From positions 1,664,001 through 1,728,000 of the forward strand of contig CBDAOB010000005.1 of assembly GCA_965197905.1 (NCBI GenBank): 64,000 nt of DNA, given 5' to 3'. The stretch comes from Candidatus Latescibacterota bacterium. Its GTDB lineage: Bacteria; Latescibacterota; UBA2968; UBA8231. The notes under the pieces were generated by a model. That model was not told the DNA's origin, searched no databases, and saw only the letters and a list, made by a program, of their open reading frames with translations. Below are positions 1 through 64,000 of this stretch, one piece after another; position 1 is the stretch's first letter, and each line of letters starts with the position of its first letter. The translations under genes and the position numbers were made by a program.

Positions 1-666
1 ATCCATGATCCGCCGCACCGCGTTGTAGGCCCCGTTCTCGTCCGTGACCAGCGTCGCCGCTTCGGGGTCGATGGCGCGTTTGATAAAGGAAAGCACGCCC
101 TTAGCGGAGAGATCGTCGGCGACTTCGGCCACAACCTTTCCTGAACGCTCCACAGCGCCGATTACAGCGGTCTTGCGCGTTCCCCGTCCTCTGTGGGGGT
201 TGGGCTTATCGTCGTCGCGCCTGTTGGGCTTCCTGGGCCGCCCGCCGACAAACGTTTCGTCGGCTTCGATCAAGCCGCTTAACCTGATTCTTCCCTGCTT
301 GGTAGCCATTTCAGCCCGGATGCGCTGTTGCATGTACCAGGCGGACCGCTGATTCAGGTTTAAGTCACGCCCGAGCTGGCAACTGGACAGGCTTTTCTTG
401 GCGTTCACGATCAAGGCGATCGCACAAAACCACTTCTGCAAGGGAAGATGCGTCCCCTGAAACATCGTCTTGGACAAAACGTTGAAACTGGTTCCGCAGG
501 CGTGGCAGTTCCAGCGCCCGATTCTATTCCCTTGCTTCTTGCGGGCGCATTCCCCGACCGTGCCACACAAGGGACAAAAGGGCTCATCGCCGAAGCGTAT
601 CCGCTCCAAATGAGCAATGCAGGATTCCTGCGTCGGAAATCTTTCTGTCACGGTTATCAAGTTCAT
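1..666 (-). mobile_element. IS1595-family (ISXO2-like) transposase, 3' end beyond window edge
   Basis: Manual translation from ATG at 666 (not in ORF track): MNLITVTERFPTQESCIAHLERIRFGDEPFCPLCG...WNCHACG...TMFQGTHLPLQKWF...IEADETFVGG...LVTDENGAY. This gives a Zn-ribbon, an HTH and the DDE motifs of IS1595. Confidence 0.9.
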
Positions 667-1397
667 GCTCCACGCCCCCTTATTTGTTTGTTTTTACTAT
701 ACTTAAGATACCAAATAAAGGGCTGATTGTCAAGGCCAAAAATGCTAATTGCGATTTTTTTTAGTCGCTGATGAGCTCGGTGCCCACGATCTTCCGCGAA
801 CTCGAGATCCTGTTCCATGCGGGCTAACTCAGCCGTCTTGGCCTCGATCTCTTCTCGATATCGGTCAACTCCGTTCGCCCCTGTCTCCCCATCCCCTGCG
901 ACATAGATCGCACCCGAATGGTTTACAGCTTCCAAACACCGCAAGAAAATCGCGGATTGCTCGGCATCTGCGCTGCCTGCTCCAAGTGCTGAGGCCGAGT
1001 CCTGTATCCAGCTCCAATGCTTTCGGTATCTCTCTGCGAAGAGCTGCGCGAATGCCGCGCGCCGCTGCCAGCTCTGGTTACAATCCAGGATCATGAAGTA
1101 CAACACCGCTTTATCGAGCGGTCCCCCAATAGTGACCACCTCGGGTACGGCGTTTTGAAGATCGCCCCAATGGAGCCCAATGCTGTCGCAGGCGCCGACC
1201 TCGAAGGCGAGGGCTTTCTCTTTGAGGCCATACACCTTGCCGTCGTCGAGCAGGATCTTGCCGAGCCACTGGCGAAACTCCGTTAACCCTTCGCCGCTCT
1301 TGATGCGTTTGTCGTGGTCCAGATTTCGCCGGACGCTGCGAAGACTCTGGCTCTCCACCAACTCGCGGAACCTAGGTATCTCTTCCGCGGAGATCAC
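663..1397 (-). pseudogene. Hypothetical protein, C-terminus probably truncated by IS1595 insertion
   Basis: GTG at 1397 overlaps the upstream stop (GTGA). The coiled-coil-like sequence (REEIEAKTAELARMEQDLEFAEDRGHRAHQRLKK) runs abruptly into the AT-rich IS end and promoter. Confidence 0.55.
705..733 (-). promoter_or_regulatory. Sigma70-like promoter of the IS1595 transposase
   Basis: Minus strand reads TTGACA-N17-TATCTT about 40 bp upstream of the transposase ATG. Confidence 0.55.
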
Positions 1398-2857
1398 TCT
1401 GCCGACTCCTTTTCGGATGGAGATCGCAACCGTGCATAATCCGGCAGGTGCGCGGCGACAAAATCTCGTGCGGTGCGTCCGCCGACCAGGTCGTGACCGT
1501 GACGCATGCGCCAAACATTGAATTCCATCAGCAGCTGCTCGGAATCGGTATCGATGCCAGCCCGTCTAGCGTAGGACATTACCAGATGCTCGTATTGCGA
1601 TTTGCTCGGAAAATCGATGAACACCTTCAGGGCGAAGCGGTCATCGAGCGCCCGAAGCTCGTCGTACCGCTCCGCCTGCTGCGCATCGAAAGACGACGGC
1701 CTGATGCCGGTGTCGCGGGGTACGGCGTCCGTTGGGGAAGGATCCATCTGCATGCGCCCCAACCCCGCCATATGCTCCCCCTCGCGATCCACCAGATCCT
1801 TGAAGTTTGACGTGGCGTAAAACACGAGGTTGTCGGGCACCTGCTCCAGAGATCCCTCGAGCACGCTCGACAGGTAGCGAATCGAGGCATCCCCTTTGTT
1901 GAGCGAGATATTGTCCAATACGCCAACGAATTTCTCGGGTCGGCCGCGCACCAACGACAGCAACTCCGGTAGCGCCGAATAGTTCTCCGGGGCGACCTCG
2001 ATCCCACGCAAACCCGCGGTGTAGTATTTGCATATGAGAGCCCGGATCAGCGAAGACTTACCGCAACCGCGGGGACCCCAGATAAGGGTATTTCCGGCTC
2101 TGTGGCCCTCGACGAGGTTGCGGGTGTTGCGGTCGATCAGCTCTATTCGCTGGCGATTTCCTTCCAACCAATCCAATGGGAACACCGCGAAATCGGCAAC
2201 AGGGTCCAATGCGGCGCGCCCACCGCTTTTCCGCAGCACGAAAGCTGGCGCCCCCCGGAAGATACCCCGCCCGTTTTCCCGGACATGGTCCGCCAATGGC
2301 CGCACCATCGACGACCAGTCAGCTGCATGGAGAAATTTCATTGTCAAGGAATCAAGCCTTGGGCGGTAGTCCCATGGCTCGGCCGATGATTCGCTTCCAG
2401 TGCAAGCGACGGCTACCGCTTCCGATCCAAGCCAGTCGCTGTAGTTCGTGGCGGCAAGCCCCTGTAACACCTGGAGGTCCGCAACCATAAGCTTGGTCAG
2501 GCTGGAGTGAATTCGTTCGCTGGAGGTAAGCTCCGCCGCTTTGAGAAACGGGTGATCGTCCTCGATGATACGGCGGATGAAACGGGCGGCCACAGACTCT
2601 TCCAGGGCACCAGAGGTTGTGGAGCTTTCCGTCGCGACCCACTGCTGCAGCTGTCGCAGCAACTGCTCAGCCTTCTGCTGCAGACGGACCTCTTCTCTTC
2701 CGTCCGCTCGGCGGCGAAACAGCTCCCCGAGGCTGTCCAAGAAGCGTCGGAAAAGATCTCCAAACTCGCCGTCGAGAACACCGCACCACGTGGACAACTC
2801 AGCGATAGACTGGCGCAGCCGTCGAACTTCGATCAAACATTCCAGATCGCTGGCCAC
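1394..2857 (-). CDS. AAA+ ATPase, DUF815-like
   Basis: Walker A NTLIWGPRGCGKSS, degenerate Walker B VGVLDN, and YATSN, ALDDRFAL and GRTARDF segments typical of DUF815. Confidence 0.75.
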   Translation of the reverse strand: MASDLECLIEVRRLRQSIAELSTWCGVLDGEFGDLFRRFLDSLGELFRRRADGREEVRLQQKAEQLLRQLQQWVATESSTTSGALEESVAARFIRRIIEDDHPFLKAAELTSSERIHSSLTKLMVADLQVLQGLAATNYSDWLGSEAVAVACTGSESSAEPWDYRPRLDSLTMKFLHAADWSSMVRPLADHVRENGRGIFRGAPAFVLRKSGGRAALDPVADFAVFPLDWLEGNRQRIELIDRNTRNLVEGHRAGNTLIWGPRGCGKSSLIRALICKYYTAGLRGIEVAPENYSALPELLSLVRGRPEKFVGVLDNISLNKGDASIRYLSSVLEGSLEQVPDNLVFYATSNFKDLVDREGEHMAGLGRMQMDPSPTDAVPRDTGIRPSSFDAQQAERYDELRALDDRFALKVFIDFPSKSQYEHLVMSYARRAGIDTDSEQLLMEFNVWRMRHGHDLVGGRTARDFVAAHLPDYARLRSPSEKESAE

Positions 2858-2871
2858 CTTCGGCCGGATTC

Positions 2872-4782
2872 CTATATCGACTTCCAGACGCCGTCTTTGC
2901 CCCTTTCGACCACGCGCTTCGCGCCCCGTCTCAATTCTGGCATCAACTCGCCCGTGTCGCGATCGCGCTTGACGATGATGTGTCGTGAACCATCCTCCGG
3001 GTCCGGCATGATCTTGTACGGAATGCGCCGCTGGTTGCCGGCGATACGTACCTCGACGCGTCCGATTTGGACGCCGAGGGTCTTCTCATCGTCGCTCAAC
3101 TCCATATCATCCTCGGCGCCCCCACCTTTGGTCGATTTGGTATCCCACTCCTCCGCTGTGGCGCCTTCTTCTCCCTCCTCCTCCTTGGGCCCTTCGCGCT
3201 CGGCCAACACCTTCTTCTCAATGCTCGATATAATGCTTTCCTTGCGCTCACTGATTTCCGATTCCTCGTCGGTGGAGAGATCTGGAAACATTCTGCGCAT
3301 ACGCCGCTCGATGAAATTCTCCGCCTGTTTTCGCGCCTCGGCCACATCGGTTGCGGAACGGAAGAACTCCTCGATAGTCTGCGCGATCTTCATCATGCGC
3401 AATTCCTTGCGAAACCTCGTGCGTTTGACGACGTGGTCTATGAGACTGACGAAACAACGAATGTCGGCTGCGGGGCGAATCCTGGTTATTGGATCGCTCG
3501 AGTTGAGTCGATCGGACATCCCCTCCAGACTCAGGTCGCGCAGATCGTCGATGAATTCCTGTTCGATGATCATGTTGCCAATCTTCTCGAGACCCCGCTT
3601 CATGACGTGGCTGTACGGAGGAAAGCGGACCGAAAGCATGCGGATCTCCTGGTCGGTCCGGGCGCTGACGTCGCAGACCTTCGTGAGCAGGCTATCCCCG
3701 CCGTCGGGTGCCGGCCCCATCAACTCCTCGATCGCCGGACCCATGTCAATTTGAGCATCGAAGCTGGTGGTCACTCGGTGTTTGTGCCGGATAAGAAACT
3801 CCAACGCCAGATCGTAGTCGGTGCTGATCTTTTTCATCGAATCGAACACCTCCAGGTAGGCGACAGCACTGTCAATCGCCTCCTTTACCTTCTTGTCCAG
3901 CTGGTCTCGAAGCTCGCGTTCCAGGATACTGTTGCGCACACGATCAGCTTCCGCCTCGTCGATTTCGCCCCTCTTCAGCCGCTCATCCACTTCGCGGAGA
4001 GCCTTCACCTTCTCGGCTTCGTCAGAAGTGAGCGTACCCTGCTGCACGTAGGCTTCGAGATTCTGCGGTAGCTTCGCCTTTTCGCTTTCCTCGATCTCAG
4101 AACGCACGCGCTCTTGTTGCTGCAAGCGGCGCCCGGCCTCCTGGCGATCTATTTCCCCTTCGGCTATAAGGTCCTTCGCCTCGGGGCTGCTCTCGACCAT
4201 GGCCTCGCCCGGGTCGGGTTCTGGTTCTGGTACGGGTTCGGGCTCCGGCGGTGGAGACGCTTCGAGATCGGGCAGTTCGAAAGTCGGCTTGGGTCGCTGT
4301 TGTGCCGCCAGCTCCCCTCGCCGGTTCTCACTCGATACCACGGCGCCTTTGATCAGGTCCATGGTGTTGTTGGTGTCTAAGTTGACATTGATGTCGTCCA
4401 GCAGATCACGCATGCCCTCGGTTCGACTGAAGCGTCGCAGAGATTTGACCCCGGTTTCCTGAATTCGGGCGGTGTCCCATTTAAGCTGCGAAACGCCTTT
4501 TTCGAACGCATTCTTGACGCAGTTTTGCACCCCTTGAGCCATATAGGTTTGGGGGAACCGCTCGTTGACGTAGTCCACCATGTGGCGGATAGACCGTCTG
4601 TCGCTCTCGCTCGGCGCTCTACCGGTAACCGCGGTGTACTCGCTTTCGAGCGCTTCCTGGAAACGGTCGTTGGTAATCAGGATCTCACCCGATTCGAGAC
4701 GCAGCAGAACGCGAGCCCAGATTTCGGCGCTCACTTCGCTGGGAAGCCCGTCGAAACCAACGGATGGAGGGTGTTCGGACAT
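2872..4782 (-). CDS. Hypothetical acidic helical protein, 636 aa
   Basis: Long ORF with GGAG-like spacing after cysS; Pro/Glu linker PPPEPEPVPEPEPDP; no recognised family. Confidence 0.75.
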   Translation of the reverse strand: MSEHPPSVGFDGLPSEVSAEIWARVLLRLESGEILITNDRFQEALESEYTAVTGRAPSESDRRSIRHMVDYVNERFPQTYMAQGVQNCVKNAFEKGVSQLKWDTARIQETGVKSLRRFSRTEGMRDLLDDINVNLDTNNTMDLIKGAVVSSENRRGELAAQQRPKPTFELPDLEASPPPEPEPVPEPEPDPGEAMVESSPEAKDLIAEGEIDRQEAGRRLQQQERVRSEIEESEKAKLPQNLEAYVQQGTLTSDEAEKVKALREVDERLKRGEIDEAEADRVRNSILERELRDQLDKKVKEAIDSAVAYLEVFDSMKKISTDYDLALEFLIRHKHRVTTSFDAQIDMGPAIEELMGPAPDGGDSLLTKVCDVSARTDQEIRMLSVRFPPYSHVMKRGLEKIGNMIIEQEFIDDLRDLSLEGMSDRLNSSDPITRIRPAADIRCFVSLIDHVVKRTRFRKELRMMKIAQTIEEFFRSATDVAEARKQAENFIERRMRRMFPDLSTDEESEISERKESIISSIEKKVLAEREGPKEEEGEEGATAEEWDTKSTKGGGAEDDMELSDDEKTLGVQIGRVEVRIAGNQRRIPYKIMPDPEDGSRHIIVKRDRDTGELMPELRRGAKRVVERGKDGVWKSI

Positions 4783-4808
4783 AGGAGATTACTTCTCGGC
4801 GATTGAAG

Positions 4809-6251
4809 TCATGTTTGAAAGGCGCTCTCCGGGTCTGAAATCGGGGTTTTCCACGCCCACGTCGTACCTACGGGCGCGTCGCGAAGCTCGATGCCGGCCC
4901 GCGCCAGTTGGTCCCGCAACTCGTCGGAGCGCGACCAGTCTTTACGAGCCCGGGCATCGGCGCGCTGTTCCAGGAGTTCGGCCAAATGCGCGGGCAATTC
5001 GTCCGCCCCCGGGACCTCCTCGTCTAGTTCGTAGAAAATGCCCAGGACATCATTGATCTCATCCAAGTACCCCAATACGGCTTTTGCACCCAAAGTGGAA
5101 ATCGACCGCTCGCTCAACGATTTCTCGGCAGCATTGACCAGCCCGAACACCGATGCCAGCGCTCGCGGAGTATTGAGATCGTCGTCCATGTGGCGCACGA
5201 ACTCCTCTCTTGCCGCGGTTACTTCAGGCTCGAACGTATTACCTGTCTCGCCCTCGCCCACATTGGCCAGCCGCGTTCTCAGATTGGTCAATCGCCGATG
5301 GGCACTGGCACTGGCATTCAGTGCCTCAAGAGTAAAGTTCATCCGGGTGCCGTAGTGGTTGCTTATGAGCAAATAGCGGTACGCCTTGACGCGGTCCGCT
5401 CCATCGGCGATGTCCTGCAGACGATAGAAGTTACCCAGGCTCTTGGACATCTTTTTGTGATCTACCGTGAGAAACTCGTTGTGAAGCCAATAGCTTGCCA
5501 GAGGTTTTCCGGTGGCCCCTTCGCTCTGAGCGATCTCGTTTTGGTGGTGGGGAAAGATCAGATCTATACCACCGGTATGTATGTCGAAGCTTTCGCCCAA
5601 GTATTTCATCGACATGCAGGAACATTCGAGATGCCAGCCTGGCCGGCCTCTTCCAAACGGTGATTCCCACGCAACGCTGCCGTCCTCGTCCACCCAGGCT
5701 TTCCACAAGACGAAATCTCGCGCATTGTCTTTGTCATACTCGTCGCTGTCCACCCTTGCCCCCTGGCGCAACCCGGACAAATCCAAACGGGCGAATTTTC
5801 CGTAGTCGGGAAACGCGCCGATGCGGAAGTAGACCGAGCCGTTGCTCTCGTAGGCCAACCCCTTCGCTGTCAACGCCTGGATCAGCTGGATCATCTCCTG
5901 GACATGGTCGGTGGCCCGGGGATAAACGTCGGCAGGCACGACGTTCAACCGCTTGACATCCTCGAAGAAGAGCTCGGTATATTTGCCTGTGAGATCCCCG
6001 ATCGACTTGCCTTCGGCCCTGACTCGGGCGATGATCCTATCCTCGACGTCTGTAATATTCATTACGTGGTACACGCCAAAACCACGATACCTCAGATATC
6101 GCTTTAGTAGATCGGCCATGACGAACTGTCGGAAGTTGCCGATGTGCGCGTAGTCGTAAACAGTGGGTCCGCAGCTGTAGATTCGGACCCTGTCTGGATC
6201 CGCTGGCTCGAACGGCTCCAGAGCCCGTGTCGCGGTGTTGTAAAATCGCAT
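4809..6251 (-). CDS. cysS: Cysteine--tRNA ligase
   Basis: YSCGPTVYDYAHIGN (HIGH), GRPGWHLECS, DIHTGGIDLIFPHHQNE and KMSKS motifs. Confidence 0.98.
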   Translation of the reverse strand: MRFYNTATRALEPFEPADPDRVRIYSCGPTVYDYAHIGNFRQFVMADLLKRYLRYRGFGVYHVMNITDVEDRIIARVRAEGKSIGDLTGKYTELFFEDVKRLNVVPADVYPRATDHVQEMIQLIQALTAKGLAYESNGSVYFRIGAFPDYGKFARLDLSGLRQGARVDSDEYDKDNARDFVLWKAWVDEDGSVAWESPFGRGRPGWHLECSCMSMKYLGESFDIHTGGIDLIFPHHQNEIAQSEGATGKPLASYWLHNEFLTVDHKKMSKSLGNFYRLQDIADGADRVKAYRYLLISNHYGTRMNFTLEALNASASAHRRLTNLRTRLANVGEGETGNTFEPEVTAAREEFVRHMDDDLNTPRALASVFGLVNAAEKSLSERSISTLGAKAVLGYLDEINDVLGIFYELDEEVPGADELPAHLAELLEQRADARARKDWSRSDELRDQLARAGIELRDAPVGTTWAWKTPISDPESAFQT

Positions 6252-6302
6252 GCCTATTGGCGTATTGTCCTTGCGGGACAGGAAGTTAGACGAGTTTATG
6301 GT

Positions 6303-6331
6303 AAACTAGGACGGACGCTACTACATGTCAA
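6303..6331 (-). promoter_or_regulatory. Sigma70-like promoter for cysS operon
   Basis: Minus strand TTGACA-N17-TAGTTT about 50 bp upstream of cysS. Confidence 0.45.
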
Positions 6332-6416
6332 GCACCCGTCTGCTTGTGACCCGATGATATATGCATTTAATTAGCGCTTTCACGATGTGCACCAACGAAT
6401 CGGAAGGATCGACAGC

Positions 6417-7637
6417 GTGAACAAGATTGCTTTGCACTGGCAGATTTTGGTGGCGGTGGTGGTTGGCGCACTCGCGGGTGGTGTCATCGGCGACACGGTG
6501 CTACACGTCGAGTTCCTGGGAACATTGTTTCTCAAAGCGCTGCGTATGATCATCGTACCGCTCATCGCCACGTCGATCATCACCGGTGTTGCAGGGTTGG
6601 GCGGGGCCGCGGGCTTCGGTCGAATGGGGATCAGGACCCTCCTCTAGTACACGGCGACCAGCCTGTTAGCCATTCTGACAGGATTGCTCCTGGTAAACCT
6701 CCTGAAACCGGGAGTCGGGGTGAATCTGGGATTGGCCCAGGCTCCTGAGAAACTAGCGGAGTCGATGGAGCAGTTCGGAGATTCCCCTTTCGATGCGGTG
6801 GTCCGGCTTCTCCTCGATATAGTTCCAGCCAACCCGTTCGAATCGATGGCGGAGGGCAAGATCCTGCAGATCATCTTCTTCTGCCTCCTCTTCGGCTATT
6901 TCATCACGCGCCTGCCCAAAACGCCTAGGGAGACCTTGACACACTTCTTCGAATCCTGCTTCGAAGTGATGATGCAAGTAACCAACCTCATCATACGTTT
7001 TGCGCCTATCGGAATCTTCGCCTTAGTGAGCAAGACCGTCGCAACCACGGGGTTCGAAGCGCTGGGTGGATTGGGTATCTACGTAATCACCGTATTCGTT
7101 GGCCTCGCCATTCACGCCGTCTTCACGCTGCCGGCTGTCTTGCTGATTGCGGGGAAAGGGAGTCCTCGGCGCCACGCCCAAGCGATGGCACCGGCGCTGT
7201 TGACTGCATTCTCCACAAGTTCGTCCTCTGCGACGTTGCCTTTGACCATGGAGTCGCTCGAGAAAAGAGCCGGTGTGTCCAATCGCACGACCAGCTTCGT
7301 GGCACCTCTGGGTGCTACCGTGAACATGGACGGTACGGCCCTCTACGAGTGCGTGGCGGCTATGTTCATTGCCCAGGCCTACGGCGTTGAGCTCGGCTTC
7401 GCGCAACAGCTGTTGGTGGTGGTAACCGCCCTGCTCGCTTCCATCGGGGCAGCCGGGATACCAATGGCGGGCCTCGTAATGATATCGGTGATTCTTACGG
7501 CGGTGGGATTACCTCTGGAGGGCGTCGGATTGATTCTTGCGGTCGACCGCGTGCTCGACATGTGCCGCACGACCGTGAACGTTTGGAGTGATTCGTGTGG
7601 CGCGGCGGTAGTTGAGCGCCAAATCGGCCCCGCCTGA
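6417..7637 (+). pseudogene. Dicarboxylate/amino acid:cation symporter (GltP/GltPh family) with in-frame TAG at 6645-6647
   Basis: ORFs 6387..6647 and 6684..7637 are in the same frame, reading RTLL*YTATSLLAIL. Family motifs present: FLKALRMIIVPLI, AFSTSSSSATLP, TVNMDGTA, AVDRVLDMCRTTVNVWSD. Confidence 0.85.
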
Positions 7638-7652
7638 TGGAGGACCGGAGAT

Positions 7653-8389
7653 TCAGTCGTCGAGGAGATGTTCTGGCAGGCGTGTTTGATCGTCGATCTC
7701 AGCGGAGTCCAGCTGGCCACGGCTCAATCCGCTACAGCCGAGAAGGTCTGCCCCTTGGAGCTGGGTTTTCTTGAATATGGCCCCCCCATTTTCGCATCTA
7801 GGAGTCGAGCGCCCGTGAGGTCTACGCCACTCAAGTTCGCCCCTTGAAGGTCTGCCCCCTCCAGGTCTCCTTCCCGAAAATCGGCCGCCTCCAGGTTCAC
7901 CATAAAGAGGTTGGCGCTGCGCCCGATGGAATCGGCCAAATTCGCGCCCTGAAGATTTGCCTCCAGCAGATCGGCCTCCCTGAAGTCGGTCTTCTGCAGA
8001 TCGGCCTCCTGCAAATCGGTTTCCCGCAGCTTCGCTTCGATTAGACTGGCCCCCTCCAGCTTCGCCCCTTTCAATCGGGCACGAGTGAGGTTGGCCCGCT
8101 GCAGGTTCGCGTGTCGGAAATCGGATTTGTAGAGATTTGCCAGCTGAAGCTCGGACCCTTGCAGATACGCCTCACGAAAATCGGCGCCGCGCAGATCCGC
8201 CCCCTGCAAATACGCCTCGAGAAGATACCCCTGCCGAAAAACAGCCTTCTCGCCCTCCTCGCCTTTTGTTTCGATCCAGTCCCGATGGAGACTGAGCATC
8301 TCCTCTAATTTATTCGGAGGAAATTCGACACGTGGCTGTTCGGCGGGTGTCTCCTCCGGCTGAGCGTCTCTTTCTGTTTTCTCCGTCAG
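7653..8389 (-). pseudogene. Pentapeptide-repeat protein, frameshifted at a G7 run (7781-7787)
   Basis: A(D/N)LxG-type repeats. After ATG GGG GGG the shifted frame continues AIFKKTQLQGADLLGCSGLSRGQLDSAEIDDQTRLP, matching the tail of the paralog at 46477..47379. N-terminal similarity extends upstream of the ATG at 8299. Confidence 0.75.
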
Positions 8390-8527
8390 GATGCGACTCT
8401 CCGGAAAAAGCGTCGAGGTTGAACGGCCCGTACAGCATCGCGGGCAATCTCATAGGTCGCTATAATACAATAAGTTGAGAGTCTTAACAAGTAGAAAAGC
8501 AGCGTCTAGTCGGGCGCGTCGAGTTGC

Positions 8528-8604
8528 TGGTACCCTCGGCGGGATTCGAACCCACGACCCACAGATTAGGAATCTGTTGCTCTATCCTACTGAGCTACGA
8601 GGGC
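8528..8604 (-). tRNA. tRNA-Arg(CCT)
   Basis: GCCCTCG/CGAGGGT acceptor stem, D-loop AGTAGGATA, anticodon arm ACAGA-TTCCTAA-TCTGT, GGTTCGAATCC T-loop, encoded CCA; 77 nt. Confidence 0.96.
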
Positions 8605-8616
8605 ACTAACTTTGCG

Positions 8617-8817
8617 TCAGCTACTCTTGATGACGTTGGCGGCTATTGGACCCTTTGGCCCTTCTTCCGACTCGAAGGCCACTTCATCGCCCTCGTCCAG
8701 TTCCTGGTCTTCCTGGATATCCGAATAATGCACGAAGATGTCTTCGCCATCCTCAGTATGGATGAATCCGTAACCAAGCCCACGGTTAAACCACTTGACG
8801 AAACCGGACTTTTGCAT
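8617..8817 (-). CDS. csp: Cold-shock protein
   Basis: GFVKWFN, GYGFI (RNP1), DIFVHYS (RNP2), [10 protein letters not shown]. Confidence 0.93.
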
Positions 8818-8967
8818 TTCGGTGCCTCAGTGGTCAGGAGACAGATGACTAGCGGTGGCCTGAGGTTTTTGACGGTCCCGAAAAAATTAGGAGTGTCAAT
8901 CATTTGGGTCAACAATTTGGCGCGCTGAACCAACCTCCGCCCACGAGCGCGTTGGCCAATATACTTG

Positions 8968-8995
8968 TTGACATCGGCTGGATCGGCTGTAACTT
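8968..8995 (+). promoter_or_regulatory. Sigma70-like promoter for act-cta operon
   Basis: TTGACA-N16-TAACTT about 95 bp upstream of actA. Confidence 0.4.
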
Positions 8996-9089
8996 TACAG
9001 CTTCGATTTTCGACGAACTCTTTGGCTGTTGATTCTCCCCCCCTTTTTACGGATCGATCAAGGCCTCCAAGCCACCGCGCAAACAGCGT

Positions 9090-9749
9090 ATGCCGCCGCA
9101 GATATTTCGCCGTAGCATCAATTGGTTTGCCAATTTAACCATCATTGGCACCGTCGTTGTCGTCGGACTTCTGCTGGCTATTCTCCTCAACATCAATCGG
9201 CTCGACTACGTCAGTCAGGTGGGCATGGCCAAAGACCAGCCTGTGCCGTTTAGCCACAAGCACCACGTAACTGGCATGGGTCTCGACTGCCGCTTTTGCC
9301 ACACGACGGTGGAGGAAACAGCGTTTGCCGGCATCCCGCCGACGGAGACTTGCATGAGTTGTCACTCCCAAATCTGGACTGAGGCACCCATTCTCGAGCC
9401 AGTGAGGGCGAGCTTTCGAGATAACACCTCCTTACAGTGGACACGCATCCACGACTTGCCGGATTTTGTCTACTTCAAGCACGACATACATATCAACAAA
9501 GGCATCGGGTGCGAAACCTGTCACGGTCGCATAGACGATATGCCGCTGGCCAGGAAAGCGGAAACGCTGAATATGGAATGGTGTTTGGAGTGCCATCGCG
9601 CTCCTAGCAAGTTCATTCGGCCCCGAGAGGAAGTCTTCAACATGGCCTGGACCCCTCCCGTCGATCAAGAGGCAGCGGGACGGAAACTGGTCCAGAAGTA
9701 CGGCGTTCAGAAGTCGCAACTCACCGATTGCTCAGTGTGCCATCTATGA
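9090..9749 (+). CDS. actA: Alternative complex III pentaheme cytochrome c subunit
   Basis: N-terminal TM helix, QPVPFSHKHH, and five CxxCH motifs (CRFCH, CMSCH, CETCH, CLECH, CSVCH). Confidence 0.95.
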   Translation: MPPQIFRRSINWFANLTIIGTVVVVGLLLAILLNINRLDYVSQVGMAKDQPVPFSHKHHVTGMGLDCRFCHTTVEETAFAGIPPTETCMSCHSQIWTEAPILEPVRASFRDNTSLQWTRIHDLPDFVYFKHDIHINKGIGCETCHGRIDDMPLARKAETLNMEWCLECHRAPSKFIRPREEVFNMAWTPPVDQEAAGRKLVQKYGVQKSQLTDCSVCHL

Positions 9750-12700
9750 CCGAACAGTTCGTTACACGCAAACAGCTGGACATGAACGATCTGCACGCTC
9801 GCCTCGCGCAGGGTGGCGGCAAGGAGTACTGGCGCAGCCTGGATGAGTTGGCTGAAACCGAGGAATTCGAGGAACTGCTCCACAGGGAGTTTCCGGAGAG
9901 CGCTTCGGAGTGGGCTGACGGTGTGAGTCGGCGCAATTTTCTCAAGCTCATGGGTGCATCGCTGGCATTTGGCGGCCTCACGAACTGTACGATCCAACCC
10001 GAAGAGAAGATCGTTCCATGGGTGAGGGCACCGGAGAACCTGATTCCCGGCAAGCCTCTATTCTACGCCACTGCCGTGCCTCTGAGCGGCGTCGGCACCG
10101 GCATCCTGGTGGAGAGCCACATGGGGCGGCCGACGAAGATAGAAGGAAACCCCGGGCATCCCGCCAGTCTGGGCGGCACTGACGCCATTACCCAGGCTTC
10201 TATCCTCGACTTGTACGATCCCGACCGCGCCACCGCGGTCAAGAACGCGGGTCGGATAAGCACGTGGAGCAGCTTCCTGCTGAGTCTCGACAAGGAACTC
10301 GCCCTCCAGCGGTTGAAGAATGGCGCAGGACTGAGAATCCTCACCGAAACAGTAGGCTCACCCAGTCTCGGACAGCAGCTGGGCTTCTTCCTGGAGGAGT
10401 TCCCGGAGGCTCACTGGCATCAGTACGAGCCTGCCAACCGAGACAATGTCCGCATCGGTGCGGCGCTGGCTTTCGGTGAGCCCGTCAATACCTATTTCGA
10501 TATCGCCAAGGCAGATGTCATTCTATCTCTGGACGCCGATTTCCTTTACAGCGGCCCCGGAAGTGTGCGCTATGCCCGCGATTTCGCATCGCGGCGCCGG
10601 CTTCATGGTGGGGGGAAGCAGGAGTTCAATCGGCTTTACGTCGTCGAGACGTCCCCTTCTTCGACCGGAAGTATGGCCGATCACCGGGTGGCTCTGGACA
10701 GCGGCTCCATCGAGGCCTTCGCTTTGGCTTTGGCCGGCCAGTTGGGAGTGAAATTCCGCGCCGACGGAGAGATCCCACCCTTCAACGACCCCACGGGGTG
10801 GCTTGCGCCGCTGGCCCGGGATCTACGAAATGCAGGCAGTTCCGGCCTCGTAGTCGCCGGCGCCTACCAGTCTCCCACCCTTCACGCTCTGGCACATGCC
10901 ATCAACGATGCCCTCGGCAACGTTGGCACTACGGTCCATTACACAGATCCTCTAGAAGTGGAACCCGTGGACGAATCCGAATCCCTCCGGGAACTGGTGA
11001 CGTCCATGAAGGCAGATGAGGTCGAAGTTCTCATCATCGTCGGCGGCAATCCGGTCTTCAACGCTCCGGCCGACCTCGACTTTGCAGAAGCCTTAGGCCA
11101 TGTGGGGTTCCGGGCGCAGTTGAGTCCGTTCGAGGACGAGACCTCCGCGTTGTGCCACTGGCACGTTCCCGAGTCTCACTACCTCGAATCGTGGAGTGAT
11201 ATCAGGTCGCATGACGGTACCGCCGCGATAGTGCAGCCGCTGATCCAGCCCCTCTACAACAGCAAGTCCGCTCACGAGTTGGTGGGGGCCATGATCGGAC
11301 AACCCGGGCTTGTGGTCAGAGACTTGCTTAGGGAGTTCTGGCAGCAGGAGACCTTCGCCCCGGATTTCGAGGAGTTCTGGGTCCGGGCCCTCCACGATGG
11401 CGTACTTGCCGATATGGCTTTCTACCCACGCCGTGTGAGCTTGCGCACGATCAAGATCGCGACGGGATTCGCTACCCCCATCGGCGAGGAGCAGATGGAA
11501 CTTGCACTGCGCCCCGACCCCCTCGTCTGGGATGGCCGCTTCGTCAACAACGGCTGGCTCCAGGAGACTCCCAAACCGGTGACTGAGTTGACCTGGGATA
11601 ACGCCGCTCTGATGAGCCCGAAAACGGCCCAGAGACTGGGCGTGAAGAACGAGCAGGTGGTCGAACTGAGTCACGGCGGTCGATCCGTAAGAGCGCCGGT
11701 GTGGATCGTACCAGGTCAGGCTCGTGATGTCGTAACCGTTCACCTCGGATACGGTCGCCGCCAGTCAGGTCGGGTGGGCAAAGGCACCGGATTCAATGCC
11801 TATGCGGTGCGGACCTCCTCTAGTATGTGGGGAACAACAGGTCTGAAGGTCATCAAGTCCTTCGATCGGCATGCCCTCGCCTGCACCCAGGACCACCAGC
11901 TCATGGAAGGGCGACACCTGGTCAGGCACGCCGACCTGGAGCACTACAGGCATCATCCCGATTTTGCGCAGCACGAGGGCCATGTGCCCCCCGCCTCTCT
12001 CACGCTCTTCAACAACGATGAATTCCAGTCCAGCACCGGCAACTCCTGGGGCATGGCCATCGATCTCAACGCCTGCATCGGCTGTAACGCCTGTGCCGTC
12101 GCCTGCCAAGCGGAGAACAACATTCCCATAGTGGGCAAGGACGAGGTCCTCAATGGCAGGGAGATGTCGTGGATCCGCATTGATCGATACTACGCGGGGG
12201 ATCTGGACGATCCTGAGATTCTCCACCAGCCTATTCCATGCCAGCAATGTGAGAACGCTCCCTGTGAGCTGGTCTGTCCGGTCGGGGCCACTGTGCACAG
12301 CGAAGAAGGCCTTAACGACATGGTCTACAATCGGTGCGTCGGAACTCGCTATTGCTCCAACAACTGCCCCTACAAGGTGAGGCGTTTCAATTACTTGCAA
12401 TACGCGGATCGAGATACTCCCAGTCTCAAACCCCAGCGCAACCCCGACGTAACAGTCCGGTCTCGGGGGGTCATGGAGAAATGCACCTACTGCACCCAGC
12501 GCATCAATGCCGCCCGCATCGTCGCGAAGAAACGTGGTGCCCCGATACAGGATGGGGAAATCCAGACCGCGTGCCAGCAGGTGTGTCCTACCGAGGCTAT
12601 TGTCTTCGGTAACATCCAGGATGAAAACAGTCGCGTGTCCAAATGGAAGGACTCGTCGCTGAACTACAGTATCCTCCCCGATTTGAACACGAGGCCGCGC

Positions 12701-12751
12701 ACGACCTACCTCGCCAGAGTCAAGAACCCCAACCCCGAGATCAAGGGATAG
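9746..12751 (+). CDS. actB: Alternative complex III subunit B (molybdopterin-oxidoreductase-like domain plus Fe-S domain)
   Basis: YWRSLDEL, Tat motif SRRNFLKLMGASLA, GRPTKIEGNP, and C-terminal CIGCNAC, CQQCENAPC, CVGTRYC and EKCTYC clusters. ATG overlaps the actA stop. Confidence 0.95.
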   Translation: MTEQFVTRKQLDMNDLHARLAQGGGKEYWRSLDELAETEEFEELLHREFPESASEWADGVSRRNFLKLMGASLAFGGLTNCTIQPEEKIVPWVRAPENLIPGKPLFYATAVPLSGVGTGILVESHMGRPTKIEGNPGHPASLGGTDAITQASILDLYDPDRATAVKNAGRISTWSSFLLSLDKELALQRLKNGAGLRILTETVGSPSLGQQLGFFLEEFPEAHWHQYEPANRDNVRIGAALAFGEPVNTYFDIAKADVILSLDADFLYSGPGSVRYARDFASRRRLHGGGKQEFNRLYVVETSPSSTGSMADHRVALDSGSIEAFALALAGQLGVKFRADGEIPPFNDPTGWLAPLARDLRNAGSSGLVVAGAYQSPTLHALAHAINDALGNVGTTVHYTDPLEVEPVDESESLRELVTSMKADEVEVLIIVGGNPVFNAPADLDFAEALGHVGFRAQLSPFEDETSALCHWHVPESHYLESWSDIRSHDGTAAIVQPLIQPLYNSKSAHELVGAMIGQPGLVVRDLLREFWQQETFAPDFEEFWVRALHDGVLADMAFYPRRVSLRTIKIATGFATPIGEEQMELALRPDPLVWDGRFVNNGWLQETPKPVTELTWDNAALMSPKTAQRLGVKNEQVVELSHGGRSVRAPVWIVPGQARDVVTVHLGYGRRQSGRVGKGTGFNAYAVRTSSSMWGTTGLKVIKSFDRHALACTQDHQLMEGRHLVRHADLEHYRHHPDFAQHEGHVPPASLTLFNNDEFQSSTGNSWGMAIDLNACIGCNACAVACQAENNIPIVGKDEVLNGREMSWIRIDRYYAGDLDDPEILHQPIPCQQCENAPCELVCPVGATVHSEEGLNDMVYNRCVGTRYCSNNCPYKVRRFNYLQYADRDTPSLKPQRNPDVTVRSRGVMEKCTYCTQRINAARIVAKKRGAPIQDGEIQTACQQVCPTEAIVFGNIQDENSRVSKWKDSSLNYSILPDLNTRPRTTYLARVKNPNPEIKG

Positions 12752-12761
12752 CCTCTGCACC

Positions 12762-14147
12762 ATGTCACAGCCGGCCAGGTCGACGCGACAGCAGTACACA
12801 CCGCCTCCTTCCGAGTTGGGTCCGGGTCAGACGTCGCACACGTCGATAACGGAAACGATCAGCGCTGTAGTTCTGACGCCACACACACCTATACAATGGT
12901 TCATCGTAGTCTTCGTGGGTCTGATGGGTGTGGGTCTCCTGCAGCTGGCCATCGGCTACCTGTTGTACGAGGGAATCGGCATCTGGGGTCTGAACGTCCC
13001 CGTCGGCTGGGGTTTCGCCATCGTCCACTTCGTCTGGTGGATAGGAATCGGCCACGCGGGCACGCTCATTTCCGCCATTCTTTTGCTCTTTCGCCAGAAG
13101 TGGCGCACCTCGATCAACCGCTCGGCCGAAGCCATGACCATCTTCGCCGTCATGTGCGCTGGCATGTTCCCCATAATCCATACCGGGCGCCCCTGGCTAG
13201 CCATATACTGGTTGTTTCCGTACCCCAATTCCATGGATATTTGGCCCCAGTTCCGCTCTCCCCTGATCTGGGATGTCTTTGCGGTGAGTACCTACTTCAC
13301 CGTGTCGCTCGTCTTCTGGTATATGGGGATGGTTCCCGATATTGCGAGTTTTCGCGATCGAGCCAGATCGCCGATCCTCAAGCGCATCTACGGGTTTGTG
13401 GCCATGGGCTGGCGCGGATCGGCGATCCATTGGGAGCGGTACGAGATGGCATCCCTCATGTTGGCCGGCCTTGCCACCCCGTTGGTCCTGTCCGTACACA
13501 GCGTCATCAGTCTGGACTTCGCCGTCTCCATCATACCCGGGTGGCACACCACGATATTTCCTCCCTATTTCGTTGCTGGCGCTATCTACGCCGGATTTGC
13601 CATGGTGCTCATTCTGGTGATTCCTCTGAGGCGCCTCTACGGATTGCAGGATTTCATCACTGTGCGGCACCTGGAGAATATGGGCAAGGTGATGCTCACT
13701 GCCGGGCTCATCGTCGCTTACGGCTACTTCATGGAGCAGTTGATAGCCTGGTACAGCGCCAGCCTTTATGAATCGTTCATGATGTACAATCGGATGTTCG
13801 GCCCCTATGGCGGCTACTACTGGTGGCTCATAATCTGTAACATCCTCATCCCCCAGGCGCTCTGGTCCAAGAGGGTGCGACAGAACACCATCTGGCTCTT
13901 CCTCATTTCCGTGGTTATTAGCGTGGGCATGTGGCTGGAGCGATTCGTCATCGTCATTACCAGTCTGCACCGAGACTACATGCCCTCTTCCTGGGACATG
14001 TTTTACCCCACCTTCTGGGATTGGGCCACCTACGCGGGAACCATCGGCTTCTTCCTCCTCGCCTTCTTTCTGTTCGTGCGAGGTCTGCCGTTGATCGCCG
14101 CCCACGAAATTCGAACCCTTCTCCCGTTCGGGAACAAGGGGAAATAA
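12762..14147 (+). CDS. actC: Alternative complex III subunit C (NrfD family)
   Basis: FVWWIGIGHAGTLISAIL, INRSAEAMT, HTGRPW, SPLIWDVFAVSTY, PGWHTTIFPPYFVAGA. Confidence 0.95.
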   Translation: MSQPARSTRQQYTPPPSELGPGQTSHTSITETISAVVLTPHTPIQWFIVVFVGLMGVGLLQLAIGYLLYEGIGIWGLNVPVGWGFAIVHFVWWIGIGHAGTLISAILLLFRQKWRTSINRSAEAMTIFAVMCAGMFPIIHTGRPWLAIYWLFPYPNSMDIWPQFRSPLIWDVFAVSTYFTVSLVFWYMGMVPDIASFRDRARSPILKRIYGFVAMGWRGSAIHWERYEMASLMLAGLATPLVLSVHSVISLDFAVSIIPGWHTTIFPPYFVAGAIYAGFAMVLILVIPLRRLYGLQDFITVRHLENMGKVMLTAGLIVAYGYFMEQLIAWYSASLYESFMMYNRMFGPYGGYYWWLIICNILIPQALWSKRVRQNTIWLFLISVVISVGMWLERFVIVITSLHRDYMPSSWDMFYPTFWDWATYAGTIGFFLLAFFLFVRGLPLIAAHEIRTLLPFGNKGK

Positions 14148-14175
14148 CGGGGTCGTCGAACCTGCTCCGATTGTT

Positions 14176-14718
14176 ATGAACCAGACTGGATCCGACATCT
14201 ACGGCCTCATGGCCAAGTTCGAGACCCCCGAGGATCTCCTGGAGGCTGCCAAGCGCACCTACTCGGAAGGATACCGAACCATGGATGCCTATGCGCCTTT
14301 GCCCATCCACGGTCTGGCTGCTGCCATCGGATTCCCAAGAACCAATCTGCCCATTCTTACCTTCATCTGCGGTGCGCTAGGCGCGATCGCCGGGTACGCC
14401 TTGCAGTACTGGGTCCACGTTATCGACTTCCCCATGAATATCGGGGGAAGACCCCTGCACAGCGGTGTCATGTTCATCCCCGTCACCTTCGAGCTAACCA
14501 TTCTGTTTGCCGCCTTGGGGACCTTCATTGGCTTGTGGATTCGCAACCGGCTGCCCATGCCTTACCACCCGGTTTTTAATGTGGAAGGTTTCGAGCGCGC
14601 CAGTCAGGACGCCTTCTTCCTGTGCATCGAATCCGGGGATCCCCTCTTCGATACCGACCGCACTGCGTTTTTCTTGCAGGGCTTGAATGCAGAGGAGGTA
14701 TCGACCGTTGACTGGTAG
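14176..14718 (+). CDS. actD: Alternative complex III subunit D (DUF3341)
   Basis: GLMAKFETPEDLL, DAYAPLPIHG, NIGGRP, FIPVTFELTILFAA; position in operon. Confidence 0.9.
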   Translation: MNQTGSDIYGLMAKFETPEDLLEAAKRTYSEGYRTMDAYAPLPIHGLAAAIGFPRTNLPILTFICGALGAIAGYALQYWVHVIDFPMNIGGRPLHSGVMFIPVTFELTILFAALGTFIGLWIRNRLPMPYHPVFNVEGFERASQDAFFLCIESGDPLFDTDRTAFFLQGLNAEEVSTVDW

Positions 14719-14719
14719 C

Positions 14720-15304
14720 ATGCCGACGCGCCATCGAGCGACCATCTCTACCGCACTCGCCTTGACAGGAGCGCTGCTCGTGGGTGGCTGCGAGCTCCGG
14801 CAGGCGATGTACAATCAGCCGAAGTACGAGAGTCTCGAGGCCTCTGATATGTTCGAGGACGGGCTCTCTGCCCGCCAACCTATTGAGGGAACAGTGGCTC
14901 GGGGACAGCTCCGCCTTGACGCCCATCTCTACGAGGGCAAAGTGAACGGCGAGTTGGCAACCACCCTGCCTCTGGAGCTAACAGAGGAACTCCTCGCCCG
15001 GGGCAGACAGCGGTACGAGATATTCTGCTCGCCCTGCCATGACCGCACGGGCACCGGCAACGGATTGATCGTGAAGCGGGGGCTCAAGCAACCTCCCTCA
15101 TACCACATGGACCGTCTTAGAGAGGTACCTGTCGGACACTTCTTCGACGTCATGACCAACGGCTTCGGTGCGATGTACAGCTTTGCCGCTAGAATTCCCG
15201 TCAGGGACCGGTGGGCTATTGCTGCGTACGTACGCACTCTCCAGTTCAGCCAGGGCGCCCAGTTCGACGAACTGCCCCCAGAGGATCAGAGACAGCTGCA
15301 ATGA
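14720..15304 (+). CDS. actE: Alternative complex III monoheme cytochrome c lipoprotein
   Basis: Lipobox LLVGGC, MYNQPKY, CSPCH, and DRWAIAAYVRTLQ. Confidence 0.92.
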   Translation: MPTRHRATISTALALTGALLVGGCELRQAMYNQPKYESLEASDMFEDGLSARQPIEGTVARGQLRLDAHLYEGKVNGELATTLPLELTEELLARGRQRYEIFCSPCHDRTGTGNGLIVKRGLKQPPSYHMDRLREVPVGHFFDVMTNGFGAMYSFAARIPVRDRWAIAAYVRTLQFSQGAQFDELPPEDQRQLQ

Positions 15305-16509
15305 ACGAGGAGATCATTCGTCAGTCGGAGGCTCTGAAACCGCTGTTCGACACCACGAGGAAGAAAGCCCTCGTCATCGGCGTCGTGGCTGCCGCCTTCT
15401 CGATCTGGGGGTTATACCTCGAACACGACCAGTTTTTCCGATCCTACCTGCTGGCGTTCATCTACTGGGTGAGCCTGACTCTGGGCAGTCTCCTGCTCCT
15501 CATGGTCCACCACCTGGTGGGAGGAAGATGGGGATTCGCGACTCGTCGCCTCATGGAGGGCGGTACGCGGACGATGCTACTCATGTTCGTACTGGGCATC
15601 CCAGTCCTCTTGGGTATCCACGAGCTTTATGAGTGGAGTCACGAAGACGTCGTGGCCAGCGACGAGATCCTCCAGAAAAAGGCCGTGTTTCTGAATCCGA
15701 CCTTCTTCGTGATCCGCTACGTTATCTACTTTCTGATATGGGGCGCCATGGCTGTTCGCCTCAACAGGTGGACAGCCGAGCAAGACTCCACGACAGATAC
15801 CTCCCCAACGCGGAGAATGCAGGTCCTCAGCGGACCGGGCGTGTGTGTGTTCGTCCTCGTCGCTACCTTCGCGTCCATCGACTGGATCATGTCCCTGGAA
15901 CCTCACTGGTTCTCCACCATCTACGCAGCTATCTACATCATCGGACAAATGCTCTTGACGTGGGCGTTCATGACCATTGTGTCGGTGCAACTGTCGCGAT
16001 ACCAACCCTTGAGTGCGTTACTGACCAACGAGCGCTTGAGAGATTTGGGCACTTTCATGCTCGCCTTCGTTATGCTCTGGGCCTACACTTCCCTCTCCCA
16101 GCTGCTGATCATCTGGTCCGGCAACCTGCCCGAGGAAATCACCTGGTACTACACCCGTCTCAAGGGCGGCTGGCAACACGTGGGGTATCTGCTGGTGTTT
16201 TTTCATTTCGGCCTGCCATTTGTTCTGCTGGTCTCCAGCCGACTCAAAGCGCGAATCCCGATCCTGGTCTCCATTGCAGGAGGTCTAATGGTCATGCGGC
16301 TAGTGGACCTCTTCTGGATCACCGCCCCTGCTTTCGGCCAAGCTGGGTTAACCATCCACTGGCTGGACGTGACGCTGCCTATCGCCATGGGTGGCCTCTG
16401 GGTGTTCGTCTTTTACGGGCAACTGAGCAAGCGATCCCTCGTCCCCCTGAATGATCCGCGCTTCGATTTCGCGGCTCTGGCCGCCGCCGGAGAGGAAGCC
16501 CATGACTGA
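15301..16509 (+). CDS. actF: Alternative complex III subunit F
   Basis: Polytopic membrane protein; DWIMSLEPHWFSTIY, SQLLIIWSGNLPEEITWY. Confidence 0.92.
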   Translation: MNEEIIRQSEALKPLFDTTRKKALVIGVVAAAFSIWGLYLEHDQFFRSYLLAFIYWVSLTLGSLLLLMVHHLVGGRWGFATRRLMEGGTRTMLLMFVLGIPVLLGIHELYEWSHEDVVASDEILQKKAVFLNPTFFVIRYVIYFLIWGAMAVRLNRWTAEQDSTTDTSPTRRMQVLSGPGVCVFVLVATFASIDWIMSLEPHWFSTIYAAIYIIGQMLLTWAFMTIVSVQLSRYQPLSALLTNERLRDLGTFMLAFVMLWAYTSLSQLLIIWSGNLPEEITWYYTRLKGGWQHVGYLLVFFHFGLPFVLLVSSRLKARIPILVSIAGGLMVMRLVDLFWITAPAFGQAGLTIHWLDVTLPIAMGGLWVFVFYGQLSKRSLVPLNDPRFDFAALAAAGEEAHD

Positions 16510-16915
16510 GCCGACGGCACAGGGCGGAAACGAAGCTCGTGGATACGAGCAGTCGGATGCGTCGGCCGGCCCGCTGGCAAAGGCGGCTCTTTTCCTGGCG
16601 GTTTCCCTGGTCTGTATCTTCGTCGGGATCATCGTTCTTTTTAAAGTGTTCAACTATGTCCAACCTCGGTTGTTCGATCAGGAGCCGCACCCTATGGCCC
16701 AGACGAGACAGACGGCTACTGGGCCCCGCCTGCAGCTGGATCCTCCGCAGCAAAAGATCGATATGCTGGCCACCGAGAATCAGGTCTTGACTACCTACGA
16801 CTGGGTAGACCGCGAGCAAGGGCTGGTGCGCATTCCCATCGATCGAGCTATAGCTATCCTGGTAAAACAGGGCGAACTGCCGCGGAAAACGGACAGCACG
16901 GAGGTCGAGGAGTAG
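16502..16915 (+). CDS. actG: Alternative complex III subunit G-like
   Basis: Single TM helix, PRLQ and YDWVDREQGLVRIPIDRAI; lies after actF. Confidence 0.8.
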   Translation: MTEPTAQGGNEARGYEQSDASAGPLAKAALFLAVSLVCIFVGIIVLFKVFNYVQPRLFDQEPHPMAQTRQTATGPRLQLDPPQQKIDMLATENQVLTTYDWVDREQGLVRIPIDRAIAILVKQGELPRKTDSTEVEE

Positions 16916-17811
16916 TGATGATCGCCATCGACTACGCCCGATTCAATCTCCTGCATGCACGCGGTGCGGCGGTGTGTCGTAAGACCGCTTGGCGCAGCGC
17001 CCTGAGTGCCGTCGCCGTCGTGGCCATCCTGACGTCAACGGTCCGCGCCCAGCCTCTCGACCTGCAGCTGCTGGACGACATAGGTTTGGATCAGAACCTG
17101 GATGGGCAGATACCTCTCGAACTCACGTTTATCGATGAGAAGGGCCGCACCGTTGCTCTTGGAGACCTACTGGGCGACAAGCCGGTGCTGCTGAGCTTTG
17201 TGTACTACGAGTGCCCCATGCTGTGCACCCAGATTCTCAACGGGCTGACGAAAAGTTTGCGGGTGCTCTCCTTCGATGTGGGGAAGGAGTTCGATGTTAT
17301 CACCGTCAGCATTGACCCCGGTGAGACACCGAGCCTCGCTGCGGCGAAGAAGCAGGAGTACGTGAAGTGGTACGGCCGGTCCAGCGCAGAACGCGGGTGG
17401 CACTTTCTCACTGGGCGCCAGGATCAGATCGAGCTACTGACACAGGCCGCAGGATTCCGTTATCAGTACGACCCGGAAACCGATCTGTACCGTCACGCCA
17501 GCGGCATCATGGTACTTACCCCCGAGGGAAAGCTCGCCCGTTACTTCTATGGGATCGACTACGCTCCCAAGGACGTCCGACTTGGCCTCATCGAGGCATC
17601 GCAGAACAAGATCGGCTCTCCGGTGGACCAGTTACTCTTGTTCTGCTATAAGTACGACCCGTCAACCGGAAAGTACGGTCTGGTAATAATGAACTCCGTG
17701 CGCATCGCCGGCGCGCTGACGGTGGTGACCATAGGGGCGTTCGTAGTCCTCATGTTGCGCCGGGAACGCCGCGCGAGATTGACGCACGGGACCGCCGGCG
17801 CCCCTGCATAG
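16915..17811 (+). CDS. sco: SCO family copper chaperone
   Basis: YYECPMLC (CxxxC), WHFLTG, conserved His in YRHASG, CYKYDP, C-terminal TM helix. Confidence 0.92.
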   Translation: MMIAIDYARFNLLHARGAAVCRKTAWRSALSAVAVVAILTSTVRAQPLDLQLLDDIGLDQNLDGQIPLELTFIDEKGRTVALGDLLGDKPVLLSFVYYECPMLCTQILNGLTKSLRVLSFDVGKEFDVITVSIDPGETPSLAAAKKQEYVKWYGRSSAERGWHFLTGRQDQIELLTQAAGFRYQYDPETDLYRHASGIMVLTPEGKLARYFYGIDYAPKDVRLGLIEASQNKIGSPVDQLLLFCYKYDPSTGKYGLVIMNSVRIAGALTVVTIGAFVVLMLRRERRARLTHGTAGAPA

Positions 17812-17871
17812 GTAACCCGACTAGTCTGTGCCGCCGAGGTGACGACGAATCGTGAAATGGGCTGACTGAAT

Positions 17872-18807
17872 ATGTCCGACAACTTTAAACTGTTTCCGGA
17901 GCAAGCCTCCACTTTTGCACTACAGGTGGACGGCCTCTATTTCCTGTTGCTCTTCCTGGGTGTGTTTTTCGCGGTAGGTGTAGTCTTCTTCCTCATCCTG
18001 TTTGCGGTCAAATACCGGCGGCGATCCGAGGACGAGCGCCCTGTGCCGATCGAAGGCTCCATGCCGCTCGAATTGACCTGGAGTATCATTCCTCTCGTTC
18101 TCTCGCTTGTTGTTTTTGCCCTCGGTGCGGGAATCTTTTTCAGGATGTACAATCCCCCTGCGAATGCGATTGATATCTACGTCGTGGGCAAGCAATGGAT
18201 GTGGAAGGTCCAGCACCCTCAGGGCAAGCGCGAGATCAATGAGTTGCACGTCCCGGTAAACCAGCCAGTGCGGCTCACGTTGGCCTCAGAGGACGTGATT
18301 CACGCCTTCTTCGTTCCAGCCTTCCGCGTTAAGAGAGACGTTGTCCCGGGGCGATATAACACCATGTGGTTCGAAGCTACCAAGGTGGGAGAGTATCACC
18401 TATTCTGCGCCGAATACTGCGGCACTCAGCATTCCGGTATGATCGGACGCATCGTCGTCATGGAGCAGGAGGAGTTTCAAAACTGGCTGAGCGGCGGAGC
18501 TACGGGCGAAACGATGGTAGAAGCGGGCGCGCGCCAGTTCCAACAATTGGGTTGTGACACGTGCCACAAAGAGTCCGACCAGGGCCGCGGCCCGAAATTG
18601 ACAGGAGTTTTTGGGAAGCCGGTGCAGATCACTACCGGCGAAACAGTGATCGCAGACAAGGATTATCTGCGAAGCTCGATCCTGGACCCCGGCGGCCAAA
18701 TCGTCGGCGGATACAAACCTATCATGCCCACCTTTCAGGGGCAGATCAGTGAGGAAACGCTGATGCAGATCATCAGTTACATCGAATCCTTGAGTGACTC
18801 CGAGTAG
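17872..18807 (+). CDS. ctaC: Cytochrome c oxidase subunit II with fused cytochrome c (caa3 type)
   Basis: DVIHAF, CuA motif CAEYCGTQHSGM, C-terminal CDTCH...MP. Confidence 0.96.
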   Translation: MSDNFKLFPEQASTFALQVDGLYFLLLFLGVFFAVGVVFFLILFAVKYRRRSEDERPVPIEGSMPLELTWSIIPLVLSLVVFALGAGIFFRMYNPPANAIDIYVVGKQWMWKVQHPQGKREINELHVPVNQPVRLTLASEDVIHAFFVPAFRVKRDVVPGRYNTMWFEATKVGEYHLFCAEYCGTQHSGMIGRIVVMEQEEFQNWLSGGATGETMVEAGARQFQQLGCDTCHKESDQGRGPKLTGVFGKPVQITTGETVIADKDYLRSSILDPGGQIVGGYKPIMPTFQGQISEETLMQIISYIESLSDSE

Positions 18808-18831
18808 GGCCGGTCGGAAAGCAGGCAACGG

Positions 18832-20547
18832 GTGACAACGGACACAAAGGTCGAAACGAACACAACGGCCAATCAAAGCAACGGCGGGGACGTGAATTAT
18901 CTGAACGTTCGCTACGGCATCAAGTCCTGGCTGCTGACCCTCGATCACAAGCGCATCGGCATTCTGTACTTGGTCACGACCACCGCGTTCTTCATGGTCG
19001 GCGGTGTATTCGCGACGCTGATTCGACTCGAGTTGCTGACCCCAGGCGGCGATCTGGTTGAAGCCGACACGTATAACAAGCTGTTCACGATGCACGGCGT
19101 GGCAATGATCTTCTTCTTTCTCATTCCCTCCGTGCCGGCTGTACTGGGAAACTTCGTCTTGCCGATCCAGATAGGCGCTAAGGATGTGGCATTCCCCAGG
19201 CTCAACCTTCTGAGCTGGTACTGCTTCATGGCCGGCGGCACCCTGGCAACAGTGGCGATCGTCATGGGCGGCATCGACACGGGATGGACCTTCTATACAC
19301 CTTACAGCAGCACCTACTCAAGCTACTACGTGGCGCTAGCCCTTACCGGCGTATTCATCAACGGCTTCTCATCCATCCTCACCGGTGTGAACTTCCTGAC
19401 CACCGTCCACAAGATGCGGGCACCGGGCATGACATGGTTCCGGCTGCCGCTCTTCATCTGGGCGCAGTACGCCTCCAGCATCATCATGATCCTCGGTACA
19501 CCGGTCGTGGCTATAACACTCTTGCTCGTGGCCTTGGAGAATCTGTTCCGAATCGGAATTTTCGATCCTGCCCTCGGTGGGGACCCGATCCTGTTCCAGC
19601 ACATGTTCTGGTTCTACTCGCACCCGGCGGTGTACATCATGATCGTGCCCGGTTTCGGTGTGATCAGCGAGGTGATTGCCTGTTTCGCCCGCAAACGCAT
19701 TTTCGGATACTCTTTTGTCGCTTTTTCCAGCCTCGCTATTGCCGTGCTCGGCTTCTTAGTGTGGGGGCACCACATGTTCACGACCGGCCAGTCGATGTAC
19801 GCCGGAATGGTCTTCTCCTTTATCTCCTTTCTCGTTGGTGTCCCAACCGCGGTCAAGATCTTCAACTGGACCGCCACCCTTTACAAGGGGTCGATCTCCC
19901 TGGAGACACCGATGTACTACGCTCTGGGGTTCATAGGCCTGTTCATCATGGGGGGTATCACTGGCCTATTCCTGTCCACCATCGCCGTGGACATCCATCT
20001 CCACGACACCTATTTCGTCGTCGCTCACTTTCACTTTGTCATGGTGGGAGGGATGGTGATGGCGTACCTGGCGGGAATCCACTTCTGGTGGCCGAAGATA
20101 ACCGGGCGGGTGTACTCCGAAGGATGGGCTAAGGCCAGTGCTCTTCTGATCTTCTTCGGATTCACCCTCACCTTCTTCCCCCAGTTCGTTCTCGGCTATC
20201 TGGGCATGCCGCGAAGATATCACGTATACCCGGAGGAATTCCAGATCCTGAACGTCATGTCCACCGCAGGTGCTTCCATCCTTGCCGCAGGCTACGGAAT
20301 CCTTTTTGTCTACCTCTTTGTTTCCTTGTGGACCGGGCGCAAAGCTGGACCGAACCCCTGGCGAGCCAAGGGGCTGGAGTGGGAGATACCCTCCCCACCC
20401 GGTCCTCACAACTTCGATGCTACACCGATAGTAACGCAGGAAGCCTACGCCTACGAGGAAGAGGATGTCATTTTAATCACAACCGATGCGGGGGTCCGGG
20501 AGGTTCCGGCAAGAAGAAAAACGCCTAGAAGAAGGCAAGATAGATGA
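18832..20547 (+). CDS. ctaD: Cytochrome c oxidase subunit I, A2 type
   Basis: [20 protein letters not shown] (YS motif, A2), [21 protein letters not shown]. Confidence 0.97.
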
Positions 20548-21209
20548 GTTCGCACGCCCATCCTGTAGCGCTGAATCACCAGTTCGAGGATCTGCAGCAG
20601 CAGAACGCAGCCGCCAACATGGGAATGTGGGCGTTTATCGCCCAGGAAATCATGTTTTTCGGCGGGCTCTTCGGCGCCTACACCGTATACCGCTACAAGT
20701 ATCTGGCGGCGTTCACCGAGGGCAGCAACCACCTCTCCATCGAGTGGGGGGCACTCAACACAGCGGTTTTGATCGCCAGCAGTTTTACCATGGCCATGGC
20801 CGTCCGAGCCGCCCAGCAGGGAATGAAGAACGGACTCCTCGGGTGGATTCTGGCCACCATGGCCCTGGGAACGACCTTCCTGGTCGTCAAGTACATCGAG
20901 TACTCCCACAAGTATCACGAAGGCCTGATTCCCGGAGCTTCCTTCTCCTACGACAGTCCGATGGCCGGACAGCTGAAGATCTTCTTCTCCTTTTACTTCG
21001 CCATGACGGGGATGCACGCCCTGCACATGATCATCGGGCTTGGAATCATGATCTGGCTGATTCCGCGAATTCGCCGCGGCACCTATACACATGAGTATTT
21101 CTCCCCGATCGAGAACTTCGGCCTCTACTGGCACTTCGTCGACATCGTTTGGATCTTCCTGTTTCCTCTGCTCTACCTGATCGGACGGGACCCATGGATA
21201 GTCATGTAG
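20544..21209 (+). CDS. ctaE: Cytochrome c oxidase subunit III
   Basis: [35 protein letters not shown]. Confidence 0.95.
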
Positions 21210-21502
21210 TTCCGATAAAGCTGTACGCGACGATTGTCGGGTGCCTGTTCTTCCTAACCGTGATTACGATTTTGGCCGCGTTCGTCGAACTGGGCGCCCT
21301 GAATACTCCCTTAGCTCTTGGAATCGCCCTTCTCAAGGGAACGCTCGTCGTCCTGTTCTTCATGCACGTCCGCTACAACAGTCCGCTCATGTGGGTGTTT
21401 GCCGCCGGCGGGTTCTTCATGTTGCTCATTCTTTTCGCCCTGCTGATGCAGGACTACATGAGCCGTGGCTGGGAACAGCCCCCAGCGGAATTCTTGCTCT
21501 AG
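21194..21502 (+). CDS. ctaF: Cytochrome c oxidase subunit IV
   Basis: Three TM helices, [18 protein letters not shown]. Confidence 0.9.
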
Positions 21503-21603
21503 TTCCTTCTGCTAGAACGTCGTAGCTCCAGTTCCGGCCCGTTACAACGGGTGCCAGCGATGGCACGGGTCTCCACTGGCGGGTAGGACCGCAGACCACC
21601 CAG

Positions 21604-21639
21604 AAAATGAAAGAGGCCGACCACATGGGGTCCGCCTCT
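21604..21639 (-). terminator. Probable intrinsic terminator of the minus-strand bd-like operon
   Basis: Minus strand AGAGGCGGACC-CCATGT-GGTCGGCCTCT followed by TTCATTTT, between convergent operons. Confidence 0.45.
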
Positions 21640-21693
21640 CGTTGTACGCGAATGCGTCTTTTGCCTGTCAGATCTATAGCAGTTTTGACCGCC

Positions 21694-22425
21694 TCACTTC
21701 TTCTTCTTCCGACTGGGCGGCTTAAGACCGAAATTCACCGTCACCGCACCATCCGCTACCTCGACCTCCTGGACCTGAGTCGTGAAGAACTCGTGCCACG
21801 CTTCGAGGGTGTATTTCCCGGCGGGTAGGTTCTCGATGGTGAAGCTGCCGTCGGCCGCGCTCACGGCGAAGAAGGGGTGTGGCAGGACGCCGATGTAGGC
21901 TGCCATCCAGGGGTGTACGTCGCACTTGAAGGGGACCATGACCTCCGGCTGCGAAAACATCTTGCCCGGCACCGGCAGCTTCTTGATGCGGGCTGGCATG
22001 GCCTTGTTGAACTCCTCGTTGAGCTTGGGCATCATGTGCACGTTGTGCATGATGCGGTCGCTGTTGAGGATCCTCAGGGGCTGTCCCACCATCAAGCCCA
22101 GAACCCGCGGCGTGTAGGCACAACCGACCTGATCCAGCTCCCCCGGTCTCCTAGGGGTTTCGAATGTCTGTCCTTCGAGTCCGGTCTTTATGTAGACAAA
22201 GACGTTCTTCACGTTCTTGTTCGCATCGACGACGTAGCGCTCCGAGATGTGTGGCTCCGTGTGCTTGGCTACGCAATCGGCGTCGCTCTCCATCTTCACC
22301 GGCTTTGCCGGCGGGATCTTCTTAGCATCTATCTTCACCACACCGCTAATCGTGCCCGACACCGCGGGGCCTACCGCCAAAGCGACAGCAGCGGCGATTA
22401 CCATTGACAGCTTTCCAACACCCAT
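21694..22425 (-). CDS. Secreted cupredoxin-like / carboxypeptidase-regulatory-like domain protein
   Basis: Signal peptide; DQVGCAYTPRV, NSDRIMHNVH, KCDVHPWM, HPFFAVS...GKYTLEAWHE; paralog of 43081..43806. Confidence 0.75.
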   Translation of the reverse strand: MGVGKLSMVIAAAVALAVGPAVSGTISGVVKIDAKKIPPAKPVKMESDADCVAKHTEPHISERYVVDANKNVKNVFVYIKTGLEGQTFETPRRPGELDQVGCAYTPRVLGLMVGQPLRILNSDRIMHNVHMMPKLNEEFNKAMPARIKKLPVPGKMFSQPEVMVPFKCDVHPWMAAYIGVLPHPFFAVSAADGSFTIENLPAGKYTLEAWHEFFTTQVQEVEVADGAVTVNFGLKPPSRKKKK

Positions 22426-22582
22426 CTCATCCTCCTTCTACAGTTGAGTTCTGTTGATTAGCCGGAACCTTGATACATTCGCGAAACCCTCCACAACGAT
22501 CTCGTTTGTTGCATGTTGTGCTCACCTTGTCTGCCTGAGTGGATTCTGCGGGACCGAGCTTTGCGCGACCGTTGCGAAACGG

Positions 22583-24415
22583 TCATTCGCTCCCGCGCCG
22601 CAAGCTCCTCCTTGCCGCGAACTGCATGGCGATCGTCAGCAAGGCGCCCGCCAGTGCGAGGAAGTAGGGCCTCCTGGTAGCGGGCTTCTCGAGGAGCAAA
22701 TAATACCAGGTGGATATCGAGCGTCTAGTACCCACCTCACCGTTCCACCCATCCCAGGCCGTAAAGGCGATCGGAATGAAAGCTCCCGCCTCGAGCTGTA
22801 GGTCGTTTTTATCCTCCGTGTGCAAAGATCTGTGGATCAATAGCTGGTAGCGACCGTCGGCATAGGCGATTCTGCCGCGCACGTCCTGGGCATCGGCCGG
22901 CTGCTCTTGGAACCGGGTCATACCCTTCGCCCTTCCCTCTCTGACCTTCGCCGACACCCCCTCGCGCAGTTCCGGGGACGGAGATGGACTAGCTTCCCAG
23001 ACCCACGCGTATGCGGCGCGGCGCGCGTCACCCATGAGGAAGTGCGGGCGCTCCGCCCCGTCGGGAATCTTCGTGGGGAACTGCACGGCCAGAGCGTCGC
23101 CCAGCATCGATGCTCCCTGCTCTTCGTCTGACACGGCCGCGTCTTCGTCGCCCGCCTCGTCGACGGTAGCGAGGCTCAGAGAGGGGTCATGCCAGGTCAA
23201 GAGAATCGCCACCTCCTCCCCGTTGTGCATGGACTTGACAAAAACGGCCGTCACGGTGGGATCAAAAAGGCGAGGCTCGATGATCACCTGCCCAGCGAGC
23301 GGAAACATCGCACCCTCCCCCGCGCCCCAGCGCGGGTCGTCTGCGCTCTGTGGCAGTTCGCCTTCCACCAAGGCAGATTTCAGGACGATGGCGGCTTCCG
23401 GTTTCTCCGCCGGCGACAGGGAGCGCACATAGTTGGCCAGGTGCCAGGTCTTGACGCGGATGTCGCGCATAGCATTGTCATACATCTCCTGCTGCTCAGG
23501 GGAGATCTCCTCCTCGTCCTCGATCATGATCTGAATGTCCTCGACCTCCATATCCATCGGAAAACCATCTTTGATCGAGGGCATGGGAGTCCCAGCCAGA
23601 CCGGCCATGAAGCGCCTGTAGAGATCCTCCTGCGCATCCCCACCCCGAAATTGCCAGCTCATGGTCAAATCAGCCGGTCGCGTCGGAAACTTCCACTCAT
23701 CTACTAGAGTGAGACCCGAAGGACCGTCGCCGCGTCCCTGCTCGCCGTGACACTTGGCGCATTCGAGCATCTCGAAGATTTTGCGTCCCTCTGACACACT
23801 TTCCTCAGAAGGAGGCACTCTATCCACCATCGCTATCTCCACGGGCGGTGCCGTGGCGCGCTCGAATTGCTTGGAGAAGGTCTTGAGGTAAGCCACGACG
23901 GCGCGCCGCTCCTCGTCGGTGAGCCCGGGCCACCCCGGCATGGAGGTGCCCGGCATACCGTCGGTGACGATGCGGAGCAGGTCGTCGTCGGTGGGCAACT
24001 CGCGCGACTCGGTGGAACGGATCTTGTACTGCCCCCGCGTGAAGTCCCGCGGGCGCGGGTTCAAGGTCTCGGCCCCAGAACCGTCGCCCTTTCCCTTCTC
24101 GCCGTGACAATGGGCGCACTTGTCGTCGTATATTTCCTTTCCTCGGCCAAAGTCCCCGGCTGTAGCCTGCGCCTGAGCTTGTCCCATAACCCCAAGCGCC
24201 AGTGCGCTGGCCATGGCGACCGCAAACAGGGCGAGCCGTCTCGAAACCAGTGCCGTTTCACAGAAGTAGGATTGAGATTTGGGCGCCAAGTCACCCGGCC
24301 TGCAAGGCGCACTATCGAGGCGTATTGACGGAATACACCGAGGGAGTGCAACGCAGAAGGACGGGATGAATCGGCGCCCAAATACAAGCATAGTTCTGTG
24401 ACACGGCACTATCAT
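22583..24415 (-). CDS. Diheme cytochrome c fused to an ethylbenzene-dehydrogenase-gamma-like (DOMON) heme domain; start uncertain
   Basis: CAHCH and CAKCH with PRPRDFT...GMPGTSMP; C-terminal DALAVQFP, PHFLMG, IAFTAWDG and RSISTWY; C-terminal TM anchor. Confidence 0.8.
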   Translation of the reverse strand: MIVPCHRTMLVFGRRFIPSFCVALPRCIPSIRLDSAPCRPGDLAPKSQSYFCETALVSRRLALFAVAMASALALGVMGQAQAQATAGDFGRGKEIYDDKCAHCHGEKGKGDGSGAETLNPRPRDFTRGQYKIRSTESRELPTDDDLLRIVTDGMPGTSMPGWPGLTDEERRAVVAYLKTFSKQFERATAPPVEIAMVDRVPPSEESVSEGRKIFEMLECAKCHGEQGRGDGPSGLTLVDEWKFPTRPADLTMSWQFRGGDAQEDLYRRFMAGLAGTPMPSIKDGFPMDMEVEDIQIMIEDEEEISPEQQEMYDNAMRDIRVKTWHLANYVRSLSPAEKPEAAIVLKSALVEGELPQSADDPRWGAGEGAMFPLAGQVIIEPRLFDPTVTAVFVKSMHNGEEVAILLTWHDPSLSLATVDEAGDEDAAVSDEEQGASMLGDALAVQFPTKIPDGAERPHFLMGDARRAAYAWVWEASPSPSPELREGVSAKVREGRAKGMTRFQEQPADAQDVRGRIAYADGRYQLLIHRSLHTEDKNDLQLEAGAFIPIAFTAWDGWNGEVGTRRSISTWYYLLLEKPATRRPYFLALAGALLTIAMQFAARRSLRRGSE

Positions 24416-24417
24416 AC

Positions 24418-25158
24418 TCACTCCCATGTCCTAGGCACTTGGTCAGTGGCGTCGTACATGAAGAGGATGACCTGCCAAATCTCCTCCTCCGTAAGCATCT
24501 CCTCCCAGGCGGGCATGGCCGAACTCCACGGCGCTGAGACCACGGGCAATCCCGGTCCACCCTTGCTCACGCGCCAGAACACGAACGATTCCTGCAGCAT
24601 GGCGATGGTCCCAGGGTCTCTGAAGTCTGCAGGCGGGGGATTGAAGGCGTGGGCGAACATACCGTTGCCGGCCAGGTCGTCGCCGTGGCAGAAATGGCAA
24701 TTCTGATAGTAGATGTCCCGTCCCGCCTCCACGTGCCCGCCGTAGTTCTCGCTGTCGTGACGCAGGGGATTCTCCAGCCCGGCGAGGTCGATGTCTCGAC
24801 CGCGGAACTGAATCGTCGCTGGAGGCGCCGGGTGAACGGTCCTGAGCTCTGCCGGGGGATCGCTGCTGACGGACGTGTTGGAGAAGACGATAGCTGCTAC
24901 CATCACCGGCAAGAGCGTAAAAACAACCATACGACGGCCGGCTTTGCCGTCGTCGACCAGCAGTTCTCGTATGGGTCGGACGAACTCTCCGAGCTTTTCG
25001 TTCTCGACGCCGATCTGCGACAGGATCCCGACGATGATGAGACCCATATACAGGTAGAGGATAACCGCAGGCAGCGGGGGACTGATACCGTAGGCCAGGC
25101 CGACGTAACACACGGCCAACAGGATCAGCGCCTTGGAGAAACTGGAGAGCCGACTCAT
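24418..25158 (-). CDS. Membrane-anchored monoheme cytochrome c
   Basis: Three N-terminal hydrophobic helices, LRTVHPAPP, CHFCH, SAMPAWE. Confidence 0.85.
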   Translation of the reverse strand: MSRLSSFSKALILLAVCYVGLAYGISPPLPAVILYLYMGLIIVGILSQIGVENEKLGEFVRPIRELLVDDGKAGRRMVVFTLLPVMVAAIVFSNTSVSSDPPAELRTVHPAPPATIQFRGRDIDLAGLENPLRHDSENYGGHVEAGRDIYYQNCHFCHGDDLAGNGMFAHAFNPPPADFRDPGTIAMLQESFVFWRVSKGGPGLPVVSAPWSSAMPAWEEMLTEEEIWQVILFMYDATDQVPRTWE

Positions 25159-25165
25159 GTTCTCC

Positions 25166-26551
25166 TCACTCGGCGCTCGCCGGCGCAGAGCCCTTGAGGC
25201 TGGCCAGATAGGCGACCAGATCGCGAAATTGCCTCACCGTGATGACGTCGTCGAATTTGGGCATCTTGGATTGCAGCAGAAGCCTGCGCCCGGTAACGCC
25301 GGAGAGATCGCTTTTGGCGATCGTCAGGGTCGTGTCGGCGCTGCGGATCGTCAGGCTGGCCTCATCCTCGCGCTCTATTGGGCCACTCACCTTCTTCCCT
25401 CCGTCGCCGACGACGGCGCTGATCCAGAAGTACCCCCGCTTGGAAATTGACTGTGTGTCAGCTATAGGCAAAAGCGCCAGATCGTCGCGTTGCACGATGC
25501 GCTCGGCACCCTCCGCTGCAGTTTCCTCCAGTGCCACTTCCTCCGTCTCTGCCTCCTCCTCGTCTTCCTCCTCACCCCAACCCCAGTCGTCGTCCTCCTC
25601 TTCCTCCACCTGATCGAGCTGCAACACCAGGGCGTCGCCCTCTTCCCTGACGAGCCTTCCGGTGAGTTCCTCACCGTTTGCGAGGCTAAGTGTCGTCGAT
25701 CCGTACCCCTGAACGATCTTGGCGTTGGGATCTAAGATCGACTCCTCCATGTAGTCCAACGTGTTTAGGGCCCCGATCTCCGTCAGGTCGGGACCGACCT
25801 CCAGCAGGACCTCGGCTGCGCCCACTCGGTGGCACTTGCTGCATTGCAGCTCTTCGACAAAGACCACCTGACCCGCCTGAGGATCTCCCTGGGGTAGCTT
25901 CACTGGGACTGCAGCGGCCGCGGCAATGTCGATGGGCGGGACAATGGCCGTAACATCCGGTTCTCCGCCCTGGCTTTGGAGAAAGGCGATCAACGTTTCG
26001 ATTTCCAGGGGGGAGAGGGCAAGCGGTGCCTTCCATGCTGGAGGCATTATGTTGCCGTATCCCTTTACCAGATAGACCTCCGGCAGGTAAAGCGCTTCCA
26101 CCAGATACGCCCGCGCCGACATGCCTTCCCGGCGTCCTCCGCCGGTGACGCCGATACCGCTCAGGTCCGGACAACGCGGCGTCGTCGCCGACGCCCCTAT
26201 GACGTGGCAAGTAGAGCATTTGCCCTTGCCGTAGAAGATCGACTTCCCCGCCGCGACAAAAGCTTCCGGAGTCCGTTCGATGTCACCCACGGCCACCGCG
26301 GGACCGGAGCTGGACTGGGGGATGAGATTACCCAGCAGGGCGTAGGACCAGATCACCGCCAACGCGAACGTCGCCAGCCGCATCAGCTTGTCCCACACCG
26401 CCATGTTGACGCAGATGGCCAGGAAGACCCACACCGACCACGACAGAATATTCTGGTCGGCCAGAGGAAAGGGCTCAGCTCCCACCAGGAAAGCCCCGAG
26501 GCACACCAAAAGAAGGATGAAGAAGAGACTCTTGACAGCTGGATGGCGCAT
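25166..26551 (-). CDS. Membrane-anchored diheme cytochrome c
   Basis: N-terminal TM helices; CSTCH...RCPDL...IMP and CSKCH...GPDL...ESILDPNA...KMP; very acidic insert. Confidence 0.85.
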   Translation of the reverse strand: MRHPAVKSLFFILLLVCLGAFLVGAEPFPLADQNILSWSVWVFLAICVNMAVWDKLMRLATFALAVIWSYALLGNLIPQSSSGPAVAVGDIERTPEAFVAAGKSIFYGKGKCSTCHVIGASATTPRCPDLSGIGVTGGGRREGMSARAYLVEALYLPEVYLVKGYGNIMPPAWKAPLALSPLEIETLIAFLQSQGGEPDVTAIVPPIDIAAAAAVPVKLPQGDPQAGQVVFVEELQCSKCHRVGAAEVLLEVGPDLTEIGALNTLDYMEESILDPNAKIVQGYGSTTLSLANGEELTGRLVREEGDALVLQLDQVEEEEDDDWGWGEEEDEEEAETEEVALEETAAEGAERIVQRDDLALLPIADTQSISKRGYFWISAVVGDGGKKVSGPIEREDEASLTIRSADTTLTIAKSDLSGVTGRRLLLQSKMPKFDDVITVRQFRDLVAYLASLKGSAPASAE

Positions 26552-26568
26552 GGATCCCCCGGCCGCCC

Positions 26569-28344
26569 TCAGTTGGCGGCTTCCTCCTTCTTCTTGTCCC
26601 CCAACGACCCGATCCAGAAGATGAAGCAGATCAAAGCGCCGAAGGTGATGACGATGGCGGCGATGATGTTGGAAGCGTCACCCACGGTCGGGGTGAAGGC
26701 GTCTGGTGAAGTGTCTCTCATGACCCCGTATATATGCCAGTCCTCCCGGATGCCCGACCGCACGTACCCCATGAGTCCCATCATGGCGGTAAAGGTGACA
26801 GCCAGCATTATGAGGATGTACTGAGACTGGTCCGTCATCTTGCCCCACTGCACCTCGCCGGTGGATGATGCCCGTCGATAGAGGATGACATCGAGGACGG
26901 TCACCGAGAACAGCACGGCCAGAACTACCAGCACCTGTCCCGGCGTCAGGACGTTCACCCGCTCGAGGCTAGGCACGTAGTACCCCATCACGCCGAAAAC
27001 CACCACGATGACTGCGGCGACGGCGAAGATGGTGCCCACCACGACGTTGACGGGCTTGGACCAGCGCACTGTCGGAGTCTTGCCGGATCTGCGGTAAAAG
27101 AGAAAGGTCAAGAAGGTGGTGAGAATGATGAGGTTTACCGCCGTGTTCTTGGCCGACATGACTCCGAAAACCCCCACGAGCGGATGGTGTTCACCGCCTA
27201 TGGCCGCCTTCTCCACCTGGCTCAGGATCAGGGTCCTGGGAGTCGCCCACACGGCGATGCAGGCGACGAGAACGGCGAATACGAAAGGCCGATATCGGGC
27301 GTATCTCTCGGCGCCTTTGATGCGGCCCATCCCCGACCACAGGTAGAAGTTCACACCCAGGAAGAGCACCCCTATCATGGCCGCCTGGATGATGAAGAGC
27401 CACGAGAACAGGCTGCCCATCATGTTGATGCCCATGGTCTGGTTGAACTCGTAGATCTCCTTGGCGAGCCAATACCCGGCGAAGGGCAGGGGGATGAGGG
27501 CGCTCACGGCGATGAAGTTTCCAGTGTAGCCCATCCAGTCGTAGTGGGCCTTGTCGGATGCGCTCGTGGCTGTGAGGAATCGGACTGCCGCGTAGGCCCC
27601 TACGACTGCTCCCCCGAAGGCGATGTTGGCGATGAAGCGGTGAATGTTGATCGGCATCCAGGTGAAGTTATAAACCGCATCCCCCAGGCTGATCAGAGCC
27701 CCGTTCTCGTCTATCCCGCCAGGACTCGTCATGAAGGTGAGCCAGGCGTTGGCCACGCACATGATCGCCGTGCCGAAGACGTTGAGTAGCACGCCGATGG
27801 TCAGGTGCAGCCACTTCCGATTCATCAACCGTTCCCACGAGTACCAGTAGAGATAGAGGCTGAAGGTCTCGCCGAAGAAGAGGGCCACGTAGAGCACGTA
27901 GGTAGGAGTGAAGATATTGCTCATGTAGCCGAAGAATTTGGGATAGAAACCGATCATCAGGAACAGGAGCACGGCACCAAACATGGCGGTGGTGGAGAAA
28001 GCCACGAGACACAGCTTGATGAACTCGCGGGCCATGCGGTCGTAGCGCGGATCGCCGGTGCGCATGCCGACGAACTCGATGATCACGGCAAAGAGTGGGA
28101 CACCGAGAATGAAGGCGGCGAACATGAGGTGGAGCTGCCCTACGACCCAGACCGCCACCCGGCTGCCTATCACCGGGAACTCCCGGTACTCTGGGATGTC
28201 GGAGAGCGCGGCTTGGGGCCAGGCCGATGTGCTCGTGAAGAAGAGAACCAGACCGAAGGCGATGGCCGTTAGTGCCGGCGGCGAACTGAGGCCCTCAGGC
28301 AGGCATTTGCCTTTCGTACGGTAGGGAGCTGTTTGGTGGATCAA
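26569..28344 (-). CDS. Cytochrome bd-like oxidase subunit I (CydA homolog without CydB); start uncertain, TTG at 28344 used
   Basis: QLHLMFAAFILGVP (heme-ligand His), RYDRMA, ETFSLYLYWYSW, ANAWLTFMTSP, NIHRFIAN, MMGLMGYVRSGIREDWHIYGV (equivalent of the GRQPW region); many TM helices. Confidence 0.8.
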   Translation of the reverse strand: MIHQTAPYRTKGKCLPEGLSSPPALTAIAFGLVLFFTSTSAWPQAALSDIPEYREFPVIGSRVAVWVVGQLHLMFAAFILGVPLFAVIIEFVGMRTGDPRYDRMAREFIKLCLVAFSTTAMFGAVLLFLMIGFYPKFFGYMSNIFTPTYVLYVALFFGETFSLYLYWYSWERLMNRKWLHLTIGVLLNVFGTAIMCVANAWLTFMTSPGGIDENGALISLGDAVYNFTWMPINIHRFIANIAFGGAVVGAYAAVRFLTATSASDKAHYDWMGYTGNFIAVSALIPLPFAGYWLAKEIYEFNQTMGINMMGSLFSWLFIIQAAMIGVLFLGVNFYLWSGMGRIKGAERYARYRPFVFAVLVACIAVWATPRTLILSQVEKAAIGGEHHPLVGVFGVMSAKNTAVNLIILTTFLTFLFYRRSGKTPTVRWSKPVNVVVGTIFAVAAVIVVVFGVMGYYVPSLERVNVLTPGQVLVVLAVLFSVTVLDVILYRRASSTGEVQWGKMTDQSQYILIMLAVTFTAMMGLMGYVRSGIREDWHIYGVMRDTSPDAFTPTVGDASNIIAAIVITFGALICFIFWIGSLGDKKKEEAAN

Positions 28345-28501
28345 AGCTGTTCGGATCTTCCTGCTATTCTTGTGGCCTCGCCTGATGGGCAAACTGCTGA
28401 GGAAGGGGCGCCATGGTAACTCCCCCGAAAAAAAACGGACACCCTCCTTCCAGAGGGATGCCGACGAATAACCAGCCCCTGAAGCAGGTATCCTATAGTA
28501 C

Positions 28502-28529
28502 GTGGTTACAAATAGCAAGTGGTTACAAA
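28502..28529. repeat. 11-bp direct repeat GTGGTTACAAA (period 17) upstream of the bd-like operon
   Basis: GTGGTTACAAA-TAGCAA-GTGGTTACAAA read directly. Confidence 0.6.
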
Positions 28530-28580
28530 AAAATTACCCGAGGACCTGCCAGTGTTGCGCGCAGCGCCCATACCGCGGCT

Positions 28581-28636
28581 CGACCAGAATCCACTTGACC
28601 TCTGCCGATGATACCGTTTATCCTTCCTAACCGTCC
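28581..28636 (+). promoter_or_regulatory. Duplicated promoter-like element, copy 1
   Basis: TTGACC-N18-TATCCT inside an approximately 55-bp segment repeated at 31081-31134. Confidence 0.55.
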
Positions 28637-28950
28637 TTGGCAAAAATGGGAATCGAGTAGCGTGCCCGGGAAAATGGGCATACCGAAACGAGTATCGTAT
28701 TTCCCTAACAGTTGGTCTCTGTTGAGACGAATTCGTGACAAAACTGGAAGTGAAAATAGCAATCGTCTGCTTCGCGACGCCGGAAAATCTAACGCCGTCT
28801 TACAACCCCCGTCATAGACCACTACGAAGATCGAGCCAGTTTAGCTCGCAATGATGGCTCCGCCGATCCGGACCAGGTTTTGAAAACATCTTGGAACACC
28901 TGGAGTCGATCAAGCGCTAGATTTGACAGCTTGGTGCAGCCCTACGCGAC

Positions 28951-29451
28951 GTGCTGACCTTCAAAACCTTCGTTCTTTGGTTACATTTGACAGTCGCAGT
29001 AATTTGGCTCGGCGGCATGTTTTTCATGACAGTCGTACTGTTGCCAATGTGGCGACGCTCCACGGCCTCCCCCAGAGAATTCTCTGGGACAATCGAAAGG
29101 ACGGTGAAGCGTTTTCAGACCATAAGTTGGGAGGCGGTCGGAATCATATTTCTTACGGGAATTTTCAATCTAACCAATGCCGGGCTCGTGCGTGAGTTTA
29201 ATTTCAGCGCGGCCTATCTATATATAGTGGTAACTAAGCTGTTTCTCCTGGTCGTGATCGTTGCAAACCAGTCGTTTCAAAGCTACAGCATTTTGCCAAA
29301 ACTAATTTCTGCGTCATCGACAGACGACAATTTGCCGGCGAGGTCGGATTCGTTCGACAGACTTCACAAGAAGACCATGATCCTGTCGATTCTGAATTTA
29401 GTGTTGGCCGGCTTAGTGATTTATTTAGGGTTGGGGCTGAAGTATCAATAA
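28951..29451 (+). CDS. CopD/DUF4149-like membrane protein
   Basis: WLHLTVAVIWLGGMFF, IIFLTGIFN, TKLFL; four TM helices. Confidence 0.7.
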   Translation: MLTFKTFVLWLHLTVAVIWLGGMFFMTVVLLPMWRRSTASPREFSGTIERTVKRFQTISWEAVGIIFLTGIFNLTNAGLVREFNFSAAYLYIVVTKLFLLVVIVANQSFQSYSILPKLISASSTDDNLPARSDSFDRLHKKTMILSILNLVLAGLVIYLGLGLKYQ

Positions 29452-29471
29452 AGAGAAGCGGAGGCTTGCTG

Positions 29472-29984
29472 CTAAGGTTGGGGTCCCTTCAGTCCTTCTG
29501 TGAATATAACTCGCAAATCCGGGCGGTGGAGTGACTTGCCCAAGAAGTCCCTAAACATCTCGTATATTCCACACCGCAGCGCATCTGCATCCACCGGGAA
29601 TAGGTTTAAGAGATTCCTGGCGTCTTTTACCATATTGCTCCAGGTGTCGTTTTGCGGCCAATCGCCCGTTTCCCTTGTAGAGGCCGGCACCATTTCGAGT
29701 CTAAGTTCGAAGAAATGATGGAAGCGTTCCAAGGCTTTGAATTCGTCCTGGGTGAAACCGTCTGTAAATTCTGCAACAGCCTTCTCAGAATTGTCGCCCT
29801 TCAAGCCGCCATCAAGGTACCGTATTCCCGGCAAATAAATGTCGTCGAACCAGATGCGGGCCAATTCGAAGGCCAATTTCCCAGGAGCGATGAACTTGTG
29901 GCACGCCTTCAAACTCTCCTCCGAGGTGAGAAACAGGAGGAAAACGATCACGTGTTTCCTGGTCTTTTCTGTCTCCGTCGCCAT
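29472..29984 (-). CDS. Hypothetical protein, 170 aa
   Basis: Clean ORF in a three-gene minus-strand run; no family recognised. Confidence 0.65.
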   Translation of the reverse strand: MATETEKTRKHVIVFLLFLTSEESLKACHKFIAPGKLAFELARIWFDDIYLPGIRYLDGGLKGDNSEKAVAEFTDGFTQDEFKALERFHHFFELRLEMVPASTRETGDWPQNDTWSNMVKDARNLLNLFPVDADALRCGIYEMFRDFLGKSLHRPDLRVIFTEGLKGPQP

Positions 29985-30059
29985 ATTATTCGTCCCGAAA
30001 TTTCACGAGCAGTCGTGCGTCTTTGTCCGGCAACGTCAAGATCCCCAAATCCGTGGGCT

Positions 30060-30584
30060 TCACCTCGCCTCTTTCGGTTGAGGAAGTTCCGGAGAATAGT
30101 CGAAATTGTCCGAAAGCGCTGCCTGGGCCGCAAAAGCGAAAAGGGTAACCAATCCCCAGGATAAACCCATGGCAACGCCCACGTCGATGATGCCCCGCCA
30201 GGGCTGGTCGATACCCTGTATGATGGTAATCAAGATGATTATTGCCGCCGTGAGCGCGATGACATTTCGCTGTCGATTTCGAAGTACGTGAAAGTAGCCA
30301 ATACAGAACAGCGGTGCTAGGAAAACATGCAAGACCTTCGGATTTTGGCGCAGATGTTTACACCTTGCAACGACCCTTGGCGAGAAGCCTTTCTGGAAGC
30401 CGCGATATCCCTCCGAATAGACCATGAATAACGAATTGATCACCAGCGCCACCCAGTGATACCAAAACAATTCATACAGAAAAGCCTCTACCGCAACTGG
30501 TGCCAATCGATATAATGCAAAACCGATCAACAATCCAATTCCTGCAAATCCCCAAATTGCTCCCAATAAACCGATCAAATGCAT
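30060..30584 (-). CDS. Hypothetical membrane protein
   Basis: ATG at 30584 (MHLIGLLGAIWG); hydrophobic helices and conserved-looking YSEGYRGFQKGFSPRV and QPWRGIIDVGV segments. Confidence 0.7.
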   Translation of the reverse strand: MHLIGLLGAIWGFAGIGLLIGFALYRLAPVAVEAFLYELFWYHWVALVINSLFMVYSEGYRGFQKGFSPRVVARCKHLRQNPKVLHVFLAPLFCIGYFHVLRNRQRNVIALTAAIIILITIIQGIDQPWRGIIDVGVAMGLSWGLVTLFAFAAQAALSDNFDYSPELPQPKEAR

Positions 30585-30594
30585 CTGAAAAAAA

Positions 30595-30957
30595 TCAAAA
30601 GTCGATTCCCGGCGAATCCTTCCATTTGGGCTCGCCCTCTGGCTTGAAATTCCGCGTGCCAACGAAATTCAATTCGTGATGATGAAAATTTAGTTTGAAT
30701 TTGCCGCCGCCGAAATTGTCCAATAGATAGTTCATGGGATCGTTAACCAGCGGGGTCATGTCTTTGCCATTGTAGCGTGCAAGTCCTTTGAATCGGACTG
30801 AATTTTGCCAGGGTTCCTGAACCAATACCGTTACCGATGATTCGCGCAATGTTTGGAAAAAAGCATTTTGCAGGTCGTCCTGAGAAGGACTTTCATTTCC
30901 CAAGCGTTCCAGCTCCCTGGTAACGTATTCTTCGTAGATTTCCCAAACCCAATCCAT
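30595..30957 (-). CDS. Hypothetical protein, 120 aa
   Basis: Clean ORF MDWVWEIYEEY...FGGGKFKLNFH...PEGEPKW at the head of the run. Confidence 0.7.
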   Translation of the reverse strand: MDWVWEIYEEYVTRELERLGNESPSQDDLQNAFFQTLRESSVTVLVQEPWQNSVRFKGLARYNGKDMTPLVNDPMNYLLDNFGGGKFKLNFHHHELNFVGTRNFKPEGEPKWKDSPGIDF

Positions 30958-31080
30958 ACATAGCCTGTGCGGTACGAATTTCGTTAATGTGAGTGACAGA
31001 GAAAACTTTCAGCGATTATGATGGCGACACTGACAGAAAATATCAATAGTCATTACAGCCAATTCGTCATCCAAACGACG

Positions 31081-31134
31081 CGACCAGACCGACTTGACCG
31101 CTACCGATAGTACCGTTTATCCTTCTACCCGTCC
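31081..31134 (+). promoter_or_regulatory. Duplicated promoter-like element, copy 2
   Basis: TTGACC-N18-TATCCT; about 47 of 56 positions match 28581-28636 by hand alignment. Confidence 0.55.
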
Positions 31135-31148
31135 GCGGCTCTGATGGG

Positions 31149-31290
31149 ATGCCAATTCGTGGGAAGGAATTCATCAGACCCCAGCCGCGTGATTTTACAG
31201 CTGCTATCTTCAAGCTCCAGACGAGTGAAAGTGGCAAACTGCCCACCCACGAGGACATCAAGAAGGGCATCAAAAATGGCTCAATCCAGA
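31149..31290 (+). pseudogene. Fragment of a cytochrome c gene
   Basis: RPQPRDFTAAIFKLQTSESGKLPTHEDIKKGIKNG aligns with NPRPRDFTRGQYKIRSTESRELPTDDDLLRIVTDG of 22583..24415; no CxxCH or signal peptide. Confidence 0.6.
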
Positions 31291-31345
31291 TTGACATCTG
31301 GAATTTCGGACCGTCAAACGAAATCTGCAAACCGAGATCAATCCA

Positions 31346-32644
31346 TTGACTCTGGGTCTCCCATCTAATCAACTTAGCCAGTTGACTTCCCCTACCGAGT
31401 ACCGCCCGTCCCTCATCTCCTGGAACCTCACCAAAATGTGCAACCTGCGGTGTCCGCACTGTTATCTAGACGCCGGCAAGAGGGCGGAGGATGAGCTCAC
31501 CACCATTGAATGCTTTGCGCTTATTGACGAGATGAAGGCATTGGGAACGGAAATGCTGATTCTTACCGGTGGGGAGCCGTTATTACGAAAGGATATCTAT
31601 GACATCGCAAGATATGCTTCCGAGCGGGGCATTTGGGTTGTTATGGGTACAAACGGCGTTTTGATTACTGATAAAGTTGTGCAGAAGATGTTGGAATGTG
31701 GGGTGAAGGGCGTGGGCATCAGCATCGATTCAATGGATCCCGAGAAGCACGATGGATTTCGCGGGGGTCCGAAATCGTGGGAATATTCGGTTCAGGCTCT
31801 GGAAATATCTCGAGCCCACGGTTTGGAAGTTCTGGTTCAAACGACGGTCATGGAAACGAATTACTACGAGATTCCTCAGCTGATTGACTTTGCAAAGGAG
31901 AAGGGAGCCTGGTCGTTCAACCTTTATTTTCTGGTGCAGACGGGCCGCGGAGAGGAAATGAACGATCTGTCTCCACAGCAGACCGAGGCGATGCTCACGA
32001 ACCTGGTTGAGGTACAGAACGAATATCGACCCATGCTGGTGCGCTCCAAATGTGCACCGCACTTTAAACGCATTGCCTTTGAAAGAGCACTGGGGGGTCT
32101 AGAGAGCGGGGGGTGCATGGCAGGCACTCAGTATGGACGGATTACACCTGAAGGAAATGTGACGCCTTGCCCGTATATGACGGTCGAGGTTGGCAACATT
32201 AGGGAAAACAGCCTTACAGAGATTTGGCAGACTGCACCAGTTTTTCGGGAATTGAGGGATCTGAAGCAGCTCAAGGGCCGCTGTGGAGACTGTGAGTTTA
32301 AGGAGTTATGCGGCGGCTGTCGCTGTCGGGCTTACGCTGCTTATGGCGATTACTTGCAGGAAGATCCGGCCTGTAGATACCAACCGTCTGGCCAGCCTTT
32401 GCAACTCGAAAGAATCACTTGGACTTCGGAAGCCAAGTCCCGTCTTGAGCGCATCCCTATCGCCTTTATCCGCGAGAAGGTCAAGAAGGGAGTGGAGACG
32501 TACGCGCAACGTATTGGGGCTCGTGCTATCACCGCAGAATTGATGAAAATGGCAACCGCCGGCATGGAACGGCCGGCGGTTGCAAACGGCACTGCCCATT
32601 TGACTGCTACGTCAGATGTGGAGAGTGGCTCTGAACCGGAATAA
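31346..32644 (+). CDS. Radical SAM/SPASM protein (AhbC/AhbD/NirJ-like) with C-terminal PCP_red-like module
   Basis: SWNLTKMCNLRCPHC (CxxxCxxC), LTGGEPLLR, FFLV-like YFLVQTGRG, SPASM cysteines GCMAG...PCPY...CGDCEFKELCGGCRCRA...C, then ITWTSEAKSRLERIP. Confidence 0.88.
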   Translation: MTLGLPSNQLSQLTSPTEYRPSLISWNLTKMCNLRCPHCYLDAGKRAEDELTTIECFALIDEMKALGTEMLILTGGEPLLRKDIYDIARYASERGIWVVMGTNGVLITDKVVQKMLECGVKGVGISIDSMDPEKHDGFRGGPKSWEYSVQALEISRAHGLEVLVQTTVMETNYYEIPQLIDFAKEKGAWSFNLYFLVQTGRGEEMNDLSPQQTEAMLTNLVEVQNEYRPMLVRSKCAPHFKRIAFERALGGLESGGCMAGTQYGRITPEGNVTPCPYMTVEVGNIRENSLTEIWQTAPVFRELRDLKQLKGRCGDCEFKELCGGCRCRAYAAYGDYLQEDPACRYQPSGQPLQLERITWTSEAKSRLERIPIAFIREKVKKGVETYAQRIGARAITAELMKMATAGMERPAVANGTAHLTATSDVESGSEPE

Positions 32645-32667
32645 TACTTAAATTTCCAATTTTTCGT

Positions 32668-33075
32668 TTGATATTACTCGACAATCCTATTGACCTCATG
32701 CAGCTCAGCAACCCAAAACCTCACTGGAACGAACTCGAGTTTCTTAGCTGGAAAGAGTTCAAGCAGATGGCCCCCTCTATCATCCAGCTGGAGATATCCC
32801 GTATCGGAGACATGATCAATGCCCGGGCTACGCACATCGACTTCCGCAACGTGCTCGTGAGGGCCCGGTTTGAATTGCGAAAACTCCAGGAGTGTCTTCA
32901 GCAGGCAGACAGGCCGCCGCTGAAGGATTGTTGTGTTGCACATCTTCGGACTGCGATAATAGGTCTTTCCATTCAGAATCATATACAGGACAAGAATGCG
33001 GCGACAACATTGAAGTACACTTGTGACAGATTGAACTCCGTTCTGAAGAGGATCGATCTGATATTCCAAAACTGA
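32668..33075 (+). CDS. Hypothetical protein
   Basis: ORF fills the gap between the radical SAM and USP genes on the same strand; start may be ATG 32698. Confidence 0.6.
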   Translation: MILLDNPIDLMQLSNPKPHWNELEFLSWKEFKQMAPSIIQLEISRIGDMINARATHIDFRNVLVRARFELRKLQECLQQADRPPLKDCCVAHLRTAIIGLSIQNHIQDKNAATTLKYTCDRLNSVLKRIDLIFQN

Positions 33076-33135
33076 TAGAAAGTTCCTTTCGAGCTGGATC
33101 ACTGACATTCCTAAGACCCATTTGGAGGCCGATAA

Positions 33136-35073
33136 ATGTTCAAAAAGATCTACGTCCCTGTTGATAGCTCTGAGCACTCGATGACGTGCGCGGAGCTGGC
33201 GATTGATCTGGCGAAGAGGTTTGGCTCCGAGTTGGTGGGTTGCCATGCATATGCCGCCAAGATGCACGACATCCGATTCAGGCAGATGGAATTTACGCTG
33301 CCTGCAGAATATCAAGTGGAACAAGAGTTGGAGAAGCAGCGAAGTATACACGACACGCTGATCACAATGGGACTAGAGCTCATTTCGGACTCCTATTTGG
33401 AAGACATGAAGAAGAAATGCGAGACCGAGAAGCTTCCCTTCGAACAGAAGATGATGGACGGCAAGAACTTCAAGATCCTCGTTGATGACATTAACACCAG
33501 CGATTACGACCTGGTGATCATCGGTGCGCTGGGCCTCGGCGCCGTTCGGGATAGCACAATCGGAAGCGTCTGTGAAAGGGTGGTCAGAAGAACCAAGACC
33601 GATACGCTGGTTATCAAGAATACCTCTCCCTTGGAAGATCAGCTCAGTGGAAACGGCAATGGAGAGGTCAAGCATGAACTTGGCAATGGAGGCAATATCG
33701 TTGTCTGCGTCGACGGCAGCCCTGAATCCTTTGCCGGGCTGAGAACAGCCATCTCCCTCGGGAGGGCTGTAAACAGAGAAGTGGAGGCCATCGCCGTCTA
33801 TGATCCCTATCTGCATTATACCATGTTCAACAGCATCGCAAATGTCTTAACCGAGAAGGCATCGAAAGTATTTAAGTTCAAAGAGCAGGAGCAGCTGCAC
33901 GAAGATGTAATCGACACAGGCCTGGCAAAGATATATCAGTCCCACCTGGAGGTCGCACGAAAGATCGCCAAGGAATACGACCTCGACTTGAGGATAACCC
34001 TTCTCGATGGCAAGGCCTTTGAGAAGATTATCCAATATGTAAGACGTGAAAGACCATGGCTCTTGGTTGTAGGACGGATTGGTGTGCACAGCGATGAAGA
34101 CATGGATGTTGGCAGCAATACCGAAAATCTTCTTCGCTTGGCGCCCTGCAACGTTTTTCTGTCCAGCAAGCGATTTACCCCGGCCATCGATGTTCAGGCG
34201 GAGGAATCGATGACGTGGACTGAAGAGGCAACCGCAATCTTGAATACGGCGCCGGAAGGGGTGAGGGGCATAGCCCGTACGACCATACACAGGTGGGCCA
34301 TGGAACGGGGGCATTCGGTCATAACAAGGAAAGTGATCGAGAATGCAATGGCGAGCATATTGCCGGAAAAAGCGATGAGGGCCATGGGGATTATCGCCGA
34401 GGAAGTCGCCGTCGAAAAGGGAAATTTGCTGGAATCAGAGACCTATATCTGTCGCGAGTGCGGCTATGCCGCCCGCGACGTGGAGCCGGTGGTCTGCCCG
34501 GTCTGCCATGGCCCTGCGGGAGGATTCCAGAAGATCGACAAACAAGCCATAGAGAATCTCGCACCGCTGGAAGGAGACATTGATGAAGAGAGAACCTTCG
34601 ACAACCTGAAGTTGAAATGGACCAGCGAAGCAAAGCAGGCCTTGCACGGTGTGCCATCAGGTTACCAGAGAAGAAGGGCGAGAGCGCAAATCGAAAAAAG
34701 CGTCAGGGTGCGCAAGCTTCCAACCATCACCAGGGAGTTGGTCTTGGAGCTTGCCGGGGACATTATCGAAGAAACCAAGAACCTGGAAGAGCGCGGCCGA
34801 CTGAAGAAGGAGATGTCCGGCACGGAAAGCGTTCTCGAGCAACATGTCATTCAGGATGGCAACTTCCGATGGAGCGCCTCCGCCGTGGCTAGGCTGAATC
34901 GCGTCCCTGAGGGATTCATGCGTGATCAGACAAAGGAACGAATAGAAAATTGCGCTAAAACGAAGTCTGTGGATTTCATTAACCTAGAAATCGCAGAGGA
35001 GGGGATTGCGGAAAGCCGAAACATCATGGCGGAGACGATACGAAGAAACAACGAAGATGAATCCCGCAACTGA
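33136..35073 (+). CDS. Multidomain protein: two universal stress protein domains, rubredoxin-like domain and three PCP_red-like modules
   Basis: MFKKIYVPVDSS...DLVIIGALG...GSVCERVVR; IVVCVDGS...LLVVGRIG...GSNTENLLRLAPC; YICRECGY...CPVC; three W(T/S)xxAxxxLxxxP modules; GGAGG RBS. Confidence 0.88.
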   Translation: MFKKIYVPVDSSEHSMTCAELAIDLAKRFGSELVGCHAYAAKMHDIRFRQMEFTLPAEYQVEQELEKQRSIHDTLITMGLELISDSYLEDMKKKCETEKLPFEQKMMDGKNFKILVDDINTSDYDLVIIGALGLGAVRDSTIGSVCERVVRRTKTDTLVIKNTSPLEDQLSGNGNGEVKHELGNGGNIVVCVDGSPESFAGLRTAISLGRAVNREVEAIAVYDPYLHYTMFNSIANVLTEKASKVFKFKEQEQLHEDVIDTGLAKIYQSHLEVARKIAKEYDLDLRITLLDGKAFEKIIQYVRRERPWLLVVGRIGVHSDEDMDVGSNTENLLRLAPCNVFLSSKRFTPAIDVQAEESMTWTEEATAILNTAPEGVRGIARTTIHRWAMERGHSVITRKVIENAMASILPEKAMRAMGIIAEEVAVEKGNLLESETYICRECGYAARDVEPVVCPVCHGPAGGFQKIDKQAIENLAPLEGDIDEERTFDNLKLKWTSEAKQALHGVPSGYQRRRARAQIEKSVRVRKLPTITRELVLELAGDIIEETKNLEERGRLKKEMSGTESVLEQHVIQDGNFRWSASAVARLNRVPEGFMRDQTKERIENCAKTKSVDFINLEIAEEGIAESRNIMAETIRRNNEDESRN

Positions 35074-35112
35074 CAAAAAAAGCACTAATCCGCGCCCTCT
35101 GCGGTAAGCAAA

Positions 35113-36033
35113 ATGAAAACCTACAAAGACATAGCCGGCGACGGCGGATCGAATATTGTTGAGCAGGTTGCCGCCCAGTTAGACCGTGTGAAGTCAAGGA
35201 TGGCTTCCGTGCGGCATATTGTTGCCGTTATGAGTGGCAAGGGCGGAGTCGGAAAGAGTTCCGTCGTCGTGAATCTTGCCTCGGCCTTCGCCCTTCAGGA
35301 TTACTCCGTGGGAATTTTGGATGCCGACATCAACGGTTCGTCTATACCAAAGATGACCGGAGTTCGCGGACACCCGTTGGAGACCGGTCATACCGGAATG
35401 ATGCCCAAGGCGGCCGCTCGAAATCTTAAGGTTATGTCGATTGATCTGTTTTTGTCTGATGACAGCGCGCCGATTATTTGGGACGCCCCCACACAGAAGG
35501 ACGCTTATACCTGGCGCGGCATGATGGAGGCTGCGGCCATTCGCGAATTAATGTCCGACACGGAATGGGGCGAATTGGATTTCTTATTCATTGACCTGCC
35601 GCCAGGAACCGACAAGCTGCCGAATATGTTGGACCTACTCCCGAAAATTTCGGGCACCATTATTGTGACGATCCCATCAGGGCTGTCCCAGTTCGTTGTC
35701 GGTAAATCAATTAAAATGGCGAAGGAATTGCTGCAAACACCGGTGATAGGGTTGGTCGAGAATATGTCGGCGTATATATGCAGTCAATGTGGCCATGAGG
35801 AGGAATTGTTTCCGGGAAGTATCGTCGAGGAGTTGGCGGAACAGCATGATGTGCCGTATCTCGGCAGGATTCCGTTCGACCCGAGAATGGCCGTTTGTGC
35901 TGATGAAGGTTCGCTTTATATCCAAAAGCACAGCGACTTACCGGTTACAAATGCGATCGGGCAGATTGCTCAAAGGGTAAGAGAGTTTTTGAAAACGGAG
36001 GAAAATAATGAAATTCCTATGTGTGGAATGTGA
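35113..36033 (+). CDS. Mrp/ApbC/NBP35 family ATPase (Fe-S cluster carrier-like)
   Basis: SGKGGVGKS, ILDADING, WGELDFLFIDLPPGTD, GLVENMSAYICSQC, YLGRIPFDP. Confidence 0.92.
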   Translation: MKTYKDIAGDGGSNIVEQVAAQLDRVKSRMASVRHIVAVMSGKGGVGKSSVVVNLASAFALQDYSVGILDADINGSSIPKMTGVRGHPLETGHTGMMPKAAARNLKVMSIDLFLSDDSAPIIWDAPTQKDAYTWRGMMEAAAIRELMSDTEWGELDFLFIDLPPGTDKLPNMLDLLPKISGTIIVTIPSGLSQFVVGKSIKMAKELLQTPVIGLVENMSAYICSQCGHEEELFPGSIVEELAEQHDVPYLGRIPFDPRMAVCADEGSLYIQKHSDLPVTNAIGQIAQRVREFLKTEENNEIPMCGM

Positions 36034-36514
36034 CGAACCGATGAAACTGAAGGACACCAAAGGCCCCGACGACGGCTCCATGACCGTTGTCTTCAATTGC
36101 CCAAAATGCGAACGCCAAATCGCTATGCTGACCAACCAAATGGAAACGCAAATGGTACGGTCGCTTGATGTGAAGCTTGGTGCAGGCTCAATCCAGACAG
36201 AGCCCATGGAAACGATTAGGAGTTCTTTGGCCCAAAAACACGACGATGTCCTTACATCATCGATTCATTCTCATGATGAAGCAGACCAAATAGAGTCAGG
36301 TTCCAAGTGTCCGTTTTCCGGAGCCGTTGCCGATGCCTTCGAAATCTCTGGCGAAATCGTCTGGACCCAGGAGGCTGAGGAACGTCTTGGCAGAATCCCA
36401 CCATTTGCCCGATCAATGGCCAAGCAGGGAATTGAACAGCACGCCCGCGAAAGGGGATATAAAGAAATTAGTGATGCGGTGATGGAGGAAGTGAGGGATC
36501 AGTTTGCGATGTGA
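36008..36514 (+). CDS. Zn-ribbon plus PCP_red-like module protein
   Basis: MKFLCVECD...CPKC, MLTNQMETQMVRSL, KCPF, then IVWTQEAEERLGRIPPFARSMAKQGIEQHARERG. Confidence 0.8.
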   Translation: MKFLCVECDEPMKLKDTKGPDDGSMTVVFNCPKCERQIAMLTNQMETQMVRSLDVKLGAGSIQTEPMETIRSSLAQKHDDVLTSSIHSHDEADQIESGSKCPFSGAVADAFEISGEIVWTQEAEERLGRIPPFARSMAKQGIEQHARERGYKEISDAVMEEVRDQFAM

Positions 36515-36541
36515 GTCTGAAGCGGTCTAACCAACTGAACT

Positions 36542-37102
36542 GTGCAGCAGCTGCCGATGCCCTCCTCTAGAGCGATACACCTGACCCCGAAGCAGTTTGG
36601 CGCCACCAATGCCCTCGTGACCCTCACGGCGATGAGCTTCCTGGTCTGGGTGGTCTACTTCCACGAGGGGGATGGCAGCGCTTCGCAGGGGACAACGCTA
36701 CCCCTGATCAACGCGATCTTGAACGGCACAAGCGCTGCCCTAATCTCAGTGGGGCTGTGGGCAATCAAGCAGCGCAAGCGCACGCTGCACATGCAGCTGA
36801 TGCTAGCTGCGTTCGCGTCGTCGGCGCTGTTTCTTGTGAACTACATCTACTACCATTTTTCCCACGGAGATACGCACTTTTCGGGCCACGGAATCATCCG
36901 ACCCATTTACTTCACGGTGCTCATCAGCCACATTCTGCTGTCGATGGTGACCTTCCCGATGATTCTGACGTCATTATATCTCGGACTGAGCAATCGTCTC
37001 GATACCCATAAGCGGCTATCCAAGTGGACGTGGCTGGGGTGGATGTATGTCTCGGTCACGGGAATCGTGGTCTATCTCATGCTCCACGTGGTCGGCTGGT
37101 AA
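36542..37102 (+). CDS. DUF420 (CtaM/YozB-like) membrane protein
   Basis: LPLINAILNG, LHMQLM, YFTVLISHILLS, HKRLSKWT...WMYVSVTGIVVYLML. Confidence 0.85.
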   Translation: MQQLPMPSSRAIHLTPKQFGATNALVTLTAMSFLVWVVYFHEGDGSASQGTTLPLINAILNGTSAALISVGLWAIKQRKRTLHMQLMLAAFASSALFLVNYIYYHFSHGDTHFSGHGIIRPIYFTVLISHILLSMVTFPMILTSLYLGLSNRLDTHKRLSKWTWLGWMYVSVTGIVVYLMLHVVGW

Positions 37103-37203
37103 GTAGAGGAAATTTTGACTAGTTTTGTCAACGCAGCTACCAACCCCATTGAGAGAGCAAGCCGCAACTCTAACGTCGCGAAAAGGATAAAAGGAGTTTT
37201 TCT

Positions 37204-37917
37204 ATGCTAGACTGGCTGCCGGAAAACATATCGACCTACGGAGCAGAGATCGACTCTCTTTTTTACATACTCTACTATATAACTTTGGCAACCTTCATTC
37301 TGGTGGCGGCAGCCATGGTAATATTCATGATCAAGTACCGTCACCGCGAGGGGCACCGGGCGAAATACGTTCACGGGCACGCTGGCCTAGAGATTACATG
37401 GACTGCTCTCACGGCGGTGACCGTGATTGCATTTGGCTTGATGAGCGCGCCATTGTGGACCAAAATAAAGCAAGATGTACCTCCTTATGAGATTCAAGTT
37501 CAGGTGAGCGGCAAGCAGTTTAACTGGGACGTTCTCTATCCCGGACCGGACGGAGAGTTTGGTACACAGGATGATCTCGAGATCGAGAACATGGTCCACG
37601 TTCCGGTTAATAAGGTCGTGCGGGTTGTTCTTACATCGCGGGACGTCATTCACAGTTTCTTCGTGCCGGTCCTGCGCCTGAAGCAGGATTCTCTGCCAGG
37701 TCGAAAGATCGATGCCTGGTTTGAAGCGACCAAGACGGGGAGATATGAGATACCCTGTGCTGAGTTGTGTGGATTCGGGCACTCCGGGATGCTCGGTTAT
37801 CTAATTGTGCACACCGATGAAGATTATAAAGCGTGGGTGCAGGAAAATTGGCCGGGGATGGAGTCGGCGATGGAGTCGGGGTCAGACCAGGGATCGAAAT
37901 CATTAGAGATCAATTAG
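37204..37917 (+). CDS. ctaC: Cytochrome c oxidase subunit II (no fused cytochrome c)
   Basis: DVIHSFF, CuA motif CAELCGFGHSGM; AAGGAG RBS. Confidence 0.95.
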   Translation: MLDWLPENISTYGAEIDSLFYILYYITLATFILVAAAMVIFMIKYRHREGHRAKYVHGHAGLEITWTALTAVTVIAFGLMSAPLWTKIKQDVPPYEIQVQVSGKQFNWDVLYPGPDGEFGTQDDLEIENMVHVPVNKVVRVVLTSRDVIHSFFVPVLRLKQDSLPGRKIDAWFEATKTGRYEIPCAELCGFGHSGMLGYLIVHTDEDYKAWVQENWPGMESAMESGSDQGSKSLEIN

Positions 37918-37994
37918 TCGGTCGCAACCTTGGTCAAGAATGAAATGTCTAGCTAATCGGCAACAAAATTCAACTCAAAACAGAGGGGTAAGCC

Positions 37995-39839
37995 ATGGCT
38001 GAATCTGCATCTGCAAAAGACACACATGAGGTACATGCCCATGAGGACCTCGGGTTTGTGCGCACATACATCTTCTCGACCGATCATAAGATGATAGCAA
38101 AGCAGTTTCTGTTCTTGGGTCTGTTCATGATGCTTATCGGAGGCGGATTGGCGCTCATGATACGCTGGCAGTTGGGCTATCCCGAACAGCCTCTACCCCT
38201 GATAGGAGTATCACAAGAGTTTCTGGAAACGGCTGAGCCGCAAACGGCAATGGACAGTGTCTGGGAGGGATGGGATGAGGAAGGTACGGAGAATTGGCTG
38301 GTTGAAACCATGCCGTACGGGGTGATGACCGCGGCGTTCTACAACATGGTCTTCACCATGCATGCCACGATAATGATCTTTTTCGTAATTATGCCCATAC
38401 TGGTGGGATGTTTTGGCAATTTCCTCATCCCGCTCATGCTTGGCGCCCGCGATATGGCTTTCCCGAAGCTCAATATGCTTTCGTTCTGGGTCGGTGCAGT
38501 ATCGGGACTTGTGATGCTGGCAGGATTCTTCGTCTCCGGTGGACATGCCTCCACCGGGTGGACCGCCTATGCACCGCTATCCTCCAAGGCTACCTGGACG
38601 GGGGTGGATTGGGGACAAAATCTGTGGTGCATCAGCATCATTATCCTCGCCATTTCGTCCATGATGGGAGCGATAAACTACATCACTACGACCATCAACA
38701 TGCGTGCACCGGGGATGACGTGGATGCGCATGCCGCTCGTCATCTGGTCACTCTTCATCGTGGCAATTCTTCTTCTGTTGGCGCTACCCGTGTTAACCTC
38801 AGCCCTGGCGCTGCTCCTGTTCGACCGCATGGGAGGGACAAGCTTCTTCTCTCCGGCAGGCGGTGGTGAGCCGCTCCTCTGGCAGCATCTCTTCTGGTTC
38901 TTCGGCCATCCAGAGGTTTACGTTCTTATCGTTCCGGCGATGGGGATTACGTCAGATGTATTATCCGTTTTTTCTCGCAAGCCAGTTTTCGGATATGTCG
39001 CTATGGTATTTGCCATGCTTGCTCTCGCTTTCCTCTCATGGATTGTCTGGGGTCACCATATGTTCATGAGTGGAATGAATCCTGCGCTTGGCATGGCCTT
39101 CATGCTGTCGACCATGGTGATTGCGGTGCCGTCGGCGATCAAAACGTTCAATTGGCTTGGCACTATATGGGGTGGTTCAATCCACTTCACGACGCCGATG
39201 CTAAACGCGCTGGCATTTGTGGCGATGTTCGTGATTGGAGGATTGAGTGGTATTCACATGGCTATTACTCCCGTGGACATTTTTATCCACGACACCTACT
39301 ACATCGTTGCGCATATCCATTACGTTGTGTTCGGCGGAAGTATCTTCGGCATGTTTGCAGGTATTTACTTCTGGTTCCCGAAGATGTTTGGTCGCATGAT
39401 GAATGAGACTCTCGGGAAGATTCACTTCTGGCTAACCTTCATAACCTTCAACTGTACATTCATCCCGATGCACCTTATTGGAGTGGGTGGGCACATGCGG
39501 CGAATCTATAATCCGATGCAATATGAGTTCCTGCAGCCGATGCAGCCGATGAATGTCTTTATCACTGTGAGTGCATTCTGTCTTGGTGCCGCGCAGCTTG
39601 TATTTATTTTCAATTTCTGCCGGAGTCTGTATCGTGGAAAGAAAGCAGAGCAGAATCCATGGCAGGCGAATACCCTGGAGTGGAGTGCTCCATCGCCACC
39701 GCCGCATGGCAATTGGGGCGAGACGATTCCATCAGTCTATCGTGGTCCATACGAATACAGCTCTCCGGAAGTCGCCGAGGACTGGCTGCCACAGGATAAA
39801 CGGCTTGAGCCGGCAACGGCGGGTGCTAGTGGTGATTAG
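37995..39839 (+). CDS. ctaD: Cytochrome c oxidase subunit I, A1 type
   Basis: STDHKMI, TMHA, FWFFGHPEVY (A1), WGHH, HDTYYIVAHIH, GHMRRIY. Confidence 0.97.
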   Translation: MAESASAKDTHEVHAHEDLGFVRTYIFSTDHKMIAKQFLFLGLFMMLIGGGLALMIRWQLGYPEQPLPLIGVSQEFLETAEPQTAMDSVWEGWDEEGTENWLVETMPYGVMTAAFYNMVFTMHATIMIFFVIMPILVGCFGNFLIPLMLGARDMAFPKLNMLSFWVGAVSGLVMLAGFFVSGGHASTGWTAYAPLSSKATWTGVDWGQNLWCISIIILAISSMMGAINYITTTINMRAPGMTWMRMPLVIWSLFIVAILLLLALPVLTSALALLLFDRMGGTSFFSPAGGGEPLLWQHLFWFFGHPEVYVLIVPAMGITSDVLSVFSRKPVFGYVAMVFAMLALAFLSWIVWGHHMFMSGMNPALGMAFMLSTMVIAVPSAIKTFNWLGTIWGGSIHFTTPMLNALAFVAMFVIGGLSGIHMAITPVDIFIHDTYYIVAHIHYVVFGGSIFGMFAGIYFWFPKMFGRMMNETLGKIHFWLTFITFNCTFIPMHLIGVGGHMRRIYNPMQYEFLQPMQPMNVFITVSAFCLGAAQLVFIFNFCRSLYRGKKAEQNPWQANTLEWSAPSPPPHGNWGETIPSVYRGPYEYSSPEVAEDWLPQDKRLEPATAGASGD

Positions 39840-39862
39840 CGGGTCGGAGGGACGGCAATTCC

Positions 39863-40759
39863 ATGGTTGAGACATTGGGCGCAGGGGTTATATCTGACCG
39901 AAAACAGATAGCGGACTTCCTTGCGCTTACGAAGCCGCGATTGGTACTGATGGTGCTGATTGCTACGCTCGCCGGCTTCTATCTCGGCTCCGTGGGAAGG
40001 TTTGATTGGATTCATCTGCTCAATACGCTTATCGGAACGGCACTCGCAGCCGGTGGATCTATTGCGTTGAACCAATATATCGAGCGCGACTTGGATGCAA
40101 AGATGAGGCGCACGAGACTTCGTCCCTTACCTGATGGACGACTTCAGCCCGACGGAGCACTGATTTTTGCCGTCGCGATTTCGCTCGGCGGAGTGCTCTA
40201 TCTATTGTTTACAGTAAATGCACTCAGCAGCCTTTTTGCTGCAATGACTGTGAGTAGCTACATATTTCTCTACACGCCTATGAAGCGCAAAACTGCATTC
40301 TGTACTGTCATAGGTGCGATTCCGGGGGCACTGCCTCCGGTGGGCGGTTGGGTAGCGGCACAAGGCTCTTTGGGCCTTGGAGCTTGGGTGCTCTTTGCCA
40401 TCATGTTCTTCTGGCAGATACCTCATTCGCTAGCTATTGGCTGGCTGGATCGCATCGACTATGAGCGGGCCGGCTTGAAGTTGCTTCCTGTTATCCACCC
40501 CGACGGAAGGAGTACAGGGCACCAAGTTGTGACCAACTGTCTGGCACTTCTTGCTATCGGCTTAATACCGACACTTATGGGGCTTGCGGGTTCGATCTAT
40601 TTCTTTACCGCTTTCGTGGTGGGAATCGTATTCCTCTGGTATGGGGTTCGTTTCGCAATTTTCCGCTCTACGGTAGCCGCACGGCGTCTGTTGTTGGCTT
40701 CGTACTTGTATATACCGCTTCAGCTTGGAATGATGTCATTCGATAAGCTGCCCTTTTAG
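39863..40759 (+). CDS. ctaB: Protoheme IX farnesyltransferase (heme o synthase)
   Basis: LTKPRL, NQYIERDLDAKMRRTRLRPLPDG, GAIPGALPP, FWQIPH. Confidence 0.95.
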   Translation: MVETLGAGVISDRKQIADFLALTKPRLVLMVLIATLAGFYLGSVGRFDWIHLLNTLIGTALAAGGSIALNQYIERDLDAKMRRTRLRPLPDGRLQPDGALIFAVAISLGGVLYLLFTVNALSSLFAAMTVSSYIFLYTPMKRKTAFCTVIGAIPGALPPVGGWVAAQGSLGLGAWVLFAIMFFWQIPHSLAIGWLDRIDYERAGLKLLPVIHPDGRSTGHQVVTNCLALLAIGLIPTLMGLAGSIYFFTAFVVGIVFLWYGVRFAIFRSTVAARRLLLASYLYIPLQLGMMSFDKLPF

Positions 40760-40859
40760 CAGAAAGCACCGCTTTCCGGCGCTTCGCTTCGGGATTGTTG
40801 GGGGAGAGAAACTAGCTGTATGAATCGCTGCGGGGCGGGAAGTGTTGCAGGAGAAGAAA

Positions 40860-40970
40860 GTGGGCAATCAGGATTTAGAGCAACGAAACCAACGTGTAAG
40901 ATTGATCCTGCTAGCAATAGTGATTTTTCTCATTGTATTCACGGTAATCACCGTAGTTGTTCGGAATTAA
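40860..40970 (+). CDS. Small single-TM protein, 36 aa (not in ORF track)
   Basis: AGGAG RBS, then GTG: MGNQDLEQRNQRVRLILLAIVIFLIVFTVITVVVRN*; inside the oxidase operon. Confidence 0.65.
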   Translation: MGNQDLEQRNQRVRLILLAIVIFLIVFTVITVVVRN

Positions 40971-41006
40971 AGTTGGAATTAGCCGTATGGATGTAGAAGA
41001 GTAAAG

Positions 41007-41708
41007 ATGTCAACAGGAACCTTGGATATTGACCATAGCGTAAAGGAAGCTACGGGAGCCAGGGATATTGGAGAGGGGTTGCCACCCATATTCCCTCCAG
41101 ATCCCGGCGACAACAACCGTGGCGATGACAATAACCGTGGTGATGGTGAAGATGAGCAACCCGTAGGCAATGTCTACATTGGCATGCTGTTGTTCGTAGG
41201 GGCAGAAGTGATGTTTTTTGCCGGGCTAATCGGTGCCTTTATCGTATTCCGTTTCGGAAGCTCGATGTGGCCGCCACCCCTTCAGCCTCGTCTACCTGTC
41301 GAAGTAACCGGTGTTAACACCGCTATCTTGCTTCTCAGTGCCTACACCATGTATCTAGCTTGGAGGGCGGCAATAGGTGGAAATAGGAGCAGGCTCCTAC
41401 AAGGATTGTGGATGACAGCAATTCTTGGAACAATCTTTCTTGCTGTGCAAGGGTACGAGTGGATTAGGCTTCTGGGATTTGGTCTCACCATGTCATCAAG
41501 CGTTTACGGAGCAACTTTTTATACATTGATTGGCTGCCATGGTCTTCATGTGTTTGGCGCATTGTGCTGGTTGCTTGTGGTTCTAACAATGGCGAGAAGC
41601 AATCGGTTCTCAGCAAAGAAGCATGTTGCCTTGGACCTCTGCGGAATCTACTGGGGCTTTGTAACAGTTCTCTGGCCCGTTCTTTATGCGCTTGTTTATC
41701 TGAATTGA
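41007..41708 (+). CDS. ctaE: Heme-copper oxidase subunit III (first copy)
   Basis: GMLLFVGAEVMFFAGL, NTAILLLS, GCHGLHV, YWGFV. Confidence 0.88.
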   Translation: MSTGTLDIDHSVKEATGARDIGEGLPPIFPPDPGDNNRGDDNNRGDGEDEQPVGNVYIGMLLFVGAEVMFFAGLIGAFIVFRFGSSMWPPPLQPRLPVEVTGVNTAILLLSAYTMYLAWRAAIGGNRSRLLQGLWMTAILGTIFLAVQGYEWIRLLGFGLTMSSSVYGATFYTLIGCHGLHVFGALCWLLVVLTMARSNRFSAKKHVALDLCGIYWGFVTVLWPVLYALVYLN

Positions 41709-41725
41709 GGCAGAAACGAAGGCTA

Positions 41726-42007
41726 ATGCCAAATAAATGTTTGACAATTGTTCTTGGGATCATACTCATGGTCTTACTAATCCCCATTACCGTGCACGCG
41801 TGTCCGATGTGCGTGGAAGCCTTGAAGGGCTCGGAGGTGGGTCGTGGTTTCAATACAAGCATTCTATTCCTTCTATTGATGCCCTTTGCCCTTGTTAGCT
41901 CGATCGGTGGTGGATTGTTTTTCTATCTACGCCGGAATTCACCTTCACGCCAGAAACAAAATACCTATGTAACAGCTAACTCCAATGTGGAAGGAGAGCA
42001 ACGTTGA
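41726..42007 (+). CDS. Small exported/membrane protein with ACPMC motif
   Basis: Signal-like helix ending VHA, then CPMC, GFNTSILFLLLMPF TM helix; stop overlaps the next start. Confidence 0.7.
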   Translation: MPNKCLTIVLGIILMVLLIPITVHACPMCVEALKGSEVGRGFNTSILFLLLMPFALVSSIGGGLFFYLRRNSPSRQKQNTYVTANSNVEGEQR

Positions 42008-42621
42008 CTCAAGCTACTGCTATGGCAGCAACTGTCGATCCTGCGGAATCTCCACTTACCCCTGAGAGCTGGGGCAAGCTTGGAATGTGGATATTCCTCG
42101 CGGGAGATGCGATGTCGTTTGGAACCCTGCTTGCTGGTTATGGCGCCCTGCGAGCTGGAAGCACCGACTGGCCTAACCCGGCAGAAGTGCTCGGCATACC
42201 CCTCACTGCCTTCATGACCTTTCTGCTGATCTGCAGCAGTGTGACCATGGTGAAGGCCTTGTCAGCAATCAAGCATGGCAACTCAAAGGGAATGCGGAAC
42301 TATTTACTGTTGACCATTCTGGGTGGTCTGATTTTCCTGGGCTGCCAAGCATACGAATGGACAGTCCTGATTAATGGGGGTCTTGGTTTTAGTACTAATC
42401 CTTATGGGAATTATCTCTTTGGCACAACCTTCTTTGCCATTACAGGTTTTCACGGGGCCCACGTTACCGGGGGCGTCATATATCTCACATGCATAGTGGT
42501 GCGTGGAATGCGCGGCAAATACTCAGCTGCGAATTACGACCACGTTGAGATCCTCGGGTTATACTGGCATTTCGTAGACCTTGTATGGATCATGGTGTTT
42601 ACCTTTGTCTACTTGCTCTAG
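42004..42621 (+). CDS. ctaE: Heme-copper oxidase subunit III (second copy)
   Basis: [43 protein letters not shown]. Confidence 0.92.
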   Translation: MTQATAMAATVDPAESPLTPESWGKLGMWIFLAGDAMSFGTLLAGYGALRAGSTDWPNPAEVLGIPLTAFMTFLLICSSVTMVKALSAIKHGNSKGMRNYLLLTILGGLIFLGCQAYEWTVLINGGLGFSTNPYGNYLFGTTFFAITGFHGAHVTGGVIYLTCIVVRGMRGKYSAANYDHVEILGLYWHFVDLVWIMVFTFVYLL

Positions 42622-42712
42622 TAGCAGAGTCAGAAATTGGCAAGAATTTTAGCGTTCAGAAATCAAATTTCGTGGGATCTGGTCATACTTTCATAGTGGG
42701 GAAAGAAAAACA

Positions 42713-43033
42713 ATGACAGATAATCACCAAGAACCGAACTACATGGGTGTGTTCTATTTGTTGGCAGTTCTCACGGTTGTTGAGATCGGTATCATATATG
42801 TGCCGATAGCCAAACTGATCATAGCATTCATGCTGGTTATCCTGGCTGTAGCTAAGGCTGCGCTTGTTGGTATGTATTTTATGCACCTGAAATTTGAGAA
42901 ACGTACGCTGGGTATGATTGCTCTGACTCCAATGGTGATCTGTACCCTACTGATATTCGCGCTCATTCCAGACCTAACCGGAACTCCTCATCAATCATCG
43001 GCGCAGACCACTGAGGAGCAATCTGCTCGATAG
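42713..43033 (+). CDS. ctaF: Cytochrome c oxidase subunit IV family protein
   Basis: LAVLTVVE, KAALVGMYFMHLKFE. Confidence 0.88.
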   Translation: MTDNHQEPNYMGVFYLLAVLTVVEIGIIYVPIAKLIIAFMLVILAVAKAALVGMYFMHLKFEKRTLGMIALTPMVICTLLIFALIPDLTGTPHQSSAQTTEEQSAR

Positions 43034-43080
43034 TCTCTCCATCCAAAACGCAACACTCACCGAACTGCAAAGGAACTGCG

Positions 43081-43806
43081 ATGAAACTGAGGATCAGACA
43101 GCCCCTCACAGCTGTGACGATGATTGCATTGACTGTGGCCCTGTCCGGTATAGTCCGAGCCCAGGGCGCCGGAGGGTCAATCAGCGGCTCGATCAAATAC
43201 GATGGCAAGGCACCGGCAGCGAAGAAGCTGGCGGTCAGTAAGGACGTGAACGTCTGCGCCGTGGACGAGAAATTCTCTGAGGAGCTTGTCGTCTCAGCCG
43301 AGGGTGGTATCCAAAATGTCTTCGTGCAGGTGCTCGGGGCCAAGGGCGAGGTCGTAATCCCCAAGGAGCGACCCTCTGTCGTGCAAAAGGGATGTCAATT
43401 CATTCCGCATATTCAGGTCATCCCTGCCGGTTCGAGAGTGAACATCATGAACGAGGATGGCATCGCTCACAATCTCCATACGCTCAGCGAGAAGAATCCG
43501 GCCTTTAATCGACTGCAGCCCGGTGTCAAGAAGAGGATGATTACCCGAAAGAACGATCTGCTAATTCCGGAGATCATACCGCTGAAGTGTGATCTTCACG
43601 GTTGGATGAAGGCGTGGATCGTCGTGACCGATCACCCCTATCACGCCATATCCGATCAGGAGGGGTCGTATCAGATTCCCGGTATTCCGCCGGGGACGTA
43701 CACGGTTCAGTTCTGGCACGAAACCCTGGGGCTACAGTCGCAGGAAGTGACCGTGAAGACCGGGGCCGATGCAGGTGTCAGCGTAGCGTTCAAGGCCGGA
43801 ACGTAA
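43081..43806 (+). CDS. Secreted cupredoxin-like / carboxypeptidase-regulatory-like domain protein
   Basis: Signal peptide; QKGCQFIPH, NEDGIAHNLH, KCDLHGWM, HPYHAIS...GTYTVQFWHE. Confidence 0.75.
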   Translation: MKLRIRQPLTAVTMIALTVALSGIVRAQGAGGSISGSIKYDGKAPAAKKLAVSKDVNVCAVDEKFSEELVVSAEGGIQNVFVQVLGAKGEVVIPKERPSVVQKGCQFIPHIQVIPAGSRVNIMNEDGIAHNLHTLSEKNPAFNRLQPGVKKRMITRKNDLLIPEIIPLKCDLHGWMKAWIVVTDHPYHAISDQEGSYQIPGIPPGTYTVQFWHETLGLQSQEVTVKTGADAGVSVAFKAGT

Positions 43807-43890
43807 GTCGAATAGACCGGATGCACAGATCCATCGCTTAGCGGGCACAACCTAGGCCCTGCGGGAATTCTTCGTATTCCTGGTGTTTCT

Positions 43891-44250
43891 TCAGATTGTG
43901 CGTACGATGGCAAGTATTGCGTTGTGGGGTACAACTACATACTTCTCGTTTTCGAATTTTATTTCGATGGCATCCTTGCGCAGAAAGATGGCGTGATCAC
44001 TTTTCTGGGCTTGCAGAGGAATATATCGCATGTGTTCTTCACCCGCCTTCCAAGGTGATTCGTCCTCCGCGGATTTTGGCGGCAGCGGGATTCCAGGGCC
44101 TATCTCCTCGACGAAACCGCTCTGCACCGTCTCTTTTTCCAACGCCGTTGGGGGCAGATAGAGCCCGACTTCAGTGCGTTCCTCCGTGCTATCCAGTCGG
44201 ATAAGGACTCGATCCCCAACTACAAGTAGCTCTTTGTCACCTCTGATCAT
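43891..44250 (-). CDS. GroES-like co-chaperonin
   Basis: VGDRVLI, TEVGLYLP, GFVEEIGPG, EIKFENEKYVVVPHNAILA; no groEL adjacent. Confidence 0.85.
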   Translation of the reverse strand: MIRGDKELLVVGDRVLIRLDSTEERTEVGLYLPPTALEKETVQSGFVEEIGPGIPLPPKSAEDESPWKAGEEHMRYIPLQAQKSDHAIFLRKDAIEIKFENEKYVVVPHNAILAIVRTI

Positions 44251-44330
44251 CTTGTAGCCGTATCTCCGTTTTTTCTTGTGTCACCCTTATGAGTTGGGCA
44301 AAATCTTGACCTAGTGCATCTGCTGTCCGC

Positions 44331-45092
44331 TTATGCAGGCGGCCGAGCGGCGGCTGCTGCCGCCCCAACTATGCCAGCCTGATTCCGCATGTGAGCGGGA
44401 ACGACCTTGGTATCCACCTCCAGATGCAGCAGGAACTTTTCGTGTTTCTTGCTTACTCCTCCCCCTACGATAATCAAGTCCGGCCAGACGTAGAATTGAA
44501 TTCTCTTAAAGTATTTGTCCAGCCTCCGCGCCCACGTTTTCCACGGGAGCTTCTTCTTCTCGCGCACGCTGCCCGCCGCCCACGACTCGGCATCGCGACC
44601 ATCGATTTCAATATGTCCCAATTCGGTATTAGGCACCAGATGGCCGTCAACGAACAAAGCCGTCCCAATGCCAGTGCCGAGGGTCACGACAAGGACTACC
44701 CCGTTTTGACCGCGCCCGGCGCCGAAGCGCATCTCAGCCACTCCAGCAGCATCAGCATCATTGAGCACGGTGACCCTTCGTTCGGTCGCTTCCCCGAACA
44801 GCTGCTCAACGTTTTGTCCAATCCACTTCTTTGAAATATTCGAGGCGATCTTGACCTGTCCCGACCGGATGGCGGCTGGGAATCCGCAGCCGACTGGACC
44901 TTCCCATTCGAAATGATTGACGAATTCTCCCACCTTAGCCGATACGGCGGCAGGCGTTGCCGGCTGTGGAGTTAGGACTCTCCAGCGCTCCCCCACCAGG
45001 ATACCCCGTTCCACGTCAACTGCGGCACCCTTGATACCCGTTCCGCCGATATCGATGCCGAGAGACAGGTTGTCTGTTTCCTGCGATGCCAT
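44331..45092 (-). CDS. ppgK: Polyphosphate glucokinase (ROK family)
   Basis: [57 protein letters not shown]. Confidence 0.9.
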
Positions 45093-45124
45093 GCGATCTA
45101 GCTTCCAGGCCGTCAATTTTATGG

Positions 45125-46474
45125 CTACTGCGCGGAGAGCATGCCGGTCGCCTGCTCGAGCCTGACCAGAGCGACCGCCCTATCGTGCTCTGCCGTGGCC
45201 AGGTCAGCCTCTGACTGGCTGATCACCAGTTGGGCATCCAGGAGCTCCAGCTGGGTCCCAAGCCCGTTGATATACCTCGACTGCGCCATCGACAGACCGG
45301 TCTCGGCCAGCCCGAGTGCTCCCTGCTGGCTTGCAAGTCGCGATGCGGATGCCCGGAGATCGAGCCAGGCCTGCTTGACTTCCAGACCGATAATCTTCGC
45401 GACACGCTGCTTTTCGAGCTCCGACTTGCGAAGTTCAATGTTTGCCTCTTCTATCTTCGATCGCGTCAACAGACCATCGAAAATCGGAAACGTCAACGAC
45501 AAACCTGTGCTCAAGCTTTTGCGCCATTCCTCGCCAGCGAGGTCCAATTTGTCGGATTGTAGCTGCATCTGTCCATTGGCTACAAAAGAAATCTCGGGTC
45601 TCAATCCTGCCCGCTCGACATCCACATCTCGGCGTCTGGCCCGTACCAGGGCTCCCAGCTGCTGCATCTCCGGCCGCTGTTGCAAAGCCAGGGCGACAAG
45701 CCTGCCCAGACTGTCTGTTGGAACAGCCACGTCGCGATCGAAACCTCCAACGAGCATCAGTTCCCTATCCAGGTCGATCCCGACAAGCCGCTTGAAATCG
45801 GCCCGGGACATGTCCAATCCGTTTCGCACCCGGATAGAATCGCTCTCCAACACGTTTATCTGCACACGAGCGCGCACGAGATCGTATTCCAGAGCGCGTC
45901 CAGCACGACGCAACGCCCCCACCTGGCGCAAATTTGACCGCGCGCGGGTCAGCGCGGAGGCACTCACCTTATCGAGCTCGATGCCAAGCATCACCGAGTA
46001 GAACCCCTCCTCTACCAATGCCCGGGTCTGTTGCTGGATGCCACGTTGCGTGGCTATGGAATACCTGGTGAGATTTCGCGCGGAAGATCTGGAGGCTCTG
46101 ATCCTGCCACCGCTGTACAAAGCCTGCGAAAGGAGCAGATTCCCGGTAAGGCTATTGTCCGTACCAATGCTGAAACGTTCGCGGCCGGTTGGGGTATCGA
46201 ATACCAGCGTTGGTAGCAGCCACGAGCGACTGTAGCCTAGGGACAGATCGACGCGCGGCAGACCGCCGGCCCGCGCCTGACCGTACTCGGCCTTCGACTT
46301 GTCCACGTCCTCCCTGGCCATACGCACCTCTTCATTCTGTTGAAGCGCGCGTTCGATCGCCTCAGGGAGTGTCAGCGTAATCAGAGCAGTCAGTTCAGTG
46401 GAAAAAAGCTGCGTGGCGCTCAGCACCCAAACGCCCAGAGCCATGCGGAACGTGCCCACCCCCAACCCTCTCAC
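45125..46474 (-). CDS. TolC-family outer membrane efflux protein
   Basis: [48 protein letters not shown] start just after the upstream stop. Confidence 0.88.
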
Positions 46475-46476
46475 CT

Positions 46477-47379
46477 CTACTCTGCTGCTTCGGGACCCGT
46501 GGTTTTGTCGTCTACCAACGCGTCTTCGAGATCGTCCTTGGCCAGCCCCTCCACATCCCGCAGATCGGCGCCACGAAGATTCGTCTCGAAGAGCTCGCAC
46601 CCTTGCATCTTTGCTCGGCGCAGGATGGCCCCTTCCAGGTTGGCCGCGCAGAGGTTGGCCCCTTTGAGGTCTGCACCCTCCAGGTCCGCTCCTTGAAGAT
46701 CGGCGTTCTGCAGATCGCACATGAAGAGGTTGGATTCCTGCAGTTTGGCCTTCTTCAGCATCGCCCCTTGGAGATTGGCTTCGCACAGGTCGGCCCTTCT
46801 GAAGTCGGCGTGATCGAGCGCGGCTTCCTCTAACACCGCCTCCCGCATCTTGGCCCCGACGAAGTTCGCCCCGCTCCCCTTGACCTTCTTCAGGTTCGAC
46901 TTGTCCATCAAGGCCTCCAGCAGGTCTGCAGAGCGCAGGTCAGCCAGGAAGAAGTCGACGTTCTGAAGCTCCGCTTTCTGCAGATTCGACTCGCGCAGGT
47001 CGCCGCCCCGCAAAACCGCGCCCTGCAGATACTGCTCCCGCAGGTTGCAGCGGCCCAGGTTAGCACGCTCCCCTTCTTTTGATTTCGAGGTCACCCAAAG
47101 CCGATGCCGGTCGAGGATGTGTTCGAATTCGTCAGGGGTGAATTCGCGCAGCGCTTGTTGACCCTGAGTCTCGCGCTCGGGATCCGCTGGAGCTTCTTCC
47201 CCACGTCCGGCTGCAGCTTGGACAACGGGTTTATCCTGCTTAATCACACCCGTATCCTTGGCCTCTCCCGACGAGTGCGAAACTTTGGCGGCTTTCTTCT
47301 TTCCAGCTTTCTTCTTTTGCTGTCCGCGCTTGGCAACTGCGGACTTCAGCTTGGAAAGAACCTTCCTTTTTGCTGCCAC
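46477..47379 (-). CDS. Pentapeptide-repeat protein
   Basis: Extended ADL/ANL-type pentapeptide repeats after a Lys-rich N-terminus. Confidence 0.9.
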   Translation of the reverse strand: MAAKRKVLSKLKSAVAKRGQQKKKAGKKKAAKVSHSSGEAKDTGVIKQDKPVVQAAAGRGEEAPADPERETQGQQALREFTPDEFEHILDRHRLWVTSKSKEGERANLGRCNLREQYLQGAVLRGGDLRESNLQKAELQNVDFFLADLRSADLLEALMDKSNLKKVKGSGANFVGAKMREAVLEEAALDHADFRRADLCEANLQGAMLKKAKLQESNLFMCDLQNADLQGADLEGADLKGANLCAANLEGAILRRAKMQGCELFETNLRGADLRDVEGLAKDDLEDALVDDKTTGPEAAE

Positions 47380-47413
47380 CTAAAACCCTTTCTCGAGCGA
47401 GAACCGCACCAAT

Positions 47414-47755
47414 TCAATCCTTCTTTCTCTTCAGCATCGAACGCAGGGACTCGGCAACCTGCTCAGGCTTCTCCTCGACTCTTTTTTGCACCCTCTCTTT
47501 GGTGGCTTCCCCCACTTCCACGAGTCGGGTAAATTCATCTTCGGAGACATGATCGCGTGCCTCGCCATAAACCTGAGTCTGTTGTTTCTTTTTGCCGCCG
47601 AGGCTATTTAGGAACCACATGAGAAACAGGAAAACTCCGACTCCAGAGGCCAATGCAAACAGGAGCGACCCGGTTCGCATCCACAGGTGCCCCGAGGCGA
47701 GCCCCGCCAACGCCGCGGCCAATATGGCGACCAGCGATTTATTTATGGACAGCAT
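47414..47755 (-). CDS. Small membrane protein (two TM helices)
   Basis: MLSINK... two hydrophobic helices and a charged tail EEKPEQVAESLRSMLK. Confidence 0.6.
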   Translation of the reverse strand: MLSINKSLVAILAAALAGLASGHLWMRTGSLLFALASGVGVFLFLMWFLNSLGGKKKQQTQVYGEARDHVSEDEFTRLVEVGEATKERVQKRVEEKPEQVAESLRSMLKRKKD

Positions 47756-47846
47756 TATTTCTTGAGAGCGCTCCGATTGATTGTGGAAAATATACGCCAT
47801 TCTGTAAGCGGGAAACAGAGGATCTCCCTATCTTCGCCCCAGTCCG

Positions 47847-48065
47847 ATGATTGGCGAAATCTTGAATCTCATTCTCGGCGCGGGCGCGACGGTGGGCTAC
47901 TTGTACGCATGGCGACGGGCGACGTTGCCAAGAGAGCAGAATGGCCGCTCGAGGATGCGGTTGCGCCTCTGGCAGCTGCTGTTCCTTCTGGGGATAACCC
48001 CTTACGTGCTTTTGGTGTTTTTCATGATGGATTTGTTGGCGCGGAGATTCGGGAGCAGTCCGTGA
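47847..48065 (+). CDS. Small membrane protein
   Basis: 72-aa ORF with two hydrophobic segments. Confidence 0.45.
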   Translation: MIGEILNLILGAGATVGYLYAWRRATLPREQNGRSRMRLRLWQLLFLLGITPYVLLVFFMMDLLARRFGSSP

Positions 48066-48222
48066 CCCCCCACATCGATCATTGCGCCGTGGCACAACCG
48101 ATTCGGGTATTCGCCCCTTGTAAATCTGACCCATATGCCTTTACTTTTACGTTTTTAGTGAGCACGACTTATCGGTCCAGCAGCTGCGGCAAATCCGCGC
48201 TGCGAATGAAGGAGGCAGGCTG

Positions 48223-49005
48223 TTGAGATTCACAATTCCGGCTCTGGTAGTGGCCCTTTTTGGCCTATCATGTGGTACGAGTTCACACGACTACAGCGAA
48301 GGACTTCCCGAAAACGCGATCGACGAATTTATCGACGCCGCCTACACGGGTAACCTGGACAAGGTCAAGGCCTTGATAGATGCCGGCATCGACGTAAATG
48401 GCCAGGACGAACACTACATGAGCGCCCTTGGCTGGGCAACCCGTCGCTACCATGTGGATATCGTCAAGATGCTGTTGGCAGCCGGGGCAGACCCAAACAC
48501 TAAACGACGCAAGAACGTTTCAGTGTTGATGGATGCGGCCTTCTATTCCAACGAGGAGGTGTTGAAGCTGCTCATCGACGCCGGGGCCGAATTGAACGCA
48601 CAGTCGGAATCGGGAGGAAACGCGCTAAAATCCGCCGTCGACAAGGGTAGGTTGAGCATGGTGAAGGCACTCATAGCGGCCGGCGCCGACGTAGATATCA
48701 AGAATGAGGCCGGATACACGCCCCTCTACAAGTCCCTGGCGGAGCGCTACGAAGAGATGGCCATCCAATTTATAGCAGCGGGCGCCGAGCTCGACACCAG
48801 ACATGGAAACCGTGCAACACCCCTCATCCAGGCTGTCCACTTCAACTTGGGTGACGCCGTCAAGGCGATGGTCGAGGGGGGTGCGGATCTTACGCTCCAG
48901 GATAAAAGTGGCAAGACAGCGCTCGATTGGGCCGTTTCGTCGAGACGAACGGAAATCGCCAAGTACCTGGCAGGCGCGGGCGCCAAGCCTGGAGAAGAGT
49001 TGTAA
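48223..49005 (+). CDS. Ankyrin-repeat lipoprotein
   Basis: Lipobox GLSC; repeated VKxLIxAGADVN and GxTPL/TAL units; AAGGAGG RBS. Confidence 0.9.
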   Translation: MRFTIPALVVALFGLSCGTSSHDYSEGLPENAIDEFIDAAYTGNLDKVKALIDAGIDVNGQDEHYMSALGWATRRYHVDIVKMLLAAGADPNTKRRKNVSVLMDAAFYSNEEVLKLLIDAGAELNAQSESGGNALKSAVDKGRLSMVKALIAAGADVDIKNEAGYTPLYKSLAERYEEMAIQFIAAGAELDTRHGNRATPLIQAVHFNLGDAVKAMVEGGADLTLQDKSGKTALDWAVSSRRTEIAKYLAGAGAKPGEEL

Positions 49006-49032
49006 GGGGACCAGGACGAGGTCGGCGAACCA

Positions 49033-49680
49033 ATGCTTCAGCTGCTGGTCATCACCCTCGGCATGTGGGTTGGGGTAGGCGCAACCCAGGCCCTCGTAAA
49101 ATCAGGCTCCAAGGAGATTCGTGAAGAAGAAGGCGAACACTCACTCAGCCTGACCCAGGACGAGGTCGAACGCCTGCAAGCGCTTCTACTAAAGAAAGGG
49201 ATCCGCGTCGACTCGGGTGAAGACGTCGACCCCGGGATTAGACTGGTCGCCAACCTTTCCCCGCTCACACCTACTGCTACGATAGGCTCAGGCGGAAACT
49301 GCTCGGTTCAGTATCGAGGTATCGTGATTTCGGCCGCGGCAGACCTGGCCTCTTATGCCGAAGCCAACGCCGTCGATTTCGAGGTTGGGGCCGGTGACCT
49401 CGTCGCCTCTGTTCGGCTCGATCTGGGAATCGGCTGGGTCGGCCAGCGCAGATACTTTCTTGAAGTTCGGCACACCGACGGCTCCGGACCGCTGGAGATT
49501 ACCGGCAAAGGTGAGCTCCTCGCTGAGGCGGGCATGGAAGAGGCAGAATCGCTGCTGACGGAACCGTTTGTCATCACCGGAACCCCGGACGGCGATAGCT
49601 CCTACCGTATCGAGATCCGTGGAGGGCCAGCGGCAGTCACTGGCACCCTGGGTAAGATTCGGCTCTACCGGCTGAAATAA
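49033..49680 (+). CDS. Hypothetical protein with N-terminal TM helix
   Basis: Clean 215-aa ORF after the ankyrin gene. Confidence 0.6.
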   Translation: MLQLLVITLGMWVGVGATQALVKSGSKEIREEEGEHSLSLTQDEVERLQALLLKKGIRVDSGEDVDPGIRLVANLSPLTPTATIGSGGNCSVQYRGIVISAAADLASYAEANAVDFEVGAGDLVASVRLDLGIGWVGQRRYFLEVRHTDGSGPLEITGKGELLAEAGMEEAESLLTEPFVITGTPDGDSSYRIEIRGGPAAVTGTLGKIRLYRLK

Positions 49681-52160
49681 CGAACCGCTTTCACCCCCAA
49701 CCTACATCGCACAAGACCCCGCACCGCGCGGATCGCCACAGGTGCCACACGAGCCAGGTTGGTCACGCAAAGCTGTTTCCTGGCCACTCGTCGCAAAGGT
49801 GGAAAACCGCTTGGTGAGGTTCGTGCTGGAACAGTCCGGGCAGGAAATCTCTCCCTTACCCTGAACCAGGATCTCGAACTCGGTGTCGCAGGAATCACAG
49901 TTGAATTCAAAGATAGGCCATCTTGTGATATGCGGTCGAGGGTCCCGGTGAAGGTCACCGATTCCAATGACCCCCTAAGCGGCAAACTGATGCGATAACC
50001 GCCATCCGGTCCGCGCAGGTATCCTTCCACCAGCGTCGGGCCAACTTCGATGCTCGCGTCGACTAGTTCGGTTGCCTCGAAGATCTGCTCGCGCCCAACC
50101 TGCAGAGAGCGCCCGCTGCGCAACGCGTATCCTGCCAGAATGCCGTCCGTGAAGCGAACGAGTCCGAAATGTGCGTCGCTCGAGACATCACCTTCCAGGG
50201 ACGTAAACGCTATGCCCGCCGCTCCGGGGCCTTCCACCCAGGCGAAATCCCGATCTTCGCCGTTGGTGATCTGCACCACCTGCCCCGGCGTGCCTTCCAC
50301 CGCAGATATCTCCGGTTCGGCCTGCTCGACAGCTCGAGGATAGAGCACGCTGAGGAAATTGACGTTGGCGCCAGATTTTTCCGCGAGCAGCATCGTGTGC
50401 GTCGGTTCCTGGAGGAAGTCGAAGGAATGAATCGTGTCGCGCTCCGAGAAAACGACCTGCTCGGTATCGGCCACAAACGCCAGCAGTTCCGCTTGTGATC
50501 TGCTCCAACGCGCTAGGTTTCCGATTCGAGCGTAGGACCCTCCGCTGGTACCTCCGCCGTGGCCATGGAGCCGCCACTGGTAGGTGTGGGACGCATCGTC
50601 CCGGAGCTCGTCGGCGACGACGAAATAGCTGTGATCGGCGAACATGACGCTACGGCGGACATCCGCCCCGGCATACCCCGCCCGCACCTCGGCGTAATCC
50701 ATGAAGGGGCTGACAAAAGCGTTCTCGATGAAAGCATCGTTGCCTCCGTCGATCGACTCGTTCGCCACGATGAGATTCGGCGGTCCTTGCCCATCAACCA
50801 GCACGACATTGTGATTGCGGCCCGAATTCACCTTGCTGTGGTTGGTGAAGTTGATGTATCCCGCATCCAAAGCCAGCATCTCCCCCCCGGCATAGATGAT
50901 GAAGCTGGTCTCGTCCGGATGTTCATGGCCCAACCCCTGCGCCCGCGCCCTACCGTGCTCGCCCCTTAGAAGCATATAGGTGGCGTCCGTGCCCCAGCTG
51001 CTGCGAAACACCGCATCGCCGGCGCCGGGCATGAAGATGGAGGGTCCGCGGTCCGGTTCCATCGGGACCACCGAATCATCATAGATCGCGATAGCGTCCA
51101 TCTCGGAGAACTGCCGCACGTAGAGCCCCTTTGCGTTGTTGAGCCAGTCCCACAGATGGACTGGGCCGTCGGCATCCACAGCGGCCAGATAGTGGCCATA
51201 GAAGTCATCCAGATGTCCATCCTCTATGTTCGGCCGGCGTCCGTCGGGGAGCCGGAGATTGACCGACCAGTCGTGCATCTTGGCGATCTGGGGGTCGGCG
51301 AAGAGGTCGATACCCATGACGTTTTTCAAGGCAAACATATACGGTAGATAGACATCCGCGGCATAGCGGCTGTAGAACGGACCTTCGGCATACCCTCCAT
51401 CCTCCTCATCGATCTGGTGAGCCATCGAACGAGTCACCAGGTCGAAGGCGCGATTGGCCCAGTTCTGCGGGGTGCGATCGTCGATGCCTGGATGGTCGCT
51501 CAAAACCAAAGCGGCCAGGCCCAACCCACCGTAGGCGCGCACGTGCCAGTTGTCGAGATGCAACACATCCGGGTCGCGGGGATCCGGCGTCTCATGCAGC
51601 CATATCTTGAGAGTCGTGATGCCGAGGTTCACCTCCCCAATCACGATCCCCTTGCGCAACCGTTCCGCTTCCTCCGCAAGGATCTGGCGAATCTCAGACA
51701 AAGACTCGGGATCCGAGGCCACGAAACTGTGAATCATGTCATACGCAACGGCGTACAGCGCGACCACCTCTCCTTCGTTGTGGGGCTCTCCCAGATCTCC
51801 ATCACGCGGCGGGAACCTCATCTGCTTCAATGCGTCGACGGCCTGTTGCGCAAAGCTTTCGTCGTCTGTCATCAGGTAGGCGAAAGCGAGGCTCTTGGCC
51901 ATTCGCGCTTTGGTGCGTTCCTCGGTGTAGGTAGAGGGGGCCGACTGCGCCCGTGAAAGCACCGTTTGCCACCAAGTGGAATACGGCTCCCGCTGAATGC
52001 GCTCTTTCATGATTTCGACATGCCCGGCATCGAAGAGCAAGCTTGGGTGCTGTTCCGACGGCAGCGTTTGAGCCGCCCCGTCAGCCGCGCCGAATCCCAC
52101 TAAACAGATACCTATCCACCGCAAACGAATCCTGGCATTTTGCAAAGTTGTGATCGACAT
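49665..52160 (-). CDS. Secreted heparinase II/III-like polysaccharide lyase; true C-terminus probably near 49920
   Basis: Signal peptide, HPSLLF, DNWH, GGYAEGPFY, FRSSW, GHEHPDETSF, LALDAGY, HNVVLVDG. The last about 80 codons overlap the FmdB gene out of frame. Confidence 0.75.
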   Translation of the reverse strand: MSITTLQNARIRLRWIGICLVGFGAADGAAQTLPSEQHPSLLFDAGHVEIMKERIQREPYSTWWQTVLSRAQSAPSTYTEERTKARMAKSLAFAYLMTDDESFAQQAVDALKQMRFPPRDGDLGEPHNEGEVVALYAVAYDMIHSFVASDPESLSEIRQILAEEAERLRKGIVIGEVNLGITTLKIWLHETPDPRDPDVLHLDNWHVRAYGGLGLAALVLSDHPGIDDRTPQNWANRAFDLVTRSMAHQIDEEDGGYAEGPFYSRYAADVYLPYMFALKNVMGIDLFADPQIAKMHDWSVNLRLPDGRRPNIEDGHLDDFYGHYLAAVDADGPVHLWDWLNNAKGLYVRQFSEMDAIAIYDDSVVPMEPDRGPSIFMPGAGDAVFRSSWGTDATYMLLRGEHGRARAQGLGHEHPDETSFIIYAGGEMLALDAGYINFTNHSKVNSGRNHNVVLVDGQGPPNLIVANESIDGGNDAFIENAFVSPFMDYAEVRAGYAGADVRRSVMFADHSYFVVADELRDDASHTYQWRLHGHGGGTSGGSYARIGNLARWSRSQAELLAFVADTEQVVFSERDTIHSFDFLQEPTHTMLLAEKSGANVNFLSVLYPRAVEQAEPEISAVEGTPGQVVQITNGEDRDFAWVEGPGAAGIAFTSLEGDVSSDAHFGLVRFTDGILAGYALRSGRSLQVGREQIFEATELVDASIEVGPTLVEGYLRGPDGGYRISLPLRGSLESVTFTGTLDRISQDGLSLNSTVIPATPSSRSWFRVRERFPARTVPARTSPSGFPPLRRVARKQLCVTNLARVAPVAIRAVRGLVRCRLGVKAVRYFSR
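49702..49921 (-). pseudogene. FmdB-family zinc-ribbon protein whose ATG is out of frame by one base
   Basis: Manual translation: ATG-G-[PIFEFNCDSCDTEFEILVQGKGEISCPDCSSTNLTKRFSTFA...SCGTCGDPRGAGSCAM*]. Confidence 0.75.
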
Positions 52161-52232
52161 TACCGGTATGACCTCCGCACTTGAGCTCGAGTTTATGGTT
52201 TCCCACCACCTTTCAAATTAATCATTTCACGG

Positions 52233-52761
52233 ATGCCAAAGTCAAACCTGTTTTCCCCGTCACCTCCTTTATCATCGCTCGCGGACGGCAGGGAGTTCGC
52301 CCTTTGGGAAGACTTAACCAACTACAAGAATGACCTGTACGTCGATCAGCAGCATGCTACAGCGGCTGATTCCAATCCCGGCACTGAAGATGCACCCTTC
52401 AAGATTCTGCAAGAACAATCGGGTCGTAAACAACGTGGTAACGCGGTGCAAGGTGCCCCTGGAATATTTCGATATCGAAAACAACTCGGATCAGAACGTC
52501 TTTTCAGGGATCGGGGATGAGTTCGATTTCGAATCATGGAAAAAGGCTGGGCTAGATCCCGCAAGCTGCATCTTGGACCTGGAGGTAACCTTCGATGAGG
52601 ATGACAGCGGCATGTCCTGGAGCGGAGCGGATTTCGAGCCGATTCCTGTGGACGAGGTACTGAACTGCGATTATTTCGGGCGCCGGCACGCCGGTGGCAA
52701 AATGCCCATCGGCCCCTTTATGGAAGGATGGAGCTCCATACCTCGGCGCCTATCATTCTGA
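52233..52761 (+). pseudogene. Internally deleted beta-helix (DUF1565-like) protein remnant
   Basis: N-terminal LYVDQQHATAADSNPGTEDAPFK is joined out of frame to a C-terminal-looking NNRVVNNVV...NSDQNVF...DYFGR...GPF segment. Confidence 0.6.
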
Positions 52762-52811
52762 TGCTGCAGCTTGTTATGTAGGACAATACCCTAACGTCGG
52801 TGTGCTATCGT

Positions 52812-53597
52812 TCAGCTCGCGATCGTATTGTTCCTCGTCGCCCGGTTGCGGGTCATGTGATGGTTCCAACCCCGCAAAGTCAAGCGCTCATCCGGGTGAG
52901 TGACCCCCTCTTCCATGCGGTCATCTCCCGAATACATCTGCACCAACACGGTCTTACGGCTCTTGTTGGAACGATTAGGCATCGAACCGTGCAACGTGAG
53001 ATAGGAGAAGAAGACCACATCGCCGCGCTCGGCTTCCAGCACCGTCGCGCCTTCAATCGGATACTTCTGTAACGTCTCCTGCGCCGTATCCGTCTGCCCC
53101 CCGGTGCCCAGCACACGTCCAAGCTCGTGAGAGCGCGGATAAACCCGCACGCATCCCATTTCGTCGGTGGCTTCGGTGAGATGAATGATCGCCGCCATCA
53201 TACTGTCTTTGACGGTGGGGAAATAGGACCAATCTTGATGCATCGGAAAGGGCGATCCCTTCTCGGGAGGTTTCAGGAACAGCTTGGTATGATTGAGCAC
53301 GATGTCGGGTCCAAGGATCTCACCTACCGCGTCCAGAAAGTGTGGGTTCTGGATGGCCTGTAGCCAAACGGCCGAGTAACGATGGACATTGTGGGTGTGA
53401 AGGACCTGGTCATCCTTCGATTTTAACTTCTCGACATTCGCTCCCCTCCAGGTCCCGTCCGTCAACTCTTCCGTAGCTTGGATCTGTGCGGCGATTCGAT
53501 CGAACTCTGCTTCCATTTCGTCCAGTTCGCTGCCCGCGAACAATCCTCGAACGACACAGTACCCGTTCCGGGTGAATTCGCCAGCTATTGTCTGCAT
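52812..53597 (-). CDS. Phytanoyl-CoA dioxygenase (PhyH) family protein
   Basis: FTRNGYCVVRGLF, KLFLKPP, HQDWSYF, GDVVFFSYLTLHGSMPNRSNKSR. Confidence 0.9.
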   Translation of the reverse strand: MQTIAGEFTRNGYCVVRGLFAGSELDEMEAEFDRIAAQIQATEELTDGTWRGANVEKLKSKDDQVLHTHNVHRYSAVWLQAIQNPHFLDAVGEILGPDIVLNHTKLFLKPPEKGSPFPMHQDWSYFPTVKDSMMAAIIHLTEATDEMGCVRVYPRSHELGRVLGTGGQTDTAQETLQKYPIEGATVLEAERGDVVFFSYLTLHGSMPNRSNKSRKTVLVQMYSGDDRMEEGVTHPDERLTLRGWNHHMTRNRATRNNTIAS

Positions 53598-53840
53598 ATG
53601 TAGAATCTTGCGCGGGAACTGGCGAGCCCGGTGAAAGTTGTGGTAGGGGGCGCGTTGCCAGCGCAAAAACGGCCGTGCCGACACCACTGCGTCCAGGAGC
53701 AGATCATCGCCGTGAGCAGCGAAACCCCACAGGACGAGCAGGAGAAGCAAACTTCAGCGCATGCTCGCCGACCGTCCTTTCGCGATTCTACGGGGCATGG
53801 GAACCCCTCCTGTCTCGGTAGCGGAAACCTCCAGGCAACG

Positions 53841-53877
53841 AAAAAGTGCAGGGGTAGCTTGAAATCTACCCCTGCAC
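53841..53877 (-). terminator. Rho-independent terminator
   Basis: 12-bp perfect stem GTGCAGGGGTAG/CTACCCCTGCAC with an 8-nt loop, followed by T5 on the minus strand, downstream of 53911..55869. Confidence 0.85.
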
Positions 53878-53910
53878 GACCATACTTACATCCTACCCTC
53901 GCGCTGCGGT

Positions 53911-55869
53911 CTACTTCAGCAGCGTCATCGACTGCGTGGCCGAGAAGTCACCGGCCTGCATGCGATAGAAGTAGACGCCGCTCGACACAGGCTCGCCGTT
54001 GGAATCGCGCGCGTTCCAGGTGACTTTGTAGGCACCTGCCGCCTTGAAATTATCGACGAGCGTGTCCATTCGTTGGCCGGCCGCATTGAACAGGTCGATC
54101 TTCACGTGGTCGTCGGCCGACACAGTGAAGTCGAAGGCGGTCTCGGGATTGAATGGGTTGGGATAGGCGGCACCCAGGCTGTAGCTGTCCGGCGTACTGG
54201 CGCCGCCCACCTCTTCAACGGCCGTGACGTCGGCACCCATTTTCCCCGTCTGAATGTCAAACGGTATGTGCATAGCCATATTTGGAGTCCACGGCTCGGT
54301 GGTGTCAAACGACCTGAACGTGTGCGTTTCGATGTTCCAGGAGGTGCCCCAGATCATGCCGTCATACGGACCGGGGCTGCCCGCATTCGGTCCGTCGTAG
54401 GGATCGCCGCCCACCCAGGACCTATCGTTCTGAATAATGGTGGTCTGTCGGTCTCTCTGCAACCTGAACGGTCCGACCTCAGGACCCGCGAAGATGTTGA
54501 ACAGTCCCGTGCCGTCGCGGCCATAAACCATTTTGTAAGCGCCGTGAATGTTGTGCACCGGGCTGGCAACCGCTATTCTCTTACCCCCTTCCGGCGTCAT
54601 TTTGATGACGAGGGTGAACGCGCCTCCGGCGGCGGCGTCCGTAAAACCGAGATTGGCGGCGCGCTCCTCGGAAAACTGGTCACCGAACCCGTCTCCCGGG
54701 CCGTTGGCCCAGATGACGTTGAAGTCGTGATCAAGCTTGATGTGGGTGGTGGCCCTCCAGCCATACGCATAGAGGCCGGTTTCGTTGACGGCGACGGCCG
54801 ACGGACCGCCGGCACTGAAGGTCTCGGTGCCGTTGTCGTCGACGCGGTGTCGGTAGAAAAACTCCCGATGCTGGTCGACGTTCTGGAGGAATTCGCCCGT
54901 GGCTTTGTCCCAAACACAGACGGAGGGGGCGGTGGGATCGCCGGTGCTCCAGTTTGCCGAATAGAGTTTGTCCTTCCAGATGTTCATCGACAGGGCCCGC
55001 TCCGTTTCGGGCAACGGCAATTTAGAAAAGCCGTTATCGGCGAACGACGGGTCCAGATCCAGCGTCTTGGCGGCGTCATTGCGTTTCATCTTGTAGATGC
55101 CGCAATTCGGGCCGTTAACGGTCATTGATATGTAGAATGAACTCGGATCCGCCGCGTCCGGGCGAATACCACCGACGCTATCGCCGCGCTCGAGCATCAG
55201 GAGCGATTCCTCGAAATTCCAGTGCTCATAGCCGGTGGGGTTGGCAAGGTAGTCCGTGCCCAGGGTGCCGCGGACCAAACTCCCCCAAAACTGTCCGCGA
55301 TCTGGCTGCGGCGAGTGAGCCAAGTGGACCCAGATGTCGTTGTTGCGCAGATCGAAGATGGGGTCGGGCATACCGAGGGCGCTGGGCCCAACCAGCGCTG
55401 CCTGATCCAGGTTGTTGATAGCTATGACGTCGAATTCGTAGTTGCCAGGGCCCGCCGGCTCACCGTTCCAGTCCCGACCGTCCCACCTAACGGAGTTGTT
55501 GCCCGCCTCGACGACAATGCCGCCGGGAGTTGGCGCCACCGCCACGAACTTGTCCTGAGGTTGGAGGCGGATCCAGGCACCGTTGGGACCGGTGGCACCG
55601 GTCTCGTTGGAGCCGATCTCATATATGGCGATCCACACCGTGGCACGCTGGTTCAACCTGAAGGGAATGTTCACGTCGCCGCTGCCGTTGTAGGGGACAT
55701 TCGATGCGCTCAGGCGCAGGGGGTTCGGCGTGGTATTCCTGAGGGGGGCAATGATCTCTTGTAAGTTTTCCGGGGGTGGGTGGGGGCTTGGAAAGGTCTC
55801 CGCCCAGGCAGTTCCCACACCAATCACACCCAGCGCAAAAGCGAATAAGCCAATTTGAGGTAACTTCAT
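53911..55869 (-). CDS. Secreted protein with FlgD-Ig-like domains and a probable beta-propeller core
   Basis: AAGGAGG RBS, signal peptide (AWA), internal VRWDGRDWNG, C-terminal AYPNPFNPET...VTWNARDSNG...SSGVYFYRM...MTLLK. Confidence 0.85.
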   Translation of the reverse strand: MKLPQIGLFAFALGVIGVGTAWAETFPSPHPPPENLQEIIAPLRNTTPNPLRLSASNVPYNGSGDVNIPFRLNQRATVWIAIYEIGSNETGATGPNGAWIRLQPQDKFVAVAPTPGGIVVEAGNNSVRWDGRDWNGEPAGPGNYEFDVIAINNLDQAALVGPSALGMPDPIFDLRNNDIWVHLAHSPQPDRGQFWGSLVRGTLGTDYLANPTGYEHWNFEESLLMLERGDSVGGIRPDAADPSSFYISMTVNGPNCGIYKMKRNDAAKTLDLDPSFADNGFSKLPLPETERALSMNIWKDKLYSANWSTGDPTAPSVCVWDKATGEFLQNVDQHREFFYRHRVDDNGTETFSAGGPSAVAVNETGLYAYGWRATTHIKLDHDFNVIWANGPGDGFGDQFSEERAANLGFTDAAAGGAFTLVIKMTPEGGKRIAVASPVHNIHGAYKMVYGRDGTGLFNIFAGPEVGPFRLQRDRQTTIIQNDRSWVGGDPYDGPNAGSPGPYDGMIWGTSWNIETHTFRSFDTTEPWTPNMAMHIPFDIQTGKMGADVTAVEEVGGASTPDSYSLGAAYPNPFNPETAFDFTVSADDHVKIDLFNAAGQRMDTLVDNFKAAGAYKVTWNARDSNGEPVSSGVYFYRMQAGDFSATQSMTLLK

Positions 55870-56492
55870 GGAGTTTCCTCCTTGGGGTTCGGGTTTGTTA
55901 CGATTTAGGTGGAAATCGACGACCCTACAGTGGGCTCCTTTTTCTGCCACCTCCTTTCGAGACCACCAAAGCTTGGTTTTAAGATTCTTCCTTCGCATCT
56001 CTCAGGAAGAATGCAGACAATTTATTTTTTATGTAGACGATTTGCCCATATAATGTTCTTTTCCTTCAAAGATGTCAATCAAATCTGATTGTTCCGGCCA
56101 TCCCGCCTACGCTCCTTCAAATAATCGCGGTTTTCACATTGCGAAAGAACCGCCGCGATAGAGTATCTTCCAATTTCTCTATCATTCGTCTTTCTCAGTT
56201 CATCTCTGCGTCGTTCAGCCTGATTGCCCACTTCCCCCTCTCCGTTATCACCAGGCGTGGAGGCGTTTCATCGGATCGGCAGCCACGGGGCTGTGCTCGA
56301 TTGAAACGGTGGTGATAAAACCTGCTGTACTTAGGTCTGTGGGACAGGGCAAATACTGACGGGATTTGGTTGCCATCATCAATACAACCACTGGCTCCCT
56401 TGGGTCCCACTATGGTAAGAGAATCGACGGCCCCCCCAAAGGAGGACCCGTCGGAGCCGGTAGGGCCAAATAGGCGTGAATATGGGTTATAT

Positions 56493-56539
56493 TGGTGAGC
56501 CCGGTGGGAATCGAACCCACGACCAACGGATTAAAAGTC
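56493..56539 (-). repeat. Attachment site: duplicated 3' part of tRNA-Lys(TTT)
   Basis: Minus strand GACTTTTAATCCGTTGGTCGTGGGTTCGATTCCCACCGGGCTCACCA, with no 5' tRNA half; adjacent to the integrase. Confidence 0.85.
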
Positions 56540-56668
56540 GTTCCCTTCCCCGTTTATCCAGCCTATAACCACGTTTACTCTCTTTGCATAACCCTCTGAT
56601 TACCAGGGCGTTACGGAGATTTGTTTGTTGAAGTTGCGTCAATCGGCGTGAATCCGTATTCTGTCTTT

Positions 56669-56711
56669 GTGCTGACATAGTGCTGACACAGGAAACAGGA
56701 ACATGCTGACA
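56669..56711 (+). promoter_or_regulatory. Probable integrase arm-type sites
   Basis: GTGCTGACA at 56669 and 56680 (period 11) and TGCTGACA at 56704, between the att core and int. Confidence 0.55.
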
Positions 56712-57860
56712 GAGCGCATTGTTCGGGACGCCAAACCGGAGCAGAAAACCCGCATCCTGTGGGATGAAAAGGTCACGGGCCTGGGCCTGAGAATCACCGC
56801 GCGGGGCGTCAAATCCTTCGTCTTGAACTATCGCGTCAACGGTCGCGAGCGCCGGATCACCCTTGCCCGGGCCGGCCAAGTGCCGTTGAAGGTCGTCCGC
56901 GACCGGGCGGCTGCGCAACTCCTGCGCGTCCGGGACGGGGAGGACCCGCTCGAACGGAAGGAACAGCCGGTAATGTCGGCGGCCGTCGCCCGGTTCTTCG
57001 AGGAGTTCGTTCCGCACCGTATCGAACTGGGGAGGATGACCGAACGGACGGCGGCCGACTATCGGGCACAGTGGGCCCGGCTGTCCCCCAAGTTGGGGCG
57101 CATGAGGGTAGCCGACGTTCGGCGCCGTCACGTCGAGCAGGCCATTGCGGCGGGAACCAAGGAAACCGTGACCCGCAATCGCTTGTTAGCCTTGTTGTCC
57201 CGGTTGTTCACCTTGTTCGAGACGTGGGAGTACCGCGAGCAGCATAACAACCCGACCCGCGGCATCGAAAAGGCGCGAGAAGAACCCCGGGACCGGGTGT
57301 TGTCGGGTGATGAGTTGGGAAGGCTGGCCAAGGCGCTGAACCAGCATGAGCACCAAAACCCGGCCGCCGTCGCGGCGCTCCGTGTCGCGGCACTGACCGG
57401 GCTGCGGATCGGCGAGATCCTTGCGATCAAGTGGGAACATGTCGACTTCGAGGCGGGCCGGCTGACGCTACCGCAGACCAAAACCGGGAGGAGGCAGCAC
57501 GACTTGCCGGCTCCCGCGCTCGACGTGCTCCGCCAGCTTCCCCGGGAATGTGAATGGACGTTCACCGCAACGGGCCGGGCGCCATGCACATACAAAAACG
57601 TAAATCTTCACTTTCAGCAGGCATGCAAGGCTGCCAGTATCGAAGGCGCCCGTCTGCACGATCTCCGGCGAACCGCGATGACCCGGGCGGCAGCCGCAGG
57701 GATCGGGGTACACGTCCTGCGCGACCTTCTCGGTCACCGAACGGCGGCGATGGCGGATCGATACATCCGCTCCGTTGGCAATCCTGTGCGCGAGGCTCGG
57801 GAGCTGGTCGGGGCGGAGATAGCGGCGGCGATGGCCGGGGAGGGTGGCGACCGTGGATAA
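56703..57860 (+). CDS. int: Tyrosine recombinase/integrase with arm-binding domain (P4-like)
   Basis: WDEKVTGLGLRI...GVKSF arm domain; TGLRIGE, TKTG, HDLRRT, LLGH, RY catalytic residues. Confidence 0.95.
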   Translation: MLTERIVRDAKPEQKTRILWDEKVTGLGLRITARGVKSFVLNYRVNGRERRITLARAGQVPLKVVRDRAAAQLLRVRDGEDPLERKEQPVMSAAVARFFEEFVPHRIELGRMTERTAADYRAQWARLSPKLGRMRVADVRRRHVEQAIAAGTKETVTRNRLLALLSRLFTLFETWEYREQHNNPTRGIEKAREEPRDRVLSGDELGRLAKALNQHEHQNPAAVAALRVAALTGLRIGEILAIKWEHVDFEAGRLTLPQTKTGRRQHDLPAPALDVLRQLPRECEWTFTATGRAPCTYKNVNLHFQQACKAASIEGARLHDLRRTAMTRAAAAGIGVHVLRDLLGHRTAAMADRYIRSVGNPVREARELVGAEIAAAMAGEGGDRG

Positions 57861-58389
57861 GGATCTCTTCGAGTCGTGCGTACGGATCGCCAAGGCGCGC
57901 CTCAATACCCCTGGGTTGCACCTGACCTCGACGGCAGCGGAAGGGCGAGCAAGGGGCTACCTGACGCGGCATCTTCCGCAAAAGGATCGGCAACAGCACC
58001 TCACCCGATTGATCGACGAATCTCCATACGACAAATCATCGTGGGATGCGCTCGACTTGATCGCACAAAAGCTGATCCGTACGGGGAAGCGGTTTCCCAG
58101 AGAACTGGCGGATTGGACATCGGACGTACTCGCCGACCAGATGGCGAAGCGCGGGGAGAAACGACGGCCGCGTCCGGCCAAGGGGAGCCATAAAAAAGCA
58201 GGCCGGGATTGGAACTACTACTGGCTCGTTGAAGAGCTAGCAAAGAGCGCGAACATGGACCCGACGCGGAATGATGAGACGAAGCCCAAGCGGTCCCCTT
58301 GTGACGCAGTGGCAGTGGCGTCCGGCGTTCCCTACAAGACCGTCGCGCGCATCTGGTCTGACTGTTCTCACCAAATGCGCAACGTGTGA
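57853..58389 (+). CDS. Hypothetical protein with possible C-terminal HTH
   Basis: Overlaps the int stop; GGAGGG RBS; ends DAVAVASGVPYKTVARIW. Confidence 0.6.
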   Translation: MDKDLFESCVRIAKARLNTPGLHLTSTAAEGRARGYLTRHLPQKDRQQHLTRLIDESPYDKSSWDALDLIAQKLIRTGKRFPRELADWTSDVLADQMAKRGEKRRPRPAKGSHKKAGRDWNYYWLVEELAKSANMDPTRNDETKPKRSPCDAVAVASGVPYKTVARIWSDCSHQMRNV

Positions 58390-58454
58390 GTCTGCGGAGG
58401 CGCTTAATCGGCGGTAGTTTGCCTTTCGACACTTTCAATCGGGAGGCAAACCGG

Positions 58455-58658
58455 ATGAACCGACGTTTCGAGAATGACCGCTACTATCGCACGACTGACC
58501 CCGAGCTCGCGATTGTCGGCACACGCGGCACCATGTCGCAATGGAGACATCGCGGCGAAGGTCCGGTGTTTCACCGCTTCGGTAATCGAGTGCTGTACCG
58601 AGGGGATGATCTGAACAACTGGCTCGACCGGCATCGCGTCGAGCCAGTTGCCGCCTGA
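58455..58658 (+). CDS. AlpA/excisionase-like HTH protein
   Basis: GTMSQWRHRGEGPVFHRFGNRVLYRGDDLNNWL; GGAGG RBS. Confidence 0.8.
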   Translation: MNRRFENDRYYRTTDPELAIVGTRGTMSQWRHRGEGPVFHRFGNRVLYRGDDLNNWLDRHRVEPVAA

Positions 58659-59565
58659 CGTGCAACAGCTCGAGTTAGAGCTACCGATCCGGTTCGCTCC
58701 CCCGAGGGTTCGAGGCCACGGGCTGCAGGCTGCGCATGTCCGGCCGCGAGTGGGCTACAGGGTGCCCCCGGACGGATTTTGGTCTGGCCGTATGCCGGCG
58801 AGCATCGGCTGGACGTTCCCGTTCATCGACCTGATGGACGCCGGCCCCGTGTGGGCGACGCTCACCTTCGACGTGGACAATATCGGGGCTGCCCCTTTGT
58901 ACTCGTTGCCGGCTCCGAATTGGATCACGGCGACGACGCGCGGGTATCATCCGACCTGGTGTCTGCGGGCGCCTGTGGCGAAGCACGACGCCGCTCGCCC
59001 GGCACCGCTCCGCTTCGCGTCTCGTGTGGCCGAGTTCTACCGCCACCAACTCGGGGCGGATCCGTCCTTTTCGGGCATGGGCCGCAACCCAGCAAAGCAC
59101 CCGACCGCGTGGTTGCGGGAACAACCTTACAGCCTGGACGAACTGGCGGAGCCGATCCCGAAGGGGTGGCGGCGACCTCGCAACGCGAAAACCGGCATCG
59201 GGCGCAACGTCGACTTGTTCATGGCAGTGTGTCGCTCTGCGTCAAAATCGTCCCTGTCCTGCATCGAAATCGCTCGCGGTCTCGTGGGCGAGATCTGCGA
59301 GGCGCACGACAAACCCCTGCTGCCGGCCGCGGAGGTTCGGGCGATTGCCAAATCTGTCGAGAGATACCGAGAGCAGTGGCAGCGAGACGGACACAAGCCT
59401 GCATGGATCGAGCGGCAGCGGAGGCGAGGGCGGCTGGGGAAGGGCAAGCCCAAGCTCGGGCAGGTCAACCGGAGCCTGTTCGATGTTGTGACGAACGAGC
59501 AGGCGCGGCCGTGGGAAGCGGAGGGGTGCAGCCGGGCAACGTGGTATCGCCGTCGGCAGAAATGA
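58648..59565 (+). CDS. rep: ColE2/pAL5000-type replication protein (replicase, PriCT-like and C-terminal DNA-binding regions)
   Basis: FDVD, PAPNW, GYHPTWCL, GADPSFSG, YSLDEL, GRNVDLF, EVRAIAKSV, and terminal RPWEAEGCSRATWYRR. Confidence 0.8.
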   Translation: MPPDVQQLELELPIRFAPPRVRGHGLQAAHVRPRVGYRVPPDGFWSGRMPASIGWTFPFIDLMDAGPVWATLTFDVDNIGAAPLYSLPAPNWITATTRGYHPTWCLRAPVAKHDAARPAPLRFASRVAEFYRHQLGADPSFSGMGRNPAKHPTAWLREQPYSLDELAEPIPKGWRRPRNAKTGIGRNVDLFMAVCRSASKSSLSCIEIARGLVGEICEAHDKPLLPAAEVRAIAKSVERYREQWQRDGHKPAWIERQRRRGRLGKGKPKLGQVNRSLFDVVTNEQARPWEAEGCSRATWYRRRQK

Positions 59566-59592
59566 GACAAAAGCCAATACAGATAATGTACC
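59560..59592 (+). other. ColE2-type replication origin candidate
   Basis: AAATGAGACAAAAGCCAATACAGATAA overlaps the rep stop. It resembles the TGAGAC...AAGCC...CAGATAA layout of ColE2/E3 origins (recalled, not searched). Confidence 0.6.
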
Positions 59593-59744
59593 GATAGGGG
59601 GTGGGGCTCCAGCCGCCCTCGGGCGGGTCACCCCTTCGCCAACGGTGTGACGCCTGCCTTACTTTATCCGCTGACCGAGAATCGAAACTAGAAAGGACCC
59701 GAAAATGGACACTCTCGACGACTTGGACTTTCTTTGCATCCCGG

Positions 59745-59935
59745 CGTATGGCAACCACGTGTGGGCGTACGACTTCGTATTTGATCGGACCCGGGATGGG
59801 AGGCAACTGAAGCTCCTGACGGTAGTCGACGAGTTCACCCGCCAGTGCCTGGCGATCGACGTGGCCCGTAAGCAGAGCTCGCGGGACGTTCTGCGGATGC
59901 TGGCCGGGCTGATGTTGAGGCACGGCATCCCGGCA
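59745..59935 (+). mobile_element. IS3-family transposase fragment (rve core)
   Basis: NHVWAYDFVFDRTRDGRQLKLLTVVDEFTRQCLAIDVARK...HGIP; both ends missing. Confidence 0.8.
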
Positions 59936-60291
59936 ATAGATCGCTCCAGGCGTCGCCGTTCACGCGGGCAGCCTTTCCCGCAGCAGCCAGCACCAGGCAA
60001 CGCACCGCTCCGCGTCGCCCAACCAGGCGGCCGCGCCGCCTTTGCCGGGCCTCGCAACGGTACAGCGCACGAGCGGCAGGCTGTCGAGCTCCGGCCGGGG
60101 CCAAATCTCGAAGGCCAGCAGCTCGCCGGTCTCGCTGGCGGTCAGCCGGTATCCGTCGACTAGGGGCGACGTTCTGATGTCGCCGGTCGACAAGGTGACG
60201 TGTAACAGCTCGTTGGCATCCGCGTCGTCTCTGAGGCCAAGGCGGTCCGGGCCGCGGGGAACCTTTCCCGCTCCCGCTTTCATAAATGAGG

Positions 60292-60601
60292 CCGCCTCGA
60301 CGGTTTGCTCGATGTCGAGACCGTAGCCGCGGGGGTGTCCGTCGGGTTCCGGGCAGTCTGAACAAGGGAGGCCTTTCCAGGGTTCAGGGTTTAACGTCCG
60401 TGGACGTTAAAACTGCCGTCAGGCCGTCGCGGTCCACTTTCTCACCGAGCAGCTCCAACCATTCCCGCTCGGATTGTTCCGCAATGCGCACCGCGCGCAA
60501 GGCGCCGGCCGGCAAGTAGCTTTCCACCGCCTCGCGTACGAGACGACGCATTTCCCCGGCCGGCATCGCCTCCGCCTCGACGGTTTGCTCGATGTCGAGA
60601 C
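60292..60601. repeat. Perfect 30-bp direct repeat (60292-60321 and 60572-60601)
   Basis: CCGCCTCGACGGTTTGCTCGATGTCGAGAC occurs twice, 280 bp apart. Confidence 0.85.
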
Positions 60602-61271
60602 GGCGCCGATCCCCGGCCTTGCGGGGTTTCTCCGGCAAGTCGAACGCGGCTATCTGTTCGGGGTTGATTGCAAGGCGCCGCAGCTCGAGCGGGGTTTCCA
60701 GGTGGCGCCGTAGCTCCGCCTCGACGTGCCGGTCGATCAGCACGCCGGCAGGGTCGAAGTCGCCCAGGAACAGCACCACGGCGCGCGCGCGGCCGGCCGC
60801 GTCGATTTCCTGCGCCGCCTCGTAACACAAGGTGGCGCTCGAAAATCCGCCGCAGGGGTAGAGGCTCACCGCCAATTCTCTGCACGTCGTCTGCAGCACT
60901 CCGGCCAGGCTCCGGGATTCGGTCCACACTTCGACGCGGGGCAGGTCCGGTCCCCACAGTTGCCCGCGATACATGCCGGCGACACCCTGCAGAAAATCGC
61001 CGGGGCTCTCCCAGGCCGAGACGTGAAAACCGCGTCGCGTCGCGTCGCTTATCCAGCCGTACGGGATACGGCCGGACCTCCGCAGCCGCAGGCAGCGCCG
61101 GATAATCAGCTTGTATCCGTGCTCCGTTTTGTCCACCGGCTCCGCAAGGCGGGGGTTCGTCATCCGGTAAAACAGATGACGGACGGATTGCGGGCGGTCC
61201 GCGCGCAGGACCTCGATCAGTTGCTCATCGAGGGTGTCGAGTTGCTTTATGGTGCGCCGGCGCCGGTTCAC
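60384..61271 (-). CDS. Spo11/TopoVI-A-like winged-helix plus TOPRIM protein
   Basis: SVRHLFYRM, RVEVWTES, GGFSS, LFLGDFDPAG (DxD), RLAINPEQI, VEAEAM; GTG overlaps the upstream stop. Confidence 0.7.
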   Translation of the reverse strand: MNRRRRTIKQLDTLDEQLIEVLRADRPQSVRHLFYRMTNPRLAEPVDKTEHGYKLIIRRCLRLRRSGRIPYGWISDATRRGFHVSAWESPGDFLQGVAGMYRGQLWGPDLPRVEVWTESRSLAGVLQTTCRELAVSLYPCGGFSSATLCYEAAQEIDAAGRARAVVLFLGDFDPAGVLIDRHVEAELRRHLETPLELRRLAINPEQIAAFDLPEKPRKAGDRRRLDIEQTVEAEAMPAGEMRRLVREAVESYLPAGALRAVRIAEQSEREWLELLGEKVDRDGLTAVLTSTDVKP

Positions 61272-61705
61272 TGTGCGCCGCCCTTTTGTCCGTTGCGCCG
61301 CCTCGACGGCCGCAAGCGGGCGCGTACGGCGCCGATGCCGGCCTCGATGCAATCGCGCGCCACCTCGGGCGTGTGCTTCCGGGCGCACTCGTAGATGATG
61401 TCCGTCGGCAGACCGGGCACTGGCGTGTCATCGAAGCGAACGGGAAGGATGTACTCGTCCTCTTCCTCGATCATGCGGCTAAGGGCTGACCGCCTTTCAT
61501 GATTGGGCCAAACCTTTGACACATAGGCTTCGGAAATGAACATCACGACGTAGGCGCTCTTTTCGGCGAATGCTTCATGGAATGCCTCCACGGCGCTCCG
61601 GCCCCAAAGATCGACCTTTTCGAAGCCGTCGTAGAGAGCGATGGAGCGGCTCTGCAGATGGCGCGCGACCTCTTCCTTCGGGCCGTTCATCAGAATTGTG
61701 TTCAT
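61268..61705 (-). pseudogene. TIR-domain protein, N-terminally truncated or chimeric
   Basis: YDGFEKVDLWG, YVVMFISEAYVSKVWPNHERRSA, YILPVRFDDT; the usual first strand (DVxxSFAG) is absent. Confidence 0.7.
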
Positions 61706-61715
61706 TACATCACTT

Positions 61716-62131
61716 CTACGTCGACAATCTTGTGAGTGGCGCGTCGGCCTCGGCATCCTCCCTTTGTTTGACCGGATCGACGATGACGATCTTCATGACG
61801 GGCGCCGGTTCGGTGTTCGTGACTCGCGCGGTCACGTCCAGGTGCTTAAGGGAGTATTGCTCGGGATACTTGCGCTCGAGCAGCCAGGCGGACGCGGTCC
61901 ACGTCGGAGGCCGCGTGATTTCGACGACCTCCTGAAACGTCACTTTCTGGTCGTCCCCGTCGCCTGCCGTCCGAGTCGTCTTCCGCGTCTCAACGGACGA
62001 CTCGTTGGCCGTGTCCTGGATCTTCTTGAGGTGATGGGCGCGAAAATCAGCCTCGGCCCTTTTTAGCTCGTCCGAAAAATCCGAATATTGCCCCCGGGCC
62101 TGCTCCTGGCCCTTCTGTTTCCACCATCGTT
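61716..62131 (-). pseudogene. Phage terminase-small-subunit-like protein, 5' end cut by IS
   Basis: GQYSDFSDELKRAEA...WTASAWLLERKYPEQY; the apparent ATG at 62144 lies within the IS end. Confidence 0.5.
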
Positions 62132-62938
62132 GGTAGTGCGTCATTTATGGCAAACTGAAATAATGCTTGACAGAGTTCTTCTCCTTCGCGTAGACGAAAG
62201 CCCAAGCCTCGTCACACTGGATCCGCTTCGCCTGGACGTTGCGGACGGTGGCGTCATGGTAGGCCGCGCAGGCGGCCCCTGCGTCCTCCAGGTAAGGAGG
62301 CCGCCATGAACAAGCTCACCAGAGACAAACGCCTGATGATCCTCTCGATATTGGTCGAGGGAACCGTCAAGAAGCTTCGGTCAGCCGGGACGGCCTTCGA
62401 GTTCATTCACGACCTGAAGGACCGACTCGCCAGTCGCGTCCAGCTAACCACGGACGGCCACCGGGCCTACCTGGAGGCCGTCGAGAGCGCCTTCGGCGGG
62501 GACATCGACTACGCTATGCTGGTGAAGATCTACGGCGAGGCGACGGAGGAAGACCGGCGGCGCTACAGCCCCGGCAAGTGCCTCGCCACTGACAAGCGCC
62601 GCATGCTCAGGTTCTGCCGCTCGATGTAGGACGTGCTCATGTGGGCCGGGTCTGGGTCGCCCTCCATGTGGTAGTGGTTCTCCAGTTTCTTGCTGAAGGC
62701 GTTGGTCAGCCGCGTGAACCGCCTCATCCCCATCCTCTACTTCGTCCACTACAACTTCGTGAAGGTCCACGGCAGCCTGCGGGTCACCCCGGCGATGGCG
62801 GCCGGCCTGACGGAGACCCTACACGATATGGACTGGCTGGTGGACCTGGTGGACGCGGCCGCCCCGGAGCCGAACCGGCCGAAGACCTACCGGAAGCGGG
62901 CGACGGCTCAGGCTATCTGAGAATCCACTTCCTCTACC
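62132..62938 (+). mobile_element. IS1-like element with scrambled, non-functional transposase
   Basis: GGTAG...CTACC ends. Plus-strand pieces: MNKLTRDKR, QLTTDGHRAY, LYFVHYNF...TPAMAAGL. Minus-strand pieces: IQCDEAWAFV, STSYIERQNLSMR, RRFTRLTNAFSKK. Confidence 0.8.
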
Positions 62939-63144
62939 ACGCCCCGGAACTGCCACTCCAACGCATCACGGACCCGGCTGTCGATGGTTTCCGGGATGCG
63001 GTCGAATCTGGCCTCCAGGGCTTCGATGCGAGCCAAGAGAGACATTGGACATGCCTACAGCAAATTGGTTACTATGACAGGTGCCCATGCCTACTTCGTA
63101 CCTACGTAATGAATCGGAAAGGGAGGCTGATATGGCGAATGTAT

Positions 63145-63642
63145 TTAATTCCCATAATCAAGGAGTTCGAGAGCGCGGCCGATCGTAAGCAGATGCATGG
63201 GACTAAACTGCAATCCCAGGCGAGTCGTGACCTGATGCGTGTACTCTCGCCAATAGGGCCAGACGTTGAACAAACCATTGATTCTGGCAAATGCCTCGAT
63301 CGCCTGCTCTGACAGATCGGCGTCTCCAGAAATGCCGTACTCAATGTGGAAATTCCCGACGATGTGCAGGTAATCGTCGCCCTCTTCTTTGTTCAACGGA
63401 AATCTGATCTCAAGATGCAGATCAACCACGAGCTTCGACTCTGTGATCGAGTGTCCGAATTCCGGTCTCAGTTCTCTTTCCTCTTTCACATCGTCAGCGG
63501 ATCGCTGCTCGACTCCAAACACGCCCCCCGTCATTCTGATGTCTTCGAGGGATGCGTGTGGAGCGACGCTGGCGACGAGATTCAGCGGTTTCTCCACGCC
63601 AGTGCTCGAGCTACTCTCCGTCGTATCTGTACTCATCGTCAT
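63145..63642 (-). CDS. SecB-like chaperone (TAC-type)
   Basis: C-terminal FARINGLFNVWPYWREYTHQVTTRLGL resembles the SecB ILFPYxRE..S...R helix; coupled (ATGA) to an HTH antitoxin. Confidence 0.7.
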   Translation of the reverse strand: MTMSTDTTESSSSTGVEKPLNLVASVAPHASLEDIRMTGGVFGVEQRSADDVKEERELRPEFGHSITESKLVVDLHLEIRFPLNKEEGDDYLHIVGNFHIEYGISGDADLSEQAIEAFARINGLFNVWPYWREYTHQVTTRLGLQFSPMHLLTIGRALELLDYGN

Positions 63643-64000
63643 GCGGCGACCTGGTAGTCAGCCACCGGCTGCTCGCACGGCTCCGTCAAAAAATTGTAAC
63701 AGACGTGCATGGAACGCCCCGGCCTCGTCGCGGCTTCAGGAGAGGGTACCACGACACTTCGGAGAGGCCTGTAGCCGATATCCACAGAGTAGCCAAGATC
63801 GAAGAGGGCGTCGGACAGTTTCCGCAACGTGAAGTTGTTCGCTCCGCGAAGGACCTTCGTGATGTAGGCAGGGCTCACACCCATGCGCTTGGCCAGCTCG
63901 GACTTGCTGATGCCCTGCTGCTCCATCAGAAGGCACATTCCTTCAGTCGCCTCCATGAGTACACGCTCCTGCTCAAGCATCTTGCGCCCCTTCTCCGTGT
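63639..64000 (-). CDS. XRE-family HTH antitoxin-like protein with C-terminal extension; 5' end probably beyond window
   Basis: GISKSELAKRMGVSPAYITKVLRGANNFTLRKLSDALFDLG plus an approximately 40-aa tail; the frame is open to the window edge. Confidence 0.8.
   Translation of the reverse strand, partial: TEKGRKMLEQERVLMEATEGMCLLMEQQGISKSELAKRMGVSPAYITKVLRGANNFTLRKLSDALFDLGYSVDIGYRPLRSVVVPSPEAATRPGRSMHVCYNFLTEPCEQPVADYQVAA

Follow-up and report, generated by a model that had tools for sequence, protein, structure and literature searches.

In published accounts, bd-like oxidases of the OR-N type are put forward as the terminal oxidases of Nitrospira, Nitrospina and manganese oxidisers, and the complex is one of the most strongly expressed in the membranes of Nitrospirota that oxidise nitrite or manganese. 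The accounts consulted describe the OR-N/TO_1 complex as uncharacterised, with composition and function lacking experimental confirmation, and name no maturation genes for it. The closest working analogy to the locus described here is the haem d1 system (nir operon; NirJ; cytochrome cd1), the likeness being a putative radical SAM/SPASM tetrapyrrole enzyme that is encoded in a cassette and tied to one respiratory enzyme. However, our enzyme falls in a different clade and scores 213.6 bits against the NirJ model TIGR04051 (cut-off 515), no gene of the NirDLGH/AhbAB family (PF17805) was found in the host genome, and haem d1 synthesis has no counterpart to the universal stress protein (USP), Mrp and PF08369 parts of the cassette. 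The families nearest to the radical SAM enzyme by score and tree are AhbD (TIGR04545) and NirJ2 (TIGR04055), which share its CX3CX2C motif and eight-cysteine SPASM motif; unlike them, the cassette enzyme always ends in a PF08369 domain, and its occurrence follows an oxidase rather than the need for haem. PF08369 itself is the C-terminal domain of the BchB/ChlB subunit of dark-operative protochlorophyllide reductase (DPOR; 2KRU, 2L09, 2YNM). The 45-residue domain and its fold are the same in both systems, but in the cassette there are 5 to 12 copies of it per genome, spread over proteins unrelated to one another, and no nitrogenase-like subunit. Our literature search returned no account of the cassette; most subscription papers and the bioRxiv supplements (Murali; Yu) lay outside its coverage, and operon figures there may show the genes.

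The window analysed is a stretch of 64,000 nucleotides from a Candidatus Latescibacterota bacterium. Its forward strand carries a set of five tightly spaced genes (gaps of 23, 60, 39 and -26 nt). The first (31346..32644) encodes the radical SAM/SPASM enzyme with its C-terminal PF08369 module; an in-frame TTG at 31382 is a possible alternative start. It is followed by a hypothetical protein (32668..33075) that belongs to no Pfam or NCBIfam family and has a conserved WNE...P..LE..R motif, then by a tandem USP with one PF08369 module, a rubredoxin-like knuckle and two further modules (33136..35073), a dedicated Mrp/ApbC-type P-loop Fe-S carrier ATPase (35113..36033), and a Zn-ribbon protein in which CxxC...CxxC, a flexible linker and a last PF08369 module follow one another (36008..36514). 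The radical SAM enzyme and the tandem USP are the core of the cassette. The Mrp and the Zn-ribbon protein, which form a pair, are accessory, as is the hypothetical protein, of which the first 59 loci yielded 29 homologues and the Atlas no match of at least 0.9.

Upstream, on the reverse strand, lies the inferred client: a CydA-like (bd-like, OR-N-type) oxidase subunit (26569..28518), two cytochromes c (25166..26551 and 24418..25158) and a fusion of cytochrome c with an EbdC-like haem b domain (22583..24427). This cluster contains no CydB. It has the composition of the OR-N/TO_1 complex, in which a CydA-like protein is accompanied by two cytochromes c and a haem b subunit in the periplasm, as in Nitrospira bd-like_3 with alt_NxrC_2, Manganitrophus TO_1 and anammox kustd1709-1712. 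The CydA-like protein is 37-54% identical to the Nitrospirota paralogues.

Cassette and oxidase occur together. Across 344 genomes from four lineages, 70 have both the cassette and a CydA-like gene of the OR-N/TO_1 type, 2 the cassette only, 1 the oxidase only and 271 neither, a table that overstates the evidence, as the genes are physically linked in most cases and related genomes do not count as independent. The Nitrospirota (n=121) contribute 39 genomes with both, 2 with the cassette only, 1 with the oxidase only and 79 with neither, while the two features mark the same genomes in Calditrichota (9/71), Rhodothermia (19/111) and the relatives of the host (3/41). The oxidase-only genome (G070) carries a USP fragment at a contig edge and a radical SAM gene on the contig of the oxidase; G046, G062 and G239 carry the cassette but gave no match to CydA-like proteins. 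Among the unlinked cases, it is essentially the Nitrospira-type and Poribacteria genomes that are informative. In the Nitrospira-type genomes the USP-radical SAM genes, the Mrp-Zn-ribbon genes and the oxidases are mutually distant, yet all are kept, and a further gene with two modules stands directly upstream of the tandem oxidases in 5/5 genomes. In the most divergent lineage, 6 of 14 loci show USP, radical SAM, cydA and cytochrome c genes in one contiguous run. The co-occurrence check proposed in the initial annotation thus turned out in its favour: the genes are co-conserved, and their occurrence matches that of the CydB-less bd-like oxidase nearly one for one. Such a gene set, following one oxidase across phyla, names factors probably needed for active expression of the OR-N complex, and the USP-radical SAM pair can serve as a genomic marker for it.

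One rival explanation is that the genes form a cassette for regulation or stress that simply accompanies the oxidase locus, or that they serve the adjacent haem-copper oxidase. USPs are frequently regulators, haem-copper oxidase genes border many cassette loci, and the lower GC content of the cassette region (49-52% against about 58%) together with a patchy distribution fits block transfer. This explanation is hardly probable at all, given that the cassette is kept when unlinked and that the 699-aa USP of N. marina did not respond to low O2. The cassette is also kept in Nitrospira, whose genomes are reported to be without canonical haem-copper oxidases.

The explanation that we prefer, with about an even chance of being right, is that the cassette produces a non-standard haem and hands it to the OR-N/TO_1-type bd-like oxidase. 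In favour of it are the co-occurrence, the separate clade of the radical SAM enzyme among tetrapyrrole enzymes and the invariant histidines of the USP, the latter two described below. The substrate of the radical SAM/SPASM enzyme would be an iron-porphyrin, either haem b or coprohaem; side-chain chemistry of the AhbD/NirJ kind would turn it into the active-site haem of the oxidase. The tandem USP would be an ATP-gated haem chaperone that binds ATP and keeps substrate or product between the histidine pairs on its two helical lids. In genomes that have them, the dedicated Mrp and the Zn-ribbon protein paired with it would load the three [4Fe-4S] clusters predicted for the enzyme. The PF08369 modules would be small domains, serving for interaction or as lids, by which the cassette proteins are joined, probably with a contact of its own for each position. 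The cassette accordingly predicts that the haem in the OR-N oxidase is not an ordinary one. A bolder version is tentative and, on balance, rather doubtful: that OR-N oxidases use an undescribed haem, that a new radical SAM clade related to AhbD and NirJ makes this haem, and that the USP which delivers it is the first haem chaperone of its family, with PF08369 as a general interaction module of tetrapyrrole enzymes that organises the pathway.

The radical SAM enzyme matches in full the combined radical SAM and SPASM motif of the AhbD type, CX20-33CX17CX36-37CX2CX5CX2CX17-35C in its SPASM part (PMC10452713). Its best family scores are 350.7 bits for NirJ2 and 319.5 for AhbD, both under the cut-off of 500, and the orthologues L093, L096 and L053 score 292-318 bits against TIGR04545 (four or fewer were scored). 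In quick trees, computed without bootstrap, 19 cassette enzymes form one clade (SH-aLRT 95; 85 in a tree of 53 rows) inside the group of AhbC, NirJ, AhbD and NirJ2 (91); AhbD plus TIGR04053 branch separately (95), and MftC and PqqE stand apart. The tree against AhbC, AhbD and NirJ that the initial annotation had called for therefore shows an enzyme that is not a plain AhbD.

The most serious alternative within this chemistry is that the enzyme is an AhbD isoenzyme or HemW-like haem chaperone, feeding ordinary haem b via the USP into the bd-like complex with no new cofactor involved. The family scores and the full AhbD-type motif speak for it, as does the sister branch in the tree: the nearest outside relative is a NirJ2-type enzyme (L134) from an Ahb-like cluster, adjoining AhbC-like and AsnC-family genes. 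Judging from such comparisons, the cassette enzyme may carry out ordinary haem b synthesis chemistry, because this nearest relative has in common with it several residues that set it off from classical AhbD. Among these features, WN..HCY in place of WE..HCR had seemed to separate the cassette enzyme from all AhbD-like ones; the NirJ2-type gene has it too, which weakens it as a mark. Against supply of ordinary haem b stand the sub-cut-off scores, an identity of only 35-40% to AhbD-clade enzymes, and four positions (N192, R265, T273 and D340) at which none of the five outside references used for comparison agrees with it. The genomic setting points the same way. HemF and ferrochelatase are both encoded by the host, whose 91%-complete genome gave no match for AhbA/B, AhbC or ChdC; a host with HemF and ferrochelatase would hold little coprohaem to decarboxylate. 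ChdC-family genes are present in 3/3 Nitrospira-type genomes, and five genomes encode an AhbD above the cut-off plus a second radical SAM enzyme adjoining a USP. Since the cassette enzyme co-exists with true AhbD, ChdC or HemF, housekeeping haem synthesis is not its task, and we consider haem b supply unlikely.

SPASM enzymes also include modifiers of proteins and peptides (PMC10452713), and the best PDB matches of the radical SAM enzyme are PqqE and SkfB. The enzyme could thus act on the oxidase protein itself, introducing a cross-link or altering a ligand, either in the CydA-like subunit or in one of the cytochromes, with the PF08369 modules recognising the substrate. The many invariant Tyr, His and Met residues of the CydA-like protein and the strict dependence on one client would suit such a role. 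The tree, however, groups the enzyme with tetrapyrrole enzymes and not with MftC/PqqE, PDB matches are limited to solved structures, and protein modification leaves the four invariant histidines of the USP and the CPF motif of the Zn-ribbon protein unexplained. We hold this explanation to be quite improbable.

The USP has two PF00582 domains and two G-2x-G-9x-G-S nucleotide motifs, as expected of a tandem USP. It shares with Rv2623, UspE and TTHA0350 the ATP-binding glycine motifs and, in its predicted structure, the tandem fold (Foldseek E 3e-15). The identity to these proteins is 12-19%, and the cassette USP differs from them by long lids, four invariant histidines, the modules and a rubredoxin-like CxxC...CxxC knuckle (34444..34527; PF21349, under cut-off). 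The helical lid insertions carry H44/H72 and H227/H255, which are invariant in the aligned homologues (342/342, 346/346, 350/350 and 349/349, respectively); the model of lid 2 is of low confidence (pLDDT < 50 at 231-243). In the Atlas the protein falls into generic USP clusters only. Homologue searches from USPs that lack modules gave no anammox-named protein among the matches listed (in one search, the best 120 of 1057). The gene list of the Kuenenia kustd1709-1712 cluster includes a UspA-like gene, kustd1706.

The four histidines could bind copper or another metal. The cassette might then equip the oxidase with a metal site, of copper or of non-haem iron, the histidine cluster acting as metal chaperone and the CopD-like and DUF420 membrane proteins as partners. 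In this window a CopD-like gene (28951..29451, forward strand) lies near the radical SAM gene, and it follows that gene in 8/8 Nitrospira-type loci examined (L090-L095, L101, L153); a copper site has been proposed for one bd-like oxidase. Yet construction of a metal site gives no role to the indispensable radical SAM enzyme, and many loci have no CopD-like gene. We give it little chance of being right.

The five PF08369 modules begin exactly where they had been marked, at 32420, 34216, 34618, 34870 and 36362. All five copies are at or above the gathering cut-off of 32.5 bits: the radical SAM module (32420..32551) with 48.1 bits, the three USP modules (34216..34347, 34618..34749 and 34870..35001) with 36.3, 33.6 and 32.6 (32.2 when the third is scored alone), and the Zn-ribbon module (36362..36496) with 59.7. 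They are the only PF08369 matches in the 6.69-Mb genome, and the proposed motif, written as a regular expression, finds these five sites only when run over the six-frame translation (8.8 million residues). Every copy is recovered by the leave-one-out profile built from the others (E 1e-5 to 1e-9). With pairwise identities of 24-39%, the modules are old homologues and not a recent repeat. The resemblance to the BchB/ChlB C-terminal domain is borne out by matches to BchB/ChlB C-termini of known structure and to two NMR structures, 2KRU and 2L09; the predicted three-helix fold of the Zn-ribbon protein superposes on the latter two with 51-54 aligned columns (rmsd 1.6 A, E 0.007-0.01). We also considered, and rejected, the idea that the module is an AAA+ lid in detached form, the sigma-54 activator lid giving an hhalign probability of 1.3%, inside the shuffled controls.

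The three USP modules, the radical SAM module and the Zn-ribbon module each have their own consensus, kept across phyla (a basic RRxKA in the second USP module), which is evidence against a single interchangeable tag. That PF08369 may serve as a docking element is nevertheless plausible. Further proteins with the domain act on tetrapyrroles: BchB/ChlB, and an AhbD-clade enzyme (L120/L121, 488 of 500 bits). Nitrospira-type genomes hold 12 modules each, and some USPs have none. The cassette offers a testable role for many PF08369 domains of non-photosynthetic organisms and for a large USP subfamily annotated only as "stress protein".

The cassette ATPase is of the Mrp/ApbC type (PF10609, 255.6 bits), with the deviant Walker A motif GKGGVGKS and CxxC in common with the Mrp/ApbC/Nbp35 carriers, including the operon-specific MrpORP. 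It scores below the ApbC and MrpORP cut-offs and differs from those carriers by a conserved N-terminal extension, an insertion before WRG and a Zn-ribbon-PF08369 partner, the marks of a divergent subfamily; a separate housekeeping Mrp is present in the same genome. Where both are seen, the Mrp gene always adjoins the Zn-ribbon gene. The Zn-ribbon protein has in its linker a CPF (36308-36316), invariant in 24/24, which we take to resemble a haem-regulatory motif. In Nitrospira-type genomes both genes are present but unlinked to the core genes.

The model of the initial annotation amounts to docking of Mrp by the module in a DPOR-like complex for ATP-driven electron delivery, much as the C-terminal tail of BchB presumably contacts BchL, a P-loop ATPase related to Mrp. 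The homology of module and BchB C-terminus, like the constant pairing of the Mrp and Zn-ribbon genes, agrees with it. The electron-delivery analogy nevertheless finds no support. Against the Fer4_NifH, BchL and NifH models the ATPase reaches 14-17 bits only (BchL 15.5 of 345, NifH 16.9 of 394), far from an Fe protein of the BchL/NifH type, and the 91%-complete genome gave no match for a component-1 gene of nitrogenase or DPOR (PF00148), and hence for an NB-type partner. Searches failed to find the dedicated Mrp in 5/5 selected genomes that still have modules, and the Zn-ribbon protein in 14/41 cassette-positive Nitrospirota, so Mrp docking cannot be the sole purpose of the module. We consider the DPOR-like complex very improbable. 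The rest of the initial annotation fared better: of the three outcomes that it had named as contradicting it (modules matching neither one another nor PF08369, genes not co-conserved, a radical SAM enzyme that is a plain AhbD while the other genes are distributed independently), none was observed.

A scan for promoters and terminators did no better than shuffling (11 promoters, against 15.3 in shuffled sequence). Other genes recur beside the oxidase or the cassette. Two reverse-strand genes encode proteins of 170 aa (29472..29984) and 120 aa (30595..30957), with no family over cut-off, and a third (21694..22425) a carboxypeptidase-regulatory-like exported protein, of which a paralogue lies at 43081-43806. 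The DUF420 gene (36542..37102, forward strand) is directly downstream of the cassette, which in this window continues into a cluster of haem-copper oxidase genes; a DUF420 gene likewise adjoins the PF08369 gene in the oxidase cluster of the Nitrospira type.

The cassette (window 31346-36514, forward strand) encodes a radical SAM/SPASM enzyme (rSAM), a hypothetical protein, a USP-USP-rubredoxin-like protein, an Mrp ATPase and a Zn-ribbon protein. These are the five genes that the initial annotation had described for this operon; they lie on one strand, and the intergenic gaps measure 23, 60, 39 and -26 nt. It had also proposed that one module of about 45 aa recurs at five positions, and all five are Pfam matches to PF08369 (PCP_red): one in the rSAM, three in the USP protein and one in the Zn-ribbon protein. 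A whole-genome search exhibits these five PF08369 matches, every one inside the operon and at the positions first given (32420, 34216, 34618, 34870 and 36362). The copies share 24-39% pairwise identity. Each is recovered by leave-one-out profiles built from the others, and the motif first proposed for them matches only at the five module sites among 8.8 million translated residues. The modules match each other as well as PF08369. Homologues of the USP protein carry 0 to 5 of them and those of the rSAM 1 to 3, with each module position keeping its own consensus. Over window 28000-44000, which takes in the cassette and the downstream oxidase, GC content is 49-52%, below the genome value of about 58%; this would fit uptake of the region in one piece.

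All cassette parts belong to known families, and maturation cassettes dedicated to one respiratory enzyme are a known kind of system. In the literature searched, mostly non-subscription and without bioRxiv supplements, neither this cassette nor a link between it and OR-N oxidases was found described. The cassette is real, well conserved and, within that literature, undescribed.

The upstream genes, which are divergently oriented, encode a CydA-like protein (with no CydB), two cytochromes c and a fusion of cytochrome c with an EbdC-like part. According to the accessible parts of the sources, the same composition characterizes Nitrospira bd-like_3 with alt_NxrC_2, which Nitrospina and anammox bacteria also conserve (PMC6606698), and Manganitrophus TO_1 (bioRxiv 2021.11.15.468770). 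Such CydA-like proteins form the OR-N family (bioRxiv 2021.01.16.426971, in part), the composition and function of which, according to PMC10839748 and PMC12342949, lack experimental confirmation. Two small proteins (window 29472-29984 and 30595-30957) match no family over cut-off, exhibit strongly conserved motifs and recur with the cassette at 17 other loci each.

The USP gene is present at 59 genome loci, where the rSAM mostly accompanies it and Mrp, the Zn-ribbon protein and the oxidase cluster often do. These loci belong to Latescibacterota, Marinimicrobia, Calditrichota, Rhodothermales, Poribacteria, Methylomirabilota, Nitrospirae and Proteobacteria. The nearest named locus, 92% identical, makes Latescibacterota the probable lineage of the host. 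The co-occurrence with CydB-less bd-like oxidases suggested for examination in the initial annotation is borne out by paired whole-genome searches. Among 121 Nitrospirota, 41 possess the USP and 40 the CydA-like gene, 39 being common to both; both occur in the same 9 of 71 Calditrichota and the same 19 of 111 Rhodothermia. Among 41 host relatives, the cassette (scored via PF08369) and the oxidase share the same 3 genomes. In total, 70 of 344 genomes exhibit both, 2 the cassette only, 1 the oxidase only and 271 neither. Distant OR-N subfamilies may be missed by these counts because we chose the E-value cut-offs ourselves (1e-20 for USP, 1e-40 for CydA-like). The sole oxidase-only genome, G070, exhibits a USP fragment at a contig edge and an rSAM on the same contig as the oxidase; a gene for an HmuY haem-binding protein follows this rSAM (L133:2294-3181). 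Five further genomes have cassette loci lacking the oxidase, which is encoded elsewhere in four and had no match in G239. Related genomes do not count as independent, and cassette and oxidase are linked in most cases, so the weight rests on the unlinked ones. The cassette very probably serves the OR-N oxidase, and mere hitch-hiking or regulation is scarcely credible.

In the genomes with four oxidase paralogues, which we call Nitrospira-type, USP-rSAM-CopD-like, Mrp-Zn and the oxidases lie mutually far apart. Each of five such genomes exhibits exactly 12 PF08369 matches across five proteins. Three of these proteins are additional ones, seen in G099 and G147: a Zn-ribbon protein with two modules (L184:9110-9862), a four-module protein (L185:5982-6974) and a Cys-rich protein with two (L191:5992-6471). 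The last, of 160 aa, is encoded with DUF420 and an O-methyltransferase immediately 5' of tandem oxidases. By eye, the four-module protein resembles the C-terminal extension of a three-module rSAM (L097) and has the appearance of an rSAM tail that became detached; its gene lies downstream of rpsA-sppA-IHF-like genes. The tandem oxidase cluster (L191:3315-12498) contains the O-methyltransferase, DUF420, a carboxypeptidase-regulatory-like exported protein and two FGE-sulfatase-like proteins, candidates for further maturation factors.

Published data on N. moscoviensis and N. marina, in the parts available, contain proteins that annotation, length and adjacency, not sequence, assign to the cassette. 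The 2106-nt modular UspA NITMOv2_0498 ranks 152 in the N. moscoviensis transcript table, at 9.3x the median (PMC6606698). The N. marina proteome (PMC8115632) lists a 699-aa USP with 97-132 spectra, a 460-aa rSAM/SPASM at the next identifier and three "Proto-chlorophyllide reductase subunit" proteins (328, 257 and 159 aa), all without significant change at low O2. In a table of the Kuenenia NXR cluster, a gene annotated as uspA (kustd1706) appears together with cydA (kustd1712) (PMC6423088, in part).

The minimal cassette consists of a module-less tandem USP and a one-module rSAM (L096, L098-L100, L152); in this lineage the oxidase gene is directly next in 6 of 14 metagenome loci. The USP protein is predicted to fold as a tandem USP (model pLDDT 75), closest to Rv2623, UspE and TTHA0350. 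Each half has a long helical insertion with two histidines 28 residues apart. In an alignment of 350 stored proteins, with one fusion row excluded and gapped rows uncounted, these histidines are invariant (H44 342/342, H72 346/346, H227 350/350, H255 349/349), even in homologues at only 36-39% identity, while H270 is variable (153/349). On a 1.9-kb metagenome contig, PF09459 (EbdC-like) and USP share one 447-aa frame (P0166), which reflects a gene fusion or else an artefact of a frameshift.

In the Zn-ribbon protein, a disordered linker containing an invariant CPF (24/24) connects the Zn ribbon to the PF08369 module. Its N-terminus occurs in 27 of 121 Nitrospirota, all within the 41 USP-positive. 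A dedicated Mrp was not found in any of five selected genomes, which had Mrp matches of 150-175 bits or none. Metal-site assembly is a highly improbable role for the cassette. Poribacteria loci carry an extra 137-aa coiled-coil protein 3' of the rSAM with a degenerate PF08369 (23.9 bits; L031:19081-19491).

Solved PF08369 relatives include BchB/ChlB tails, in agreement with the likeness first noticed, and the stand-alone protein Asr4154; the Zn-ribbon protein's AlphaFold model fits both 2L09 and 2KRU with an rmsd of 1.6 A. The accessible text of two DPOR papers (PMC12022308, PMC13474568) and likewise of a chlorophyll review (PMC13297055) gives no role for the BchB tail. This likeness had led to a DPOR-like model of ATP-driven electron delivery. 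The analogy fails: no nitrogenase component-1 gene (PF00148) was found in the 91%-complete genome, and the ATPase scores far below the BchL and NifH cut-offs. It belongs to the Mrp type (PF10609, 255.6 bits), a second, ordinary Mrp being encoded elsewhere in the host genome. We regard the model's chances as very remote.

The rSAM scores highest against NirJ2 (350.7/500) and AhbD (319.5/500), both under cut-off, and matches the complete eight-cysteine AhbD SPASM motif defined in the accessible part of PMC10452713. In a 40-row quick tree, 19 cassette rSAMs form a single clade (SH-aLRT 95), beside AhbD with TIGR04053 (95) and AhbC/NirJ (99). All three fall in one group (91) separate from MftC and PqqE; modification of a protein by this SPASM enzyme is distinctly unlikely. 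A 96-row quick tree agrees (support 85). The rSAM, in a clade of its own and below the AhbD cut-off, is not a plain AhbD. Five Nitrospirota (G046, G065, G077, G116, G152) possess both an over-cut-off AhbD and a USP-adjacent rSAM, the modules of the latter being checked for G077 and G152. Against this reading stands the clade's sister branch, a long one formed by a NirJ2-type gene from an Ahb-like cluster, which has several of the residues diagnostic for the cassette rSAM. G051 and G061 encode an AhbD-clade enzyme (488 of 500 bits; L120:194-1579, L121:484-1869) that also bears a C-terminal PF08369; these genomes carry the cassette rSAM separately.

The likeliest reading, at about an even chance, is that the cassette produces a modified haem and passes it to the OR-N oxidase, the chemistry being the uncertain part. 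The rSAM would perform radical chemistry on an iron-porphyrin (AhbD and NirJ chemistry after PMC7242693 and PMC13564367, in part), the His-lidded USP would act as an ATP-gated carrier, Mrp and the Zn/CPF protein might provide optional Fe-S loading, and the PF08369 modules would serve as contacts. Dedicated supply or insertion of haem b is unlikely. The host genome encodes HemF and ferrochelatase; searches of it found no ChdC, AhbA/B, AhbC paralogue or over-cut-off HemN, and ChdC-family genes occur in 3/3 Nitrospira-type genomes.

A 35-kb part of the window holds three respiratory clusters. The cassette is followed directly by a haem-copper oxidase cluster (CoxB, CoxA, CyoE, two CoxC-like, CoxD-like; window 37204-43806), and loci of Calditrichota, Rhodothermales and Poribacteria likewise have related oxidase clusters next to the cassette. 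Window 9090-21209 encodes an alternative complex III (ActA-F-like), SCO and a second haem-copper oxidase. Window 56703-64000 has raised GC and contains integrase, replication-like and IS fragments; it probably represents a mobile element that integrated there and has no connection with the cassette.
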